Shown here one piece after another: positions 1-64,000 of a stretch of DNA of 64,000 bases; positions within the stretch are counted from its first letter, which is position 1; every line of letters starts with the position of its first letter. The notes beneath the pieces are model-generated. The model was not told the origin of the DNA. It saw nothing but the letters and a program-made list of their open reading frames with translations, and did not search any database. This stretch comes from Ignavibacteriota bacterium (GTDB lineage: Bacteria; Bacteroidota; Ignavibacteria; UBA10030; UBA6906): positions 34,018 to 98,017 of the forward strand of contig CAVVIT010000008.1 in assembly GCA_963748405.1 (NCBI GenBank). The letters are read 5' to 3'. The position numbers and the translations under genes are program-made.

Positions 1-1380
1 GACCGGCTGGATATCCACACGGAACGGGGAGAATTTACCTCGATCCGGGCCGTTGACGCCTCTCCCACAGACGCGGACGGATGCATTACAGAGGCCGGCC
101 CGTCAAAGCTCTCCCTTGCCCTCGATGAATATCTGCGGCATCGTACGGTAAAGGAGTCTTCCAAAGCGATGCGCAACGGAGACGATGCTGATCAGCGGGG
201 TGAATGGACGGAAGCCGCCCTTGTTCACTTCGGTCTGGCGATGTGTCTGGAGCGATTGGGGAATCTCGATGAGGCGGTTGAATCGGCGGAGAAGGCGATT
301 GCTTTGAACGGCAGCCTCACCGATGCGTATCGTCTCGCATCAGCTCTCCGCAGGGCCCGTTCGGAACGACATCTTGAACGGTCAGAAAAGATCGAGCGTC
401 AGAAGGGCACGGATCAATGCTCGGCGACCGCCACTACATCGACCAGGGATTGCGCCATGGCAAAATCAGCTAGATCAGTGAAGTCGCTCCGGCCGGGAAC
501 AGATGCGCCCCGGTGCGGATTATGCGGCAAAACGAAGAATCTCGTTCGGACCGAGTGCTGCGGGAACTGGATATGCGATGACGAGAGCACGTACGTGATG
601 TTTTCATATGCCTGCAACAGTTGCCACAGGAACCATAACCGTTATACGCTTTGCGCGCATCACCATATCGAAGGCCACGCGGGCGATTGGAAGACGTGCA
701 GGAAATGTCGCGCCGGATGCGAAACGGAAATGTATGTCTGGTATGGGACCAACGAATACAACTTTGAGAAGCTGGAAAGCCCTCCTTCATTCACGCCGAC
801 CCATTGTGCGAAATGCAGAGCCGTGATCAGCCTCGCCAACGATGGGTACTCCATCTCGGCAAAGGGGTATTTGTGCGACTCCTGCTCTCAGGGGGAAATG
901 GAAATGGCCCGCTCGAAGCGGGCGACTATGACCGATGGTCCCCGGGACAAGATCAAGAGCGGGAAACCAATGGTGGAGGAGGAATATGTTGACGTCCTCC
1001 GGGACCCGGAGATGGCGATTGTCGGACTTCACAAACGTCACGCTTCTCTTCTGGATCTGGAAGTTCTGGAAGCTCTTGAGGGGCTAATCAGGGTTTACGC
1101 GTGGGAGAAGGAGGGGCGCGGCGTGCCCTCCTCCAGGCTCTCTGATCGCCCGCATCTGGTTTTTGAGGCCTGCCGGAGGACGTGCGAATGCTGGCTCGGA
1201 CGCCAGCAATTTACTCCGGATGAGATTCGTGAGCGGGAGAATGTCGACAAAGCGGAGATCACGCTCCCCGAGTTATTCCTCTGTTTGAAACGAAATCGCT
1301 CTTCGGTCCGGCTCTGGAACAAGGAGGGGGGACGACAGGGGTACCTGAACTACGTTCGTCAGTTTCTTGATGCCGGGTGA
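1..1380 (+). CDS. TPR-like / cysteine-rich multi-zinc-ribbon protein (5' partial, frame open to window edge)
   Basis: ORF 169..1380, and the same frame has no stop back to nt 1. TPR-like helices (LGNLDEAVESAEKAIALN). Central block of many CxxC/CxxH pairs (CGLCGK, CCGNWIC, CNSCH, CRKCRAGC, CAKC, CDSC). Confidence 0.6.
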   Translation, partial: DRLDIHTERGEFTSIRAVDASPTDADGCITEAGPSKLSLALDEYLRHRTVKESSKAMRNGDDADQRGEWTEAALVHFGLAMCLERLGNLDEAVESAEKAIALNGSLTDAYRLASALRRARSERHLERSEKIERQKGTDQCSATATTSTRDCAMAKSARSVKSLRPGTDAPRCGLCGKTKNLVRTECCGNWICDDESTYVMFSYACNSCHRNHNRYTLCAHHHIEGHAGDWKTCRKCRAGCETEMYVWYGTNEYNFEKLESPPSFTPTHCAKCRAVISLANDGYSISAKGYLCDSCSQGEMEMARSKRATMTDGPRDKIKSGKPMVEEEYVDVLRDPEMAIVGLHKRHASLLDLEVLEALEGLIRVYAWEKEGRGVPSSRLSDRPHLVFEACRRTCECWLGRQQFTPDEIRERENVDKAEITLPELFLCLKRNRSSVRLWNKEGGRQGYLNYVRQFLDAG

Positions 1381-1648
1381 TGTTTCACCGACTTGCCGGG
1401 ACAAACGTCACCCTGGCAGCTGCCGCAAACGATACCACCTCTCAGCCGCCCGATACCTCATGCAGAAAGCCTCCTGCTCCATGGAGGGTCTCCGGACCTG
1501 GTCCTGCGACGTGTCCAATATTGTTGATTTTGTGGACACGTTTCTGTAACGTGTCCATGTCGTGTACACGTTCGGAAACGGCCCTTTCTCCTTACACGGG
1601 GGCCAAGCGTGAAGGAGAAACGTGGAAACTTCACCATCAGGGAGGTCA

Positions 1649-2734
1649 ATGGTGTTTGACCCGAAGGTCCCGTATAACGATCTGCCGCCGATTCCCCCGC
1701 ATGCGGAAATTGACACCAAGGCTGTGCTCAGGAAGGTCGCGGCTGCGGGTCGCTCCCTTGCTGAACTCAAGGGCCTGGGAGCGACGATCCCCAACCAGTC
1801 CATCCTGGTGAATTCTCTTGTGCTGAGGGAAGCGAAAGCAAGCTCTGAAATTGAGAACATCGTTACAACAAACGATGCGCTCTTCAGGGCATTGGCGGCA
1901 AATTCGTCGAACGTGGATCCGGCAACCAAAGAAGTGCTCCAATACCGGGCCGCGCTCTGGGAGGGATTCAATGAGCTGAAGAACCGAGGGCTCATGACAA
2001 CAAACCTCTTCATCAGGATGGTGCAGACGATCGTACAGAACCAGGCGGGCATTCGGGTACTTCCCGGTACGGTGATTCAAAACACGAAGACGGCTGAAGT
2101 CCTTTATACCCCCCCGCTGGGGGAAAGCGTAATTCGCGAGAAACTGAAAAATCTCGAAGAGTATATTCACGGAAACGACGAGACAGACCCGCTCATCAAG
2201 CTGGCGATAATTCACTATCAGTTTGAAGCAATCCATCCGTTCTCCGACGGCAACGGGCGCACCGGTCGAATCATTAACAGTCTGTTTCTCGTTCAGAAGG
2301 GACTTCTGGATCTGCCGGTGCTCTACTTGAGCAAGTACATCATTGAGAGCAAAGGGGATTACTATGCTCTCCTGCGGGCGGTAACGTCAAAAGGGGAATG
2401 GGAGAAATGGATCCTCTATATGCTCGACGGAATTGAGAACACGGCGGTAGAAACCCGCGAAAAGATAGTCTCAATCCGGAATCTGATCGATCGGACGATT
2501 GAATCAGGCAAGAAGAGACTGCCCTCCAGGGTCTATTCCAAAGAACTGATAGAGCTCCTGTTTAACCAGCCCTATACAAAAACGCAGACGATTGTCGATG
2601 CGGGTCTCGCCGAGCGGAAGACCGCCGCGGTGTACCTCAGGGAGCTGGAAAGGGCGGGGATACTTCGCAGCAAGAAATCGGGAAAGGAAGTGCTGTTCCT
2701 CAACGTAAAGCTGTTTCAGCTCCTGTCGAAGTGA
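1649..2734 (+). CDS. Fic family protein (class II, AMPylase-type) with C-terminal wHTH-like tail
   Basis: ATG at 1649 is preceded by GGAGG (1641-1645). Fic motif HPFSDGNGRTGR. Inhibitory-helix motif SSEIEN fits [ST]xxxE[GN]. N-terminus VPYNDLPPIPP is typical of the Fic_N region. Confidence 0.9.
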   Translation: MVFDPKVPYNDLPPIPPHAEIDTKAVLRKVAAAGRSLAELKGLGATIPNQSILVNSLVLREAKASSEIENIVTTNDALFRALAANSSNVDPATKEVLQYRAALWEGFNELKNRGLMTTNLFIRMVQTIVQNQAGIRVLPGTVIQNTKTAEVLYTPPLGESVIREKLKNLEEYIHGNDETDPLIKLAIIHYQFEAIHPFSDGNGRTGRIINSLFLVQKGLLDLPVLYLSKYIIESKGDYYALLRAVTSKGEWEKWILYMLDGIENTAVETREKIVSIRNLIDRTIESGKKRLPSRVYSKELIELLFNQPYTKTQTIVDAGLAERKTAAVYLRELERAGILRSKKSGKEVLFLNVKLFQLLSK

Positions 2735-2825
2735 AAGTCGTTTGACGCGTCCGGGGGGATTCGTGGGGATCATGTCACCGGCTCAACGTGCCGCCCGGGC
2801 GATCAAGTTGAACTTGAATTCGTTT

Positions 2826-3704
2826 TCACTCCCCTGCGAGACGTCTCCAGGCGGCCGCCGAGGCGGCGGAATAGATCTGAGTCAATGCCGGGAGAAACTG
2901 CTCCGCGCCCCTCCAGAATCGGAACGGGCCCAGTTGCCTGGGGAGGGCGGCCGCGACCCGCGGGATCGTTGTCCCGGGCATGGTCTCGGCCTGCTGTGTC
3001 GGGGCAGTCCAGAACTTGCCGGGATCCGCCGGGAGCTGTTCGACAGGGCCCGGGGTTCGCCTCGCCCGCTGCGTGCCCCCGGCGCGTTCGCGGACCAATG
3101 TTCCTCCCCCCGCGGATCGAATCTGGGACAGGAGTTTGTCCCTTTCAATCCCCCGCATCCTGAATATGAGGAAGGGGTCGTTGTCGAATGCCTCCCCCAG
3201 AAGATAGTACACAGCGGCGATGTGCTTGCAGGGGTTTGACCAGTCCGGGCAGCTGCACTCGGTCTTCAGATCGCCGCGTTCCTTCGGGAAGAGTGTGCCT
3301 CCCGTTCCTCTGAACGCCTCCTCGATATTCGCGGGCATTTCGCCCCGCAGGAGCTGGGCGGCGAACATCACCTTCGTCGCAAGAGTCTTAGCGAGGGCTT
3401 TGGAAGTCCGGAGGGACAACGTCTTCACGCGGATTGCGACATCGTAGGGACGCCGTCGGGATCCCTGCACCTTCGCCCGGATGATTCCCGGTTCTATCTC
3501 GATCGAAAGCACCTGTCCCGATCTGGCATACTTCCGTCCCCGGCTCAGCCGCGCGCCGATGTCGAACCCCTCAAGCACCTGGATCCAGCGCCTCCCCCAC
3601 CAGCTTTTTCCGAATTGACCGCGCGATGTCTGCGCGATGATTCCCCCTTTGGCCCTGCGGGGAACGGATGGCCGGTAGTAGTTGTCGTCGTAATACCAGC
3701 TCAT
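2826..3704 (-). CDS. SWIM zinc-finger protein
   Basis: CSCPDWSNPCKH matches the CxCxnCxH SWIM signature. Its ATG overlaps the stop of the upstream SNF2 gene (ATGA at 3701-3704). Confidence 0.85.
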   Translation of the reverse strand: MSWYYDDNYYRPSVPRRAKGGIIAQTSRGQFGKSWWGRRWIQVLEGFDIGARLSRGRKYARSGQVLSIEIEPGIIRAKVQGSRRRPYDVAIRVKTLSLRTSKALAKTLATKVMFAAQLLRGEMPANIEEAFRGTGGTLFPKERGDLKTECSCPDWSNPCKHIAAVYYLLGEAFDNDPFLIFRMRGIERDKLLSQIRSAGGGTLVRERAGGTQRARRTPGPVEQLPADPGKFWTAPTQQAETMPGTTIPRVAAALPRQLGPFRFWRGAEQFLPALTQIYSAASAAAWRRLAGE

Positions 3705-6700
3705 ACGTCCTCCACCGTTTCGGTCTTCAGCGTCAGGAGATCCCTCAGCTCGTCATTGGAGAGCTCGGTCAGCCATCCCTCGCCGGAGCCCACCACCTTC
3801 TCGGCGATTCCCTTCTTGCGTTCGATCATTTCGTCGATCTTCTCTTCGAGTGTCCCGGCGCAGACGAATTTGTGCACCTGCACGTTCTTGTTCTGTCCGA
3901 TCCGGTAAGCGCGGTCGGTGGCCTGCTGCTCGACGGCGGGGTTCCACCAGCGGTCGAAGTGAAATACGTGGTTTGCCCCCGTGAGGTTGAGCCCGGTCCC
4001 CCCCGCCTTCAGGGAAAGCACGAACACGGGAGCCCCCTGGCCGTCGGACTGGAACTGTTCCACCATGTCATCCCTGCGTTTCCGCGGAGTCCCCCCGTGA
4101 AGGAAAAGGACCTCGCGCCCGAACGTCTCCTGGAGGTGGGCTTTGAGGATCGCGCCCATCTCGGCGAATTGCGTGAAGACCAGGGCCCTGTCGCGCGTCG
4201 CGATCACCTCCTCGATCATTTCCGTGAGCCGGGCGACTTTTCCGGACCGCCCGGGGATCATCGAGTTGTCCCCGAGAAAATGCGCCGGGTGATTGCACAC
4301 CTGCTTCAACTTCGAGAGCGTGGCGAGTATGATCCCTCTCCGCTTGATCCCGTCCGCCGCCTGCAGCTCCTCTTCCACCACTTTGAGCACGGACTGGTAC
4401 AGCGATGCCTGTTCGCGGGTCAGGGAACAGAAGACCTTCATTTCCATCTTCTCGGGAAGATCGGAAATGATCGACCGGTCGGTCTTGAGCCGGCGGAGGA
4501 TGAACGGACCGGTGATGCGCTTCAACCTGTCGATGGTGTCGCCGTCCTGCCCCGTCTGTATCGGCAGAAAGAACGTGCGTTTGAAATCGGCCTTCGTTCC
4601 GAGCAGCCCCGGGTTGAGGAACTGGAAGAGTGACCAGAGATCGCCGACGTGGTTTTCCACTGGTGTGCCGCTTAACGCAATGCGATAGCCCCCCTGCAGC
4701 TGGAATGCCGCCCGGGATTGCTTTGCTTCCGGGTTCTTGATGTTCTGGGCCTCATCGAGGACGACTCCCGCCCAGCGAACGCCCTGGAGGTACTCGAGGT
4801 CCCTCTGAAGGAGACCGTACGTTGAGATGACCAGGGCGGCGTTCTCCGCCTCGCGCCTGAGCGCGGCCCCCCGTCTTCGGCCGGTACCGTGATGCACCAT
4901 GACAGGAAGGTCCGGCGTGAACCGCGCGGCCTCTTTGCTCCAGTTGTTGACGACCGAGGTGGGGCACACGATGAGCACGGGGAGGCGTTCCCCGGATTCC
5001 CGGTCCCTTTGAACCAGCGCCAGCACCTGGATGGTCTTGCCGAGGCCCATGTCGTCGGCGAGGCACGCGCCGAACCCCCACTGGCGCAGGAATGCCAGCC
5101 ACGAATACCCCCGGAGCTGGTACGGTCTCAGGGCTCCCGATAGCCTCTCCGGAGCTCGAAGCTCTTCAAACGTCTCATGGTTCCTGAGCTTCCTGAGAAG
5201 GGCGCCGATCCACCCCGTGGCGGCGATTTCCGCAACGGGGAGGCCGGCGATCTGACCGGTGCCCGTGAGATCCATGCGGATGATCTCTCCCACGGTCATC
5301 GGGGACCTCTTCGCCGAATCCCAGTTTTCGACCGCCTTCCTCAGTTCATCGGGATGTGCTTCCACCCATTGGCCGCGCAGCTTCACCAGCGGCGCTTTCA
5401 GCCTGGCCAGATCATGGAGCTCCTTCCTCGAGAGCGACGTGTCCCCCAGGGCGATTTCCCACCGAAAGTCGGCGATCGCATCGAACGAGAAGCCCCCCTG
5501 TGCCTGCATTGCGGGTGATGTGACCTTCCCGCGGGCGACAAGACGGAGTTTCGTTCCTTTCTGGCTCCACCAGCCCGGGAGCATCACGCCGTACCCGGCC
5601 TGCTCCAGCGCGACCGCCGTCCCCGCGAGGAATTGATACGCTTCTTCCGTCGTAAGCGTGCATCCCGTGGGCGCCCGTTTCTTCAGGCTCTTCTCTATCT
5701 GGGGGGAAAGCGTTGCCGCGTGTGCCAGGGAGGACAGCGCATAGCTTTTCGTTCCGGGTCCCAGGTGGTTGAGAGACCCCGAACCGGTTGCGCGGGCGTT
5801 CCAGACCCGGTCAAGCGGGAAGAGGAGACTTCTGTCTTCGAGAGACTGAACAAGGTATCCGAGATGCCAGTCTTCCCGCCGCGCGCCTTCGGGCTCCGAC
5901 AGCCGGAAGCAAAGGCGGTAATTCGCATCCTGGACGACATCTACCGGGCTCCGCCAGTCGGCGATTTCTTTTTCGAGTTGAGTGCACTCGCCTCCGTCCA
6001 GGTTCATCGCCCCGTCAGGAGCTTTGAGTGCGCGGAGCCACGCGTCATGAACGGTATTGAAATTCGATGCGCCCGCACCGCTGGCGGCCCATTCCGCATC
6101 GTGCAATTGCGGTCCTGCCGATGATCCCGTCCGTACGAGATGATCCACGAATCCGGCGAGGATCCTCTGGAGCGCGCTCCTGCGGTCCACACGGGTCCCT
6201 GCGCCGGAGGGATCTCCTGAAAGCGCGAGGACGGATGGCGGCATCGACCGGGCAAGTGATGCCGCGTACGCGGCATCCTGTCCCACAAGGACCGGTGCCC
6301 AGGTTGCAGTGCGCTCCTCCTTCGTATGACGGATGCCCGGAAGGAACTGCTGCCTGACGGTGAGTGACTCCGCAAACCGGAATGCGCGCAGGCAGAACAG
6401 GAGGTCTTCGCCGGCGATCGCCCCCGGTGCCAGCACGTTGTCCTCGCCGCACGAAGCGAACAACCCGGCGGCCTCTCCCCAGGAGAGGATGTACACCGGA
6501 ACGTTCCACGGGCTGAGGACGAATTGTTCCCCGGTGTCCGGTATCTGCCCGAGGAGAGGCGATGATGCGGAAGGCATGCGTCCCCTGGAGGGGAGCACGG
6601 CGGTGAAGAGCTTCACTCTCTTTCTGACGGGCGTGAATCCGATCGTTTCCCCGTCAAGCGCGGTCAGATTGCGGGCGGACCCCGCAAAAGGGTGCAAAGG

Positions 6701-6817
6701 GGGATTGTTCTTTGCCTCCCGCTTTGATTTGCGGACGCTGCGGGCGGCCGGCTCTACCGGTACTTCTCCCCAGAGGGCGAGCTCGTTGCCGAGAACCGAA
6801 ACGTGGAGAATGATCAT
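3701..6817 (-). CDS. SNF2-family DEAD/DEAH-box helicase
   Basis: Motif I ADDMGLGKT, motif II DEAQNIKN, motif III LSGTPVEN. Helicase-C block LSLKAGGTGLNLTGANHVFHFDRWWNPAVEQQATDRAYRIGQ. Long N-terminal SNF2-associated region. Confidence 0.9.
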   Translation of the reverse strand: MIILHVSVLGNELALWGEVPVEPAARSVRKSKREAKNNPPLHPFAGSARNLTALDGETIGFTPVRKRVKLFTAVLPSRGRMPSASSPLLGQIPDTGEQFVLSPWNVPVYILSWGEAAGLFASCGEDNVLAPGAIAGEDLLFCLRAFRFAESLTVRQQFLPGIRHTKEERTATWAPVLVGQDAAYAASLARSMPPSVLALSGDPSGAGTRVDRRSALQRILAGFVDHLVRTGSSAGPQLHDAEWAASGAGASNFNTVHDAWLRALKAPDGAMNLDGGECTQLEKEIADWRSPVDVVQDANYRLCFRLSEPEGARREDWHLGYLVQSLEDRSLLFPLDRVWNARATGSGSLNHLGPGTKSYALSSLAHAATLSPQIEKSLKKRAPTGCTLTTEEAYQFLAGTAVALEQAGYGVMLPGWWSQKGTKLRLVARGKVTSPAMQAQGGFSFDAIADFRWEIALGDTSLSRKELHDLARLKAPLVKLRGQWVEAHPDELRKAVENWDSAKRSPMTVGEIIRMDLTGTGQIAGLPVAEIAATGWIGALLRKLRNHETFEELRAPERLSGALRPYQLRGYSWLAFLRQWGFGACLADDMGLGKTIQVLALVQRDRESGERLPVLIVCPTSVVNNWSKEAARFTPDLPVMVHHGTGRRRGAALRREAENAALVISTYGLLQRDLEYLQGVRWAGVVLDEAQNIKNPEAKQSRAAFQLQGGYRIALSGTPVENHVGDLWSLFQFLNPGLLGTKADFKRTFFLPIQTGQDGDTIDRLKRITGPFILRRLKTDRSIISDLPEKMEMKVFCSLTREQASLYQSVLKVVEEELQAADGIKRRGIILATLSKLKQVCNHPAHFLGDNSMIPGRSGKVARLTEMIEEVIATRDRALVFTQFAEMGAILKAHLQETFGREVLFLHGGTPRKRRDDMVEQFQSDGQGAPVFVLSLKAGGTGLNLTGANHVFHFDRWWNPAVEQQATDRAYRIGQNKNVQVHKFVCAGTLEEKIDEMIERKKGIAEKVVGSGEGWLTELSNDELRDLLTLKTETVEDV

Positions 6818-7000
6818 GAGAAGTCAGTTATTCCAGCTGGTGGACATTCTGTCGGCAGGACAGGAAAGAAGATAACTACTTTGACCTACAAAAACGTCAA
6901 ACGGGGACCGGATTGCGGTGTATGGAAGGACTCCAGGTCAATCTTCCTAAGAGGTCTATTCGATTAGCGGTGGCGGCGAAATCTCTTCTCTTATGTCAAT

Positions 7001-9976
7001 TCAGTGCACAGGCATACTCAGCTGTTTCATCCTCCCCCTCGCATCCGCCATCTCCGGCCATTCCTTCTCGGCGTCTTTCCACGTCTCGAGAAACGTTTCA
7101 TACTCCTTGATTGCTTTCGCATTCTCCCCCTGTTGCTCATATGCGACCCCGAGCCAGTAGTGTGCCTTGACGGCCCCGATGGGCCAGTACATGTACGTTG
7201 TGAGACCGAAAAGACTGATCGGAGGATATGATATTGGACTCATCCAGGTCATCCGTTGAAACTCCTGTATCGCGTCGGCTGTCCGGCCGGTCTTCAAAAG
7301 TGCCACGGCGTAGAAGTACTGCGGCATATGATTGGGGAATTCCTGCTGCATTGTCGCCGCGAAATGGGTCAGAGCGTCCTCGAACTTCCCCTGTTCAAAT
7401 GCAAGGAGGCCGGCGAGATACCCGGTTGTCCGGTGCGCATTCGGGAACTCTTCCGCCTTTATCGTTGCAGCCTCGCTGCAGAGGTGCAATGAGCGCTCAG
7501 TCTCTCCGCTTTTCATAAGCGCCCACGCCACGAAATCGCGCCCGTAAAGAACATTGGAGGGACTCCTGTGTAATTGCTGCGAATACTCGGAGGCGACCTT
7601 CATCATCGTGGCGTAGTCACCCATCTCATATGAGATGTTGATAACGGCCTCATAGATCAGGCCAATCTGTTCGGCTCGGAAACTCTCAATTTCCTTCGAA
7701 GAAAGCAGCCCGGTGAGGCCATCCCGCGCTTCGGCAAACCTGCCGCGATGACCGGGAATCAGGTTACGGGATGCCATGGCCTCGATCTTCTGCAGCGGAT
7801 CGGACGTCGATCCCAATCTCCCGAAATACTCCGCAGACGTTGCATAGTCCCCGCGAAGGAGGGCAATCTGACCCACGGCCAGGCAGGAGGTAAAGTCAGC
7901 TCTCTGAGCGATCGCGCGCTTGAACCAGTAGATCGCAGAATCGGGCTCACCGGCCATGAGGAAGATCTCCCCTTTGCTGTCGTAGGGGTTTGGTTCGGCG
8001 GGTGCGAGCGCAATGTAGCGGTCGGCGGTGTGCAGCGCCTCCGTTGTCTGGCCCAGTGCCGTCTGCAGGTACGCCTGGAAATTCAGAAGGAATTTGTCCT
8101 GCGGGTTTGCCGCAAGCACACGGTCCAGAACGCCTCTCGCATGATCAAAATCCCTCTGGTTGACATAGATGTCGTGAAGGTCCACCGCAGCGAGCGTTTC
8201 GTGGGGATACCGTTGTACGAATTGTTCCAGGATCCCTGCGGCCTTTGGATAGTCGTGCAGGACGGTGGAAACGTATGACGCCTCAATCTGCAGCCGCTCC
8301 CGTTCAGCCACCCGATCCTTAAGCGCCCATGCCTTCTCAAGTGATTCTCTCGCTCCGGTCCCGTCACCCGTGCTCATCTTCACCGCGGTAAGCTCGAAGT
8401 ATGCCATGGCGAAATTCTGGTCCAGCTCGATTGCCCTCTCCAGCGCCGCCTCCGCCTCGGGAAAGTAGTATTTGATTTCAAGTTCGAGTCCTTCCACGTA
8501 CGAACGGTATGCTTCGGGAGATGTGGTCGTCACTTCGGCGACGGACTTCTCGCCGGCGACCCCCGGGGTCCCCACCTTCAAATCTTCCTGCACAAGGGCG
8601 GAGAGACTGTCGACAAGGGCGAAGATTCGCTCCCCCGAATATCCGGTAAGCCGTTGAGACGCGATGATCTTCCCGCTCTGCACATCGATGAGGCGAGCGG
8701 TAACCGCAAGGGAGGGGGATTCCTGAATGACGCTCCCGAGCAGCATGGTCCTCACGCCGGCGCGCTGGGCTATCTGTGTCGCAAGAGAGGGGGTGATGGA
8801 TTTGGCCTCGCCGTGCCCGAGGTCCTTTTGAATGTCGTAGAGACGTTCCCTGCTGATCACGTCAAGCCCCCTGGCCTGTGAGAGGGAAGTGATCAGGAGA
8901 TTTACGAGCATCTCCCCGTTGTGATCCTTGTCCTCCGGGTCGGGAATGTTCTCAAAGTACATCACAGCGACCGAGTTCTGTCCGCTTGCCAGGCCTTTTT
9001 GAGGACCGATCTGCAGGTTAAAGGGATTGAATATGACCATAAGGACTGCCACCCCCACAACCGCGCAGGCGGCAATTGCATATCTGAGAATTCGTGACGT
9101 TCCCGCCCGGGGCTTTGCCGGCACGGAAGAGGCTGCCGGCATGAGGCCTGATTTCACGTATTCGAGTGCTTTCCTCTCGTGACGAAGGTCGGCAAGAAGA
9201 TCATCTGCATGCTGATAGCGCTCGTCCCGGTCCTTGGCAAGCGCTTTTGACACAATCTTCTCGAGCCGCGGAGAAACCCGGTTATTGAATCGTGCAATCA
9301 GCTGGGGGTCCTCGTTGATAATGGAGTAGATGATCGCTGACTGGTGTTCGCCGCGGAACGGCAGCTGGCCTGTCAGGAGTTCGTACAGGACTATCCCGAG
9401 CGAGAAAAGGTCGCTCCGGCGGTCGATCTCCTCCCCCTGCGCCTGCTCGGGCGACATGTAGGATGCCGTGCCGAGTGTTGAGCCCGCCCGCGTCAGTTTG
9501 CTTGCCCCTTTCAGCTTGGCCAGTCCGAAATCCATGATCTTCGCCTGGCCGCGCGGCGTGAGCATGATGTTGTCGGATTTGATATCCCGGTGGACAATCC
9601 CCTTCTCGTGCGCCATAGCAAGGCCTTCGCAGACCTGTATGCCGATGTCGAGCACACCTCTGATCGAAAGCTGCTCAGATTCGACGATCTGTCGAAGCGT
9701 TCTTCCCTCGCAATACTCCATCGCGATGAACATGTTCCCTTCGACTTCATCGATTTCATAGATCGTCGTGATGTTGGGATGATTGAGTGCGGAGGCGGCT
9801 CTCGCCTCGTGCACAAAGCGCTCTTTCTCCAGCGGGTCCGAAGTCAAGTGTTGAGGGAGGAACTTCAGCGCGACCGGCCGGTCGAGCTTCATGTCCTGTG
9901 CTTTGTACACGACGCCCATCCCCCCTTCGCCGAGCTTCTCGAGGATCTTGTAGTGGGAAATCGTCTGGCCGATCAT
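7001..9976 (-). CDS. Ser/Thr protein kinase with TM segment, TolB_N-like periplasmic module and TPR repeats
   Basis: Start placed at MIGQTISHYKILEKLGEGGMGVVYKA (ATG 9974-9976), by homology with the paralog at 12079..14394. Motifs HRDIKSDNIM, DFG, SPE. TM segment AIAACAVVGVAVLMVIF. C-terminal TPR-like repeats. Confidence 0.9.
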   Translation of the reverse strand: MIGQTISHYKILEKLGEGGMGVVYKAQDMKLDRPVALKFLPQHLTSDPLEKERFVHEARAASALNHPNITTIYEIDEVEGNMFIAMEYCEGRTLRQIVESEQLSIRGVLDIGIQVCEGLAMAHEKGIVHRDIKSDNIMLTPRGQAKIMDFGLAKLKGASKLTRAGSTLGTASYMSPEQAQGEEIDRRSDLFSLGIVLYELLTGQLPFRGEHQSAIIYSIINEDPQLIARFNNRVSPRLEKIVSKALAKDRDERYQHADDLLADLRHERKALEYVKSGLMPAASSVPAKPRAGTSRILRYAIAACAVVGVAVLMVIFNPFNLQIGPQKGLASGQNSVAVMYFENIPDPEDKDHNGEMLVNLLITSLSQARGLDVISRERLYDIQKDLGHGEAKSITPSLATQIAQRAGVRTMLLGSVIQESPSLAVTARLIDVQSGKIIASQRLTGYSGERIFALVDSLSALVQEDLKVGTPGVAGEKSVAEVTTTSPEAYRSYVEGLELEIKYYFPEAEAALERAIELDQNFAMAYFELTAVKMSTGDGTGARESLEKAWALKDRVAERERLQIEASYVSTVLHDYPKAAGILEQFVQRYPHETLAAVDLHDIYVNQRDFDHARGVLDRVLAANPQDKFLLNFQAYLQTALGQTTEALHTADRYIALAPAEPNPYDSKGEIFLMAGEPDSAIYWFKRAIAQRADFTSCLAVGQIALLRGDYATSAEYFGRLGSTSDPLQKIEAMASRNLIPGHRGRFAEARDGLTGLLSSKEIESFRAEQIGLIYEAVINISYEMGDYATMMKVASEYSQQLHRSPSNVLYGRDFVAWALMKSGETERSLHLCSEAATIKAEEFPNAHRTTGYLAGLLAFEQGKFEDALTHFAATMQQEFPNHMPQYFYAVALLKTGRTADAIQEFQRMTWMSPISYPPISLFGLTTYMYWPIGAVKAHYWLGVAYEQQGENAKAIKEYETFLETWKDAEKEWPEMADARGRMKQLSMPVH

Positions 9977-10095
9977 TGAGCACCTGTACTGGTGAGAATA
10001 TCGCCTGGCAGTGATCTGAGAAAAGCCCTGACGTTGACGGGAGTTACCAGAGGCCACCCGGTGCTGCACTGCGAGTACGGAGATATACCTCCATG

Positions 10096-10737
10096 TCATC
10101 GCCTTGCGTTGATGTGACGGCGCGGCGCTGTCCCCTTTCCAGCTGCAAACTTTGGAAACATCGTTCCGGTTGTCTTTCTGTACTCTCTGTACGGCTTGCC
10201 GAACCTCTCCATCAGGTACGCCTCTTCGCGGGGAATAACCACCAGCCGGATCATCAGGATTCCGGAGATCGCGTATCCGAGGACAATCCAGTGAGACGTC
10301 GCCAATGCCAGGCCTGCAAGGAAGACGCATTCCACTGCATACAGTGGGTGTCGGACGTACCGGTAGGGCCCGCGTGTCACCAGCCTCTGGCTGAAGACCG
10401 CCGAGAACGCCCCCGTAGAGTTGTTGCCCAGGTAACTGAACACCCAGAGGAACAATACAGGTGACGGCAAAACTGCTATTGCACCGAGCGTCCGCATCCA
10501 CGCGGGTGTCTCGATCATTCCCCGGCGAAGCCATGCGGGGCTCACGACGATCACGATCAAGATCGCGTAAAATGGAACTGCCCAGGCCCAGGTGGCGATA
10601 GCCGGAAGGGGGCCGTTCATTGTTGAATAAACGAGCAACGTGTTTCTGCGGGCGGCCAGGTGAAAGTAGAGCCAGACGAGGATGCTTGTCCCGGTACTCA
10701 CCGACAGAATAATCCGGCGTGTCTCTTCTTCCCCCAT
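10096..10737 (-). CDS. ICMT/PEMT-like integral-membrane methyltransferase
   Basis: About 5 TM segments. C-terminal block RGPYRYVRHPLYAVECVFLAGLA...REEAYLMERFGKPYREYRKTT is typical of isoprenylcysteine carboxyl / phospholipid methyltransferase family proteins. Confidence 0.8.
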   Translation of the reverse strand: MGEEETRRIILSVSTGTSILVWLYFHLAARRNTLLVYSTMNGPLPAIATWAWAVPFYAILIVIVVSPAWLRRGMIETPAWMRTLGAIAVLPSPVLFLWVFSYLGNNSTGAFSAVFSQRLVTRGPYRYVRHPLYAVECVFLAGLALATSHWIVLGYAISGILMIRLVVIPREEAYLMERFGKPYREYRKTTGTMFPKFAAGKGTAPRRHINARR

Positions 10738-10800
10738 ATGCCCGATCTGCTGTTTAGCGGTACGTGAGTGGCTCGCTATAGCGTAGGCCGGGTGGCCCCT

Positions 10801-11751
10801 TCAGTCCGGTGATCGCCGCGGTGTACCCTGAACACGCGAAAAGAACAGCCGGACGCCCTCCCTGTGCATCGTTCGGCGCATCCGGCCGATATCGTCCCGG
10901 AACTGGCTGAGTCCGGGGTAGGGGGCTCCGTTACCGATCGGCTTCAGCGTTTCCTCCGCCCGATCGATTCTCTGCAGCACCATCCGGAATAGTCGGTCGA
11001 TTCCGCCGGCTGCAAGCGTCTGCTTGACGGCGATCAGGGCCCGACCGCTCCGTGCCGGACCGGACAGGCTCTTCCCGAGCATGACCCTCGCAACCGAATT
11101 GAATCGCCCCCGGCGCCAATCCTCGTCCAGGTCCTGGAAGTCGTCAAGCAACTGACCGGCAACGGCGATTTCACGCCAGAAGAGTCGCGCCCGCCGAAGA
11201 TCCCTTGATCCGGAATACCGGATACACACCGCGGACGCTCCGATCGTGAAGATTGCGCATACTCTCGCGTATTCGTTCAGGAGCACCGTGGCGCTTCCTT
11301 TGCGAGCTCTCTGCAGTCTGTCAACCCGTGTCTCGCCCCGGATGGTGGCTTCGATGGATGCGAAATACTCCCTCCAGAATCGGGAGCGGTGCGGAAAATG
11401 GCGCAAGAAGGTCCGGACCGATTCACATTGAATCAGGTCTGCGGCGAGTACAAGCCGGCCGGAGTCAGAGACGCGGTCGAGCAGATCGTCCTTGATTCGG
11501 AAAGCAAGGTAGACGCAGAACTGTCCCCAGAGGACGTCGTTCACAAACCGCCTGTCCGTGCTCGATGGTTTTGATCTGTAGCATCCAAGGAGCCAGAGCG
11601 GCAAAAGTACGAAGTGAGGCGGCGGTCCGCCCCCGCTGTTCATTGCCTGGACGGTGCGGGAGCGGACATACCTTTGCAGTTCAACCCGCAATGCCGGGTC
11701 CCACGAAGAAGTCAAACTTCGCAGGCGCTCTCTCATCGGGCTAATCTGCAC
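10801..11751 (-). CDS. phytoene/squalene-synthase-like (class 1 isoprenoid synthase fold) protein
   Basis: GTG start is preceded by GGAGG (4 nt spacer). Two Asp-rich motifs about 120 aa apart: FRIKDDLLD and GQLLDDFQDLDEDWRRGRFN. The second resembles the SQS_PSY signature ..RDvgED.rrGRvYlP. The ~316 aa length fits the family. Confidence 0.55.
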   Translation of the reverse strand: MQISPMRERLRSLTSSWDPALRVELQRYVRSRTVQAMNSGGGPPPHFVLLPLWLLGCYRSKPSSTDRRFVNDVLWGQFCVYLAFRIKDDLLDRVSDSGRLVLAADLIQCESVRTFLRHFPHRSRFWREYFASIEATIRGETRVDRLQRARKGSATVLLNEYARVCAIFTIGASAVCIRYSGSRDLRRARLFWREIAVAGQLLDDFQDLDEDWRRGRFNSVARVMLGKSLSGPARSGRALIAVKQTLAAGGIDRLFRMVLQRIDRAEETLKPIGNGAPYPGLSQFRDDIGRMRRTMHREGVRLFFSRVQGTPRRSPD

Positions 11752-11781
11752 GAATCCTCCGGGTCCATCTTGGGATCCGCT

Positions 11782-12018
11782 TTACCAGAGGAGGTCCTTG
11801 TGAAAGCGCCGGTATTTCCTGACGAGGGCGCTGTAGATTTCGAAGTCTTTCATGGCCCTCTTGTCTGCGCCGAGCTTCTGGAGTTTCTTCATGTCTTTCG
11901 CCGTGATTTGCAGCCTGGAGAGATCGAGTGCCTTCTGCGGGTTCTTCAGCAGGGCTCTGAAGAATTTCGGGTCTTCGACGCAACAGTTAACGACGTGCTT
12001 CAACGTGACTCGTTTCAT
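11782..12018 (-). CDS. small basic protein with NHLP/Nif11-leader-like N-terminal half
   Basis: ATG is preceded by AAGGAG (6 nt spacer). VEDPKFFRALLKNPQKAL resembles the NHLP leader core (..DeaFrqeLlsNPkaaL..). It sits 30 nt upstream of the synthase-like gene. Confidence 0.5.
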   Translation of the reverse strand: MKRVTLKHVVNCCVEDPKFFRALLKNPQKALDLSRLQITAKDMKKLQKLGADKRAMKDFEIYSALVRKYRRFHKDLLW

Positions 12019-12078
12019 GGTGATCTCCTTTGGGGTGGGGGGTGATGATTGCGCCGGGGACCCGGCGGCCGGTCCTGT

Positions 12079-14394
12079 TTATCTGTCCAGCAAGATTCTC
12101 CTGAGCATGTCCTGGTATCGGGGGTTTGAATGCTGTGTGTCCCAGGCGATGTCGATCTTGAGTCCGTTAAGGGACTGCGATTTGTCCCGGTACGCCCGTT
12201 CCAGCCATGAATACGCGTTGCTCGTGTCGCGGAGGATTGCGTACGCCGCGGCGACGTTGTAAGGCTCCACGGTGCCTCCATTCCCCGCCTGCAGGTAGTG
12301 ATTCAGAAGCGCACGTGACCTCCGGACCTGCCCGCAGAATCCAAACATCTGCGAGCAGTTGATCTCGACCCAGCTGTCGTGGGCCGTAATTTCCAGTGCC
12401 CTCTCAAGATAGACGGCGGCGCTATCGCAATCCCCTCTCTGGGCCAAGGCGAATCCCAGGATGAGTGTCAGCGCGGGTTCACCGGGATATCGCTGCAACA
12501 ACTCTCTCGCCTTTTCAATGGCCTCGACATACCGCCTCGCATTCACGTACATCGCCGCCATCCAGAACCCGTGGGGGTCGATCGAAGGGTCGATCTCGGA
12601 AGCACGATGCATCCTGGCGATGGCTTCGTCAAACCTCCCTTGCCATTGGAGCATGTTTGCGTAGGCCTGGTGAATCTGTGCGTCACCGGGGCTGATTTCC
12701 AGTGCATGAGAAAATGCGCCCCCCGCTCCCTTCCAGTCCCACTGCGCTTCATCAAGAATCCCGAGCGCCACCTGGCTGCTGGAGCTTTCAGCATCGAGCA
12801 ACAGGGCCGTCTCGACCGCTCTTCGCATCCGCGGCATAACCTCGGCCTGGGTCCAGAATCCGAAGAAGCTCCCGTACTGGTACATCATAACCGCAAACGG
12901 ATAGAACGGCGGGTACGCGCTATCCAGTGAAATCGCCCGTTCCAGGAGATCCAGGGCGGCCCTGTGCTGGCGCTCGTCGGCACCGATGGTATAGAACGTC
13001 TCCCGGGCCTTCAGATAGAGCTCGTACGCCTTCGGATCGACTTTGCGGGACTGGCTCAGGCGCGTCGCTTCATCGTGCCCCACTTCCACGCGTACCGCAC
13101 GGACGAGCCCCTGTGCGATCTTGCTCTGGAGATCGAGAAGATCCTCGACACTTCCGTCGTAGCTCTCGGACCAGAGCGAGGCGTCCGTTGCAGGATCGAT
13201 CAGGTTTGCGATGACGTGAACGCGGCCGTTCAGGTGGAATATCGATCCGTGCACGAGCGCCGTTGCCCCGAGGTCGCGGGCTATCTCCGCGTAGCTCGCC
13301 TGGCTTCCCTTGAACATCATGGTTGCCCTGACTGAACGCACTTTAAGCGAGGCGACGTGCTGGAGTTTCTCGATGATTTCCCAGCACATGCCGTCGGCCA
13401 GGATCTCCCCGGTGGAGTCCTTCGAGAGATTGTGGAACGGAAGGACGGCGACGCGGTCGGCAACTGCCCCTCTTCCCGAGAGGTAGTACGTCATCAATGC
13501 GGCGAGGATCACACATGCCACCCCCAGGCCGGAGTACAGGAGGCGGCGCTTCCTGGCGGGGGAGGTCTTCGTCCTTGATGAAATGGCGTCGCCGGACCTG
13601 GCGGCTTTCAGGTCCAGGAGAAGTTCGGCGGCAGTCTGATACCGCTCGTTCGGATTCTTTGCCAGTGCCCGAAGACAGATGTTCTCGAGCGGCTCCGGCA
13701 CATCGGGCCGGAGATCCCGCATCGGTTTGGGGTCCGCGTTGAGTATCGAGTAGAGAAGAGCTTCCTCGTACTCGCTCTCAAACGGCGTCTTGCCTGTGAG
13801 CATTTCGTACAGGACGACCCCGAAGGAGAAGATGTCGGAGCGGGCATCGAGCAGCTCGCCGCGGATCTGCTCGGGCGACTTGTACGCGGCCGTCCCGACC
13901 GTGGTCCCCGTCCGCGTGAGCTTCAGTGAACCCTTGACCTTGGCCAACCCGAAGTCCATAACCTTCACCAGGTTATTGGAGTTGACCATGATGTTTTCCG
14001 TCTTGATGTCGCGGTGGACGATCCCGTGGACGTGGGCTTCGTTGAGCGCCTCCGCTATCTGGACGGCGTACTCGATCGCATCGTCAATGTTCTTGACCGG
14101 CAGCAGATCACGAAGGGTCTGCCCGTCCACGTACTCCATGACGATGAACTGCTGTCCATCGTGCTCCTGGACGTCATGGATGGTGCAGATGTGGGGATGG
14201 TTCAGAAGGGCGGCGGCCCTGGCTTCCTCGAGGAGACGGCGGCGTTCGGGGTCGTGGCTCTCGTGGCCGTGGGGTAGGAACTTCAGTGCAACGGCGCGGG
14301 TGAGCGTCAGATCCTCGGCTTTGTAGACGACCCCCATCCCGCCTTCGCCGAGCTTCTCGAGGATCCTGTAGTGCGAGATGATCCTGCCGATCAT
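12079..14394 (-). CDS. Ser/Thr protein kinase with TM segment, TolB_N-like module and TPR repeats (paralog of 7001..9976)
   Basis: MIGRIISHYRILEKLGEGGMGVVYKAED, HRDIKTENIM, DFG. TM segment GLGVACVILAALMTYY. TPR-like C-terminus. An alternative GTG start lies at 14430. Confidence 0.9.
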   Translation of the reverse strand: MIGRIISHYRILEKLGEGGMGVVYKAEDLTLTRAVALKFLPHGHESHDPERRRLLEEARAAALLNHPHICTIHDVQEHDGQQFIVMEYVDGQTLRDLLPVKNIDDAIEYAVQIAEALNEAHVHGIVHRDIKTENIMVNSNNLVKVMDFGLAKVKGSLKLTRTGTTVGTAAYKSPEQIRGELLDARSDIFSFGVVLYEMLTGKTPFESEYEEALLYSILNADPKPMRDLRPDVPEPLENICLRALAKNPNERYQTAAELLLDLKAARSGDAISSRTKTSPARKRRLLYSGLGVACVILAALMTYYLSGRGAVADRVAVLPFHNLSKDSTGEILADGMCWEIIEKLQHVASLKVRSVRATMMFKGSQASYAEIARDLGATALVHGSIFHLNGRVHVIANLIDPATDASLWSESYDGSVEDLLDLQSKIAQGLVRAVRVEVGHDEATRLSQSRKVDPKAYELYLKARETFYTIGADERQHRAALDLLERAISLDSAYPPFYPFAVMMYQYGSFFGFWTQAEVMPRMRRAVETALLLDAESSSSQVALGILDEAQWDWKGAGGAFSHALEISPGDAQIHQAYANMLQWQGRFDEAIARMHRASEIDPSIDPHGFWMAAMYVNARRYVEAIEKARELLQRYPGEPALTLILGFALAQRGDCDSAAVYLERALEITAHDSWVEINCSQMFGFCGQVRRSRALLNHYLQAGNGGTVEPYNVAAAYAILRDTSNAYSWLERAYRDKSQSLNGLKIDIAWDTQHSNPRYQDMLRRILLDR

Positions 14395-15023
14395 GGGACT
14401 CGCCGGAGGCGTGAATGATCCCGACGGCACGAAGCTTCAGGTGAACGGCGGTAAGATAGGGGAGAGGAACGCGAGAGTCAATCGCAGGCGGCGTCCGGCC
14501 CGGGAGTCCGGCCCGGGATATCGGAGTAAAGGTAATCTGCAGGCAGACTCATTGATAAAAAGTGTCATTCTGCATGTTCCTGAACCGGCCTCACCTCTCC
14601 ATGGAGAAGAGCGCTGCCGGATTCATTCATTGTACCAATACAGTTGATATTGTGATATTACACTAATATGGTTGAACAGTATGTTTTTCACGTTCCGGTC
14701 CCCCATTCCTCTTCCGACTCTACCCCCTCAGAATTCTCGCGGTACCCGGTCACCCCTTTTCCCATCAAAAGAATCCGCCAGTGATCACCCGTGGGCGAGC
14801 CCCGAGTATCGGCAAAGGGTCCGACACATCGCTCCACGCCAGGATATCCACACCCGCCGTGTGAAGGGCCCTTACACTGTCGTACGCATCCTTGATCAGG
14901 TCGTCCCCGTCGAATATACGCGCGCAGGTTATGCCAGTCTTCACAGTCGTCCTTCCTTCGCGTACGATAAGGTCTGCATAATACTGCAGAAATCGCCCCG
15001 GGTGGAGTCGCCGGCTAATTCAT

Positions 15024-15065
15024 AAAATATTTTAGAAATTACTTGACAATAACAAAAATATTTAG
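15024..15065 (+). promoter_or_regulatory. AT-rich island with direct repeat AAAATATTT(T)AG flanking a TTGACA, upstream of the glycan locus
   Basis: AAAATATTTTAG at 15024-15035 and AAAATATTTAG at 15055-15065, with TTGACA at 15043-15048. It lies about 70-110 nt upstream of the 15137 start, in an otherwise GC-rich genome. Confidence 0.3.
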
Positions 15066-15136
15066 GAAACTCGGACCACGGATCCCTCCCCTAACTCAAG
15101 CAGTCGAACCAGGACCCACAGATTCCGGGCGCAGCG

Positions 15137-16828
15137 ATGAGCGGAACACCCCGTGCCAGTTCGTTCATCTCGTTAATCCTCCTCTTGACGTACACATCGG
15201 TCGCCCCGGCCACAGGCAGGAATGGCCTCCGCGTCGACCGGGTAGACTCCCTGCGTATTGATACGCTCGGCATGCGGGTAATGGTGCCGGCGTATTTCGA
15301 CCCCCCGGGCTCTTACTGGCAGCGACTCGAAACGCAGGCGGCCAAAATGCCCGGCCGGCTCTATGCGATTGCCAATCCCAACAGCGGACCCGGCTCCAGT
15401 TACGACGCTTCCTATGCCTCCGCAATCGCCGCGATGCACGCCGATAGTGGAAGGGTGATCGGCTATGTCTGGACGAATTATGGCGCGGTGCCTGTAGCCA
15501 CCGTCAAGTCTCAAGTCGATCAGTGGTATGCGTTCTACCCCGCCCTGGACGGGATATTCTTCGATGGCCAGTCCAACGTGCCCGGCCAGGAGCCCTACTA
15601 TCAACAGCTGTACAACTACGTCAAGCAAAAGGATTCCGCGTCACTGGTGGTGGGAAACCCCGGAGCGAACACGCTGGAAAGCTACCTCTTTTACAACGGG
15701 CAGCGCGTAACGGACGTGATCTGCATTTTCGAAACGAATGTCGGTTTCGACTCCTGGACACCTCCGTTGTGGGCCGCCAAATACAGCAGGGACAATTTCT
15801 ATATCATCGCCTACAACACGCCCATCGGCCAGCTTGTGAGCCGGGTACAGCGGGCCGCCTCCTCGAATGTCGGGTGGACGTATGTGACGGATGCGACGCT
15901 CCCGAACCCCTATGATGTGCTCCCCGCGTATTTCGAAGACTACTGCAACTATATCGTCACCGGAGTCCCTCCTCCCCCTTCGGGCGGAAGCGGCGGCGTG
16001 ATCACCATTGACGGGAAATTCAGCGATTGGAAAGGCCTCTCCCCGCTCAGCCCGGCGCCGAATTACCCCTCGACGGATCCCACGGCGAGGATCACAAACG
16101 TCTGGGCGACGAACGACACTGCGAATCTCTATCTGAGCTACCAAGTCGCGGGCAATATCGATGCATCAAAGAACTTCTACCACATATTCCTTGATATCGA
16201 CCGGGACACTGCGATCGGGAAGACGGGCTATGTGTACAACGATAGCGCTTCGATCGGTGCGGAATACATGGTTGAGAACTCCTCGTTCTGGAAGTACAAC
16301 GGGTCCGGAGGGGCCAATTGGTCCTGGGTTTCCGCCGCGGGGATGAAGAAAGCCGATAGCGCAGGGAGAACCGAGCTGAGCCTCCCCCTGAACGTTCTCT
16401 TTCCGGGTCAAAACCAGGGGATAGTCCAGTTTCTCGTCGAAGTGAACTCTGCTGTGTCCCCCTACGGAATGGTGAATATCGCGCCGGGCAGTTACACAAC
16501 GCAGAGCTATGTGTACCGCACGGCCCTGACGACAGCAATCCTGCCCGGTGCTTCCGGTGCCCCTTCGTCTTATTCGCTCTCCCAGAACTATCCCAACCCG
16601 TTCAACCCGACCACGGCGATTCATTACGCGCTGGAAAAGTCGGGGCCCGTCAGGCTGAGAGTGTTCGACATCCTGGGCCGGGAGGTGGCCACGCTTGTTG
16701 AAGGTTACCAGAGTGCGGGGACTCATGTGGTCACATTCGATGGCACCGATTGTGCGAGCGGCGTGTACGTGTATTCGCTCCAGGCAGGCGGCGAAGTATT
16801 CGTTCGGAAGATGCTGCATCTCAAATGA
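15137..16828 (+). CDS. spherulin-4 family (GH135-like) glycoside hydrolase with beta-sandwich module and T9SS C-terminal sorting domain
   Basis: Pattern VPAYFDP..W, IANPNSGPG, GYVWTNY, GIFFDG, VVGNPG and IFETN parallels fungal Sph3 / spherulin-4 family. Signal-like N-terminus. CTD NYPNPFNPTTAIHYAL...VYVYSLQAGGEVFVRKMLHLK. Confidence 0.75.
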   Translation: MSGTPRASSFISLILLLTYTSVAPATGRNGLRVDRVDSLRIDTLGMRVMVPAYFDPPGSYWQRLETQAAKMPGRLYAIANPNSGPGSSYDASYASAIAAMHADSGRVIGYVWTNYGAVPVATVKSQVDQWYAFYPALDGIFFDGQSNVPGQEPYYQQLYNYVKQKDSASLVVGNPGANTLESYLFYNGQRVTDVICIFETNVGFDSWTPPLWAAKYSRDNFYIIAYNTPIGQLVSRVQRAASSNVGWTYVTDATLPNPYDVLPAYFEDYCNYIVTGVPPPPSGGSGGVITIDGKFSDWKGLSPLSPAPNYPSTDPTARITNVWATNDTANLYLSYQVAGNIDASKNFYHIFLDIDRDTAIGKTGYVYNDSASIGAEYMVENSSFWKYNGSGGANWSWVSAAGMKKADSAGRTELSLPLNVLFPGQNQGIVQFLVEVNSAVSPYGMVNIAPGSYTTQSYVYRTALTTAILPGASGAPSSYSLSQNYPNPFNPTTAIHYALEKSGPVRLRVFDILGREVATLVEGYQSAGTHVVTFDGTDCASGVYVYSLQAGGEVFVRKMLHLK

Positions 16829-16870
16829 GCGCGGAATGTGTTGTCCCGTATATCACTGGAGAATGACATC

Positions 16871-19780
16871 ATGCTAAAGAGAGCGATCCTCCTTCTCGTA
16901 TTTTGCGGCACCGCGGTCGCCTTCGCAGAAACCGGCCATATAAAGGGCATCGTCTCCGATGCCAAAACGGGGGAGAGGCTTGCGGGCGCAAATGTGCTGG
17001 TTGTCGGCACCGGGAAAGGGGCCGTTACCGACCTCAACGGGCAGTTTCTCATCGTGAATCTGCCTCCGGGATCATACACGATCCGGGCGACATTTATCGG
17101 CTACAAGACCGAAGAGAAGCATGCCGAGCTCCTGGGTGAGGCCAATGTCGAGCTGCAGTTCAAACTGGGGGCGGTCACGATCGAAGGAAACGAAGTCGTT
17201 GTTACCGCGCAGGCCGCGGGTCAGAACGCCGCGATCAACCAGCAGCTCTCTTCGAACCAGATCGTCAACGTGGTCTCCGCCGCCAAGATTCAGGAGCTCC
17301 CCGACCAGAACGCCGCGGAGTCGGTGGGAAGACTTCCCGGCGTCTCCGTCCTGCGCAACGGCGGGGAAGGGACCGAGCTTGTCATCCGGGGACTCGAACC
17401 GAAGTACAACCAGATCTCGGTGGACGGGATTCAGATGCCGTCGTCAAACCCGAACGACCGGAGCACGGACCTGAGCGGCATTGCATCCGACATGCTCGGA
17501 AGCATAAAGGTCTTCAAGACGGTCACGCCGGATCTGGACGCCAATGTCCTCGGGGGGATTGTGGAATTCGGTCTCCGGGAAGCGAAGCTGGGCGACCCCG
17601 GGACGCCCGGCTTCAATATTCTCGCGCAGGGAGGATACAAGAACCTCCCCGACGCATATAACAAGTACAACAACTACAAATACGTCGTCACCGCCGAGGA
17701 GCGGTTCATGGATGACGATTTCGGCGTACTGGCGCAGGTCGATATTGAGCGGGAGAACCTCACCTCCAATGAGCTCGGCGCATCGTACACCCACCACGGG
17801 AATTCCACGATCGACTACACGCTGTTGTCCCTGAATCTCTATGACACCCAGCGTGATATCCAGAGGAGAAATGCCGCGCTGGTATTGGACTACAGGTTGC
17901 CGGAAGGAAAGATCAAGATGACGAATTTCTTCGGCTCAGGACTTTCGGATGTCCAGCCGAGACAGGAACTATTCGACCTCAGCGGAACCAACAACCGCTA
18001 CTTTTCGATCTCTGATCAAAATGGTCAGGGGCGGAGCGTGACAAACGGGATAGAATTCGAAAACGCGTTTCCCCTGGTCCAGGTGAATGCGAAACTCTCC
18101 AGCGCGTACTCTGACTCACGGGATCCCGCTGACTGGACCACTGAATTCTACCAGGGGTCTGCCGGGCTGGGCCAGTTCACAAATCAACCCAATGTGGACC
18201 CGCGGAATGTTCCTCCGGTGGCGAACGACGACCTTTCAAGCACGACACTCTTCCTCCTTTCTTCGAACAGGTATTTCTCCAAAACCCAGGCTTTCACCGG
18301 GTCGGTCGACCTCACATCGAGCGTGACGATCTCGGACGAAATAAACGCCGAGATCAAAGCGGGCGGATCGTACAGGTACCACACGCGCTACTTCGTCCAG
18401 GACGTCTACGACGGGGGAGGGCTGACATTCGGCGGATCCCAGGTGGTAAACAACCTCATCATCAACTATTTCGGTCTCCCTCCAGGCGATATCTTCAAAA
18501 TTCCGATTTCCTATTTCATCGATCCCCACTACAGCTACGGGACGTTCCTGGGCGGTAATTACAGGATGATAGCGCCGCTCAACTACGGGATGATGGCGCA
18601 AATGGCCGACCTCATGAGGTCCAGCGTACAGTACATCGCGGCCAACGGCGGCATGCAGGCGTACGCCCGCGACAACTACCTCTCGACGACGAATAATTAT
18701 TCCGGATCTGAAAATCAATCCGCCCTCTACCTCATGACGATTCTCAATATTGGTCCGGAGATAACCCTCACGGGCGGGGTCCGGTACCAGGACCTTCGTA
18801 CTCATTACACGGGCGCCCGGGGGATCGAATCCAGGAACTCCTTCAACGCTTACAATTTCTACGACACCACGGTCACGCAGAATCACGGGTATCTCCTTCC
18901 GGATGTCTCCCTGAAATACAAGCCGCTGCAGTGGTTCGACCTGAGGCTCTCGTACACCAACACGCTGGCCTATCCCGATTACAACGCCATCGTTCCGCGC
19001 ATCGATGTCGGCGCGGGCGCCATCGCGTGGAACAACTACGCGCTCAATCCTACGCGCTCCGCCAACTTCGACGCGTCGGTGTCCTTTTACGACAATTCCA
19101 TCGGGCTGTTCACGATCGGAGGGTTCTGGAAGCAGATCCGCGACCTGATTTATCCGTGGACCTTCTCCGTCTCCGGCGCCGGCGCGCTCCAGTATTTTCC
19201 ACCGAGCCTCTTGAACGGCTCGGTCCCGACGGCGACGTATCCTGTCAATACCTATGTGAACGATGCAAGTCTGATTAGAGACTACGGTATGGAACTGGAC
19301 TGGGAAACGCACTTCTGGTACCTGCCGGGCGTCTTTTCGGGATTGGTCCTCGGCGTGAACTACACGCACATATTCTCGAAGGCCGAGTATCCCTACCAGG
19401 TGGTCAGCTCGAACGGACGCACGGTCAACTATATTGACACCTCGTTCACCGACCGCCTGCTGTACCAGCCGAATAACATATTCAACCTTTCCCTCGGCTA
19501 TGACTACATGGCGTTCTCCGCGAGGGTGTCGCTCCTCTACGACGACGACATTTTCACGGGGCCGAATTTCTGGCCGCAGATCAGAAGTTATACGTCCGCC
19601 TACAGGCGCTGGGACCTTTCGCTCAAGCAGGGCCTCCCCTGGTTCGGCGCTGAGGTCTTCGGGAATCTCTACAACATCAATTCCGCAAAGGATGTGAGCA
19701 TCATTCAAAAAGGGGGTGTACCCGAATCGGAGCAGGATTACGGAATGACCGGGAACCTGGGATTACGGGTGAAATTCTAA
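16871..19780 (+). CDS. TonB-dependent receptor (CarboxypepD_reg + plug + barrel)
   Basis: Start moved to the signal peptide MLKRAILLLVFCGTAVAFA. CarboxypepD_reg-like GIVSDAKTGERLAGANVLVVGTGKGAVTDLNGQFLIVNLPPGSYTIRATFIGY. Plug region QELPDQNAAESVGRLPGVSV. Terminal ...LGLRVKF ends in an aromatic residue. Confidence 0.85.
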   Translation: MLKRAILLLVFCGTAVAFAETGHIKGIVSDAKTGERLAGANVLVVGTGKGAVTDLNGQFLIVNLPPGSYTIRATFIGYKTEEKHAELLGEANVELQFKLGAVTIEGNEVVVTAQAAGQNAAINQQLSSNQIVNVVSAAKIQELPDQNAAESVGRLPGVSVLRNGGEGTELVIRGLEPKYNQISVDGIQMPSSNPNDRSTDLSGIASDMLGSIKVFKTVTPDLDANVLGGIVEFGLREAKLGDPGTPGFNILAQGGYKNLPDAYNKYNNYKYVVTAEERFMDDDFGVLAQVDIERENLTSNELGASYTHHGNSTIDYTLLSLNLYDTQRDIQRRNAALVLDYRLPEGKIKMTNFFGSGLSDVQPRQELFDLSGTNNRYFSISDQNGQGRSVTNGIEFENAFPLVQVNAKLSSAYSDSRDPADWTTEFYQGSAGLGQFTNQPNVDPRNVPPVANDDLSSTTLFLLSSNRYFSKTQAFTGSVDLTSSVTISDEINAEIKAGGSYRYHTRYFVQDVYDGGGLTFGGSQVVNNLIINYFGLPPGDIFKIPISYFIDPHYSYGTFLGGNYRMIAPLNYGMMAQMADLMRSSVQYIAANGGMQAYARDNYLSTTNNYSGSENQSALYLMTILNIGPEITLTGGVRYQDLRTHYTGARGIESRNSFNAYNFYDTTVTQNHGYLLPDVSLKYKPLQWFDLRLSYTNTLAYPDYNAIVPRIDVGAGAIAWNNYALNPTRSANFDASVSFYDNSIGLFTIGGFWKQIRDLIYPWTFSVSGAGALQYFPPSLLNGSVPTATYPVNTYVNDASLIRDYGMELDWETHFWYLPGVFSGLVLGVNYTHIFSKAEYPYQVVSSNGRTVNYIDTSFTDRLLYQPNNIFNLSLGYDYMAFSARVSLLYDDDIFTGPNFWPQIRSYTSAYRRWDLSLKQGLPWFGAEVFGNLYNINSAKDVSIIQKGGVPESEQDYGMTGNLGLRVKF

Positions 19781-19825
19781 CGCAGTTCGCTTCACTAATC
19801 CACCAATCACATAGGGAGTGACATC

Positions 19826-21574
19826 ATGAAAAAGACATTTCCAATGGCGCTGCTTGCGGTCATTGTATCTGTTTTCCTGGCGAGTCCCGTGCAGGCGCAT
19901 ACCAGCGCAACGGACACGCTCGTCGTTTATGCGAGCGGGGCGAGTCTCGACCAGATCATCACCGCCGATACGACCGCGAATGGTAACCAGGTGCACAAGG
20001 CGTACAAATTGGTGACCGTCGACACGACGTACCTGTGGCTCGGACCGATCACTGTCAAGACGAATTTCACCGTTCTCGGAGTCCTCGGCGCGAACGGCCG
20101 ACCGCCGTGCATCGAGGCAGGCATTTTGCTCGACGGCACGCTGCCGTATTACCTGTTCGTGATCAACGGACCGCATACGGTCGCCACGTTCAAGAACCTG
20201 TATCTCACGGGGAGGGCCCCGAACAACACGTTGAATGCGCTCAACGTGAACGGCATCGGGTCGTTTATCCAGGTCTCGGCGGATTCGGTGAAGCTCTATG
20301 TGGACCACGTGATTTTCGAGGACATGCCGGATGAATGCATAGGATACACCGGGAACTGGGACAGCTTCTTCATCACTAACTGTAAATTCAGGAATCTGAT
20401 CTCCGCCACGCAGTGGTTCTCCGGGGAAGCGCTGCGCAACACGAACAACTCGGCGATAACGGATACCATCTCCATGCATGACAACACGTTCCTTGCAATG
20501 AACTGCTACGACGCGTGCCCGGTCACCGTCAGTTTCGTCCGGTATCTCGATTTCGAGCATAACAGCGATGTGATGACGTTTCAGAATCCCTTCTGGATTT
20601 TCAACGTCACCAACGCCAAGATCGACAACAACATGTTCTATGGAACCTGGCTGGGGGGAATCACGCAGATCGAGTACGTGCAGTTCTGGGATGAGTTGAG
20701 GTCGCTCGCCATCCCCTCCGTCCTCGATCTGGACACTCTGGGCGGCGATATACCCAGGGTCTTCGACCCGGCGGATACGGGCTCCGCAAACCTGCTGTGG
20801 CTCGCGGAGGCGAAAAGGAATATCGAAGTGAAGAATAACAATTTCTTTGAGCCGGCCTCGGTCACTAATTTCTGGAAAGCGTACGATGATACCGCCCACG
20901 GCGACGATTCACTGTTTACTCCGACGTGGATGAATGCACGAACGACGGGGATGTTTAACGACAAGGTGCACTGGCCGGGATTGGTCCAGTCGGGCAACCT
21001 GAACGTCGATCCCGGGTACGGCGCTTCGATTCCCAATGTCGTGAACAACAACCAGGGAGATGGTGTCGGGGCGTTCCAGTACTTCTTCGATATTCGCCAG
21101 AACATCGCGTCCACGGATATCTACGGTTACAAGCTGCAGACCGCCGCAGGCAACAACTGGATCCCCCAGTGGCCGCTTCCGGAGCTTCAGGACATGAAGT
21201 ACACGAGCACGGCGCTGCAAACGGGGGGGACGGACGGAAAACAGATCGGCGACAGGGGCTGGTTTACCGGTGGCTTCACGGGTGTGAGCCCGACCCCGGC
21301 GCAGGAGCCCTATCAATTTGCGCTTGCGAATGCCTATCCCAATCCGTTCAACCCCACTGCACACATTGAGTACACGATTCCGCACAGCGGTTTCGTGACG
21401 CTGAAAGTGTTCAACGTGCTGGGGCAGGAGGTAGCGACATTGTTCTCGGGCATCCAGCAGGCCGGAAACCATGTTGCCATATTCGACGCAAGCACGCACG
21501 CCAGCGGAGTATACATCTACCGGCTTGATGCGGACAATTATTCTGCCAGCAAAAAGCTTGTCCTTGTTAAGTGA
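19826..21574 (+). CDS. secreted T9SS-sorted protein, possible right-handed beta-helix
   Basis: Signal peptide MKKTFPMALLAVIVSVFLASPVQA. Repetitive N/D-rich strands (FITNCKFRN, MHDNTFLAMN, FEHNSDV, IDNNMFYG, VKNNNFFE). CTD AYPNPFNPTAHIEYTI...VYIYRLDAD. Confidence 0.7.
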   Translation: MKKTFPMALLAVIVSVFLASPVQAHTSATDTLVVYASGASLDQIITADTTANGNQVHKAYKLVTVDTTYLWLGPITVKTNFTVLGVLGANGRPPCIEAGILLDGTLPYYLFVINGPHTVATFKNLYLTGRAPNNTLNALNVNGIGSFIQVSADSVKLYVDHVIFEDMPDECIGYTGNWDSFFITNCKFRNLISATQWFSGEALRNTNNSAITDTISMHDNTFLAMNCYDACPVTVSFVRYLDFEHNSDVMTFQNPFWIFNVTNAKIDNNMFYGTWLGGITQIEYVQFWDELRSLAIPSVLDLDTLGGDIPRVFDPADTGSANLLWLAEAKRNIEVKNNNFFEPASVTNFWKAYDDTAHGDDSLFTPTWMNARTTGMFNDKVHWPGLVQSGNLNVDPGYGASIPNVVNNNQGDGVGAFQYFFDIRQNIASTDIYGYKLQTAAGNNWIPQWPLPELQDMKYTSTALQTGGTDGKQIGDRGWFTGGFTGVSPTPAQEPYQFALANAYPNPFNPTAHIEYTIPHSGFVTLKVFNVLGQEVATLFSGIQQAGNHVAIFDASTHASGVYIYRLDADNYSASKKLVLVK

Positions 21575-21598
21575 GTGAGTGTTGAACGAACACCGGTG

Positions 21599-21648
21599 GC
21601 GGGACTGATAAACGTGTCAGGTTTCTTTTACCAGTCCCGCTCTTTTTA
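21599..21648 (+). terminator. putative intrinsic terminator after the beta-helix gene
   Basis: GCGGGACTG (21599-21607) pairs with CAGTCCCGC (21632-21640) and is followed by TCTTTTTATT. The loop is long (24 nt), so confidence is moderate. Confidence 0.4.
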
Positions 21649-21682
21649 TTCGCACAGACGCGGCCGCGAAGGCGGTCCCGCG

Positions 21683-23977
21683 ATGACGAGAGAGAAACAC
21701 GTGTATCCTGGAAGAGCATTCGGCGTACGAGGCCTGGTCCTCCTGTTGCACCTGGCCTTGATTCCGGTCGCGAACCTGGCTGCCTCTGACGGCGGGGCCC
21801 GCTCACGCGGGTCGGCGCCGGATGTGCAGGTCACCCGGCAGCCCTCAGATATCCGGGCGGGGAAGGCCGAATTTCCGATGCATATCAGGAACAGGGGTGT
21901 CGAACTCACCCTGACTGAAGACGGCGGTTTTCAGGTATTGACATCCATACGCCGCGGCTCCAGGGGCAAAGAACTGGTCGCCGATGCCGGAATCCTCTCC
22001 CGGGTAACGCTGACGCACCCGGGAGGAGTCCGGACATTCCGCATACTCTCCCGGTCCATGAAGAAACGGACCGAAGACGGCAGGTACGGCAAAGCTGAAG
22101 TCGTGTCCGTCCGGGCACTCTCGCAGGACCCGGTTCTTTCCGAAACCATCGAATTCCTCCTGCCGGTTTCCTCCGGCAATGCGATCATCTGCAATGTGAC
22201 TCTGCATAATGAGACCAACACGCCGGTCGACGTCGCCTCCTGGAGCCTGCTTTCGAGTCAACTGGACGCCAGGAGATCCGGTGCGGACAGCGCATTCAAG
22301 TTCTGGAGCTTCCAGGGGGGGAGCTATCCGGAAAGGTACGACTGGATATTTCCGCTCACCCCCGCGTACGCGCGAACGAATTACCAGGGAATGAACGCGC
22401 CTGATTACGGCGGAGGGATCCCGGTCGTCGACCTGTGGACGAAGAGCTCGGGTTTCGCCCTGTCGGTCTTGAGCCGCAGGCCCCTGTTCGTTTCGCTGCC
22501 TGTGAAGGTTCTGGATAACGGGACCGTTTCGGTTTCGGTGGAGGATTCCGATCACGTTGTCATCCTGCCTCACGGATCGGCGGAGCTGCCTGCCTGTGCC
22601 GTCATTGTTCATACAGGCGATTACTACGACGGCCTGAAAACATATTCGGCTCTCATGCAGGCCGGAGGGTTCTCGTTCCCCCGTGCGCCCTCGGATGCGC
22701 ATCAGCCGGAATGGTGCGCGTGGGGGTACGGGAGGGACTTCACAAAAGCTCAGATCCTGAAGACACTGCCGGTGGTAAAGAAGCTCGGTTTCGGGTGGGT
22801 GACGATCGACGACGGCTGGCAGAATAACCTGGGGGACTGGGCCCCCGATCGCGTCAAATTCCCCGGCGGGGAAAGAGACTTCGAAGCGTTCGTCGATTCG
22901 ATTCACTCCTATGGGCTGAAAGTGCGGCTCTGGTGGTGCCCGATTGCCGCGCAGGATTCCTCGTACGGCGCCGCGTGCTGTCCGGGCCGGATGAACGAAT
23001 TCGGGATGGGAATACAGAGCAGGCTTGCCGCCGGACACCCCAACTGGTTTCTCCTCGACTCGGCCGGTCACCGGGTTCAGGTCTCCTGGTGGAATGCGTA
23101 CACACTTTGCCCGGCGCTGCCTCAGGTCAGAGAATACTACCGGGCGTTCGTCCGCAGGGCGATCGTTCAATGGAAGATCGATGGGTTCAAGATGGACGGC
23201 CAGAACCTGAATGAGGTGCCCCGCTGCTATAACAGAAGCCACCATCACGCGAGCCCGATGGAATCCGCGCAGGGTGTACCGGAGTTCTTCGCGGATATCT
23301 ACCGCACGGCAACCCGGCTTAAACCCGCGTTCCTTGTCCAGATCTGTCCCTGTGGAACCAACTTCTCCTATTTCAATCTCCCGTACCTGAATCAAACGGT
23401 GGCCTCCGATCCGCTGGATTCCTGGCAGGTACGATTGAAGGGGAAAACATTCAGGGCCCTGTACGGCAGGAGCGAGTCGTACAGCGGCGACCACGCGGAG
23501 TTGACGAACCGGCCGTGGGATCCCGTGACGCAGAAATTCACTCTCCGGGGAACCGAAGATTTTGCATCGACACTGGCCGTCGGCGGAGTCCCGGCCTCGA
23601 AATTCACGCTTGCGGGGATCGAACAGGCCGACTCGAGCCTTATGCTCGACGGACCCCGGTTCGATTACTACCGGAAGTGGATGGGAATCGCTGAGAGGGA
23701 GAACATGAGCGAGGGCGACTACCTGAACCTCTATGACATTGCATTTGACCGGCCGGAAACTCACGTCATCCGGAAAGGGGAAACGTATTACTACTCGTTC
23801 TTTTCAGGTGAGCACTTTCACGGTAAGGTCGAGCTTCGGGGGTTGCCGGAGGGGCGGTACAGGGCGTTGGATCTCGTGACGGGGGCCGACTTACCTGAAG
23901 TGCGCCCGGAGTCGCCATTTCTGAATCTGGATTTCGATCGGAGTGCAATCATCAAAATCGTGAAGGACAAAGAATGA
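21683..23977 (+). CDS. clan GH-D (GH27/GH36-like) alpha-galactosidase / alpha-N-acetylgalactosaminidase-like hydrolase
   Basis: Start moved to ATG 21683, before the hydrophobic leader LVLLLHLALIPVANLAA. Motifs GFGWVTIDDGWQ, KVRLWWCP and IDGFKMDG are melibiase-type TIM-barrel motifs. Confidence 0.7.
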   Translation: MTREKHVYPGRAFGVRGLVLLLHLALIPVANLAASDGGARSRGSAPDVQVTRQPSDIRAGKAEFPMHIRNRGVELTLTEDGGFQVLTSIRRGSRGKELVADAGILSRVTLTHPGGVRTFRILSRSMKKRTEDGRYGKAEVVSVRALSQDPVLSETIEFLLPVSSGNAIICNVTLHNETNTPVDVASWSLLSSQLDARRSGADSAFKFWSFQGGSYPERYDWIFPLTPAYARTNYQGMNAPDYGGGIPVVDLWTKSSGFALSVLSRRPLFVSLPVKVLDNGTVSVSVEDSDHVVILPHGSAELPACAVIVHTGDYYDGLKTYSALMQAGGFSFPRAPSDAHQPEWCAWGYGRDFTKAQILKTLPVVKKLGFGWVTIDDGWQNNLGDWAPDRVKFPGGERDFEAFVDSIHSYGLKVRLWWCPIAAQDSSYGAACCPGRMNEFGMGIQSRLAAGHPNWFLLDSAGHRVQVSWWNAYTLCPALPQVREYYRAFVRRAIVQWKIDGFKMDGQNLNEVPRCYNRSHHHASPMESAQGVPEFFADIYRTATRLKPAFLVQICPCGTNFSYFNLPYLNQTVASDPLDSWQVRLKGKTFRALYGRSESYSGDHAELTNRPWDPVTQKFTLRGTEDFASTLAVGGVPASKFTLAGIEQADSSLMLDGPRFDYYRKWMGIAERENMSEGDYLNLYDIAFDRPETHVIRKGETYYYSFFSGEHFHGKVELRGLPEGRYRALDLVTGADLPEVRPESPFLNLDFDRSAIIKIVKDKE

Positions 23978-25404
23978 AACCCTCAGGAAAGGGAATACTG
24001 ACGTTCCTTGTGAGCTCAATGCTCATCGCTCCAGGTTTCGCCCAGGTCGACGTCAAATACACGCCGTCCGGTTCGGCGATTCCCAACCCCGAAAGGGGGT
24101 TTTACACCGAGCTCACGTCCGAGGCCGAACGGGGCGCGCTCACGGCGCAGGAGGTTGCAGCATGCAAGGCGAAGGGACAATCGCTCATCATGAGGATGTA
24201 CTACCTGAGCATGTTCAGGTCCGCGCCGATGAGCGATGTCGAATTGAACCTGGTGAAGAACGACTTCCGGGTGATCCGGGCCGCCGGGATGAAGTGCATT
24301 CCCCGGTTCGCCTACAGTCATAACATCGGTCAGCAGGATGCTCCGTTGAACATCGTCATGGGGCACATCGCCCAGCTCAAGCCGATCATCCGCGCCAATG
24401 CGGACGTGATCGCCGCGATGCAGGCGGGATTCATCGGCGCGTGGGGGGAAATGCATTCCTCGACAAACGGTCTGGACTCGGTCGCCAACATGCGGAAGAT
24501 CCTCTTTGAAATCCTGAAAATGCTCCCGGCCGAGAGGATGGTCCAGGTCAGGACGCCGCATTACAAGAGGGAGGTTTTCAACCGCCAGGCCCCGATTGCC
24601 AGGTCCGAAGCGTTCAACGAGTCCATGAACTCGAGGGTCGGACATCATAACGACTGCTTCCTCGCGAACTGGAACGACTACGGAACGTATTCGGACACGA
24701 CCGAGGAAACGGCATTTCTTTCGCAGGAGTGCCGCTACGTCCCGATGGGGGGCGAAACCTGCAATCCGAGCTCATTTGCCGGATGCGCGAATACCATAAA
24801 ACAGATGGAGAAACTCCACTGGTCGTTCCTCAACAGCGGCTACCATCCCGGTGTGCTCGCGGGATGGCGCGGGGAGAGCTGCTTCGATGAAATCGTCAAG
24901 AGGCTCGGCTACCGGTTCGAGCTTCTCAGCGGAAGGTTCGACGACGCGCTCCATCCGGGGAACGGATTTCACTATGCCATCCGGCTGACGAACACCGGGT
25001 TTGCGGCGTTATTCAACCCGCGGGACGTCGAGCTGATCATCGAGCACCGCTCAAGCAAGACCAGGTGGGCCGTCAAGCTTCCGGATGAACCCCGGTTCTG
25101 GGAACCGGGTGATACGCTGAGCCTGGCCGGGGAGGCCGGTCTGCCGGATGATGTGCCCGGCGGCGCCTACAGCGTCTATCTGAATCTTCCCGACCCGGAG
25201 TCCCGGCTGCATTTCAGGCCGGACTATGCGGTTCAATTCGCGAACGAAAAGACCTGGGTGCCGGAGTCGGGGTACAACGATCTGCAATTCACGCTCAACG
25301 TCCGCCCCGGCTATGCCGGAAAGATGTACACGGGGCTCTACTACTTCCAGCCGCTGACCGTCCCTGCGGAATCAGACACGCTCGATCGCGAGGGGAACCA
25401 GTGA
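23974..25404 (+). CDS. DUF4874/DUF4832-like putative glycoside hydrolase
   Basis: Signal peptide. NPERGFYT near the N-terminus and GFIGAWGEMHSS recall the DUF4874/DUF4832 TIM-barrel family (from memory). Its ATG overlaps the upstream stop. Confidence 0.55.
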   Translation: MKPSGKGILTFLVSSMLIAPGFAQVDVKYTPSGSAIPNPERGFYTELTSEAERGALTAQEVAACKAKGQSLIMRMYYLSMFRSAPMSDVELNLVKNDFRVIRAAGMKCIPRFAYSHNIGQQDAPLNIVMGHIAQLKPIIRANADVIAAMQAGFIGAWGEMHSSTNGLDSVANMRKILFEILKMLPAERMVQVRTPHYKREVFNRQAPIARSEAFNESMNSRVGHHNDCFLANWNDYGTYSDTTEETAFLSQECRYVPMGGETCNPSSFAGCANTIKQMEKLHWSFLNSGYHPGVLAGWRGESCFDEIVKRLGYRFELLSGRFDDALHPGNGFHYAIRLTNTGFAALFNPRDVELIIEHRSSKTRWAVKLPDEPRFWEPGDTLSLAGEAGLPDDVPGGAYSVYLNLPDPESRLHFRPDYAVQFANEKTWVPESGYNDLQFTLNVRPGYAGKMYTGLYYFQPLTVPAESDTLDREGNQ

Positions 25405-25407
25405 GGC

Positions 25408-26772
25408 GTGATGGCCGCGGAAGGTAAATCACTCGACAGAAACCTGGGCCTGCTGCATGCGACCGCGTCCAACATGGTCGCGATGGTGGGGATCGGTCCG
25501 TTCATCACCTTTCCCCTGATCATCTCCGCCATGGGGGGGCCGCAGGCGATACTCGGCTGGATCATCGGCGCGATCATCGCCATCTCCGACGGACAGGTCT
25601 GGGCAGAGTTGAGCACGTCGATCCCGGGAGAAGGCGGGTCGTACGTCTACCTGAGGGAGGCGTACCGAAGGTTCTTTGGAAAGTTCATCGCCTTCATGTT
25701 CATCTGGTCATTCCTGCTCAGCGGGCCTCTCGAAATTGCCTCCGGGCTGGTGGGGATGATGCAGTATGTCTCCTTCGCGGTTCCCTGGCTCACGGTCACG
25801 CACATCCGTGTGCTCGCATTCAGCGCCGGCATCCTGACGATCGTGCTCCACTACCACAGGATCACGTTCGTGGGCGTGGTGACGGTTGCCCTGTGGGTGG
25901 TCATGCTTGCCACGGTGGCGTTGACGATTACGGTTGGCATCACGCATTTCAATGCTGCAAACGCCTTTGACGTGCCGAAGGGTTGGTTCTCCTTTTCATG
26001 GGGGTTCGTGCTCGGGCTCGGCAGTGCGACGCTCATCGCCATGTATGACCTCCTGGGTTATTACAACATCTGCTACGTGGAGGAAGAAGTGAAGGACCCC
26101 GGCTACGTGTTTCCCAGGGCCATCATGTGGTCGGTCATCGGGGTGTCCATCATCTATGCCGTCATGAATATCCTGATTCTCGGCGTCACGCACTGGCGGA
26201 TCGTCGCGGGCTCAACGCATATCGTGTCCGATATCTTCGACCAGTATTACGGTCATACGGTTGCCGTGGCGATGACCGTCCTTGTCGCGCTGACCGCCTA
26301 CGGCTCCGTCTACTCGCTGATGATGAGCTATTCGCGGATCCCATTCGCCGCGGCGCGCGACGGCTTCTTTTTCAGCTCGCTCAAGGCGATCCATCCGACA
26401 AAACACGTTCCGCATATGTCCCTGTTGATCGTCGGTTCCATGACCTGTCTTGCCAGCCTCTTCGACCTGGGTTTCATCATTGCGGCGACGCTCTCGAGCA
26501 GGATTCTCATCCAGTTTATCGGCCAGATCGTCGGCCTGACCGTTCTCAGAAAGACCCGCCCGGACCTGAAGAGGCCGTTCAGGATGTGGCTCTATCCGCT
26601 CCCGTCGGTCATTGCGTTTGTCGGGTTCACGTACATATTCATCAGCTCGGGGCTCGAAGCGATCTGCCTGGGGCTCGCTTGGCTCGCTGCCGGGACCGTC
26701 TTCTTCTCCTTCTGGGCGAAGTCGAACCACGAGTGGCCGTTTGCGGCAGTCAGTGAGTCGGAGGCAGCATGA
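25408..26772 (+). CDS. APC-superfamily amino acid/polyamine-type permease
   Basis: About 12 TM segments. N-terminal block ASNMVAMVGIGPFITFP...WAELSTSIPGEGGSYVYLREAY is typical of APC transporters. GTG at 25408 or ATG at 25411. Confidence 0.85.
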   Translation: MMAAEGKSLDRNLGLLHATASNMVAMVGIGPFITFPLIISAMGGPQAILGWIIGAIIAISDGQVWAELSTSIPGEGGSYVYLREAYRRFFGKFIAFMFIWSFLLSGPLEIASGLVGMMQYVSFAVPWLTVTHIRVLAFSAGILTIVLHYHRITFVGVVTVALWVVMLATVALTITVGITHFNAANAFDVPKGWFSFSWGFVLGLGSATLIAMYDLLGYYNICYVEEEVKDPGYVFPRAIMWSVIGVSIIYAVMNILILGVTHWRIVAGSTHIVSDIFDQYYGHTVAVAMTVLVALTAYGSVYSLMMSYSRIPFAAARDGFFFSSLKAIHPTKHVPHMSLLIVGSMTCLASLFDLGFIIAATLSSRILIQFIGQIVGLTVLRKTRPDLKRPFRMWLYPLPSVIAFVGFTYIFISSGLEAICLGLAWLAAGTVFFSFWAKSNHEWPFAAVSESEAA

Positions 26773-27704
26773 GCAATTCCGCGCTTGAAATACGGGGATG
26801 CAGATCCCGGGATGAGCTCGAGGAGGTTGTTTCGCTGTGCGATGCGGCCTTCCCGAAAACGTCGAGAGAGTATTTTGCGAGACACGTGTTGAAAGATCGC
26901 ACGCTTGCGCCGGCCGACACGAGAATACTGGTGAAGGACCGGACAATCGTCAGCTCGGTGCAGGTGTTTCCCCGCACGATGTACTGCCGGGGAGAGAAAA
27001 TCGGCTTTGGAGGAATCGGCAACGTCGCGACACTTCCCTCCGAGCGTGAAAAGGGATATGCGGGGAGGGTGCTCCGGGACGCGCTCGAATACATCCGGAA
27101 CAAGAGACTCCCGGTTTCGCTCCTGACGACGACGATCAACTCATATTATGCGAAGTTCGGCTTCCAGACAATCCAGAGGCACATCGTGCAGATGGAGCTC
27201 CCCCGCGCCGGGGAACACCCGGTGGTTCGGGGGTTCGACCGCACCCGCGATTTGGAGAGGGTGAAGGAGCTGTACAACCGGTTCAACACTCAATTCGTCG
27301 GGTCCCTTGTGCGCGACGAGAAATACTGGGACTCCCAGCTCGAGTTCTGTGACGAAGACAGGAACCTGTTCTTTGTCCATGAGACGGCGGGAGAGTTGCG
27401 CGGGTTTGTTCGCGCCCGGAAAGAGGCCGATCACCTCCAGGTCATGGAGTATGGATTTGCCGTGAACCAGCAGGAAGTCCTGCCGGGGCTTTTCGAACAT
27501 CTCGCGGCTCGTGCGGGAGAGCGCAGGCTGAAGTTGTTTGCCTCCGACACGGAGAAGCCGTATCTGTCGTTCGGAAACGGTGGAAGGGCCCGCCCCGACA
27601 CGGATATGATGGTCAGTATCATTGACCCGGGCTTAAGCGCCGAAGTCCGGGATACGCTCCGCCGCGATTACCAGCTGACGTTCTGGCTCACGGACTTCTT
27701 TTGA
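26769..27704 (+). CDS. GNAT N-acetyltransferase, Eis-like three-domain layout
   Basis: GFGGIGNVATLPSEREKGYAGRVLRDALEYI (acetyl-CoA binding region). YYAKFGF. The extended C-terminal half is as in Eis-like enzymes. Its ATG overlaps the permease stop. Confidence 0.75.
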   Translation: MSNSALEIRGCRSRDELEEVVSLCDAAFPKTSREYFARHVLKDRTLAPADTRILVKDRTIVSSVQVFPRTMYCRGEKIGFGGIGNVATLPSEREKGYAGRVLRDALEYIRNKRLPVSLLTTTINSYYAKFGFQTIQRHIVQMELPRAGEHPVVRGFDRTRDLERVKELYNRFNTQFVGSLVRDEKYWDSQLEFCDEDRNLFFVHETAGELRGFVRARKEADHLQVMEYGFAVNQQEVLPGLFEHLAARAGERRLKLFASDTEKPYLSFGNGGRARPDTDMMVSIIDPGLSAEVRDTLRRDYQLTFWLTDFF

Positions 27705-27742
27705 ATCGAATCGCAGAATGCGGAATACGATCGGATAATTAC

Positions 27743-30385
27743 ATGCGCAATGGCATCCTCTTCATAGTACTCCTGTTTGCCCCGCTTGCGCGGGCGCAGG
27801 ATCAGGCGTACGTCGAGAAGCACGATGACCGGATTGCCATAGGGAACCGGTACGTCGAGCGCGTGATCGGTCTTCCTCCGGGGAAAGGGATAAGCTCGAG
27901 AGTCGTAAACAAGCTCACGGGAAAGACGTACGATCTGCAGGACGACATATTCGAGCTGCACATGGTCTTCGCGGGCCTCGGACCCGCTCCCGGAAAGGAG
28001 CAGAACGGTGAAAACGATGTCGTCCTGTCAGCAAAGGACTTCCAATTCACCGGCAGCGAGGTGAGCGATCGTCCAGGCGGGGGGAAGGAACTGAGCTTGA
28101 ACTTCCGCTACGACTGGGGGCTGTCACTGCTATTGCTGAAGGCGAGGTTCGAAATTGACTCCGCACGATATTCGCTACGAAAATGGATTGAGGTTTCCGA
28201 TTCGCTGGACAGGGTTCAGTTCCTCGATCGCATTGACGTTGAATCCATGACATTCTCCCGCCCCCGCTTCTCCGGCGGGAAACTGGGGCAGCCGGTGTTC
28301 AACGACGACATTTTCTGGGGAATCGAATACCCGACGGCGGAAACCGGGATCCGGGGCAACGCTGTCCGAAGCGGGTACGTGTGCGGCCGGGAGATCGGAA
28401 GCGAACCGTACCGGAGTCATTCGTGCATTCTCGGGTGCTCGCGTTCTTCGTCGAACCGGGTCGACGCGTTCATGGAGTATGTCGACGGCATCAAGGTGAA
28501 CGGTACGCGTCCCTACCTCCTGTATAACTCCTGGTACGATCTCAGGAACCCGGCGATTGCGGAAGATTCCCTCGGGATCATGAACGAACGGAGAGTGTTG
28601 AGCACGATCGACGCGTTCAAAGCAAATCTTTTCGACAGGCATGGGATTCGGCTCGATGCCTTTGTTCTCGACGACGGCTGGGACAGCTATGACCGGGTGT
28701 GGGGAATCGATTCCCTGAGGTTCCCGAAGGGATTCTCGGCGATCGCGAACGCCCTCGGCGGGACGAAGAGCTCGCTCGGCCTCTGGGCGTCCCCATTCGG
28801 AGGCTATTCAAACCGCGATCGCCGCGTGCGATGGGCCAATGAGAACGGCTATGAGACGACGGGGAATTTCCTCTGCCTTGCCGGCACAAGGTATCAACGC
28901 TACTACAAGAACGCGATGGAGGGCTATGAGGGGAGTTTCGGGGTCGGATACTTTAAATGGGACGGCATGCTCCTCTCGTGCAGCGAACCAAATCACGGAC
29001 ATTTGCAGGGTATCTATTCACGCGGGGCCCAGGTCGACGCATATGTCGACATCATGAAGTCCGTCCGGCAGCGGGATCCGCACGTCTTCCTCAATATAAC
29101 GACCGGGGCATGGCTCTCCCCCTGGTGGCTGCGATACGCCGACTGCATGTGGATGCAGGGGGAAGACTATGCTTACCAGGAAAACGCCCCGTCGCTGAAC
29201 GACAGGCAGAAGTCCATCACCTACAAGGACGTCGTCCTGTGGGAAGACCTTCGAAAGATGGGCCTTCTTTTCCCCATGTCGAGCCTGATGACGCACGGGA
29301 TCATCAAAGGGCGATACAATCTCCTGGGGGGGGCGAATGAGTCGCTCGGCTCGTTCTGCGATGAAGCTATGATGTACTTCGGGCGCGGGGTGATGATGTG
29401 GGAGCTCTATATCTCACCTGACGTGCTCTCTCCGGGTGAATGGAATGCGATCGCCTCGTCGGTGAAATGGGCGACGTCGAACCAGGACGTCCTGAAGAAG
29501 ACCCGGATGGTGCTGGGCGATCCCCGTCGGGGAGAAGCGTACGGCTACCTGCATATGAAGAAGGAGAAGGGCATTCTGCTTGTCAGAAATCCCGGCCCGG
29601 CGGATCGGACGGTCCGCCTGAACCTGACGCCGGATCTCGGCGATTTCGACGCGTCGACGGACTACTACGTCAGTGTGATGTACCCATACAATCGTGTCCT
29701 GCCCGATCCCGTCCGCCTTGGGGGCGTCCTGTCGCTCCATCTGGGGGGGTACGAGGTCCTGACGGCAGAACTGGTCCCCGCGAAGGATATTGACAGAAGT
29801 CTCCCCGTCGGTGTGAGGTATTCAGTCGAAAACGGAGATCTACTCGTGTGGGGAAGGCGCGGCGAGAGGAGTGCCATCCGCTCACTTGACAATCACCGTT
29901 TGGGTGAAGTGCGCTTTGGTGATTCGGTCAGAAAAGTCGATTGCAACGCGGACTCGCATGTGAGCGGTGACGGGACGGAGTGCTCGACCCGTCTGAACGT
30001 GATCGTTCCCGAAGACTTCGGGAAGGGTCAACTTTCCGCCCTGATCGAACTTGGCGCATTGTCGCCGCAGAGGAAGGCCCCGAAATTCACAATGGTCGTC
30101 AATGGGGTCCCCAGGGACGCCGCAGTCGAAGGAGGGGACGGCACCTGGTTCTGGGTAACGTCGGATCTCGATAAGGGACGAAACGGGATTGAGTGCTCCA
30201 TTCGTTTTACAGGGAAGGAAAAAGGAAAGGTCAGCTTCTGGTTGATGGGAGACAGACAGCTATCCGGTCGGAAGATCGGGAGAATCGCCGGAGGCGGGGA
30301 CACTCTCGTCCCCGCAAAGCCGTATCCGGCATCGATCGAAAAGGTCTTCATGCCTCTTTCGCACTATACAATCAATACGAATTGA
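27743..30385 (+). CDS. clan GH-D-like glycoside hydrolase (second copy, different architecture)
   Basis: Start moved to MRNGILFIVLLFAPLARAQ (signal peptide). Motifs FVLDDGWDSY and GYFKWDG. Confidence 0.65.
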   Translation: MRNGILFIVLLFAPLARAQDQAYVEKHDDRIAIGNRYVERVIGLPPGKGISSRVVNKLTGKTYDLQDDIFELHMVFAGLGPAPGKEQNGENDVVLSAKDFQFTGSEVSDRPGGGKELSLNFRYDWGLSLLLLKARFEIDSARYSLRKWIEVSDSLDRVQFLDRIDVESMTFSRPRFSGGKLGQPVFNDDIFWGIEYPTAETGIRGNAVRSGYVCGREIGSEPYRSHSCILGCSRSSSNRVDAFMEYVDGIKVNGTRPYLLYNSWYDLRNPAIAEDSLGIMNERRVLSTIDAFKANLFDRHGIRLDAFVLDDGWDSYDRVWGIDSLRFPKGFSAIANALGGTKSSLGLWASPFGGYSNRDRRVRWANENGYETTGNFLCLAGTRYQRYYKNAMEGYEGSFGVGYFKWDGMLLSCSEPNHGHLQGIYSRGAQVDAYVDIMKSVRQRDPHVFLNITTGAWLSPWWLRYADCMWMQGEDYAYQENAPSLNDRQKSITYKDVVLWEDLRKMGLLFPMSSLMTHGIIKGRYNLLGGANESLGSFCDEAMMYFGRGVMMWELYISPDVLSPGEWNAIASSVKWATSNQDVLKKTRMVLGDPRRGEAYGYLHMKKEKGILLVRNPGPADRTVRLNLTPDLGDFDASTDYYVSVMYPYNRVLPDPVRLGGVLSLHLGGYEVLTAELVPAKDIDRSLPVGVRYSVENGDLLVWGRRGERSAIRSLDNHRLGEVRFGDSVRKVDCNADSHVSGDGTECSTRLNVIVPEDFGKGQLSALIELGALSPQRKAPKFTMVVNGVPRDAAVEGGDGTWFWVTSDLDKGRNGIECSIRFTGKEKGKVSFWLMGDRQLSGRKIGRIAGGGDTLVPAKPYPASIEKVFMPLSHYTINTN

Positions 30386-30399
30386 AATCGGGAAATATC

Positions 30400-31500
30400 A
30401 TGAGAACGGACCCAGGTGAACTGAAAGTGAGCACACCGGGAAGAATTTGCCTTTTCGGGGAGCACCAGGACTACCTGAACCTCCCGGTTATCGCTTCCGC
30501 CATCTCCTTGAGGATCTCTATCGAGGGTCAAAGGCGCGATGACGCGCAGGTGGTCGTCCATTTGCCCGACATCGGCAAAGTGGAGACGTTCTCCCTGGTC
30601 GAGCCGATCGTCTACGACAGGGAGAGCGACTATCTCAAGAGCGTGGTGAACGTCCTGCGGCGTCACGGGCTGCAATTCTCACGGGGGGTCGAATGCTCCG
30701 TTCACGGTGAAATCCCGATCAACGCCGGGACATCGAGTTCATCGGCGCTGATCGTCGCCTGGGTGAACTTCATGGCGAGGATGAGCGATCCGAAAGGAGT
30801 CCGCCTTTCGGCCGAACGGATCGCGCAGTATGCGCACGAAGCGGAAGTTCTCGAGTTTGCCGAACCGGGCGGAATGATGGACCACTACTCGACGGCGGTC
30901 GGTGGTACGATCTTCCTGGAGTCGTATCCGAAGATCCAGGTGAAGAAGCTGAATGCGAAGCTCGGCGCACTGGTGCTGGGGAATTCCAACGAACCGAAGG
31001 ACACCAAGTTCATCCTGGCACGGGTGAAGAACCAGATTCTGGAGGTTGTCCGCCGCCTGGAAGCGTCGCATCCCGGCTTTTCACTGCGAACCATACAGGA
31101 ATCCGGCATCGATGAGCTTTCCGGCGAGCTGACCGGTGAGCAGGCCGAGCTCCTGCACGGAACCATCCGGAACAGGGATATCACCACGCGGGCGATGAAG
31201 GTGCTGCGGGAAAAGAACCTTGACCACCGGCTGATCGGCTCATTGCTGAATGATCACCAGAAAGTGTTGCGTGACGTCCTGAAGATCTCGACGCCGAAAA
31301 TCGATCGCATGATCGGGGCCGCACTTGAGGCGGGAGCGTTCGGGGCAAAGATCAACGGTTCGGGGGGCGGCGGGTGCATGTTCGCGTACGCTCCGACAAA
31401 TGCGAAAGCGGTGAAGGAGGCGATAGAGAAGGACGGGGAGGAGGCGTACATCCTGAAAGTGGACGAAGGGACGCGGGCCAAAACCATGGCGGCGGCATGA
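30400..31500 (+). CDS. GHMP-family sugar kinase (galactokinase-like)
   Basis: Start at ATG 30400. GRICLFGEHQDY matches the galactokinase signature. GHMP motif PINAGTSSSSALIVA. C-terminal GSGGGGCMFAY. Confidence 0.85.
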   Translation: MRTDPGELKVSTPGRICLFGEHQDYLNLPVIASAISLRISIEGQRRDDAQVVVHLPDIGKVETFSLVEPIVYDRESDYLKSVVNVLRRHGLQFSRGVECSVHGEIPINAGTSSSSALIVAWVNFMARMSDPKGVRLSAERIAQYAHEAEVLEFAEPGGMMDHYSTAVGGTIFLESYPKIQVKKLNAKLGALVLGNSNEPKDTKFILARVKNQILEVVRRLEASHPGFSLRTIQESGIDELSGELTGEQAELLHGTIRNRDITTRAMKVLREKNLDHRLIGSLLNDHQKVLRDVLKISTPKIDRMIGAALEAGAFGAKINGSGGGGCMFAYAPTNAKAVKEAIEKDGEEAYILKVDEGTRAKTMAAA

Positions 31501-32375
31501 CGACGGATGGACGATTGGTCGTTCTCGCCGGGGGCATCTCTTCGCGGATGAAGAAGTCAGTGGCCCCGGAGTCTTCAGCCGACCCGGCCCTGATCCGCGA
31601 GGCGGACGTCAAGGCGAAATCCATGATCGGGGTCGGGAGGAACCAGAGGCCTTTCCTCGATTACCTTCTCTTCAACGCCAGGCAGGCGGGGTACGGGGAT
31701 GTCCTGATCGTCATCGGCGAGGGTGACGACAGCATTCGGAACTACTACGGCCATAAAGACGAGGACAACGAGTTTTCAGGGCTGAAGATCTCCTATGCAG
31801 TTCAGCACATACCGGCCGGCCGCGCGAAACCGATGGGAACGGCCGATGCGCTCTACCAGGGGCTCAAGGGGAAGAGCGGGTGGGCGGGCAAACGATTTAC
31901 CGTCTGCAACAGCGACAACCTGTACTCGGAAAAAGCCCTCGCGTTGATGCGGGAGCATAAGTACCGATGCGCCATGATTGATTATGACCGCCGCGCTTTA
32001 CAATTTGAGTGGAGCCGGATCGAACGGTTCGCCGTCACCCTGAAGGACCGCGAAGGCTTCCTGACGGGCATTATCGAAAAACCCTCGAAAGATCAGATAC
32101 AGGCGGCAACCGGAAGTGACGGATTTGTCGGCGTCAGCATGAACATATTCGATTTGCAGTATGACATGATATTTCCGTTCCTGGAGAAGGTCCCCTTTCA
32201 CCCGCTTCGCAACGAAAAGGAGCTCCCTGAAGCGGTCACGATGATGGTGGGTGCATATCCCCGATCCCTGTTCGCCTATCCTCTGTCCGAGCACGTCCTG
32301 GACCTTACGGAGAAGGGCGACATCTTGCCTGTGAAAAAATACCTGGAATCGCACTTTGAAAACGCCACATTCTGA
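31497..32375 (+). CDS. sugar-1-phosphate nucleotidyltransferase
   Basis: Start at ATG 31497 overlaps the kinase stop (ATGA). VVLAGGISSRMK matches the GxGxR nucleotidyltransferase motif. PMGTADAL. Confidence 0.8.
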   Translation: MTTDGRLVVLAGGISSRMKKSVAPESSADPALIREADVKAKSMIGVGRNQRPFLDYLLFNARQAGYGDVLIVIGEGDDSIRNYYGHKDEDNEFSGLKISYAVQHIPAGRAKPMGTADALYQGLKGKSGWAGKRFTVCNSDNLYSEKALALMREHKYRCAMIDYDRRALQFEWSRIERFAVTLKDREGFLTGIIEKPSKDQIQAATGSDGFVGVSMNIFDLQYDMIFPFLEKVPFHPLRNEKELPEAVTMMVGAYPRSLFAYPLSEHVLDLTEKGDILPVKKYLESHFENATF

Positions 32376-33597
32376 CCGAAAGAGCAAGGTCGACAAGAAG
32401 AATGAGATCAGGAGGATTCTGATCCTGAGGGCACTCCTGGACCACGGACCCTTGTCCCTGACTGACCTGGCGAAGATGACGGGGATGACCCTCCCCGTCG
32501 CATCGAATATCGTCGCGCTGCTCAGGAAAAAGAAGCAGGTCGTCCAGTCGAAAGAGAAAAATGGTACGCAGGCGGGACGTCCGCCGTCGATCGTCAAACT
32601 CAACGGAGAAGCCGGTTTCATCCTCGGAATCGATATCGGCAGGCTCTTCACCAATTTCATCATTCTTGACCTCGAAACGAACATCGTCGGAGATACCCGA
32701 AGGAAGTCCATCGCCCTGAGCAACGACATAAAATTGATCGATGACCTGGAACGCGAGATCAAGGTCGTCCTGTCGGAAGCGAAGGTAAGCTGGACCAAGC
32801 TTCTGGGCATAGGGATCTCGTTGCCGGGGATGGTAAAAGGAAAGGAAGGGCTCGGGGAGACCTATTTCAACTTCGGGGACGCGCCCGCCCGCGAGATTCT
32901 CTCAAGGCGGTTCAACAAGCCGGTCCACATCGAGCACGACCTGGAAGCGATGGCATTTGGCGAACGCTGGTTTGGCGCGGCGAAGGAAGTCGACAACGCA
33001 CTGTGCGTCAATATCGGCTGGGGACTCGGACTCGGCATCATCATCGACGGCGAAGTCTACTACGGCGAGAACGGGTACGCGGGGGAATTCGGGCATATCC
33101 AGGTGGTGCAGGACGGGGAACTGTGCTATTGCGGCAAGCGGGGCTGTCTGGAGACCGTCGCTTCCGGCAGGGCGATCACGCAGATCGCCCGGGACAGGAT
33201 TGCAAAGGATGCGACGACAATCATGACGAGGGAGCAGCACCTGCGCATCGACCAGATCGACGCGGAGGCCGTCCTGAGGGCCGCGAGCCTGGGAGACCAG
33301 TTCTCCATCGAGATCCTGGAAGAGGCGGGCCGTCACCTGGGGGCGGGCATAGGGATTTTGATAAACCTGCTGAACCCGGCGCTCATCATTCTCGGCGGCG
33401 GCGTCTCGACGGCGTCCCCGTTCCTGCTGGAATCGGTGCGCGCGGGTGCAATGAAACATTCGCTTGTTAATTTGAATCGCGCCGTCAAGTTTACCACGTC
33501 CCGCCTCGGAAATAAGGCGGGCGCGCTCGGGGTCGCCGTGTACCTGGCGGAGGACCTGTTTGACGTCGAACGCCTCAATCCCCTCGCATACGTGTAG
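32356..33597 (+). CDS. ROK-family transcriptional regulator (NagC/XylR-like)
   Basis: TTG start. N-terminal wHTH (LRALLDHGPLSLTDLAKMTGMTLPVASNIV). ROK signature GYAGEFGHIQV...CYCGKRGCLE. Confidence 0.85.
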   Translation: MKTPHSDRKSKVDKKNEIRRILILRALLDHGPLSLTDLAKMTGMTLPVASNIVALLRKKKQVVQSKEKNGTQAGRPPSIVKLNGEAGFILGIDIGRLFTNFIILDLETNIVGDTRRKSIALSNDIKLIDDLEREIKVVLSEAKVSWTKLLGIGISLPGMVKGKEGLGETYFNFGDAPAREILSRRFNKPVHIEHDLEAMAFGERWFGAAKEVDNALCVNIGWGLGLGIIIDGEVYYGENGYAGEFGHIQVVQDGELCYCGKRGCLETVASGRAITQIARDRIAKDATTIMTREQHLRIDQIDAEAVLRAASLGDQFSIEILEEAGRHLGAGIGILINLLNPALIILGGGVSTASPFLLESVRAGAMKHSLVNLNRAVKFTTSRLGNKAGALGVAVYLAEDLFDVERLNPLAYV

Positions 33598-33616
33598 CCG
33601 GAGATCCTGAACAACA

Positions 33617-34555
33617 ATGCCTGATCTGAAAATTGTGGTCACCGGAGGTGCCGGGTTCATCGGCTCTCATATTGCCGAATACTGGAAGGGCGAAAATGCT
33701 GATGTCCACGTCATCGACAATCTGAGAACCGGCAGAAGCGAAAACATCGAGCAATTGGAAGGAGTCACGTTCCACCGTGTGAGCATTACGGACCGGGAAG
33801 CGGTGTTCGAGATCCTGGAGGGTGCGCGCTACGTGCACCATCTTGCCGCGCTGGTATCCGTTCCCGAGTCCATCCACAAGCCGCTGGAATGCGTCGAGAT
33901 CAATGTCCGGGGACTGATCAACGTCCTGGATGCAGCGGCGAGACACGGGGTCCGAAAGATCGTTCACAGCAGCAGCGCGGCGGTCTACGGCGACAATCCC
34001 GCACCGGTCAAGGATACGGACCTGATGCCGATGCCGAAATCTCCGTATGGCATCACGAAACTCGACGGCGAGTATTACCTTCAGGTCTACCAGGAGAACT
34101 TCGGCCTGGAGAGCGTTTCCCTCCGGTACTTCAATGTGTTTGGTCCGAGGCAGGACCCCGAAAGCCAGTACGCGGCGGCCGTTCCCATATTCATCCTGAA
34201 GGCCCTCCGCGGCGAACCGATCGTCATATACGGGGACGGCGAGCAGACAAGGGATTTTGTCTACGTGCGGGACGTGGTCAGCGCGAACGTCCTGGCGGCG
34301 ACCGGCCGCGGAACGACGGGGGTGTTTAACGTCGCACTGGGCCGCGCGATCACGATCAACGAATTGGCCAGGACCATCGTTCAGGGGGCGGGGAGCACGA
34401 GCACGATCGTTCACGAAGGAGAACGGCCGGGTGAGATCAGGCACAGCCTGGCATCGATCGAGCGAACTGTCAGGGGCCTGAACTTCGCTCCCCGGTACAC
34501 GCTTCTCGAAGGGCTGAACGAAACGGCCATGCATATGAAAAGCTCCCTGAATTGA
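33617..34555 (+). CDS. NAD-dependent sugar-nucleotide 4-epimerase (GalE/WbpP-like SDR)
   Basis: VTGGAGFIGSH, SSSAAVYG, YGITK (YxxxK), RYFNVFGPRQ. Confidence 0.9.
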   Translation: MPDLKIVVTGGAGFIGSHIAEYWKGENADVHVIDNLRTGRSENIEQLEGVTFHRVSITDREAVFEILEGARYVHHLAALVSVPESIHKPLECVEINVRGLINVLDAAARHGVRKIVHSSSAAVYGDNPAPVKDTDLMPMPKSPYGITKLDGEYYLQVYQENFGLESVSLRYFNVFGPRQDPESQYAAAVPIFILKALRGEPIVIYGDGEQTRDFVYVRDVVSANVLAATGRGTTGVFNVALGRAITINELARTIVQGAGSTSTIVHEGERPGEIRHSLASIERTVRGLNFAPRYTLLEGLNETAMHMKSSLN

Positions 34556-34628
34556 GCAAAGACACACGGGGGTCGGACTCTTTCCGGATCTTCAGAAGCA
34601 ATTTCACATCCATCACATGGTGTAAACC

Positions 34629-36449
34629 GTGCACCTCCAGCTTATTGATTGGGTAATCATCGGGGTAATCCTCGTCGTCTGCTTCGGGCCCGCCCTGTTC
34701 TTTGGCAAGCGGGCCGGAAAGAACACGTCCGAATTCTTCGCATCGGGACGCTCGGTACCCTGGTGGCTGGCCGGCCTCTCAATGGTCGCGACCACGTTCA
34801 GCAGCGATACGCCGAACCTGGTGACGGATATCGTGCGCCGCAACGGCGTGTCGGGAAACTGGGTCTGGTGGGCATTCGTGCTCACCGGAGTCTCGACGGT
34901 CTTCTTTTACGCGCGCCTCTGGAGGCGCTCGGGGGTGCTGACGGACCTTGAATTTTACGAGATCCGGTATTCGGGAAAGGCCGCCGCGTTCGTCCGCGGG
35001 TTCAGGTCGGTCTACCTCGGGCTGTTCTTCAACTGCATGATCATGGCAACCGTCAATCTCGCCGCGTGCAAGATTGCCGGGCTGCTTTTCGGCCTGGAAC
35101 GGTGGCAGACGCTCGCGCTCGTCGGCGTCCTGAACGTGATCTTCGCCGCCCATTCGGGACTCTGGGGCGTCCTGGTGATCGATATGATTCAATTTTTCAT
35201 CAAGATGACGGCGGTCATCGCCGCGGCGTATTTTGCCGTCAACCTTCCCCAGGTCGGTGGGCTCAGCGGGATGGTGCAAAAACTCTCGGTGCTCAAAGGG
35301 CCGGGCGGCGTGAACTACCTTAATATGCTTCCGGATTTCACCAACACCTGGGATATCGCCGTTGCCGTCTTCATCATGCCGGTTGCCGTGCAGTGGTGGG
35401 CGGTCTGGTACCCGGGTGCCGAACCGGGCGGCGGAAGCTATATCGCCCAGCGCATGCTGGCATCAAAGTCCGAGAAGGACTCGCTCGGAGCAGTCCTGTT
35501 CTTCAATATTGCGCACTACGTTCTCCGGCCGTGGCCCTGGATCCTGGTCGGGCTTTGTTCGCTGATCATCTACCCGCATCTTTCGGATATCCAGGCCGCC
35601 TTCCCGAACCTGGACCCGAAATTGCTGGGGCACGACATCGCCTATCCGGCCATGCTGACGTTCCTGCCGGTGGGATTCATGGGTCTGATGATCGGAGGGC
35701 TGATTGCAGCCAATTCCTCCACCAACCTGACGCATCTCAACTGGGGGGCGTCATACCTGGTCCACGATTTCTACCGGCGGTTTCTGCGCAAAGGGGCGAG
35801 CGAGAAACATTACGTTCGGGCGGGCCGCATTGTGACGATCGGCATATTCTTCTGCGCCTCGGGGACCGTCTTCCTGCTGGACTCGGCTAAGGATGCGTTT
35901 GACATCATCCTCCAGGTCGGCGCAGGGACGGGGCTGCTCTATCTCGTCCGGTGGTTCTGGTGGCGGGTCAACGCCTGGAGCGAGGTGGTCGCCATGGTCA
36001 GTTCGTTCGTTGTTTCGGTGACGCTTCTCGTCCTGAACAGAAACGGCGTGCATATTAGCACCCATATCGGCCTGCTTGTCACGATCGGCTTCACGAGCGT
36101 CTGCTGGATCCTCACCGCGATATTCGGTCCGGAAACCGACCGCACGACGCTGACGGAGTTCTATAAGAAAGTTCGGCCTTTCGGCCCGGGTTGGACCCGC
36201 ATCCGCAAAGAGGCCGGAATCTCGGTAGAGGAAGCAAAATCCTCAGGACAGAACATCCCGCTTGCCCTTCTCGGATGGGTGGCGGGATCCACCGCGATCT
36301 GGTCTGCCCTTTTCGTGGTCGGGAATTTCCTTTATGGCCGCATGGAATATGCGTTGATCTTGTTGGCCGTGTTTCTCGTGAGCGGCCTGGCCCTGTTATA
36401 TGTGGTGAACAGGCTATGGACCGGTGAAGGAAATGGAGACACTGTGTGA
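34629..36449 (+). CDS. sodium:solute symporter family transporter
   Basis: GTG start. About 13-14 TM segments. N-terminal GKRAGKNTSEFFASGRSVPWWLAGLSMVATTFSSDTP is typical of SSF. Confidence 0.85.
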   Translation: MHLQLIDWVIIGVILVVCFGPALFFGKRAGKNTSEFFASGRSVPWWLAGLSMVATTFSSDTPNLVTDIVRRNGVSGNWVWWAFVLTGVSTVFFYARLWRRSGVLTDLEFYEIRYSGKAAAFVRGFRSVYLGLFFNCMIMATVNLAACKIAGLLFGLERWQTLALVGVLNVIFAAHSGLWGVLVIDMIQFFIKMTAVIAAAYFAVNLPQVGGLSGMVQKLSVLKGPGGVNYLNMLPDFTNTWDIAVAVFIMPVAVQWWAVWYPGAEPGGGSYIAQRMLASKSEKDSLGAVLFFNIAHYVLRPWPWILVGLCSLIIYPHLSDIQAAFPNLDPKLLGHDIAYPAMLTFLPVGFMGLMIGGLIAANSSTNLTHLNWGASYLVHDFYRRFLRKGASEKHYVRAGRIVTIGIFFCASGTVFLLDSAKDAFDIILQVGAGTGLLYLVRWFWWRVNAWSEVVAMVSSFVVSVTLLVLNRNGVHISTHIGLLVTIGFTSVCWILTAIFGPETDRTTLTEFYKKVRPFGPGWTRIRKEAGISVEEAKSSGQNIPLALLGWVAGSTAIWSALFVVGNFLYGRMEYALILLAVFLVSGLALLYVVNRLWTGEGNGDTV

Positions 36450-36487
36450 ACGTACCTCCCGGCCTTTGTCTCAACCTGTAGTGCACG

Positions 36488-37150
36488 ATGAAGTCGCTCC
36501 TCTGCCCCCGCTCTCCATATGCCGCACTGGAAGACATCCGACTTGAAGAGTCGTGGGACCCGGCGAGCTCCGAACCGCTGCACATGGCCGACGGAGCCCC
36601 CGCACCCCCCGAGCTGTCTACCTCGGTCCGGTGTTTCTGGAGCGACCTGTTCCTCTTCGCAATCTTCTGCTGCAGGTATCGGGAATTGAAGATCATCTCC
36701 GATCCTCCCGGATCTGACGCAGAACGAAGAACGCCCCTTCTCTGGGAACAGAGTGATGTTGTGGAGGTTTTTATCGGTGCAGGGGCGAGGGCATCGGGGC
36801 GGTACTTCGAGATCCAGGTTGCGCCTGACGGCCGGTGGACCGACATGGCCATCGTCAAAACAATCAACGGTCTTCTTCAGGATACGGGTTGGGCGTCCGG
36901 GGTCCGGTGCAAGTCCTCCGTCAATGGTCCCGGGAGTGAATGGAGGGCGGCTGTAGCCGTACCGTGGAAATCGCTGGATCGGCGGGGGCCTCTCGAGGTT
37001 TCCTGGGAATGTAATTTCTATCGTGCCTCAGGAAGAACCCACGGGGACGAGTTGCTCGCTTGGGCTCCCACCGGCTACGGCACGCAGTGCTTTCATCGCC
37101 CGGAAAAGTTCGGACAATTGGAGTTGTTGGATCACCCCGCGACGGAGTAA
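36488..37150 (+). CDS. carbohydrate-binding family 9-like protein
   Basis: VEVFIGAG...GRYFEIQVAPDGRWTD...NFYR layout resembles CBM9_2-type proteins (from memory). It is the last co-directional gene of the locus. Confidence 0.45.
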   Translation: MKSLLCPRSPYAALEDIRLEESWDPASSEPLHMADGAPAPPELSTSVRCFWSDLFLFAIFCCRYRELKIISDPPGSDAERRTPLLWEQSDVVEVFIGAGARASGRYFEIQVAPDGRWTDMAIVKTINGLLQDTGWASGVRCKSSVNGPGSEWRAAVAVPWKSLDRRGPLEVSWECNFYRASGRTHGDELLAWAPTGYGTQCFHRPEKFGQLELLDHPATE

Positions 37151-37181
37151 CCCCGCCCCGCTTCCCGCTCTCTCCTACCGT

Positions 37182-37218
37182 TATGGTTGACTTTCTCATT
37201 TTAAACTGGTATGGTTGA
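37182..37218 (+). promoter_or_regulatory. direct repeat TATGGTTGA x2 upstream of the SatD-like gene
   Basis: TATGGTTGA at 37182-37190 and 37210-37218 (28-nt period), 33 nt upstream of the GTG at 37251. The 9-mer is one mismatch from the FCB-type -7 element TAnnTTTG. Confidence 0.3.
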
Positions 37219-37250
37219 ATGCAGAATGAACGCAAGATAAGAGAGCACCA

Positions 37251-37910
37251 GTGGGAAAGCCTCATCGAGTCAAATACGTCGTCCTGGTGGCCGACCTGGT
37301 TTCATCCAGGAAAATAGTCGAGAGATCCGCAGTACAGGAGAAGCTCACCACCTGTCTGAGGCGGCTCAATTCGGGGAAGAAAGAGGGCCTTCTCTCTCCG
37401 TACACCATCACACTCGGGGATGAGTTTCAATCCGTGTTTGCCACGCCGGGGAGGATTTTTCGCGACGCGCTGACAGTCCTGATCGCCCTCTACCCGGTCG
37501 AGGTTCGATTCGTCTTTGCCGTCGGGGAAATCAGCACGTCAATCAATTCGAAACAGACACTCGGGATGGATGGACCGGCATTCCACGAGGCAAGGGGAGC
37601 CATCGAACGCCTGAAGAAAGCGAAGGGGCTTTTCGCCGTTGCCGGCCCCGAGCCTGCCGGGCTCGACCTGGTGAATCACAGTCTCGCCCTCGTGTCCCAT
37701 GCGATCAGAAAATGGCCCAGATCGCGGCTGGAGATACTGCGAGGTATCCTGGAACATCGGTCCGTCGGGCAACTGGCAAGCGACCTCGGAATCACGGATA
37801 AGGCGGTGTACAAATCCATCGACGCAGGAGCGGTCAGAACGATTGCGCCCATCTTCGATGAGATTATCATGCGTATTGCCGCATTGCAGGACGGGAGCCA
37901 ACACGGATGA
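37251..37910 (+). CDS. SatD-like protein (minimal cyclase/palm-like N-domain + C-terminal HTH)
   Basis: VVLVADLVSSRKI and ITLGDEFQSVF resemble the two acidic strands of class III cyclase/GGDEF palm domains. C-terminal GQLASDLGITDKAVYKSI is HTH-like. The overall layout recalls Pfam SatD (from memory). Confidence 0.5.
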   Translation: MGKPHRVKYVVLVADLVSSRKIVERSAVQEKLTTCLRRLNSGKKEGLLSPYTITLGDEFQSVFATPGRIFRDALTVLIALYPVEVRFVFAVGEISTSINSKQTLGMDGPAFHEARGAIERLKKAKGLFAVAGPEPAGLDLVNHSLALVSHAIRKWPRSRLEILRGILEHRSVGQLASDLGITDKAVYKSIDAGAVRTIAPIFDEIIMRIAALQDGSQHG

Positions 37911-38524
37911 TACGTGAGATCTGGGAACCGGATATGACGGTGGTATTTGTCAGCTCCGCCGTGCTGGAGCAGTCGGAGAAGCTGGGCTTTTCGCACATGC
38001 ACCCGCGGGACCGGTTCTGGGATCTTCTCGAATTGGGTGGAATCACTCCGAAAAAGGTCGTCACCGCCCAGGAACGCAAGGCCCTCTGGGAAGGGGTTAC
38101 CGGGGGGAGTCTGAGCGATCCTGTCCGATTGATGTTTATTGAAAAGAAAACGTCGCAGTTGATTCGCTCGGGAGTCGGGATCACGCAGCTGAACCGGAAA
38201 GTCGTCGTGCCAAATGAAAAAGACCGGTCCGCAATGCCGGAAGACGACGATATCAGACAGTTTATGACAAAGTTGGAGACACTTCGCCCTAGGGTTGTGG
38301 CATTTGCGACCTCCCCCGAGGTCTTTGTACAGGCGTTCGGGGGACGATGTCCGGGCCTGACGGCTACTCCCGGGCTCCAGCAGGTCCGGATTGCGGGATC
38401 CGAAACATGGCTGCTCGGTTCGACAACCGCTCAATTGCGCGGGGCATCTCTGACGGCACAGGAGGATCTTTTTTTCTCTCTGGGCGAGCGGATTTCGTTC
38501 CTCAAGGGAGGAGCCCCGGATTGA
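37907..38524 (+). CDS. divergent uracil-DNA-glycosylase-superfamily (Mug/TDG-like) protein
   Basis: Its ATG overlaps the SatD-like stop (ATGA). [40 protein letters not shown] aligns by eye with E. coli Mug [52 protein letters not shown] aligns with STQIWVLPNPSGL. The catalytic GINPG/NPSG motifs are replaced. Confidence 0.55.
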   Translation: [205 protein letters not shown]

Positions 38525-38583
38525 CCTGGGGGTGTCCGGGTAGGACCCGGAGGTTTCTTCTTTCCGGTACCGGTGCACATAAA

Positions 38584-38611
38584 GAAACCCCGGCACGTGC
38601 AGCCGGGGTTT
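38584..38611. terminator. bidirectional intrinsic terminator between convergent genes
   Basis: AAACCCCGGC (38584-38593) pairs with GCCGGGGTTT (38601-38610), giving a 10-bp stem and 7-nt loop, with a T-run on the + strand and an A-run on the other side. Confidence 0.65.
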
Positions 38612-38693
38612 TGATTTCAATGTGATGATCGACGAAGGACCTTCTGTTTTTGGGTCAACATTCCGGAGGTTTTAACAACCACCCGTTTCCCCC

Positions 38694-39992
38694 TTACCGA
38701 AGCAGCAGAACCTTCTTCGACTCCACGAGTGAGCCAGCCTGCAGGCGATAGAAGTATACACCGCTAGCGATGTTCGAACCGTCGAACCTGACCTCGTGAT
38801 ATCCCGCCTCCTGCTCGCCCTGGACGAGAAGAGACACCTGCTGTCCCAGCGTATTGTAGACGGCCAGTGTGACCTCTGAATTCTGAGGCAGATTGTAGCG
38901 AATCGTGGTCGAGGGATTGCATGGATTCGGATAATTCTGGAGATCAAGGTCCCCGTTCGATGTAAACTCGGGACCAGAGCACTCTCCGGGTTTGCACCTG
39001 TCTTTGCGGATGGAAACCACGCCGTACGCCGAAATGAAGAGCCCGTTGCGGAGATCCAGCGTTCGTGCGAAGAACATTTCTCCCCGGGAGCTGAGACAGA
39101 TGTTCCCGCCGGCATACAGTCCGGAGGGACCTACCAGAACCTCGTCGATCTTTAAGCCCGTCCTCGTGTTTACCGAGTATATGCGCGCGCCGGTAACAGG
39201 AGGAAGGCTTATATGGAAGAGATAGAACAGATTGTCGTCCATGCCCATTTCCATCCCCGGTACATCTCCCTCGGAAAGGAAATTGACCGCAAACGATACA
39301 TCCCGTGTCCCAACGGCATTCCATTTCGTCACGGGAGTTCTGTACGGCGTGGTACCGTAGCTCGAGGTCCACGAGCTGACGAACAGTGTCCGCTGGCCGC
39401 GATCGGCAATGACGCACTGTTGATTGGCGAAGATACCGGTGGTAAACATGATCTCCGAGACAAAGTGATTCCAGGTGACCGGATGGCAGCGAATCACGTT
39501 TCCGTACGTCCCACTGATGTACACAAGTGTGTGCATTCCGCTGCCGACGACCTTTAGACTCCGGGGATCATCGGAGAGCGTGCAAAGCTGCGTGAGCTGT
39601 CGACTGCAGGTGCCATATCGCCACAGGCTATTATCCGGCGGCCCGTTGGCGGCTTCGTTCTTCCAGACAGCTATATATAAATTGCCGTCCGATGCAAAAT
39701 CCATCCCGTATGGGCCAAACGTGGAGTTGGCCCAGGTAGGATCGGTGATCGTCATGACAGGAGCGTCGGGATGGGCAACGAGAAAGACATAGATGCAGTG
39801 AGTCTGCGAATCGGAGATGTAGAAGCATCTGCCGGAAACATCTGATGCTATTGCCCGGTAGGCGTGACTTTCGAGCGCGGGTGTTTCCTTGTACCAGGAC
39901 AACGACATTTGAGCCTGCAGTGACTGCTGAACCACGAGTATCGCCAGCAGGATGAGGAGGAACCGCACAGTGAGCCGAAGCGAGGTCTCCAT
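38694..39992 (-). CDS. secreted T9SS-sorted protein (beta-propeller-like)
   Basis: Signal peptide LLILLAILVVQQSLQA. CTD NYPNPCNPSTTIRYNL...VYFYRLQAGSLVESKKVLLLR. Confidence 0.75.
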   Translation of the reverse strand: METSLRLTVRFLLILLAILVVQQSLQAQMSLSWYKETPALESHAYRAIASDVSGRCFYISDSQTHCIYVFLVAHPDAPVMTITDPTWANSTFGPYGMDFASDGNLYIAVWKNEAANGPPDNSLWRYGTCSRQLTQLCTLSDDPRSLKVVGSGMHTLVYISGTYGNVIRCHPVTWNHFVSEIMFTTGIFANQQCVIADRGQRTLFVSSWTSSYGTTPYRTPVTKWNAVGTRDVSFAVNFLSEGDVPGMEMGMDDNLFYLFHISLPPVTGARIYSVNTRTGLKIDEVLVGPSGLYAGGNICLSSRGEMFFARTLDLRNGLFISAYGVVSIRKDRCKPGECSGPEFTSNGDLDLQNYPNPCNPSTTIRYNLPQNSEVTLAVYNTLGQQVSLLVQGEQEAGYHEVRFDGSNIASGVYFYRLQAGSLVESKKVLLLR

Positions 39993-40267
39993 GGTATGGC
40001 TCCTTTCCTGAATTGTCGGTCGGTTTCCTATGAAGAACGTACGTGTCCGCTAGAGGCTGCTTTACACCTCCTTTCCCGTATGTTCGAAACGTCGAAGAAA
40101 TGAACCGCAACAATGCGTCGGTTGTGAAGACGTCGACCGCAACATACTGAGCCCTGCAGTGTGAAGTGTCACAGAATTGTAAAGAAGAGGAAGGTGAGTT
40201 GAATCGACGGGGGTGGAGCTCGGCGACGGGCGAAAGGTCCCGGTATTGATAGATATGGAGGGATGTG

Positions 40268-40297
40268 CCCCTCCGGTGATTGAAGTCACCGGAGGGG
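40268..40297. other. perfect 12-bp inverted repeat (stem-loop) in a 356-nt non-coding gap
   Basis: CCCCTCCGGTGA (40268-40279), loop TTGAAG, TCACCGGAGGGG (40286-40297). About 50 nt downstream of the aldo/keto reductase stop. No U-tract. Confidence 0.5.
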
Positions 40298-40348
40298 TGT
40301 GAACAGATACCTTGTGGGCGTCAATTCCAGCCGCATGCGGCGGGATTG

Positions 40349-41335
40349 TTACTTGTTCACCGCAGCCATCGTGCGTTCGGGGTATCGCTGACCAGTTGCC
40401 GCGCCGGGGGGCACCGCGCTGGAGATCCGAGCGATTTCGGCGGCGCTCAGGTTGATGTTGACCGCGCCAACGTTTTCCTCGATGTACTTGCGCCGCTTCG
40501 TTCCCGGAATCGGAACAATGTCGTTCCCCTGTGCCAGAACCCACGCAAGAGCGAGTTGAGCAGGGGTGCATTTCTTTTCACCCGCGAGCTCCTCGATTAC
40601 ACGAAGTAGAGGAAGGTTCTTCTTCAGGTTTTCGTCCTGAAACCGGGGATGAGTCCTTCGAACGTCGTCCGGCGCAAGGTCCTCCGTTTTCGTCAGCGTA
40701 CCGGTAAAGAACCCCCTCCCCAGCGGGCTGTATGCGACGAACGTAATTCCGAGGTCGCGGCACGTGGGGAGGATCTCCGCCTCCACGTCGCGCGTCCAGA
40801 ACGAGTATTCCGTCTGGAGTGCGGCGATCGGGTGCGTGGCATTTGCCCGGCGGATTGTGGCCGGCGCCGCCTCAGAGAGTCCCAGGAACCTTACTTTCCC
40901 TTCCTTCACCAGGTCCGCCATTGCGCCCACCGTCTCCTCGATCGGTACTTTCGGATCGACGCGGTGCTGGTAGTAGAGATCGATGACGGTCATCCCCAGC
41001 CGTTTCAGGCTCGCGTCGCACGCGGAGCGCACATATTCCGGCCGGCCGTTGACGCCGAGGAAGCTCCCGTCGCTCCCCCGGACGTTCCCGAACTTGGTCG
41101 CGAGGACGACCTTCTCCCTGTAGGGCCGGAGCGCCCTGCCGACAAGCTCTTCGTTCTTGCCCACGCCGTACATGTCTGCGGTGTCAAAGAAGGTGACGCC
41201 CAGTTCGATCGCGCGGTGAATCGTGGCGATTGATTCGTTATCGTCCCTTCCCGCATAGAAGTCCGACATCCCCATGCATCCAAGCCCGAGCGCGGAGACC
41301 CCCAGTTTTCCTTTGCCGATTTTGCGTTGTTCCAT
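40349..41335 (-). CDS. aldo/keto reductase
   Basis: [22 protein letters not shown], and the typical AKR length and C-terminal block [26 protein letters not shown]. Confidence 0.9.
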
Positions 41336-41450
41336 CGTTAATATACCCCCATGAATGAATTAAACGGTCGGTCGAGCAAGATCCCCTTTGACCTGTTCCT
41401 CCAATAATGTATCTTCTCCTTGAATCAATATCCAGCAAGGGCAAACTCGC

Positions 41451-44366
41451 ATGCCAGACCAGGGTTGGGATCAACTGTTAAGTCACTTGCCTGAGAGGAT
41501 AGGCCCCATACTCGCCTATTCCGAATTCATGCCGCCTCCGAGAGTCGCCTGGCGCCCGTACGACACGGGCGTTCCGGGCCCGCGGATTTCGGACGATCCT
41601 TTCGGTTGGCTGATCGGCGAGCGTGAACAGGCGCAGGAACTGAAGCCCGGCCTGGAACAGGTAGCGCGCGACATCCTGCACGGCCTTCAGCGTCTTCACA
41701 AGGACCTTTCAGCGAGAGGCATCAGCCAGGGCAAACTGAGAGGAAACAAGTACTTCCCCCCCGAACTTGCCGGGCTTCGCGGACCCCTTGCGCACGAGCG
41801 GTTTGTGACACTTCTCCCTTTGGCTCTCTCCCGGACTCAGGACGACAAAGGCCGTGTAAGGTGGACTCTTTTCGGTGGAAGCGAACAGGGCCCGGACCGG
41901 GCGTTCTGGAAAAGCTTCTACACGGCACCAGGAAAAGAACGGCCCCGGGAGGAATCAGAGGACCTCATCCGGCGGCTCCTTTCCGGCGCGTACGGCGAAT
42001 CGCGTGGGCGCCTTGCCGAACTTCGCGGGGCCGGATTCCGCATACTTCCCGGATCTGGAGAAACGGTCTGCAGCAGATGGCGTCAGGATCCGCTTCCGGG
42101 CTGGACGGCTCCGTATATTATGCAAGAAGGGGATTCTCTCGAAAGTGTCAGGTACGTATTAACATTCCGCCCGTTCGGCACACTCCCCGTCCAAATCCAG
42201 AAGGCATATCTTTCCGGGCGCGTTCATCTTCTCCCATTTCCCGGGAGCCTGATATTTTGGGGCGCGCCCCAGTATCTCGACCTCCAGAGAGAGCTTCCCC
42301 TGGCGATGCAGATCCCGCTTCTCAATGTCTGTGAGCGGAGCGAAGGGATCCATGGACTCCGGATTCCCCAGTCCGGATGGATGCATGAGCCGCGGGAGGG
42401 AGGCCCGCCACCTTCCCGAAAGGCTCATAAGTGGAGGAACACGTACCGGCGCACGCACCGCTGGGAACACGTGGAGCGGCATAGAGATGAACTTGCGGTC
42501 CTTGCGGAAGAAGACCACGTGGCCCACGTTCTCTTCAGTTGCGATCCCGTGGATATCGACCTGTACAACAAGCCGATGGCCCGCAACTCACAGATCTGGA
42601 CGCACAGGTACGAACTCCTTCTCGATGGTCCCCGGGCAAATCGGGAGGATCTGATACGTGCAGCCGCTGCCCTGAGGGATGGAGGGGAATTCGGATACAG
42701 GTTTTACTTCCCCCCGATGGTCGTAGGGAAGCACCAGGTCCTCTGGCATACGCCCCTCGTGTCATTCGTGGACCAGAAGACTCATAAGCCCCGTGTGCTT
42801 GAGAATGCTCCTCTGGGTTATGTGACGGCCTACGACACCACGGCGTTCGATATCGAGAACCCCGTCGAACTCTGGCCTGTGTTGGGGCAGCGGCCTGAAT
42901 TGATGGCCGGCATGAACGGATACTCGAAGAAATATGAGCACAGGGATCACCAGGATTCTCTCAATGCTCAGAAGTTGATCCAGGTTTCGGACTCGTTCGG
43001 ATCCGCCCGTCTCCCGTCGGATTTCGCGCGGAGCATGCTGAATATTCCCCGCGAGGAGGATGCGGAAGATTGGATCAAGAGTGTAGGGAAAGGGAAGACA
43101 CGAGAAGCCAGAGACCTGTCTGAGAAACTTGGTCAGATCGTCACACCGCGGTCCTCCGGGCCCGCCGGGCTTCCCCCGTCACTCACATACCAGTACACCG
43201 CCAACAGGCGGTTTGAGGTGAACTACTGGAACACGATCTCGAAGCTTGCCACGGGGCGGTTCCTTAACAAAGAGAATGCCGATTGTGTCAACGATCCGGC
43301 CTCGAGGTCTCTCCGGAGGCAGGGGCACCGCGACCTGGAAGCGCTCGGGGATTGGCTGCTCGGGTATTATCGGAAGTTGATTTCTGAAAACGGGATGGAG
43401 GGAAAGGCGGTTGCCGGAGACCTTCCGTTCCGGTGGGTAACCGATTTCGAATTCAACTGGATGGGGGGCTGGAAATCAAACCAGGAAGGTGAAGAACGTG
43501 AGCGCGATCTCCTCGTGGTCATACCCGGGAAGGACAGGACCCGCGCGGTGATCATGGCCGATCACTACGATACGGCATATATGGAAGATCTCTACTATAA
43601 GGAGAGCGGTGGGAAACTGGCGCGCGTGGCAGCCAACGGTGCTGACGATAATCACTCGGCAACCGCGGCATTGATGCTGGGTGCCCCGATATTTCTGGAG
43701 CTCAGCCGGACGGGCCAACTGGAATGCGACATCTGGCTCATACACTTGACAGGTGAGGAATTCCCCGCAGATTGCATGGGCGCCCGGCACCTCGCGCAGT
43801 GGCTCGTTGAGAAGAATCTCAAATTGCGCGTGGTAGGGGGGAAGAGAGTCGATCTTTCCCATGCACGTGTTGAAGGGGTGTACGTCCTCGATATGGTCGC
43901 ACACAACAGGCATCCTCACCGCGACATCTTCCAGATCTCTCCCGGGCTCAGCCGGAAGTCGTACATGCTCGCCTACCAGGCTCATGTCGCAAACATGATC
44001 TGGAATGCAGGAGCCAGGGGTTGGAATCGGCAGCCGTCACGGCGGGACCTGAAACGGGGCCGCCGGAGCAAGGACGGGAAGAAGATTCCGGATATCGCGC
44101 GTCACCCCGACTTGCAGGGAGAAGTCCGGATACCTCTCGATCCGCGGAGCTCGCTCTTTAATACCGACGGCCAGATATTCTCCGATGTGGGGATTCCGGT
44201 CGTCCTTTTTATGGAGAACTACGATATCAACCGAACCGGCTATCACGATTCCAAAGACAACATGACGAACATCGACCTGGACTACGGTGCCGGGGTTGCC
44301 GCTATCGCCATCGAATCAGTAGCCCGGATCGCACACGATCCTGGTGCTTCAATCCCCGGGATATAA
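41451..44366 (+). CDS. large cytoplasmic protein: ~650-aa unrecognised N-terminal region + C-terminal M28-type zinc peptidase module
   Basis: No signal peptide. M28-like ligand pattern ADHYDT, GADDNHSATAAL, LTGEEF, LDMVAH, GYHDSKDN. Confidence 0.7.
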   Translation: MPDQGWDQLLSHLPERIGPILAYSEFMPPPRVAWRPYDTGVPGPRISDDPFGWLIGEREQAQELKPGLEQVARDILHGLQRLHKDLSARGISQGKLRGNKYFPPELAGLRGPLAHERFVTLLPLALSRTQDDKGRVRWTLFGGSEQGPDRAFWKSFYTAPGKERPREESEDLIRRLLSGAYGESRGRLAELRGAGFRILPGSGETVCSRWRQDPLPGWTAPYIMQEGDSLESVRYVLTFRPFGTLPVQIQKAYLSGRVHLLPFPGSLIFWGAPQYLDLQRELPLAMQIPLLNVCERSEGIHGLRIPQSGWMHEPREGGPPPSRKAHKWRNTYRRTHRWEHVERHRDELAVLAEEDHVAHVLFSCDPVDIDLYNKPMARNSQIWTHRYELLLDGPRANREDLIRAAAALRDGGEFGYRFYFPPMVVGKHQVLWHTPLVSFVDQKTHKPRVLENAPLGYVTAYDTTAFDIENPVELWPVLGQRPELMAGMNGYSKKYEHRDHQDSLNAQKLIQVSDSFGSARLPSDFARSMLNIPREEDAEDWIKSVGKGKTREARDLSEKLGQIVTPRSSGPAGLPPSLTYQYTANRRFEVNYWNTISKLATGRFLNKENADCVNDPASRSLRRQGHRDLEALGDWLLGYYRKLISENGMEGKAVAGDLPFRWVTDFEFNWMGGWKSNQEGEERERDLLVVIPGKDRTRAVIMADHYDTAYMEDLYYKESGGKLARVAANGADDNHSATAALMLGAPIFLELSRTGQLECDIWLIHLTGEEFPADCMGARHLAQWLVEKNLKLRVVGGKRVDLSHARVEGVYVLDMVAHNRHPHRDIFQISPGLSRKSYMLAYQAHVANMIWNAGARGWNRQPSRRDLKRGRRSKDGKKIPDIARHPDLQGEVRIPLDPRSSLFNTDGQIFSDVGIPVVLFMENYDINRTGYHDSKDNMTNIDLDYGAGVAAIAIESVARIAHDPGASIPGI

Positions 44367-44782
44367 TGACTGCTCGAGTCGGTAGAATGGTGATGAGAGT
44401 TGGAGGCGTCATGCTCATCATTCTCGGCGTGCTCCACCTGGCCGTCACTGGATTCATCGCGCACCTGATCACGGACAATGTCTCGCCCGCAGTCAGCGAG
44501 TGGCTCAAGGCCCCGATGATTCTTAATCATGTCGTGGTTGGAATCCTGCTTCTCCCACTTGGCTTCCTGACATATTATGCCGCTCCCTTTGCCGCGAGCG
44601 GGGAGAAGTGGGCGAGGGTCGTCACACGAACGACCGCCGTGACTGTTGCCCTTCTGCCTGTGACGCTCTTTGTCGTTATGGGGGGCCGGTATTTTGATGC
44701 CCTCCCCTTTCTTGCAGCAACAATAATTGTATGTATTGCAGCACTGTCGCTGATTGTGGCCGCGTTTTTCTCACGTTCCTGA
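44366..44782 (+). CDS. small 4-TM membrane protein
   Basis: Its ATG shares a base with the upstream TAA stop (TAATG). Four hydrophobic segments. Confidence 0.55.
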   Translation: MTARVGRMVMRVGGVMLIILGVLHLAVTGFIAHLITDNVSPAVSEWLKAPMILNHVVVGILLLPLGFLTYYAAPFAASGEKWARVVTRTTAVTVALLPVTLFVVMGGRYFDALPFLAATIIVCIAALSLIVAAFFSRS

Positions 44783-44855
44783 GGAATCATAGCCCCGGCT
44801 ACGTGTTGTAGATAAGTCCGATGCTGAACACACACATAAAGGCACGAGGAGAATA

Positions 44856-45842
44856 GTGACGCGCACAATGCTCCTGCTTGGTATTCTGCTCACGCTCTCC
44901 GGGAATGTCCTGGGGCAGAGTTCCATTATAAAGAGAGACTCCCTGGGCCTCCCCGGCTACGATCATATCGTCATCGTCATCGAGGAGAACAAGTACTACA
45001 CTCAGGTGATCGGGAGCCCATCCGCGCCGTATATCAATCAGGTGCTGCATGAGGAAGGGGCGAATCTCACGCGCATATTTGGCGAGGAACACGAGAGCGA
45101 AGGAAACTACTTCTGGCTGTTCTCCGGGAGTAACCAGGGGGTCGGGTTCACCGATGTCATCCCGAGCAGGAAGACGCATAAGGTCTACCCGTTCCGGACG
45201 AGCAACCTCGGTCAGCAGCTGCGTGACAGGGGGTTCACGTTCAGGGGCTATGCGGAAGATCTCCCGCAGACAGGCAGTACGATCACGAAGGCCGGGCACT
45301 ACGCGCGCAAGCACGTCCCCTGGATAAGCTTCGGGAGTATCCCGCAGGGGACGAACCCGGACTCGTCGACAAATCTCCCCTTTGCACGGTTTCCCTCGGA
45401 TTTCACAAAACTCCCCACGGTCTCGATTGTCGTCCCCAATCTGATCAACGATATGCACGATCCCGGGAACCATCCGGAAATCGGAGTCAAGAACGGGGAT
45501 GCCTGGCTGAAGCAGGACATCGGCCCGTATTACCAGTGGGCAAAGACGCACAACAGTCTCCTGATTCTGACGTGGGACGAGAGCGACGACCCGACCGGTT
45601 ACATCGGGCTGACAGACCCTGCCAGCAGATACGTCGACATACAGAACAGGATACCCACGATATTGGCCGGTGCGCACATCAAGCACGGGGATTACGAAGA
45701 AGGGACCGGGGTCACCCACGTCAATATACTCCGTACGATCGAGGCGATATACGGTCTCCGTATGTCGGGCACTCAGCCGCCGAACGCCATCAAGTTCGGC
45801 ATCACCTCGGACTACGTCATCAAGGACGTGTTCGTTCCATAG
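44856..45842 (+). CDS. secreted phosphoesterase-family (AcpA/phospholipase C-like) acid phosphatase
   Basis: GTG start is preceded by GAGGAG. Signal peptide LLLGILLTLSGNVLG. DHIVIVIEENKYYTQVIG and NDMHDPGN are typical of Pfam Phosphoesterase. Confidence 0.75.
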   Translation: MTRTMLLLGILLTLSGNVLGQSSIIKRDSLGLPGYDHIVIVIEENKYYTQVIGSPSAPYINQVLHEEGANLTRIFGEEHESEGNYFWLFSGSNQGVGFTDVIPSRKTHKVYPFRTSNLGQQLRDRGFTFRGYAEDLPQTGSTITKAGHYARKHVPWISFGSIPQGTNPDSSTNLPFARFPSDFTKLPTVSIVVPNLINDMHDPGNHPEIGVKNGDAWLKQDIGPYYQWAKTHNSLLILTWDESDDPTGYIGLTDPASRYVDIQNRIPTILAGAHIKHGDYEEGTGVTHVNILRTIEAIYGLRMSGTQPPNAIKFGITSDYVIKDVFVP

Positions 45843-45920
45843 TGGGCTTCGGACTCGGATTCGCAACTCGCAACGCTAAAGCACGCAGGTTTGATTCTTG
45901 ACCGGGCTGGCTGAACTCCT

Positions 45921-46670
45921 GTGATACCTCTCCTGGATGATTGGCGCCGCAAACGACGGCTTCGACTCTTTGCCGACCGGGCTTCTATGGGAATTAAGGA
46001 CAATGTCGCGCGCGCTGAGTTGCGCTCGCGGCTGCTCCGGAAAGCCGGGCAGTTGGAAAAGGAAGGTGTGACTCCTTCCGTAGACCCCCGGTTCAGGCTT
46101 CGCCTCGCGGAAGCGGACATCGAAGAAGGACGGCTCGAATTTGTGATCCGTCGGTTCAGCGGGCTCGCGTATCTCGACGATCTCAAGTTTGATCCGGGGA
46201 TCGAACGTCAACTCATGGCTTCATACCTGCGCGTGGATGCGGCGTTTAATCACAGGAGGCGTCTGAAGCGCGCGCCGGTATGGATACGGCTCATTGACAC
46301 GAAAATCGGGTTCGGGGTTTTTGCGGAAAGGGATATCGCTCCGGGTGAGACACTGGGCGAGTATGCCGGGATTGTCAGCAGGAGTGACGAAGTCAGCGAT
46401 CGGATGTACTGCTACGAATACCCGGTCCTGGAAGTCGGAGGCGAGGAAATCCTTCTCACGCTGGACGCACGGAGGGCAGGGAACGAAATCCGGTTCATCA
46501 ATCACGCGCGGCTGGACACGGTCACGCACAATTTCGAGTTCTTCGACGGCCACTGGCACACGGTGCTCACCGTGAAGAACCCGATCGCGCGGGGAGAGCA
46601 GGTTCTGATGGACTACGGGGACCTGTACTGGGATGGGACGAACAGGTCCCCCGAACCACTCTCCCCGTGA
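45921..46670 (+). CDS. SET-domain protein (putative lysine methyltransferase)
   Basis: GFGVFAERDIAPGETLGEYAGIV, RFINHA (NH motif), QVLMDYGDLYW (post-SET Tyr region). Confidence 0.8.
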   Translation: MIPLLDDWRRKRRLRLFADRASMGIKDNVARAELRSRLLRKAGQLEKEGVTPSVDPRFRLRLAEADIEEGRLEFVIRRFSGLAYLDDLKFDPGIERQLMASYLRVDAAFNHRRRLKRAPVWIRLIDTKIGFGVFAERDIAPGETLGEYAGIVSRSDEVSDRMYCYEYPVLEVGGEEILLTLDARRAGNEIRFINHARLDTVTHNFEFFDGHWHTVLTVKNPIARGEQVLMDYGDLYWDGTNRSPEPLSP

Positions 46671-46674
46671 CGAA

Positions 46675-47061
46675 CTATTTGTGAACCTTGTGCGTCTGCG
46701 TCTTAAACTCCGTCCTTGAGGGGGAGCTGGTCTTGTCAGTTTGCCTGACCTTGGAGGATTGTAACTTGGCGACCTTCCCCACTCCCGGGATCGATTCGGT
46801 CTTGAGCCCTGACTGCGACTTGAACCCCGATTGCGTTTTTAGACCCGACGGCGTCTTGAAGTTTGATTGAGTTTTAGGGAACACCCCCGTCTTCGACGAC
46901 TGAGTTTTGAGAAGCGGGACTTTGTGCCTGGTGTTTGACGTCCCGTCTGTAACCTGACCCGTCCCCTTCTCCTGCGGTCCGGCGGTCAAATCACCTTTGA
47001 CAAAGAATGCGAGCGCCCACAGGCTCATCCATGTCCAGAATCTCCTTCCGACGATCTTCAT
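46675..47061 (-). CDS. small secreted lysine-rich protein with tandem KTQSGF-type hexapeptide repeats
   Basis: Signal-like N-terminus WTWMSLWALAFFV. Repeats LKTQSS/KTQSNF/KTPSGL/KTQSGF/KSQSGL/KTESIP. Confidence 0.5.
   Translation of the reverse strand: MKIVGRRFWTWMSLWALAFFVKGDLTAGPQEKGTGQVTDGTSNTRHKVPLLKTQSSKTGVFPKTQSNFKTPSGLKTQSGFKSQSGLKTESIPGVGKVAKLQSSKVRQTDKTSSPSRTEFKTQTHKVHK
46793..46912 (-). repeat. imperfect 18-bp tandem repeat encoding the hexapeptide repeats
   Basis: Successive units on the + strand: ggtcttgagccctgactg / cgacttgaaccccgattg / cgtttttagacccgacgg / cgtcttgaagtttgattg / agttttag... Confidence 0.5.
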
Positions 47062-47408
47062 CCTGCCTCCTGAAATGTTGAGTGGATATGTGGCAGTGTT
47101 AATGGCACGGCGTTTCCTGCCAGGTCACTTCGGAAATTAACAAGCTCCGACGAGACTAGCAACTATGTCTTGGGGTAAAATCTAACAATCTGCCCATCAT
47201 CCGGCCAGCCTCCCTTTTTGCGCTCAATCCGGATATCCAAATTGATTTTGTCTGCCCGGGAGTTTACCTTTCCCGCGTGAACGCGCTTCACGGCGGTTGT
47301 GTCAACCAATGAACCGCGAAGCGCCGTTCCCCATCTGCCTGCAACGCCATTGCATCTGCAAGGCGGTGCCGGCATCGCCCCGCACGCGACAGATCTCCCC
47401 GGTCGACC

Positions 47409-50400
47409 ATGAGGTCTGTACCCCTGACGTTCCCGGATCGTATTACTTTCCTTATCGTCATTGCACTGGCCTGCCCCGCAGTGCTGGTTTCCCAGCCGTC
47501 TGCGCAGATCCGGTTTCGGTCATACTCCGTCGAGCAGGGACTCTCCCAGTCCCAGGTAAGCTGCATACTCCAGGACCGGGAAGGATTCATCTGGCTCGGC
47601 ACACAGGACGGGCTGAACAGGTTTGACGGTTATGCGTTCAAAGTGTACAGGCAGGATCCCCGCGATTCGCTCTCGATCTCGGATGATTATATCAACTGCC
47701 TGTTTGAAGATTCGAAGGGGAGTCTCTGGATCGGGACGTACAACGGAGGACTGAACCGGTACGATCGGGAAGGGGACGGGTTCGTCCACCTGGTCCACGA
47801 TTCTTCCTCGCCGTCGAGCCTGAGCGGGAACAGCGTCTGGAGCGTGTCGGAAGACAGTTCCGGCCTTCTCTGGGTCGGCGTATGGGGAGGCGGGCTCAAC
47901 AAACTCGACCGGGAAACCGGAAAATGCACTCACATCCGTCACGCCCCCGGTGATTCGCTCTCCCTCCTTGACGACAGGGTTCTCTGTCAGCTCTGGGACA
48001 GAACAGGATCACTCTGGGTCGGGACGTACCGGGGTCTCGATCTCTACAATCCTTCTCGCGGTCACTTTCACCACTTCCAGCACATCCCCGGAGATCCCGC
48101 GAGCATGAGCGAGGGGATGGTGACGTCGATATTCGAGGATCAAGACGGCGATATCTGGATAGGAACGCTGGACAACGGCCTGAACAGGTACGACCGAACT
48201 CGTTCAATCTTCGTTCCATACGGGAAATCTCCGGGGAGAGGAGGAGGGCTCTCGAGCGACCGGCTTGCGTCGATCGTCCAGGATTCCTCGGGAACGCTCT
48301 GGATAGCGACGCGCGACGCCGGCGTGACACTCCTCGATAAACGCACGGGCCTGACCACCTCCCTCCGGCACGATGAGGGGGATCCCGGAAGTCTCTCCGT
48401 TGATGCCGTCAGTTCAATATACCGGGATCACTACGGGGGGATCTGGATAGGAACCGACGGGGGAGGATTCAATCACTATGCTCCCCACAGGTTCAAGTTT
48501 CAGCTCCTGCGGCACGAACCGGGAAACACCGTGAGCCTCGCCCACCCGGTGGTCAGGGCGATCTGCGAGGATCGCTCGGGCGACGTGTGGGTGGGAATGA
48601 TGGGGGGGAACCTTGACCGACTGGATCTCAATACCGGAATCACCACCCATTACCGGGAGAAACTCACGAGCCGGGGGCTTCAGAGCTCGTACATCATCCT
48701 GTCGATCCTCGAAGACAGCGACGGGTATCTCTGGGTGGGGACGGACGGCAGCGGGCTCTACGTTTTCGACCGGCGGAGAAACATCGTCGGGCACCTCAGG
48801 CGGGATCCGAATAACCCCCGGTCGATTCCGGATGATTACGTGATTGCATTGCACGAGGCAAGGGACGGTTCGCTCTGGATTGGCGGCACTTCCGGGTCCG
48901 GACTGGGAAGACTGAACCGAAGGAGCCTGACCTGTGAACGGTTCGTCCGGAGGGGTGCAGGACAGAATCAGCTCAGCGGCAATTATGTCTGGGCGATACA
49001 GGAGGACAGAAACGGACTTCTCTGGCTGGGAACCTGGGGGGCAGGCATATCGGTGCTGGATCCCAAGACAATGACTTTCCGGACATACGTTCACAATCCT
49101 GCCGATCCGGCGAGCCTCGGTCACAACACGGTCCTCGCATTCCACGAAGACAGATCCGGGAGGATGTGCGTGGGGACGCTCGGGGGCGGCCTCGACATTT
49201 TTGGCGCAACAAAGGGGACATTCGCCCACGTCACGGAGGAAGACGGACTTCCGAACAATACCGTCTCCGGGATTCTGGAAGACGGGTCAGGCCGGCTCTG
49301 GCTCAGCACAAACAAGGGGGTTTCGTGCTTCGATCCTGCGAACAGGACGTTCCGCAACTACGGCATCAGCGACGGGCTTCAGAGCTGGGAATTCAACCAG
49401 GGAGCATACTTCTACGGCCGCAGCGGGAAAATGTACTTCGGCGGCGTCAATGGCATGAATGCCTTCGTGCCGGTGGAGTTTACCGTCGATACGACGGCCG
49501 TTCCGCTCCGGATCACCAGGTTCAGCATATTCGACCGCGCGGCCGGCTATGCACGCGGCCCGGAAGGGGAGGGGGATGTTGTTCTCTCGCATTCCCAGAA
49601 TTTCTTCTCGTTCGAGTTCTCACTCCTCGATTTCACCGCGCCGGAGAAGAACCGGTACCGGTACATGCTTGAAGGGTTTGACCGGGACTGGGTCCCGGCC
49701 GGTTCTCGCCGGTATGCCTCCTATACGAACCTCGGGGGCGGAGAGTATGTGTTCCGGGTGCAGGGGAGCAACTGCGACGGAGTGTGGAATACGCAGGGAG
49801 CTTCGTTCGTCGTCCGCGTGCTCCCGCCTTACTGGGAAACTCCTCTCTTCAAGGGGGGATTCGTGTGCGGTATCATCGCGCTCGGGATAGCATTCTATCG
49901 CACCCGGGTTCACCGCCTGAAGCGTGAGCACGCCGTGCAGACCGAATTCTCGAAGAAGCTCAACGAATCGCAGGAGGCGGAAAGGAAGCGGATCGCCGGA
50001 GAGCTGCACGACAGCCTCGGTCAGGACCTGCTTATGATCCGGAACAGCCTCGCTCACTGCGAAACGGCGCTCGGGAGCCGATCACTGGACGCGGACGAAC
50101 TGCACGGGATCGCGGGGACCGTTCAGCAGGCCATCGAAGAAGTTCGCGAGATCTCCTCCGACCTTCACCCTCATATGCTGGACAGGCTCGGCCTGAAGAA
50201 GACGATCGAGTCGACGATCCGGAAGTGGTCTGCGTCTTCCGGTCTGGAGATCCGGGGAACGATCGACGACATTGACGGTCTCTTCTCCCCGCTGGAGAAT
50301 ATCAGCGTATTCCGTATCGTCCAGGAGGGGATCAATAACGTGATCAAGCACTCTCACGCCTCCGAATGCCGCGTGGAGTTGAAGAACACCGCCGGCCACT

Positions 50401-50600
50401 GCGAAATCACGATACAGGATGACGGGTGCGGGTTTGACCCGGCGACCCCCCATCCCTCGTCTGCCGACGGAACCGGATTTGGACTGGGGAATATGGCCGA
50501 GCGGGCGAGATTTCTCCGGGGTCAGATGCAGATCACAAGCTCTCCGGGCCACGGGACGGTCATCTCCTTCCGCATACCCATATCATCCCCTGCAAAATGA
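47409..50600 (+). CDS. sensor histidine kinase with two-component-regulator propeller repeats, Y_Y_Y-like domain, TM, HisKA_3 and HATPase
   Basis: Repeated ...LWIGT..GLNRYD blocks. TM segment FVCGIIALGIAFY. H-box IAGELHDSLGQDL. G-box GTGFGLGNM. Confidence 0.9.
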   Translation: MRSVPLTFPDRITFLIVIALACPAVLVSQPSAQIRFRSYSVEQGLSQSQVSCILQDREGFIWLGTQDGLNRFDGYAFKVYRQDPRDSLSISDDYINCLFEDSKGSLWIGTYNGGLNRYDREGDGFVHLVHDSSSPSSLSGNSVWSVSEDSSGLLWVGVWGGGLNKLDRETGKCTHIRHAPGDSLSLLDDRVLCQLWDRTGSLWVGTYRGLDLYNPSRGHFHHFQHIPGDPASMSEGMVTSIFEDQDGDIWIGTLDNGLNRYDRTRSIFVPYGKSPGRGGGLSSDRLASIVQDSSGTLWIATRDAGVTLLDKRTGLTTSLRHDEGDPGSLSVDAVSSIYRDHYGGIWIGTDGGGFNHYAPHRFKFQLLRHEPGNTVSLAHPVVRAICEDRSGDVWVGMMGGNLDRLDLNTGITTHYREKLTSRGLQSSYIILSILEDSDGYLWVGTDGSGLYVFDRRRNIVGHLRRDPNNPRSIPDDYVIALHEARDGSLWIGGTSGSGLGRLNRRSLTCERFVRRGAGQNQLSGNYVWAIQEDRNGLLWLGTWGAGISVLDPKTMTFRTYVHNPADPASLGHNTVLAFHEDRSGRMCVGTLGGGLDIFGATKGTFAHVTEEDGLPNNTVSGILEDGSGRLWLSTNKGVSCFDPANRTFRNYGISDGLQSWEFNQGAYFYGRSGKMYFGGVNGMNAFVPVEFTVDTTAVPLRITRFSIFDRAAGYARGPEGEGDVVLSHSQNFFSFEFSLLDFTAPEKNRYRYMLEGFDRDWVPAGSRRYASYTNLGGGEYVFRVQGSNCDGVWNTQGASFVVRVLPPYWETPLFKGGFVCGIIALGIAFYRTRVHRLKREHAVQTEFSKKLNESQEAERKRIAGELHDSLGQDLLMIRNSLAHCETALGSRSLDADELHGIAGTVQQAIEEVREISSDLHPHMLDRLGLKKTIESTIRKWSASSGLEIRGTIDDIDGLFSPLENISVFRIVQEGINNVIKHSHASECRVELKNTAGHCEITIQDDGCGFDPATPHPSSADGTGFGLGNMAERARFLRGQMQITSSPGHGTVISFRIPISSPAK

Positions 50601-51256
50601 TGAACGCCGATCACAAAAGAGTACTTGTTGCGGACGACCACCCGATATTCCGGCAGGGGCTTGTGAGAGCCATACAGGAAACTCCCGACTTTGAAGTGGT
50701 GGGTGAGGCTGCAGACGGGAGACGTACGCTCGAGCTCCTGGAGCAATTGCGTCCTGACCTGGCCGTTCTGGATATCGCGATGCCTGTCATGGACGGCCTC
50801 CAGGTGATCCGCGCGGCCTCAGCGCAGTCACTGGAGTGCGATTTCATCATCATGACGATGTACAAGGAGGAGGAGTACTTCAGGGAGGCACTTGACCTCG
50901 GCGTGAGAGGATATCTGCTGAAGGAGAGCGCTGCAGGCGACCTGGTGCAGTGCCTCCACGCCGTGGCGGCCGGCAAACATTACGTCTGCCCCGCGATGTC
51001 GGAGTACCTGGTCCTCTCGTCGAAGGGAGACAGCCGGGGGGGCCGGGAGGCAAACCCTCTCGAGAACCTGAGCCGGACAGAGCGCAGGGTTCTGCGGCTG
51101 ATTGCAGAGAACAAGACGAGCAGGGAAATCGCGGACGAACTGCACGTCAGCTTCCGGACCGTCCAGAATCACCGGGCGCATATGTGCGAAAAGCTGAGGC
51201 TGGAAGGATTCAACCGGCTGCTGCAATTCGCTCTCGAACACAGGTCCCTTTTGTAA
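50597..51256 (+). CDS. NarL/LuxR-family response regulator
   Basis: Its ATG overlaps the kinase stop. VLVADDHPIFRQGL, phospho-acceptor LAVLDIAMPVMDG. C-terminal HTH LSRTERRVLRLIAENKTSREIADELHVSFRTVQNHR. Confidence 0.9.
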   Translation: MMNADHKRVLVADDHPIFRQGLVRAIQETPDFEVVGEAADGRRTLELLEQLRPDLAVLDIAMPVMDGLQVIRAASAQSLECDFIIMTMYKEEEYFREALDLGVRGYLLKESAAGDLVQCLHAVAAGKHYVCPAMSEYLVLSSKGDSRGGREANPLENLSRTERRVLRLIAENKTSREIADELHVSFRTVQNHRAHMCEKLRLEGFNRLLQFALEHRSLL

Positions 51257-51284
51257 CTCTCCTCCCGACCGGGACATCATCGTG

Positions 51285-52230
51285 TCACTTGCGCGCGGAA
51301 AGTACTTCCCGTACCGTCGTCCAGCGTATACCGGGATAGCGGTCGTTGTCGAGCGGGTCGAGCTTCGCGCGGCCGTCGAACATGTTGCGCATGTACTGCA
51401 TCCCTTGCCACGCCGGGTAGATGGTTGTTTCCGCGGGTGCGAGGGTTCGCGCGAGACGTATGAGCGCTCCGAGCAAGTCCCAGGCTTCCGGCGCGGAACA
51501 TCTTGAACCTCTCCCCGGTTACCTCACTCACAAGCACGGTGAGCTCGCGGGCACTGAGTTGATCGCCGGCAATGCGCAGGAACCGGGGCGTGGATGGGTC
51601 AAGAGCCGCCCTTGCCGTGAATGCGGCGGTGTCATCCATCGTCGTGAAGTCCATGCGCTGGTCCGGATTACCCCAGTAGAGGACCCTCTTCAGGGGGAAG
51701 AGGATGAGAGGCATCGGACCGGTGAGCAACTCCGCAAACGCACCGTTAAAGATCGTCGTCGCCGCAATCCGTGTCGCTTCGAGGCGTTTGTGAAATTCCC
51801 TGCGCAGGTCGAGGTTACGATTCTGCCCGGCCGGAAACCTGGTGAAATCGATCGAATAATCGGACGGGATGAAACGCGGCACGCCGGCCTTGATCGCCGC
51901 CTCCAGCAGGACCGTCTGCGCCTCCCCGATCACACCCTGCATTCCCTGCAACGCGGAGACCACGCATGAGATGCCCGTGCATGCCGGCGCCACTTCGGAC
52001 GCGCTGAGCAGGTCGACAGCAGAAACCTCAATGCCGGATTCCTGCAGACGCTTGAGCCTGTCTTGAGAAGTACCGTGGCGCACGAGTGCCCGTACGTCCG
52101 CTCCCTGTTCGCGCAAAGCTTTCGCGATGCGCCCGCCCAGATTGCCCGTTGCTCCCGCCAGGAGTATTGTCGTGTCGTTCATGATCGCTCCGCTTCCCGG
52201 TGAACTGCCCCCTGCCCGTTTCTCCCGCAT
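51285..52230 (-). pseudogene. NmrA-like NAD(P)-binding protein, one apparent frameshift near 51474-51482
   Basis: ILLAGATGNLGGRIAKAL Rossmann motif. After ...FRAGSLG the annotated frame becomes R/P-rich nonsense. Meanwhile ORF 51285..51476 continues with a plausible family C-terminus (LGALIRLARTLAPAETTIYPAWQGMQYMRNMFDG...). Confidence 0.7.
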
Positions 52231-52289
52231 TGTGGAAAAGGCCCGGTGATGAGTGCCGGGCCCTTTCCGCTACAGACCAACCGGATCGG

Positions 52290-54057
52290 TCACCTCAGAA
52301 GCAGAAGCTTGCGCGTCTGCACGAGGTTCCCCGCCTGCAGCCGGTAGAAGTACATCCCGCTTGCCAGATTGGAGCCGTCGAACTTCACTTCGTACACCCC
52401 GGCATTCCGCTTTTCGTTCACGAGAACAGATACCTCGCGTCCGAGAACGTCAAACACGGTCAGCCGGACATCCGAGGAGCCCGGCAATTGGAACCTGATT
52501 GTCGTGGCCGGGTTGAACGGGTTCGGGAAGTTCTGGAACAGCGTGCATTCGACCGGGAGATTTCCCGGGCTCGGCCCGATCGCCACGAGAGTGGATTTAT
52601 ATGTCGCAAAATATGCGTTATACGGTGAGGTCCAGGAAACGTACACCATGCCCCACGTGTTTCCTCCCAGTGCGGTGATTGCCGCAGGTAGGGGGTAGGG
52701 CTGGTAGGTTGTATATGCGACAGGCGTGGTCCACACGCCCGGACCCTTGTACTGCCGCGTGATGATCCGGCCCTGGCGCGTGGGGGTATAGTAGCGGTAG
52801 ATCATCGCCATCCCCTGCCCCTTCTCCATGCAGATCGCCGGATATTCGTGGATCACCGTCGCAGTATCGACGCTCCCGAGACTCCACGCCTGTCCCTTGT
52901 TGTACGAGATCTCGTACTGGCAGTACAGATTGCTGCCGAGAAGGTCGTGCGCGCAGACGACGGTGTCCTTGTAGTAACCGAGTGAAGTGGAGGAGTATCC
53001 CCCAGCCAGCCTCTTGTGCCCCCAGTTCCCCCCTGACACCGAGTCGATATAGGCGTTGCCGGCGGTGTCGACATATGAAATGAAATAAAGGGAACCACTG
53101 GTGTATGAAGCCCAGACGGCGGACAAACCCTGCGCTACATGCGCGGTCCACCCGAACGGGGTGAAGTACGCTGAATCTGCGTTAGCCCAGTACATGTGTG
53201 CCGTATGGTCGGAGAGAATTGTCGCGTAGTAGAGCCTGTTGTTGTAGTAGAGGTTGTTGCTGAAGAGCTTGATCTCTTTGACGGTCGGCGACGCGCCAGG
53301 GCCGGCAAGCGAGAGATAGGCGGCCGCGCCCGGGAATGCAACCGGAATTCCTGAATTATCATACTGGCGCCACCGGAGCTCGCTCCCGTCGCCCACGATA
53401 TAGATGAGCCTCACCATGTTCTTCACATAGGCGATGCTGACGGTTCTTCCGGTCACGGTCACAGGCGTGAACGAGTTTGTGGAGACAGTTGCCCACGTAC
53501 TTCCGCCATTCGTCGAACTCACGAGTTCGTAGCCGTCGTAGGGAGAACTGTGGAATGCCAGGACGGCAAACAGGTGCTGGTTTGAAGAATCACAAACAAT
53601 GTCGACCGAGCTGATCGTGTCCTGCACACCGATCTGGATGTTCCCCGCGGACAGCTTTGCAGGCGACCTCTCGACGGGTGTCCGCCAGGTTATCGAGGTC
53701 TCGGTTGGGCGGGTGTCTATACCTGTCGAAAGAGCAGCGAGTGCATCAAGCGCCTGATCGTACTGGCCGTTGTTCCATGTCGTTTCGATCTTCCTGGCCG
53801 CGGAAGCCGACGTTCGCAGAGGCGCCGGGTGGCATGGAAAGCTGCAGCAGGGCGTTCGCTCGCTGCGCGGTGCTCATCCGTGTGAGGATCTGCCAGGAAG
53901 GAAGCGCCGCGTCCGATGGAAGCGTCGCGGGCAGCGTCCGGTCGAGTATGACGGGACTGATCCCTGGAGCCGGCACGGTGGTGAGTGGATTGTCCTGGGC
54001 TTGCGCTGATAAGGCGAGGAATATTCCGCAGAGAAGAACCAGAATCAATCGTGACAT
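52290..54057 (-). pseudogene. T9SS-sorted secreted protein, apparent single frameshift between signal-peptide part and body
   Basis: ORF 53746..54057 encodes the signal peptide MSRLILVLLCGIFLALSAQA. The body frame (52290..53627) stays open upstream to 53873 and reads ...IETTWNNGQYDQALDALAALS... The two frames overlap over 53746-53873. CTD NFPNPFNPATTIRFQL...MYFYRLQAGNLVQTRKLLLLR. Confidence 0.55.
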
Positions 54058-54440
54058 GAAAGGGCCTCATGTGATGGTGATTGTGGCGGGCCACCGGCTT
54101 CGACTCGGAGCCGGATGGGTCCCGGACTTCTCAGATGAACCTGAGGTTGAGTTGTGGCGGCGTGAGAGAGGTGGGAGTGCAAACAGCGGACAATCGAGGA
54201 CCGCGCTCTCAGGTCAATCACGGTGGCCACATCAGCTCCAGCGCTTGTCGACCTATCTGCACTGCGGGCAAATGTACTCTGTCGCTTTGCCAGTAGCAAT
54301 GGTCTTCCCGGAATGGGCTGGTGAGACTGTGAACGGAATGAGAAAAATCTATCATTCGCTGCGCATCGGCAGAAGTCTGCATTTCTTCTCGCCGTGTCGC
54401 AGATTGATAATCACGATACTTTCCATGCGTCTGAGCACTG

Positions 54441-54473
54441 GTGCTCATTCAAAATGACGAGTCTCCTCCATTG
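54441..54473 (+). repeat. direct repeat copy 1 flanking the LuxR-solo ORF
   Basis: GTGCTCATTCAAAATGACGAGTCTCCTCCATTG. The core 24 nt (54450-54473) match copy 2 at 22/24, and the full 33 nt match at about 27/33. Confidence 0.6.
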
Positions 54474-54530
54474 TTTTCGCTCCTCTCCCGCTCCTTATTG
54501 CGCGGCAGAACCAACAGGGTAGGCCGGACC

Positions 54531-54875
54531 ATGGGCTTCCCGCAATCTCAAGATACTGTTGTCAAACTCACATGTGAGGTGACGGAGACTCTTCTCGGGC
54601 AATTGACGCCGGTCGAGTTCCGGATACTGGATTTTGTGTCTCAGAACAGGACCAGCAAGTCGATTGCACAGGAAATGCACGCAAGCCACCGGACCATCCA
54701 GAATCACCGGCTCCGTATGTGCCGTAAACTCGGCCTGGCGGGGTACAACGGCCTCTTCCGGTTCGCTCTCGAACACAGGTCCGCCATCCAGCTTTTCCCC
54801 CGGCGCCCGGAAAACGCGGGCGTCCCGGCAACTGAGTACAAGTACTCCCCCAAAATGACGAGGTTCCTCCATTGA
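54531..54875 (+). CDS. LuxR-type HTH protein without receiver domain (paralog of the 50597 regulator C-terminus)
   Basis: LTPVEFRILDFVSQNRTSKSIAQEMHASHRTIQNHRLRMCRKLGLAGYNGLFRFALEHRS parallels LSRTERRVLRLIAENKTSREIADELHVSFRTVQNHRAHMCEKLRLEGFNRLLQFALEHRS. ATG at 54531, with an alternative GTG at 54441. Confidence 0.7.
   Translation: MGFPQSQDTVVKLTCEVTETLLGQLTPVEFRILDFVSQNRTSKSIAQEMHASHRTIQNHRLRMCRKLGLAGYNGLFRFALEHRSAIQLFPRRPENAGVPATEYKYSPKMTRFLH
54842..54874 (+). repeat. direct repeat copy 2 at the 3' end of the LuxR-solo ORF
   Basis: GTACTCCCCCAAAATGACGAGGTTCCTCCATTG, 401 nt downstream of copy 1. Confidence 0.6.
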
Positions 54876-55013
54876 TTGAGGGGGGCCTTTTCCCTAACCC
54901 TTCGGCAGCACAACATCCATCCCTCATTGCAGCTCGAATGCTGACTCACCGATCGCACTGGAGCGTGATCGGACGAAGTCGACCCGCCACAATTACCAGA
55001 AAGGAGCTCTCCT

Positions 55014-55985
55014 ATGAATCGCGTCGTTACTGTACGGACGTTCGCCGCGGCACTCTTGTTTTTCGCGGCGATGATGACAGCGGTAACCCCTGTGCAAGCG
55101 CAGGTTCCGAACACCATTTCGTACCAGGGGCTTCTCATGGACGCCGGGGGGGCTGTGGTCCCGGATGCGAATTACTCCCTGACGTTCAAGCTCTACACGG
55201 TGGCGACCGGCGGCTCGGCGATATGGACCGAAACTCAATCGCTCCCGACGGGAAAAGGGATATTCAGTGCGGTCCTCGGATCCGTCACGCCGATCACACT
55301 TGCTTTCGACAAACAGTACTGGCTCGGAGTCACTGTCGGGTCCGGTTCGGAGCTGACGCCGAGGGCGGTGATCACGCCGGGTGCATACAGCTTCCACTCC
55401 GTCAGGTCTGACACGGCGGCCTGGTTCTGTGCGGACTACGGCGCCTCCGGTTCAATGGCCTGCGGGACCCCGCTCGGCAACGGGCCGGGATTCATCCTGA
55501 AGGCCCCCAACGGTGACCGCCGGGACATATTCGTCTGGAACAGCGGCACGGTGATTGACTACAAGCTCTACATAAACAAGGACGGCAATGTTGGCATCGG
55601 AACGTACTCCTGGCCCGGCGGCAAGCTGGGGGTAAACGGGGACATATTTGTTCAGGGCAATGTCACCAAGATGTACTCCGGATCGAACGCGAACAATATC
55701 ACGCCGGTGGCTTTCGGGAACATCAATGCGGACGGAACCATCTCCACCGCGACGCCGAATGTGTCTGCGACGTGGAACGCCACGAACAACTGGTATAACG
55801 TCACAGTCAGCGGCGTCGACTACTTCTATGCAAACTATGTAACGACGGTGACTCCCATGGGCGGGACAGGTCAGTTCCTTGTTCCGGTGACTTCGAGCGT
55901 GGGAGGAGGGCTTGTGGTCCAGATATTCAACCAGGCCGGCACTCGCGTCCAGGGCGCGTTTGCATTCATGACGTACAAACCATGA
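55014..55985 (+). CDS. secreted hypothetical protein
   Basis: AAGGAG lies 8 nt upstream of the ATG. Signal peptide FAAALLFFAAMMTAVTPVQA. N-terminal ISYQGLL...YSLTFKLY...WTE block is seen in FCB surface/tail-fibre-like proteins (from memory). Confidence 0.6.
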   Translation: MNRVVTVRTFAAALLFFAAMMTAVTPVQAQVPNTISYQGLLMDAGGAVVPDANYSLTFKLYTVATGGSAIWTETQSLPTGKGIFSAVLGSVTPITLAFDKQYWLGVTVGSGSELTPRAVITPGAYSFHSVRSDTAAWFCADYGASGSMACGTPLGNGPGFILKAPNGDRRDIFVWNSGTVIDYKLYINKDGNVGIGTYSWPGGKLGVNGDIFVQGNVTKMYSGSNANNITPVAFGNINADGTISTATPNVSATWNATNNWYNVTVSGVDYFYANYVTTVTPMGGTGQFLVPVTSSVGGGLVVQIFNQAGTRVQGAFAFMTYKP

Positions 55986-55995
55986 GGAGGCTGCC

Positions 55996-56544
55996 ATGAG
56001 ACATGCAGCAGTACGAGTCCTCATTGTGGGACTCCTCCTCCTCGCGGCGTGCCACCTGGCGGGCGCCCAGTACCGGCTCGCAGGTGGTGTGAACGCCGCC
56101 GGCGGGGGACTCATGACGGGGACCGGGAACAGGCTTATCGGCACACTCGGTCAGCCGGTGACAGGGATGGAGCTGGGGACGCTCAACAGGGTTGCGAACG
56201 GGTTCTGGTATGCGCAGACCATGCTCGTCACGTCGATAACCCCGCGCGAGCACGGCATCCCCGTGGTGTACGGTCTCGACCAGAACTATCCCAACCCGTT
56301 TAACCCCTCGACGATGATAAGCTATCGTCTGCCGCAATCGGGGAGGGTGAAACTGGTCGTCTTTGACCTTCTCGGGCGCGAGGTCGCGACGCTTGCACAG
56401 GGAATCCAGGAGGAAGGTACGCACACCGTGAGCTGGAACGCGGCCCGTGCGGCGAGCGGTGTCTATTTCTATCGCCTGGAGGTGTTTTCGGGGGACGGGA
56501 GCCTGATGTTCGTCTCGACCCGCAACCTTGTCGTCCTGCGGTAG
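55996..56544 (+). CDS. small T9SS-sorted secreted protein
   Basis: GAGGAGG upstream. Signal peptide. CTD NYPNPFNPSTMISYRL...VYFYRLEV. Confidence 0.7.
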   Translation: MRHAAVRVLIVGLLLLAACHLAGAQYRLAGGVNAAGGGLMTGTGNRLIGTLGQPVTGMELGTLNRVANGFWYAQTMLVTSITPREHGIPVVYGLDQNYPNPFNPSTMISYRLPQSGRVKLVVFDLLGREVATLAQGIQEEGTHTVSWNAARAASGVYFYRLEVFSGDGSLMFVSTRNLVVLR

Positions 56545-56820
56545 CCCTTTAAGCCGAAAGGGCTGAGGGGCATGTTGATTCGTCGGATCGATTCTCAAGC
56601 AGCGGCGCGGGCGAATTGCCGGGGGTACATTTCGGCACGAGCCCGCGCTGTCATGTAACGGCCGGTCCTCGTTCGCACTTAGCGCGCCGCCGCCCCCCCC
56701 CTATTTCCTCTCCGTCGGTAGCCCGATTTACTAAAGACCGTTCAGTTTGTTATATTCGGTTGGGCCGATTCTCCTCCCGGCCATTGGACATTCCCACGAC
56801 CTGCCAATCAAGCCAACCCT

Positions 56821-57637
56821 ATGCCCGGACTGCTTCATCACCCGTTGATATGTTCTCCGGTCGCCGGTGCTGTCATCGGTGACATTGTCGGTTCCGTGTA
56901 TGAATGGGACCGGATCAAGACGAAGACTTTTCCCCTGTTCGGTTCGAAATCCGATTTCACGGACGACACCGTGATGACGATGGCCGTGGCCGACGCGATA
57001 TTGAACAAGAAGCCCTACGCAGAGGCGCTGCAGGATTGGGGGAGACGCTATCCCGGCCGCGGTTACGGGGGAATGTTCGCCCGGTGGCTTGCGTCAGGCC
57101 ATCCGGAGCCGTACGGCAGCTTCGGCAACGGATCGGCAATGCGCGTGAGCGCGGTCGGATGTCTCTTTGACTCGTATGACGCGGTCCTTGCCGCGGCAAA
57201 AAAGAGCGCCGATGTCTCTCACAACCACAGGGAAGGAATCAAAGGGGCGCAGGCTACCGCGATAGCGATATTGATGGGGAGGCAGGGGGAATCGAAAGAG
57301 GCGATGCGGATCGAAATCGCGCGGAGGTTTCACTACGATCTCGACCACCGTCTGGACGATATCCGTCCGTCGTATGCGTTCGACGAGACCTGCCAGAAGA
57401 CTGTCCCCGAAGCGCTCGTTGCGTTCCTGGAATCAACCGATTACGAAGATGCCGTTCGAAACGCCGTTTCGCTCGGCGGAGACAGCGACACGCTCGCGTG
57501 CATCACCGGGGGCATTGCCGCGGCACTTCTACAAAGAGATCCCCGCCGGCATCCTCCGTGAAGCGGAGTTGAGACTGCCGGAGGAAATGCTCCTGATTTG
57601 TGAGAAGATCGCCTCGAAACTATCCGACAAAACCTGA
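56821..57637 (+). pseudogene. ADP-ribosylglycohydrolase family protein, apparent 1-nt frameshift near 57518-57527
   Basis: GAVIGDIVGSVYEW, FTDDTVMTMAVADA, GGDSDTLACITGGIAAA. The reading frame then ends early, while ORF 57374..57637 carries the expected continuation HFYKEIPAGILREAELRLPEEML... Confidence 0.7.
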
Positions 57638-57646
57638 CATGCCGCT

Positions 57647-58498
57647 ATGAGACGGTATTTGACGATTCTCTTCCCGCTTGCCGCGCTCTCCGCTGCGGGT
57701 TGGTCATCGCTTCAGGCACAGGGAGCCCCCCTCGAAGACAGCGTCTATTCCGTCTCGATTCACAGGATGATGCACTTCCGTGTCTGTCTCCCGGCGTCTC
57801 TTCCGGCAGGGGGTCAGTGCCCGACAATCCTGCTGTTTCACGGTTTCAGCGGCAACTACAGGAATTGGACCGATCTCACCGATGTCCGCAGGCTGGCCCT
57901 CCTTGACACGGTTCTCGTTGTCACTCCTGATGGGGTCGATTCCTGGTACGTAAACTCGTTCACGGACAGCTCCGCCCGGTATGAAAGCGCGATCGTGAGC
58001 GATCTCCTCCCGTTCGTTCTGGGAAAATATCCCGCCGATCGGCGAAACCTCGGGATCGGTGGGCTCTCGATGGGAGGTTACGGTGCGTTGACGCTGGGGC
58101 TCCGTCACCCGGACATTTTCCGGTTCATCGGAGAGTTAAGCGGCTCTCTCGACATCCCTTTCGGGATGCCCGATCTTGAGAAGAACGGCAGGGGAGGACT
58201 CCGCCCTGCACTCACCCGGGCATTCGGCGCAGACACCGCCGGATGGGGGGCCGTGTCGCCGGAGCGGCTCGCATGCTCGATCGACACCTTCCGTGCCCCC
58301 TATATCTACATGGCGAACGGGATCCAGGATGAGTTCCGGCTGCGCGTCGGTCTCCATCGCGCGTTTGCCGATATACTCCGCTCACGGGGGATCGCCTACG
58401 AGTACCACGAGACCCCCGGCAGACATGCGTGGGACTACTGGGCCCGTGAAATTGCTCCTCTCCTGCGCAGATTCAGGGAGTTGAGCGCGAAGCGCTGA
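57647..58498 (+). CDS. alpha/beta-hydrolase 'putative esterase' family protein
   Basis: Signal peptide. LLFHGFSGN and GIGGLSMGGYGAL (GxSxG) fit the esterase-D/S-formylglutathione-hydrolase-like layout. Confidence 0.8.
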   Translation: MRRYLTILFPLAALSAAGWSSLQAQGAPLEDSVYSVSIHRMMHFRVCLPASLPAGGQCPTILLFHGFSGNYRNWTDLTDVRRLALLDTVLVVTPDGVDSWYVNSFTDSSARYESAIVSDLLPFVLGKYPADRRNLGIGGLSMGGYGALTLGLRHPDIFRFIGELSGSLDIPFGMPDLEKNGRGGLRPALTRAFGADTAGWGAVSPERLACSIDTFRAPYIYMANGIQDEFRLRVGLHRAFADILRSRGIAYEYHETPGRHAWDYWAREIAPLLRRFRELSAKR

Positions 58499-58546
58499 TC
58501 CCGGATCCTCCGCGGCGCGCGATCACTTTCCACTGGAGATTTCTCG

Positions 58547-58966
58547 ATGAGCGTACATTCTGAAGCTATACATGTCCGGACAAAGGGGTTCAGCGACATG
58601 CAGGACATCACCCCCTTCGCGGTCAAGTTCCTCTCGTCATCCGCAGTTCAAAACGGTCTCTTCTGCGCGTTTGTCCCCGGTGCGACCGCGGGGATCACGA
58701 CGATCGAGTTCGAGGAGGGGGCGCTGGACGATCTTCGGGAAGCGATCGAGCGGATGGCACCGAGGGACATTCACTACGCGCACGACAGCAGATGGGGGGA
58801 CGGGAACGGCTTTTCTCACGTCCGCGCGGCGCTCCTCGGACCGTCGCTCTCTGTTCCGGTCTCTGACGGCCGGCTCCGGCTCGGAACCTGGCAGCAGATC
58901 CTGCTTGTCGATTTCGACAATCGCCCCCGCACGCGGGAGGTTATATTCGAGGTGGTGGGGGAGTGA
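58547..58966 (+). CDS. yjbQ: YjbQ/UPF0047 family protein (secondary thiamine-phosphate synthase)
   Basis: TTIEFEEGALDDL...GNGFSHVRAALLGPSLSVPVSDGRLRLGTWQQILLVDFD is typical of YjbQ. Confidence 0.85.
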   Translation: MSVHSEAIHVRTKGFSDMQDITPFAVKFLSSSAVQNGLFCAFVPGATAGITTIEFEEGALDDLREAIERMAPRDIHYAHDSRWGDGNGFSHVRAALLGPSLSVPVSDGRLRLGTWQQILLVDFDNRPRTREVIFEVVGE

Positions 58967-60172
58967 CGGGGAGGTGACCGCTGTACGCCATCGCCTTCAG
59001 GAGCATGATCCGTTTCTGCATCGGAGGGTGGGTTGAAAAGAGATCGGACCACCAGGTTTCGGATTTGTTGACGGGCCTTCCGAGCGGGTCGACGATGCAC
59101 TGGTGTGCGACACCCGCGGACGATATTCCAGGTCGGAAGCCCGTCTGCTTCGATCTTCGTCAGTGCGCTGATCAGGGCGTTCGGGTTCCGGGTCAGTTCC
59201 ACGGCCGATGCGTCCGCCAGGTACTCCCTCTCACGCGAGACCGCGAGCCCGAGAAGTCTTGAGATAAGAAGCGACAGAAGCCCGAAGAGGATCCAGACAG
59301 GGGCGAGAAGTAACGAGGAGGCGCGGCCGATCGTCAGCGTCCCGCCGCGGCGGGCCCACGTCGCGATCACCGTCACGGATCCGAAGAGCACCGAAAGAAG
59401 CGTCATCACCTGGGCATCCCGGTTTCTCAGGTGCGACATCTCGTGCGCCACCACCGCCTGCAGCTCCTCCCGGTTCAGTTCTTGGACCAGGCCCCACGTG
59501 ACGAGTATCGTGCCGTTGCTTCCCGCGGAGGCGACGGAGAACGCATTCGGGTCCCTGTCCCTCAGTATGAGTACGTCGGGGGACGGCAGCCCCGCGGCCA
59601 GCGCCATCTCGCCGGCCACGTCGACGAGCTCCTTCTCCCGGGGATCCCCGGGGTCCGGCTCCCTGCACTTGCTGAGTGAGACGATCGTCCGCTCCCCGTG
59701 TCCGCTCGCCCACCATGCCTCTCCTCCCCCCACAAGAAGCCCCGCGGCTGTCGCGATCGGGAAAGGTAGTCGATATGACCCCGTGCCTCGCCTCGATGAT
59801 CCCCAGGAAACTGAACGACATGCCCCCTGCCACCTTCGAAAGGAGAAGCAGCACCCCCATTCCGACGATCGGCACGAGGCAGAGATAGAGCGTCACCCAG
59901 GAGGATTCTTCTTCGTATCCAAACTCGTCGACGGAACCCGGGTTCCTGAGCGACCAGATGAGTTTTGTAACAAGTTTGGCCATCCAGAGTGGAACCAGGA
60001 AAGCAAGAGCGATCAAACCGAATATGGAAAACCACACGTCCCCGACGCCCGCCATGAGCGCGGCGTCGATCCCCGCTCCCCCCAACGCGCAGAGAGCGAC
60101 GAACACCAGGACGAGAAGTGTGGTCTTCCGCCTGTTCTCCGACTGCGCCTCGAGGAAATTCTTTTGCACCAT
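58941..60172 (-). pseudogene. M48-family (HtpX-like) zinc metalloprotease with two apparent frameshifts (near 59765-59775 and 59130-59140)
   Basis: Three consecutive frames carry the parts. The TM-rich N-terminus is in ORF 59231..60172. The catalytic part VVAHEMSHLRNRD (HExxH) is in ORF 58816..59733. The family C-terminus ...AHQCIVDPL...LFSTHPPMQKRIMLLKAM is in a third frame ending at TAA 58941-58943. The 3' end overlaps yjbQ by 26 nt. Confidence 0.7.
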
Positions 60173-60185
60173 AGTATACTCTCGT

Positions 60186-60444
60186 TTACTTCGTGGTCTC
60201 CGGCTTCAGCTCGAGCTCCATGAACGCCGCGCCGGGTATGGGATTGAACGTATACGCGGGAATCTCTTTGAACCCGAGCGTCCTGTAGAGTCGTTGGGCA
60301 TCTCCCATCGAAGAAAGCGTGTCCAGTCGGATCAACCGGTAACCCGCTTCCCGCAGGAATTCCGTCGATGAAAGCCAGAAAGAGACCGCCCTCCGGCGGC
60401 GAATATTTCCCGGGCAGTTCCGCGAGTTCTTTCGTGTCAGTCAT
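60186..60444 (-). pseudogene. GNAT acetyltransferase remnant (5'-truncated, internal deletion + frameshift)
   Basis: MTDTKELAELPGKYSPPEGGLFLAFIDGIPAG jumps, with a frame change, directly to AGYRLIRLDTLSSMGDAQRLYRTLGFKEIPAYTFNPIPGAAFMELEL. The acetyl-CoA-binding core between these blocks is missing. Confidence 0.6.
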
Positions 60445-60862
60445 TCCGGAACGCTTCGCCTGCGATGTACGTGTCGAAAAACTCCCGGAAGCGGACCACC
60501 TTTCCATCTTTCAGCGTGATCAGGTGGACGAAGTCGGTTTCATATGTCTTCTGTGTCGGTGTGGCCAGGCATTTCGTGTAACCGACCACTGCAACGGAGT
60601 CGGCATCAGTCAGGAGCTTGCGGGGCTCGAGCGCGAGAATTTCCTCTGATTCGCGGCCAACGTTCAGCCACTCGAGGAACCCGGCGTGCCCGTGCCTTGT
60701 GCCGGCCGCCGGGTTAAAAGGGTTCGCCGGTTCTCCCCACTCCACGTCCGGGCTGAGCAGGCCCATGATGGCGGGGATATCTCTTCTGGAGAATGCGGCG
60801 TACAGGTTCTTGACGACGTTCACGTTTGTGGAACCGGGATTTTCAGGTGATCGGTCATTCAT
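60437..60862 (-). CDS. SnoaL-like / NTF2-fold protein
   Basis: VVKNLYAAFSRRDIPAIMGLLSPDVEW...DGKVVRFREFFD is typical of ketosteroid-isomerase-like SnoaL_2 proteins. Confidence 0.75.
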   Translation of the reverse strand: MNDRSPENPGSTNVNVVKNLYAAFSRRDIPAIMGLLSPDVEWGEPANPFNPAAGTRHGHAGFLEWLNVGRESEEILALEPRKLLTDADSVAVVGYTKCLATPTQKTYETDFVHLITLKDGKVVRFREFFDTYIAGEAFRND

Positions 60863-61033
60863 TCTGCGCCTTTCAGGAGGTGGAAGAAAACAATATGATC
60901 CAGGCGTGCTGGAGAGTCAAGGAATACTTTCGCGTCCGGGCACACCCTTGGAATGTTGACACTTCACCCCGGGTTGAGTAAATTAACAGGCTTTTCTGCA
61001 AGTGAGTGAGGTGGGATAACAACGGGCTGAGAC

Positions 61034-61486
61034 ATGGCTCCAGGTACAGAACCAAAGCGGTATCTCTACCAGAGAATCGTCCGGGCGAAGCTTTTCGTGG
61101 ACGCCCACTATTCCGAGGACCTCGGGGTCGGCAAGATCGCCTCGGAGGCATTCCTTTCCAGGTACCACTTCATACGGTTGTTCAAGCGCATATACCGCAG
61201 GACGCCCCACCAGTACCTGACGCTGGTGAGAATCGAACGCGCAAAAGAACTCCTCCACACTGGTGCCCCGGTGTCCGACGTTTGTTACTCCGTGGGATTC
61301 GAGAGCGAGAGTTCGTTCACGGGCCTGTTCAAGCGCAGGGTCGGACGCACCCCGTCTGCCTACCAGAACCGGCAGCAGGAGGTGCGGACCGAAATGGCCA
61401 GGAACCCGCTCAAATTTGTCCCCGGCTGCTTTGCGTTACAGCAGGGCCGGACTGAAAAGAGCAATTTTGAAGAACCGGCGGAATGA
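61034..61486 (+). CDS. AraC-family HTH transcriptional regulator (DNA-binding domain only)
   Basis: LSRYHFIRLFKRIYRRTPHQYL and GFESESSFTGLFKRRVGRTPSAY are the two AraC HTH units. Confidence 0.85.
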   Translation: MAPGTEPKRYLYQRIVRAKLFVDAHYSEDLGVGKIASEAFLSRYHFIRLFKRIYRRTPHQYLTLVRIERAKELLHTGAPVSDVCYSVGFESESSFTGLFKRRVGRTPSAYQNRQQEVRTEMARNPLKFVPGCFALQQGRTEKSNFEEPAE

Positions 61487-61525
61487 GTCCTTGCGTATCT
61501 TAGTCCTCGACAAACAGGGAGCGGA

Positions 61526-61945
61526 GTGATGATCACAAAGATGAACCACGTCTGCGTCTTCGTGCTTGACCAGGAGAGCGCACTCAAGTTCTACGTGGAC
61601 AAACTGGGGTTCAAGGTCCACACCGATGCCCCGGTGGGAAACGGGTTTCGATGGCTGACCGTTTGCCCCCCGGAGCAGCCCGATCTGCAGATCTCTCTCA
61701 TGGAAATCAAGGACGGGATGATGTTCAAGAACGGTGCGGACCAGACGATGAAGGAGCTGGTCCGGAAAGGAACGTTCGGGTTCGGGGTGTTCGAGTGCAA
61801 CGACATTAACGCGACGTACGAAGAATTGAAGGCCAAAGGCGTGGTGTTCACCAAGCCGCCGAAGAAGGAGCCGTACGGCTACGAAGCGGTGTTCAAAGAC
61901 GATTCGGGAAACTGGTATTCGCTCGGTCAGAAGGGTGGTGAGTGA
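61526..61945 (+). CDS. VOC / glyoxalase-bleomycin-resistance family protein
   Basis: MNHVCVFVLDQESALKFYVDKLGF...AVFKDDSGNWYSL, typical VOC beta-alpha-beta-beta-beta modules. Confidence 0.85.
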   Translation: MMITKMNHVCVFVLDQESALKFYVDKLGFKVHTDAPVGNGFRWLTVCPPEQPDLQISLMEIKDGMMFKNGADQTMKELVRKGTFGFGVFECNDINATYEELKAKGVVFTKPPKKEPYGYEAVFKDDSGNWYSLGQKGGE

Positions 61946-62020
61946 CCTGATCGACCCGGCTACGGCGGAGGTGGAGTCCTCGTTGTTCGAACGCCTGCGC
62001 CGGGCCGGTTCCGACATTCG

Positions 62021-63160
62021 TTACCGGAGGAGCAGCATCTGCTTCGCCCCGTTGAATGATCCTGCAGCAATCCGGTAGTAATATACCCCGCTCGAAAGCC
62101 GCGACGCGTCGAACCTCACAGATTTTACCCCTGCCGTTTCCGTCCCATCTACGAGCGTTGCCACCTCCCGCCCCAGCACGTCGAACACCTGTAACGTCAC
62201 GTGCGCTGCCGCGGGGAGCGTGTATTCGATCGTCGTACCCGGGTTGAACGGGTTCGGATAATTTTGCCCCAGTGAGAAAGACCGGGGCACCACGTTGTCG
62301 CCCTCCTCTATTCCCGCCGCCGGTATGAGACCGTGCGCCGTGTACCATGTACGAACGCGATTCAACATCGTTGTGTCGAACGGCAGGTCGGTGTGACTGT
62401 ACCCGGGATAGATGAACATCTGCTGTTGAACCCCCCGCGCCAGGAGAAGTGAGTCAAGTCGCTGATCGTCCGGGAGGGGGACCGTGCTGTCGGCCCCTGC
62501 GTGGTGGATCTGGTACGGCACGGTGATCCCCTGCGCCTGAGCCATCTTCGTCCATGCGAGCCGGCTGTCATTCACTCCGCCTCCCCCGTGCGAAGCCACC
62601 CGGAAAAGATTCGGATAAGTCCCGACAAACGCCGCCGTGACGAACGCCCCCATGCTGTACCCGTGGGCCGCGATGCGCGTCGTGTCGACATAGCCCAGCG
62701 AATAGAGGATATCAATGCACTTGCGTGCCCGGAGTATGTTCGCCGTGCTCGCCCCGGGCTCCGTCGAGTCCCCCGGGGAGCCGGTCGGAACTCCTGCTGC
62801 GTGCGTGTAGTTCGTGCCGATGCCGACAAGCCCCCAGTTGCGCATCTCTTTTGCTATGGGTGTGCTGAATATGGTCACGTTGGAATCGTGCCCGTGGCTG
62901 AGGACGACCGCGGGGAGTTTCGACGTCCCTGCCGGTTTGAAGAGAATCCCGGCAAGATCGTAGATGACGCCGTTGACGGTGTCCTTGTACGTCCACGTCG
63001 CCCCCCCTGCCGACGCGGGGTTCCCGGTGAGAACGAATCCTTTGAGCGTCTGGGCGGAGGTCGGCGAGGCAAGCGCCAGGCACGCTGTCCAGATCAGGAT
63101 CTGAACGGGGGCCCTTCGAACCGACAATGTGTGTGTGAACCTCTCGAATCCTGCGATCAT
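62021..63160 (-). CDS. secreted alpha/beta hydrolase (dienelactone-hydrolase/esterase-like) with T9SS sorting domain
   Basis: Signal peptide. AAHGYSMGAF (GxSxG). CTD NYPNPFNPGTTIEYTL...VYYYRIAAGSFNGAKQMLLLR. Confidence 0.8.
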   Translation of the reverse strand: MIAGFERFTHTLSVRRAPVQILIWTACLALASPTSAQTLKGFVLTGNPASAGGATWTYKDTVNGVIYDLAGILFKPAGTSKLPAVVLSHGHDSNVTIFSTPIAKEMRNWGLVGIGTNYTHAAGVPTGSPGDSTEPGASTANILRARKCIDILYSLGYVDTTRIAAHGYSMGAFVTAAFVGTYPNLFRVASHGGGGVNDSRLAWTKMAQAQGITVPYQIHHAGADSTVPLPDDQRLDSLLLARGVQQQMFIYPGYSHTDLPFDTTMLNRVRTWYTAHGLIPAAGIEEGDNVVPRSFSLGQNYPNPFNPGTTIEYTLPAAAHVTLQVFDVLGREVATLVDGTETAGVKSVRFDASRLSSGVYYYRIAAGSFNGAKQMLLLR

Positions 63161-63561
63161 GCTGGTTCCTCCTCGTCATCTCAGATTCCAACGAAGCAAC
63201 CGTCTACGGGGTTCCCGCCAGCATTATTTCTCCGTTGCTTCATCGTCCGTGCTGGAGTACATTATGACACCCGGTTTTTGGCATCCCTGACCGTGTGCGA
63301 CCTCTCATCCTGTTCTCGTCTTCGACATGGTCGACGGACGAAAGCTGACCATTTGGCGGGGCCAAGAGGAACCGGTTGTTCATGGTTGCCGGCCAGTCCG
63401 TCTACCCGCTCTACGTCAACGTGCAGGGCGCGCAGGTTCCTTGAGCGGTTGCGGCGGAACTTTCTCTCGAAGCACGCCCCGGCTGACATCAAAAGAGGGA
63501 TGCAATTCGTATATTGTCTCTGAACCAACCTCGTTCTTCTCCCCAATCGAACGAACCATCC

Positions 63562-64000
63562 ATGATGCGTCAAACTCCGGCATTCCCCTGTCCCGCCATT
63601 CGCGTCGGGCGTGAAACCCTCCTTGGACTCTTTCTCCTTCAGCTCCTTTTGGGAGCCCCCCCGTTGTTTCCGCCGGCTGTCGCTCTGGCAGGCGAGAGGG
63701 ATTCCGTCGTCTTCTATGTTGCCCCGAACGGGAACGATTCGTGGTCCGGAGAACGCCTGACCCCGAATGCGTCGAAGTCGGACGGTCCATTCGCTTCGCT
63801 CCTTCACGCCCGGGACGCGGTGAGGAAGAGCCTTGCAGCCGGACAACATCCGAGTGTACGAATCCGGGAGGGCGCGTACCTGTTTGACTCGACGCTTCTC
63901 CTGGATTCGCTGGATTCCGGAGCGCCGGATCGGCCCGTAATCTGGAGCGCCTGGAAAGATGAGAACGTGCGATTCATGGGAGGAAAGGCCGTCGGCGGGT
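63562..64000 (+). CDS. secreted right-handed beta-helix (pectate-lyase-fold) protein, 3' partial
   Basis: The frame is open from ATG 63562 to the window end and is not in the ORF track because it has no stop. Leader LLGLFLLQLLLGAPP. FYVAPNGNDSWSGE...GPFASLLHARDAV is the usual N-terminus of DUF1565/beta-helix proteins. Confidence 0.6.
   Translation, partial: MMRQTPAFPCPAIRVGRETLLGLFLLQLLLGAPPLFPPAVALAGERDSVVFYVAPNGNDSWSGERLTPNASKSDGPFASLLHARDAVRKSLAAGQHPSVRIREGAYLFDSTLLLDSLDSGAPDRPVIWSAWKDENVRFMGGKAVGG

Follow-up and report, generated by a model that had tools for sequence, protein, structure and literature searches.

Five minus-strand genes of the window (the whole 64,000-nucleotide stretch analysed here) probably include a four-gene module for making a prenyl-tryptophan lipopeptide, one that is related to the PalP-PalX-PalQ and ComQXPA systems and in which the prenylated Trp at the C-terminus is also methylated on its carboxyl group. 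The peptide reading is drawn from three observations taken together: the homology of a 316-aa enzyme to PalQ, the presence of a small Trp-tailed open reading frame of the NHLP clan, and the restriction of an ICMT-family methyltransferase gene to loci in which that Trp is C-terminal. An earlier note on this DNA had suggested a methylated isoprenoid, or a prenylated and methylated peptide or lipid; comparative evidence backs the peptide and disfavours a free lipid.

The five genes were found by an open reading frame check of the window at the positions first proposed for them, and the gaps that separate them, from STK1 through the 78-aa, 316-aa and 213-aa genes to STK2, are 60, 30, 63 and 119 nt. 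The single-strand arrangement, the 30-119 nt spacing and the AAGGAG Shine-Dalgarno sequence that had been described are all borne out by the sequence, and the motifs FRIKDDLLD and LLDDFQDLDEDWRRGR are located where they were said to be, in the 316-aa protein. The features are as follows.

12079..14394, minus strand: STK1, 771 aa from the ATG at 14394; predicted Hanks-type Ser/Thr kinase
12025..12030, minus strand: AAGGAG Shine-Dalgarno sequence of the precursor gene, 6 nt before the ATG at 12018, read from the sequence
11782..12018, minus strand: putative precursor peptide gene, 78 aa
11785..11787, minus strand: TGG codon of Trp78, the predicted prenyl acceptor; a stop codon follows directly
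10801..11751, minus strand: gene of the PalQ-like enzyme, 316 aa, GTG start
11476..11490, minus strand: first Asp-rich motif (FARM), D88-D89-L-L-D92; D88, D89 and D92 invariant in 70 family members
11119..11154, minus strand: Gln and second Asp-rich motif (SARM), Q200-L-L-D203-D204-F-Q-D207-L-D-E-D211, from family conservation
10096..10737, minus strand: ICMT/PEMT-family methyltransferase gene, 213 aa, from Pfam
10336-10371, minus strand: methyltransferase cofactor/catalytic motif GPYRYVRHPLYA, from alignment with Ma-ICMT 4A2N
10180-10233, minus strand: methyltransferase cofactor/catalytic motif PREEAYLMERFGKPYREY, from the same alignment with Ma-ICMT 4A2N
7001..9976, minus strand: STK2, 991 aa; second Ser/Thr kinase-TM-TPR protein

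The mechanical list of open reading frames also has a 1177-aa frame at 7001-10534, which arises artefactually by read-through. For the 316-aa protein the public annotation gives 247 aa, a length that probably falls short of the true gene.

The pattern of its conservation marks the 78-aa frame as a real gene: 31-65% identity is kept in orthologous loci, substitutions pile up at third codon positions, indicating purifying selection, and the TGG-stop is preserved in orthologues although the identity of the stop codon varies. Its product consists of a helical leader of NHLP-clan type (about residues 1-69, with a conserved RKY at its end) and a variable tail, RRFHKDLLW; conservation stays high through the leader, KDF-x-x-Y-x-x-L-x-RKY included, until the last 9 or so residues of the protein. 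The earlier description of this protein as NHLP-like holds at the level of the clan, kinship with which is supported by profile comparison: 20 of 23 relatives match NF038399 (Os1348 NHLP clan) at E<=0.01 (best 7.8e-12), and hhalign matches the precursor to PalX with 92% probability over the N-terminal 32 columns, where the two have a common leader motif. Strict membership is not supported, the window protein itself lying under the curated cut-offs of both NF038399 (23.9 bits, E = 3.3e-5; cut-off 40) and TIGR03793, the NHLP leader model (12.5 bits; cut-off 50.9). Classical NHLP peptides carry a Gly-Gly leader cleavage motif before the core; it is absent from the window precursor and its close orthologs.

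The decisive feature of the small protein, its invariant C-terminal Trp, had been overlooked. Trp is the sole invariant column in a 23-sequence precursor alignment (A4), and it lies within the last 20 residues of 46 of 49 distinct precursors, against 28% of control open reading frames. It is terminal in every precursor of the window clade and in lineage L071; most precursors of the wider family carry it internally, as PPPW or PW followed by a tail of 1-15 residues. The tails show no conserved Ser or Thr, either in the alignment or in the surveyed precursors.

The 316-aa protein is soluble, and its AF2 model (pLDDT 84, pTM 0.82) is all-alpha, with 12 helices. As modelled, the fold is that of a trans-isoprenyl-diphosphate synthase (trans-IDS): the top 50 Foldseek matches in the PDB are all trans-IDS or Ord1, with TM scores of 0.5-0.68 (0.60-0.68 for the best ones), and the Trp farnesyltransferase Ord1 stands at rank 17. 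The model, Foldseek and conservation thus uphold the expectation of an isoprenoid-enzyme fold of class I and of two Asp-rich motifs. They do not uphold the more specific expectation, an SQS/PSY-like protein matching PF00494; there is no PF00494 match even at E<=1, no SQS/PSY/CrtM-type structure figures among the top 50 Foldseek matches, and squalene or phytoene synthase identity was rejected. PF00494 is weakly matched by 11 of 70 family members (best 1.3e-5), the Pfam polyprenyl_synt model gives 12 bits against the window protein, and searches of Pfam and NCBIfam yielded no family to which it could be assigned.

Of the characterised proteins PalQ appears to be by far its closest relative; experiments have shown that PalQ prenylates only a Trp at the C-terminus of a precursor of NHLP type (PMC10853753). 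Identity is low, about 15-20%, and it is profile comparison that reveals the protein as a distant PalQ homolog: hhalign of the 316-aa family (A2) against the PalQ family (A3) gives 99.3% and E = 3.5e-20 across 282 columns, in which FARM, SARM and S-x-FW line up; the window protein alone against the PalQ family gives 96.3% and E = 2e-9; and in reciprocal HMM searches between the families all members match, at 50-74 bits. A FARM together with a SARM or pseudo-SARM and an upstream Gln has been described for Trp prenyltransferases (PMC13290415; StheQ preprint), and PalQ, StheQ and Ord1 show the same Gln and Asp-rich arrangement as the 316-aa family. The FARM aligns with PalQ D89/D90/D93, and the Q-x-x-D-D-x-x-D spacing equals that of PalQ Q197/D200/D201/D204 and StheQ Q212/N215/D216/D219. 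Across 70 family members no columns are invariant except those of seven Asp residues (D88, D89, D92, D203, D204, D207, D211); Q200, one helical turn before the SARM, is conserved in at least 90% of them. Canonical trans-IDS also carry this Gln, in their FQ motif, and Q200 is therefore not discriminating.

STK1 comprises a kinase domain (residues 1-280; 13555-14394), a single TM helix (13474-13545) and an extracytoplasmic TolB-N-like and TPR sensor domain (12082-13473); searches returned Pkinase at 9.8e-52, TPR families and TPR_END_plus. STK2 gave Pkinase at 8.4e-55, with many TPRs, a single TM helix and a middle region matching TIGR04510. The STK1 motifs are GEGGMGVV, VALK, HRDIKTEN, DFG and SPE, and since Gly-rich loop, VAxK, HRDxKxxN, DFG and SPE are all present in both proteins, both are by their motifs Hanks-type Ser/Thr kinases. 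They had been described as alike in architecture and roughly half identical, which is accurate: each combines Pkinase, one TM helix and TPRs, and identity is 53% over the kinase domain (33% over 714 aa). Of the two kinases said to bracket and control the module, only the upstream one is a conserved partner. A same-strand STK/TPR gene lies upstream of the module in 42 of the 44 related loci with at least 2.5 kb of upstream DNA, and in the remaining two a cyclase-TM-TPR protein takes its place, this replacement of a kinase by a nucleotide cyclase being a typical receptor output-domain swap. STK2 is absent from the same position in all related loci and adjoins the module only in this window; no terminator-like site separates it from the ICMT gene, and it is a neighbour, possibly co-transcribed, and not a conserved core part of the module. 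STK1 orthologs in loci L001, L004 and L006 are 80% identical in the kinase domain and 82-85% in the ectodomain. The ectodomain is thereby more conserved than the peptide tails, which is not the pattern of a co-diversifying pheromone/receptor pair.

The unit of membrane TPR sensor, Trp-tailed precursor and PalQ-like enzyme recurs, in that order, in about 90 related loci. Co-occurrence had been anticipated for all five genes; it is seen for the sensor, the small open reading frame and the enzyme, and for the ICMT gene where the Trp is C-terminal, but not for STK2. The module has no linked gene for a protease, an exporter or prenyl-diphosphate supply, and neither a histidine kinase nor a response regulator adjoins it.

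The 213-aa protein proved to be of the ICMT/PEMT family, as expected, exceeding the Pfam gathering cut-offs of both PEMT (PF04191; 45.7 bits, cut-off 25, E = 1e-11) and ICMT (PF04140; 34.8 bits, cut-off 24, E = 2.2e-8). Against NF040696, the equivalog model of protein-S-isoprenylcysteine O-methyltransferase, it scores 73.8 bits, under the cut-off of 160; on these scores it is a member of the ICMT family and not an equivalog of the Cys-specific enzyme. It is polytopic, with at least four hydrophobic segments, and has the C-terminal cofactor block G-x-Y-x-x-x-RHP-x-Y ... EE-x-x-L-x-x-x-FG-x-x-Y. Ma-ICMT (4A2N) matches it over residues 64-197 (E = 7.2e-16) with the cofactor motifs intact, Tribolium ICMT (5V7P) also aligns over the catalytic region, and there are weak NCBIfam matches to MddA and LmtA. 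Enzymes of this family methylate non-peptide substrates as well.

The gene is present in 6 of 8 strictly C-terminal-Trp lineages versus none of 23 others in which the downstream DNA extends to 700 nt or more (Fisher 3.8e-5). The association represents few independent evolutionary events, namely the window clade and L071, and the position of L071 on a rough NJ tree is not secure. Even at 31-38% (about 35%) identity in the proteins, L071 keeps all four genes together, with the ICMT start overlapping the enzyme stop. The gene is missing from most loci of the 316-aa enzyme family. Methylation would not be essential, because no ICMT gene lies nearby in three C-terminal-Trp lineages (L046, L054 and L033/70/72) and because in lineage L001/9/41 it has decayed while the remaining module is intact.

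We picture the module as working in the following way. The 78-aa protein, with its NHLP-type leader and Trp-ended tail, would be the precursor. The 316-aa enzyme would bind a prenyl diphosphate through Mg2+ at DDxxD and prenylate the C-terminal Trp on its indole, where attachment at C3 with closure of a pyrroloindoline ring is expected by analogy. The lipophilic C-terminus would then partition into the inner membrane and so reach the polytopic ICMT-family enzyme, which, with S-adenosylmethionine, would form a methyl ester on the alpha-carboxylate of the prenyl-Trp; we propose this step because of the family to which the enzyme belongs and the strict confinement of its gene to C-terminal-Trp lineages. 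The leader would probably be cut after RKY, the weakest step of the scheme, to leave a peptide of about 9 residues that unlinked functions would export. STK1, linked to the module as a dedicated signalling partner, would most likely sense the mature lipopeptide. The methylation would resemble the methyl-esterification of prenyl-Cys by ICMT/Ste14 after CaaX processing, and the sensing would resemble that of ComX by ComP.

The earlier note knew of no described bacterial system like this one, a statement that needs amending, since PalP-PalX-PalQ and ComQXPA share its logic, in which a sensor kinase goes with a precursor that contains Trp and with a prenyltransferase that is trans-IDS-like. In the first, from Paenibacillus alvei (PMC10853753), homology to the window enzyme extends from end to end, the FARM and Q-x-x-D-D-x-x-D are laid out identically, the precursor starts with an NHLP-type leader that carries the common N-terminal motif and finishes with a conserved Trp, and a membrane sensor kinase is encoded alongside, with no linked protease or exporter. 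It differs in its Firmicute host, that of the window module being a Gram-negative, Ignavibacteria-like member of the FCB group; in gene order (enzyme, precursor and convergent kinase, as against sensor, precursor and enzyme on one strand); in having a histidine kinase where the window module has a Ser/Thr kinase of Hanks type that bears a TPR ectodomain; and in having no ICMT-family methyltransferase. In the ComQXPA (Bacillus) and StheQ systems, too, a small precursor from a neighbouring gene has a Trp close to its C-terminus prenylated by a trans-IDS-like enzyme, and the internal Trp of ComX and StheX resembles that of most wider-family precursors; the ComQXPA product is a secreted pheromone read by the adjacent membrane kinase. 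The pseudo-SARM of ComQ and StheQ (N-D-x-x-D) contrasts with the full D-D-x-x-D-x-x-x-D kept by the window family, and ComQXPA employs a histidine kinase and a response regulator, whereas the window module has a Ser/Thr kinase (or cyclase) and no response regulator. The module is thus analogous to ComQXPA in logic and is not a member of that type of cassette.

CaaX processing, as of yeast a-factor, likewise lipidates a C-terminal residue, whose carboxylate is then methyl-esterified by a polytopic ICMT-family enzyme (Ste14), and the a-factor product is a secreted lipopeptide pheromone. There the acceptor is a Cys, forming a thioether, the prenyltransferase is an alpha/beta heterodimer and -aaX is trimmed; here the acceptor would be a Trp, with a C-C bond expected, the enzyme is trans-IDS-like, and the Trp, being already terminal, would need no trimming. 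This parallel is an analogy of logic, not pathway homology. Within the Bacteroidota, ChrPC of Chryseobacterium is of the proteusin prenyltransferase/cyclase type (Hubrich et al. 2024, as cited in PMC13290415) and, so far as the account in PMC13290415 extends, its trans-IDS-like P domain acts on an internal Trp of a ribosomal precursor; on the same description it has a fused terpene-cyclase domain, which the window enzyme lacks.

On another reading of the locus, the 78-aa protein might be prenylated and methylated at full length and stay uncleaved, as a membrane-tethered, CaaX-like adaptor acting on the cytoplasmic kinase domain of STK1. Prenylation with carboxyl methylation is the classical eukaryotic membrane-anchoring signal (PMC13290415), no leader protease, Gly-Gly site or exporter is found in or near the module, the leader stays conserved until the last 9 or so residues, and the tail and the STK1 ectodomain show no co-variation; but ComX and PalX, the characterised relatives, are cut to peptides of 6-10 residues without a linked protease, and retention of the extracytoplasmic TPR sensor through output-domain swaps points to an external ligand. 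We judge such an anchor rather unlikely. It is distinctly unlikely, too, that the enzyme prenylates Trp while the ICMT-family protein methylates a lipid, thiol or phosphate, serves in self-protection or is a mere clade-specific neighbour: its gene is found only beside C-terminal-Trp precursors (0 of 23 elsewhere) and stays directly downstream (63 nt here, an overlap in L071) despite identity of about 35%, and its best solved relative has a bona fide ICMT fold. These points outweigh a score that is higher for PEMT than for ICMT and under the NCBIfam equivalog cut-off, the weak MddA and LmtA matches, the decay of the gene in one lineage with an otherwise intact module, and the C-terminal-Trp lineages that do without it.

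More remote from the lipopeptide is a squalene/phytoene or polyprenyl synthase-like enzyme making a free isoprenoid, methylated by the membrane protein, with the small protein as regulator. The isoprenoid-synthase superfamily fold, the two complete Asp-rich motifs and the weak SQS_PSY or polyprenyl_synt matches of some family members would suit it. We nonetheless consider it very improbable: no family member attains a Pfam threshold and the window protein has no PF00494 match, its closeness to PalQ is far greater (53-74 bits versus 12), most of the enzyme family lacks the ICMT gene, and the enzyme is always preceded by a Trp-tailed NHLP-clan frame, the invariant Trp of which a free-lipid pathway leaves unexplained. 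To a biosynthetic kinase that phosphorylates precursor Ser/Thr in preparation for other modifications, as in class III/IV lanthipeptide synthetases, we give hardly any credence. Both kinases do partly match LanL/LanKC kinase domains and the 'peptide modification system cyclase' model, but these matches are limited to generic kinase or TPR parts and fall far under cut-offs; the TM helix and large external TPR domain are typical of receptors, the precursor tails have no conserved Ser/Thr, and a cyclase replaces the kinase domain in two lineages.

In the prenylated and methylated lipopeptide that we favour, two elements lack a described counterpart, the Ser/Thr-kinase partner and the added ICMT, to which extent the original statement of novelty stands; the remainder follows known systems. 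A literature search found no paper pairing an ICMT with Trp-prenylated peptides. If the module works as proposed, an uncultured Ignavibacteria-like bacterium would finish a peptide in a manner resembling that of the prenylated proteins of yeast and animals.

The five minus-strand genes of the earlier note lie where it placed them, as confirmed from the sequence, and are separated by gaps of 60, 30, 63 and 119 nt:

12079-14394, minus strand: STK1, with Pkinase domain, one TM helix and a large TPR-containing ectodomain
11782-12018, minus strand: ORF of the 78-aa precursor, with AAGGAG 6 nt 5' of its ATG
10801-11751, minus strand: ORF of the 316-aa enzyme, with two Asp-rich motifs
10096-10737, minus strand: 213-aa polytopic methyltransferase, exceeding the Pfam thresholds for both PEMT and ICMT
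7001-9976, minus strand: STK2, with Pkinase domain, one TM helix and a large TPR-containing ectodomain

The Shine-Dalgarno sequence, the pair of Asp-rich motifs and the ICMT/PEMT identity are thus as the note had them, and the two kinases, which it judged by eye to be roughly half identical and of the same architecture, share 53% identity across the kinase domain (33% overall), with all catalytic motifs intact in both. A mechanically called 1177-aa ORF at 7001-10534 (minus strand) was discarded as a read-through artefact, its 5' extension overlapping the ICMT gene in another frame; the conserved kinase N-terminus of STK2 (MIGQTISHYKILEKLGEGGMG) begins at the ATG at 9976. The public gene call for the enzyme (P0001) is only 247 aa; we prefer the 316-aa start because conservation among homologs sets in at about residue 5 and the GTG at 11751 has GGAGG 5 nt ahead of it. 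Scanning for promoters and terminators gave counts within chance expectation, with no terminator-like site between any of the five genes, and a search for transcripts matched the window region only in DNA metagenome runs from freshwater sediment.

The surroundings are ordinary chromosomal DNA of an FCB-group bacterium, and the closest related locus is from an Ignavibacteriae MAG (68% identity). No tRNAs were found in the window. T9SS C-terminal sorting domains (Por_Secre_tail) are present in at least five proteins (15137-16828, 19826-21574, 38694-39992, 52290-53627, 62021-63160), one of them Spherulin4-like and encoded immediately upstream of the module; a TonB-dependent receptor and sugar-utilisation genes come after. 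On the other side of STK2 are three genes, the last two of which represent a pair recurrent in bacteria:

1622-2734, plus strand: Fic/DOC protein, adjoining the SWIM zinc-finger gene
2826-3704, minus strand: SWIM zinc-finger protein, its gene overlapping the helicase gene by 4 nt
3701-6817, minus strand: SNF2/DUF3670 helicase, its gene overlapping the SWIM gene by 4 nt

The 316-aa protein had been described as phytoene/squalene-synthase-like, an assignment that falls: PF00494 gave no match, and SQS and PSY are missing from the closest PDB folds. The isoprenoid-synthase fold expected of it is nevertheless predicted, in the trans-IDS form. An AlphaFold2 model built on a 13-sequence alignment is confident and all-helical (pLDDT 84, pTM 0.82), and the PDB folds nearest to it (TM 0.60-0.68) are those of trans-isoprenyl diphosphate synthases, the tryptophan farnesyltransferase Ord1 being listed too. 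No Pfam or NCBIfam family was matched (best polyprenyl_synt, E 0.09, 12 bits), and the enzyme profile found nothing among PDB sequences beyond a geranyltranstransferase at E 0.18, which puts solved structures out of reach by sequence alone. A word-indexed search had returned only 13 clusters; an exhaustive profile search returned far more, reaching 710 representatives at E<=1e-3, of which 225 pass E<=1e-30, from Ignavibacteriota/Bacteroidota, Zixibacteria, KSB1, Acidobacteriota, Lentisphaeria and Chromatiales, every relative looked up being annotated 'hypothetical protein'. Across 70 aligned members, with identities as low as 22%, seven columns alone are invariant, all of them Asp (D88, D89, D92, D203, D204, D207 and D211), with Q200 and N218 nearly so.

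The closest characterised enzyme is PalQ of Paenibacillus alvei, a trans-IDS-like protein for which experiments have demonstrated C3 prenylation of the C-terminal Trp in the NHLP-type precursor PalX; the palQ gene adjoins that of the histidine kinase PalP, and the enzyme has D89/D93 in its first and D200/D204 in its second Asp-rich motif (FARM and SARM), with a conserved Q197 proposed to touch the indole NH (PMC10853753). We retrieved genuine PalQ-family sequences and compared profiles. The two families match with 99.3% probability (E 3.5e-20, 282 aligned columns), with the FARM, an S-x-FW motif and Q-x-x-D-D-x-x-D in register; the window enzyme alone matches the PalQ family at 96.3% (E 2e-9), and plain HMM searches recover all members in both directions at 50-74 bits, as against 12 bits for Pfam polyprenyl_synt. 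On these comparisons the 316-aa enzyme is a distant homolog of PalQ, within the trans-IDS-like peptide prenyltransferases, of which a 2026 review lists only ComQ, ChrPC and PalQ, the last without an InterPro entry (PMC13290415). StheQ, a crystallised ComQ homolog, has the same geometry (Q212, N215, D216, D219). The module is not of the SQS/PSY kind. It would work like both PalPXQ and ComQXPA; lacking the HK and RR of ComQXPA, it is not a member of that system.

The candidate substrate is the small protein. Among 95 loci gathered from encoding contigs, reference genomes and metagenomes, a recurrent ORF lies directly 5' of the enzyme gene, with an N-terminal motif …DV…A..D..F…LL.DP..AL…LS..D…L and then a variable tail. 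In a 23-sequence alignment one Trp is the sole invariant column; the Os1348 NHLP-clan model picks up 20 of the 23 (best 7.8e-12), the NHLP leader model 7, and comparing the precursor profile with the leader of PalX gives an alignment of 92% probability. A Trp falls within the last 20 residues in 46 of 49 distinct HMM-supported precursors; for control ORFs taken from these loci the share is 28% (binomial 2e-22, a figure that ignores relatedness of the sequences). Most of the family, like ComX and StheX, has an internal Trp, in PPPW or PW followed by 1-15 residues, whereas the 78-aa protein and all its close orthologs, like PalX, end in Trp (…LLW, …IIW, …PIW, …ILW, …FIW), the residues before it varying. 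The window ORF has a coding-type substitution pattern, and TGG-stop is kept across TAA, TAG and TGA. Tandem precursor genes with differing tails occur at L034:5248-5878 (ending …TKVPWGQT and …IKVPWS) and L013:4693-5722 (…PPTPWQ and …PPPPPWVC), and a subfamily ending S-W-x-x-W (…SWCMW, …SWVQW, …SWVEW; L046:4581-4883, L049, L054) has two Trp, one of them C-terminal, with no ICMT nearby.

The third constant element is a sensor: of the 44 loci whose upstream DNA is long enough to judge, 42 have a same-strand STK-TM-TPR gene 5' of precursor and enzyme. The other two have the same TM and TPR sensor, with a class III nucleotide cyclase in place of the kinase domain:

L070:2250-4523 (also L033, L072): cyclase-TM-TPR sensor gene, class III adenylate/guanylate cyclase domain, 5' of precursor and PalQ-like enzyme
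L036:3317-5548: cyclase-TM-TPR sensor gene, class III adenylate/guanylate cyclase domain, 5' of precursor and PalQ-like enzyme

The fusion is similar to NCBIfam TIGR04510 ('putative peptide modification system cyclase'), a model that the middle region of STK2 also matches, below cut-off (114.7 bits). No further neighbour (protease, exporter, extra tailoring enzyme) recurs besides sensor, precursor and, in one subfamily, ICMT, and the conserved core is therefore sensor, precursor and enzyme. Of the five genes, which the earlier note expected to co-occur, those for an STK1-type sensor, precursor and enzyme do recur, and that for ICMT in one subfamily; STK2 occurs at this position in the window only and was dropped from the core. 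That output domains are swapped on a constant external sensor, and that the partner in Firmicute relatives of PalPXQ type is a histidine kinase instead of a Ser/Thr kinase, argues that the upstream partner is a receptor. A lanthipeptide-like role for the kinase was rejected on topology, lack of a conserved Ser/Thr and the cyclase swap. At L037:2743-12794 (Ignavibacteriota) four STK-TM-TPR paralogs surround one precursor and enzyme pair, a sign of how strongly this architecture is amplified in the group.

The methyltransferase, whose best solved relative is Methanosarcina ICMT (4A2N; E 7e-16, residues 64-197), has blocks GPYRYVRHPLYA and PREEAYLMERFGKPYREY intact and scores under the cut-off of the NCBIfam equivalog model for the Cys-specific enzyme; it is not an ICMT equivalog. 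Its distribution bears on a main rival explanation, that it acts on a different substrate. The gene lies directly 3' of the enzyme gene in the window, L002/3, L004/42, L005/44, L006/7/40 and the deeply diverged L071 (kinase 52% identical to that of the window, sensor domain 38%, precursor 31%, enzyme 35%, ICMT 35%), where its start overlaps the stop of the enzyme gene; precursors at these loci all end aliphatic-aliphatic/Pro-Trp. At internal-Trp loci neither a relaxed HMM search nor the RHPxY motif found an ICMT-type gene. Among de-replicated lineages whose sequence continues for 700 nt or more downstream, 6 of 8 C-terminal-Trp lineages have ICMT against 0 of 23 others (Fisher 3.8e-5), the ICMT-bearing lineages representing few independent events; C-terminal-Trp lineages L046, L054 and L033/70/72 are without it. 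In the Ignavibacteriae fen_1277 lineage a remnant of its last ~56 codons directly follows the enzyme gene (L001:9076-9243, L009:6959-7126, L041), with kinase, precursor (ending …RIIW) and enzyme intact, as though the methylation step had been lost naturally in this lineage. A scan for C-terminal- versus internal-Trp specificity, mostly phylogenetic signal, left Y179 and K227 as the sole positions common to both ICMT-bearing lineages (window clade and L071); they seldom occur in enzymes whose precursors have an internal Trp, a signal confounded by phylogeny, and K227 could contact a free carboxylate.

Beyond the fold, homology, motifs, gene linkage and distribution observed, we infer a chemistry, a leader removal, an export and a ligand-receptor relation, as follows. 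The cytoplasmic PalQ-like enzyme would prenylate the C-terminal Trp; the lipidated end would enter the inner membrane, where the ICMT-family enzyme would methyl-esterify the terminal carboxylate; the leader would be cut off after the conserved RKY, and a peptide of ~9 residues would pass into the periplasm or out of the cell, perhaps to be sensed there by the TPR domain of STK1. The other main rival keeps the modified 78-aa protein whole, as a membrane-anchored adaptor. No isoprenoid-supply, protease or exporter genes were found near the module. In close orthologs L001, L004 and L006 the STK1 sensor domain (12082-13473) is the most conserved component, 82-85% identical to that of the window, with the enzyme at 68-73%, ICMT at 55-63% and the precursor at 58-65% with differing tails; if STK1 senses the peptide, it is thus probably the constant lipidated end that is read rather than the variable residues. 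A tentative reading, possible rather than probable in our estimation, is of a hitherto unrecognised signalling system, used in the FCB group and in a number of other uncultured phyla: an a-factor-like ribosomal peptide with a prenylated C-terminal Trp, methyl-esterified in one subfamily by a genuine ICMT, would be sensed outside the cytoplasmic membrane, its receptor being the TPR domain of either a eukaryote-like Ser/Thr kinase or a nucleotide cyclase. Yeast a-factor likewise has a prenylated C-terminal residue and a carboxyl methyl ester; here that residue would be Trp.

We found no literature in which ICMT or carboxyl methylation goes together with Trp-prenylated ribosomal peptides, nor any description of Ser/Thr-kinase-linked PalQ-like systems. 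Peptide Trp prenylation of the trans-IDS-like type has so far been characterised in Bacillus, Paenibacillus, Sphaerobacter and Chryseobacterium; the finding points to at least 225 clusters (50% identity), annotated 'hypothetical' wherever looked up and without Pfam or NCBIfam model. PalQ is already in use for enzymatic peptide lipidation (PMC13290415), a toolbox that new enzymes of C-terminal or internal (PPPW) specificity, with the matching methyltransferase, would widen. If the proposed system is real, methylation of a prenyl-Trp carboxylate by an ICMT would be a reaction new to RiPPs and a convergent bacterial counterpart of CaaX processing. To our knowledge the role of prokaryotic ICMT homologs is unclear to date; they would gain a natural substrate, the first physiological peptide substrate of a prokaryotic ICMT. 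Few orphan sensors in these phyla are as numerous as the STK-TM-TPR proteins: the peptides would be the first ligand class for these very abundant receptors, and having a dedicated candidate ligand that is genetically encoded opens their function to direct testing.
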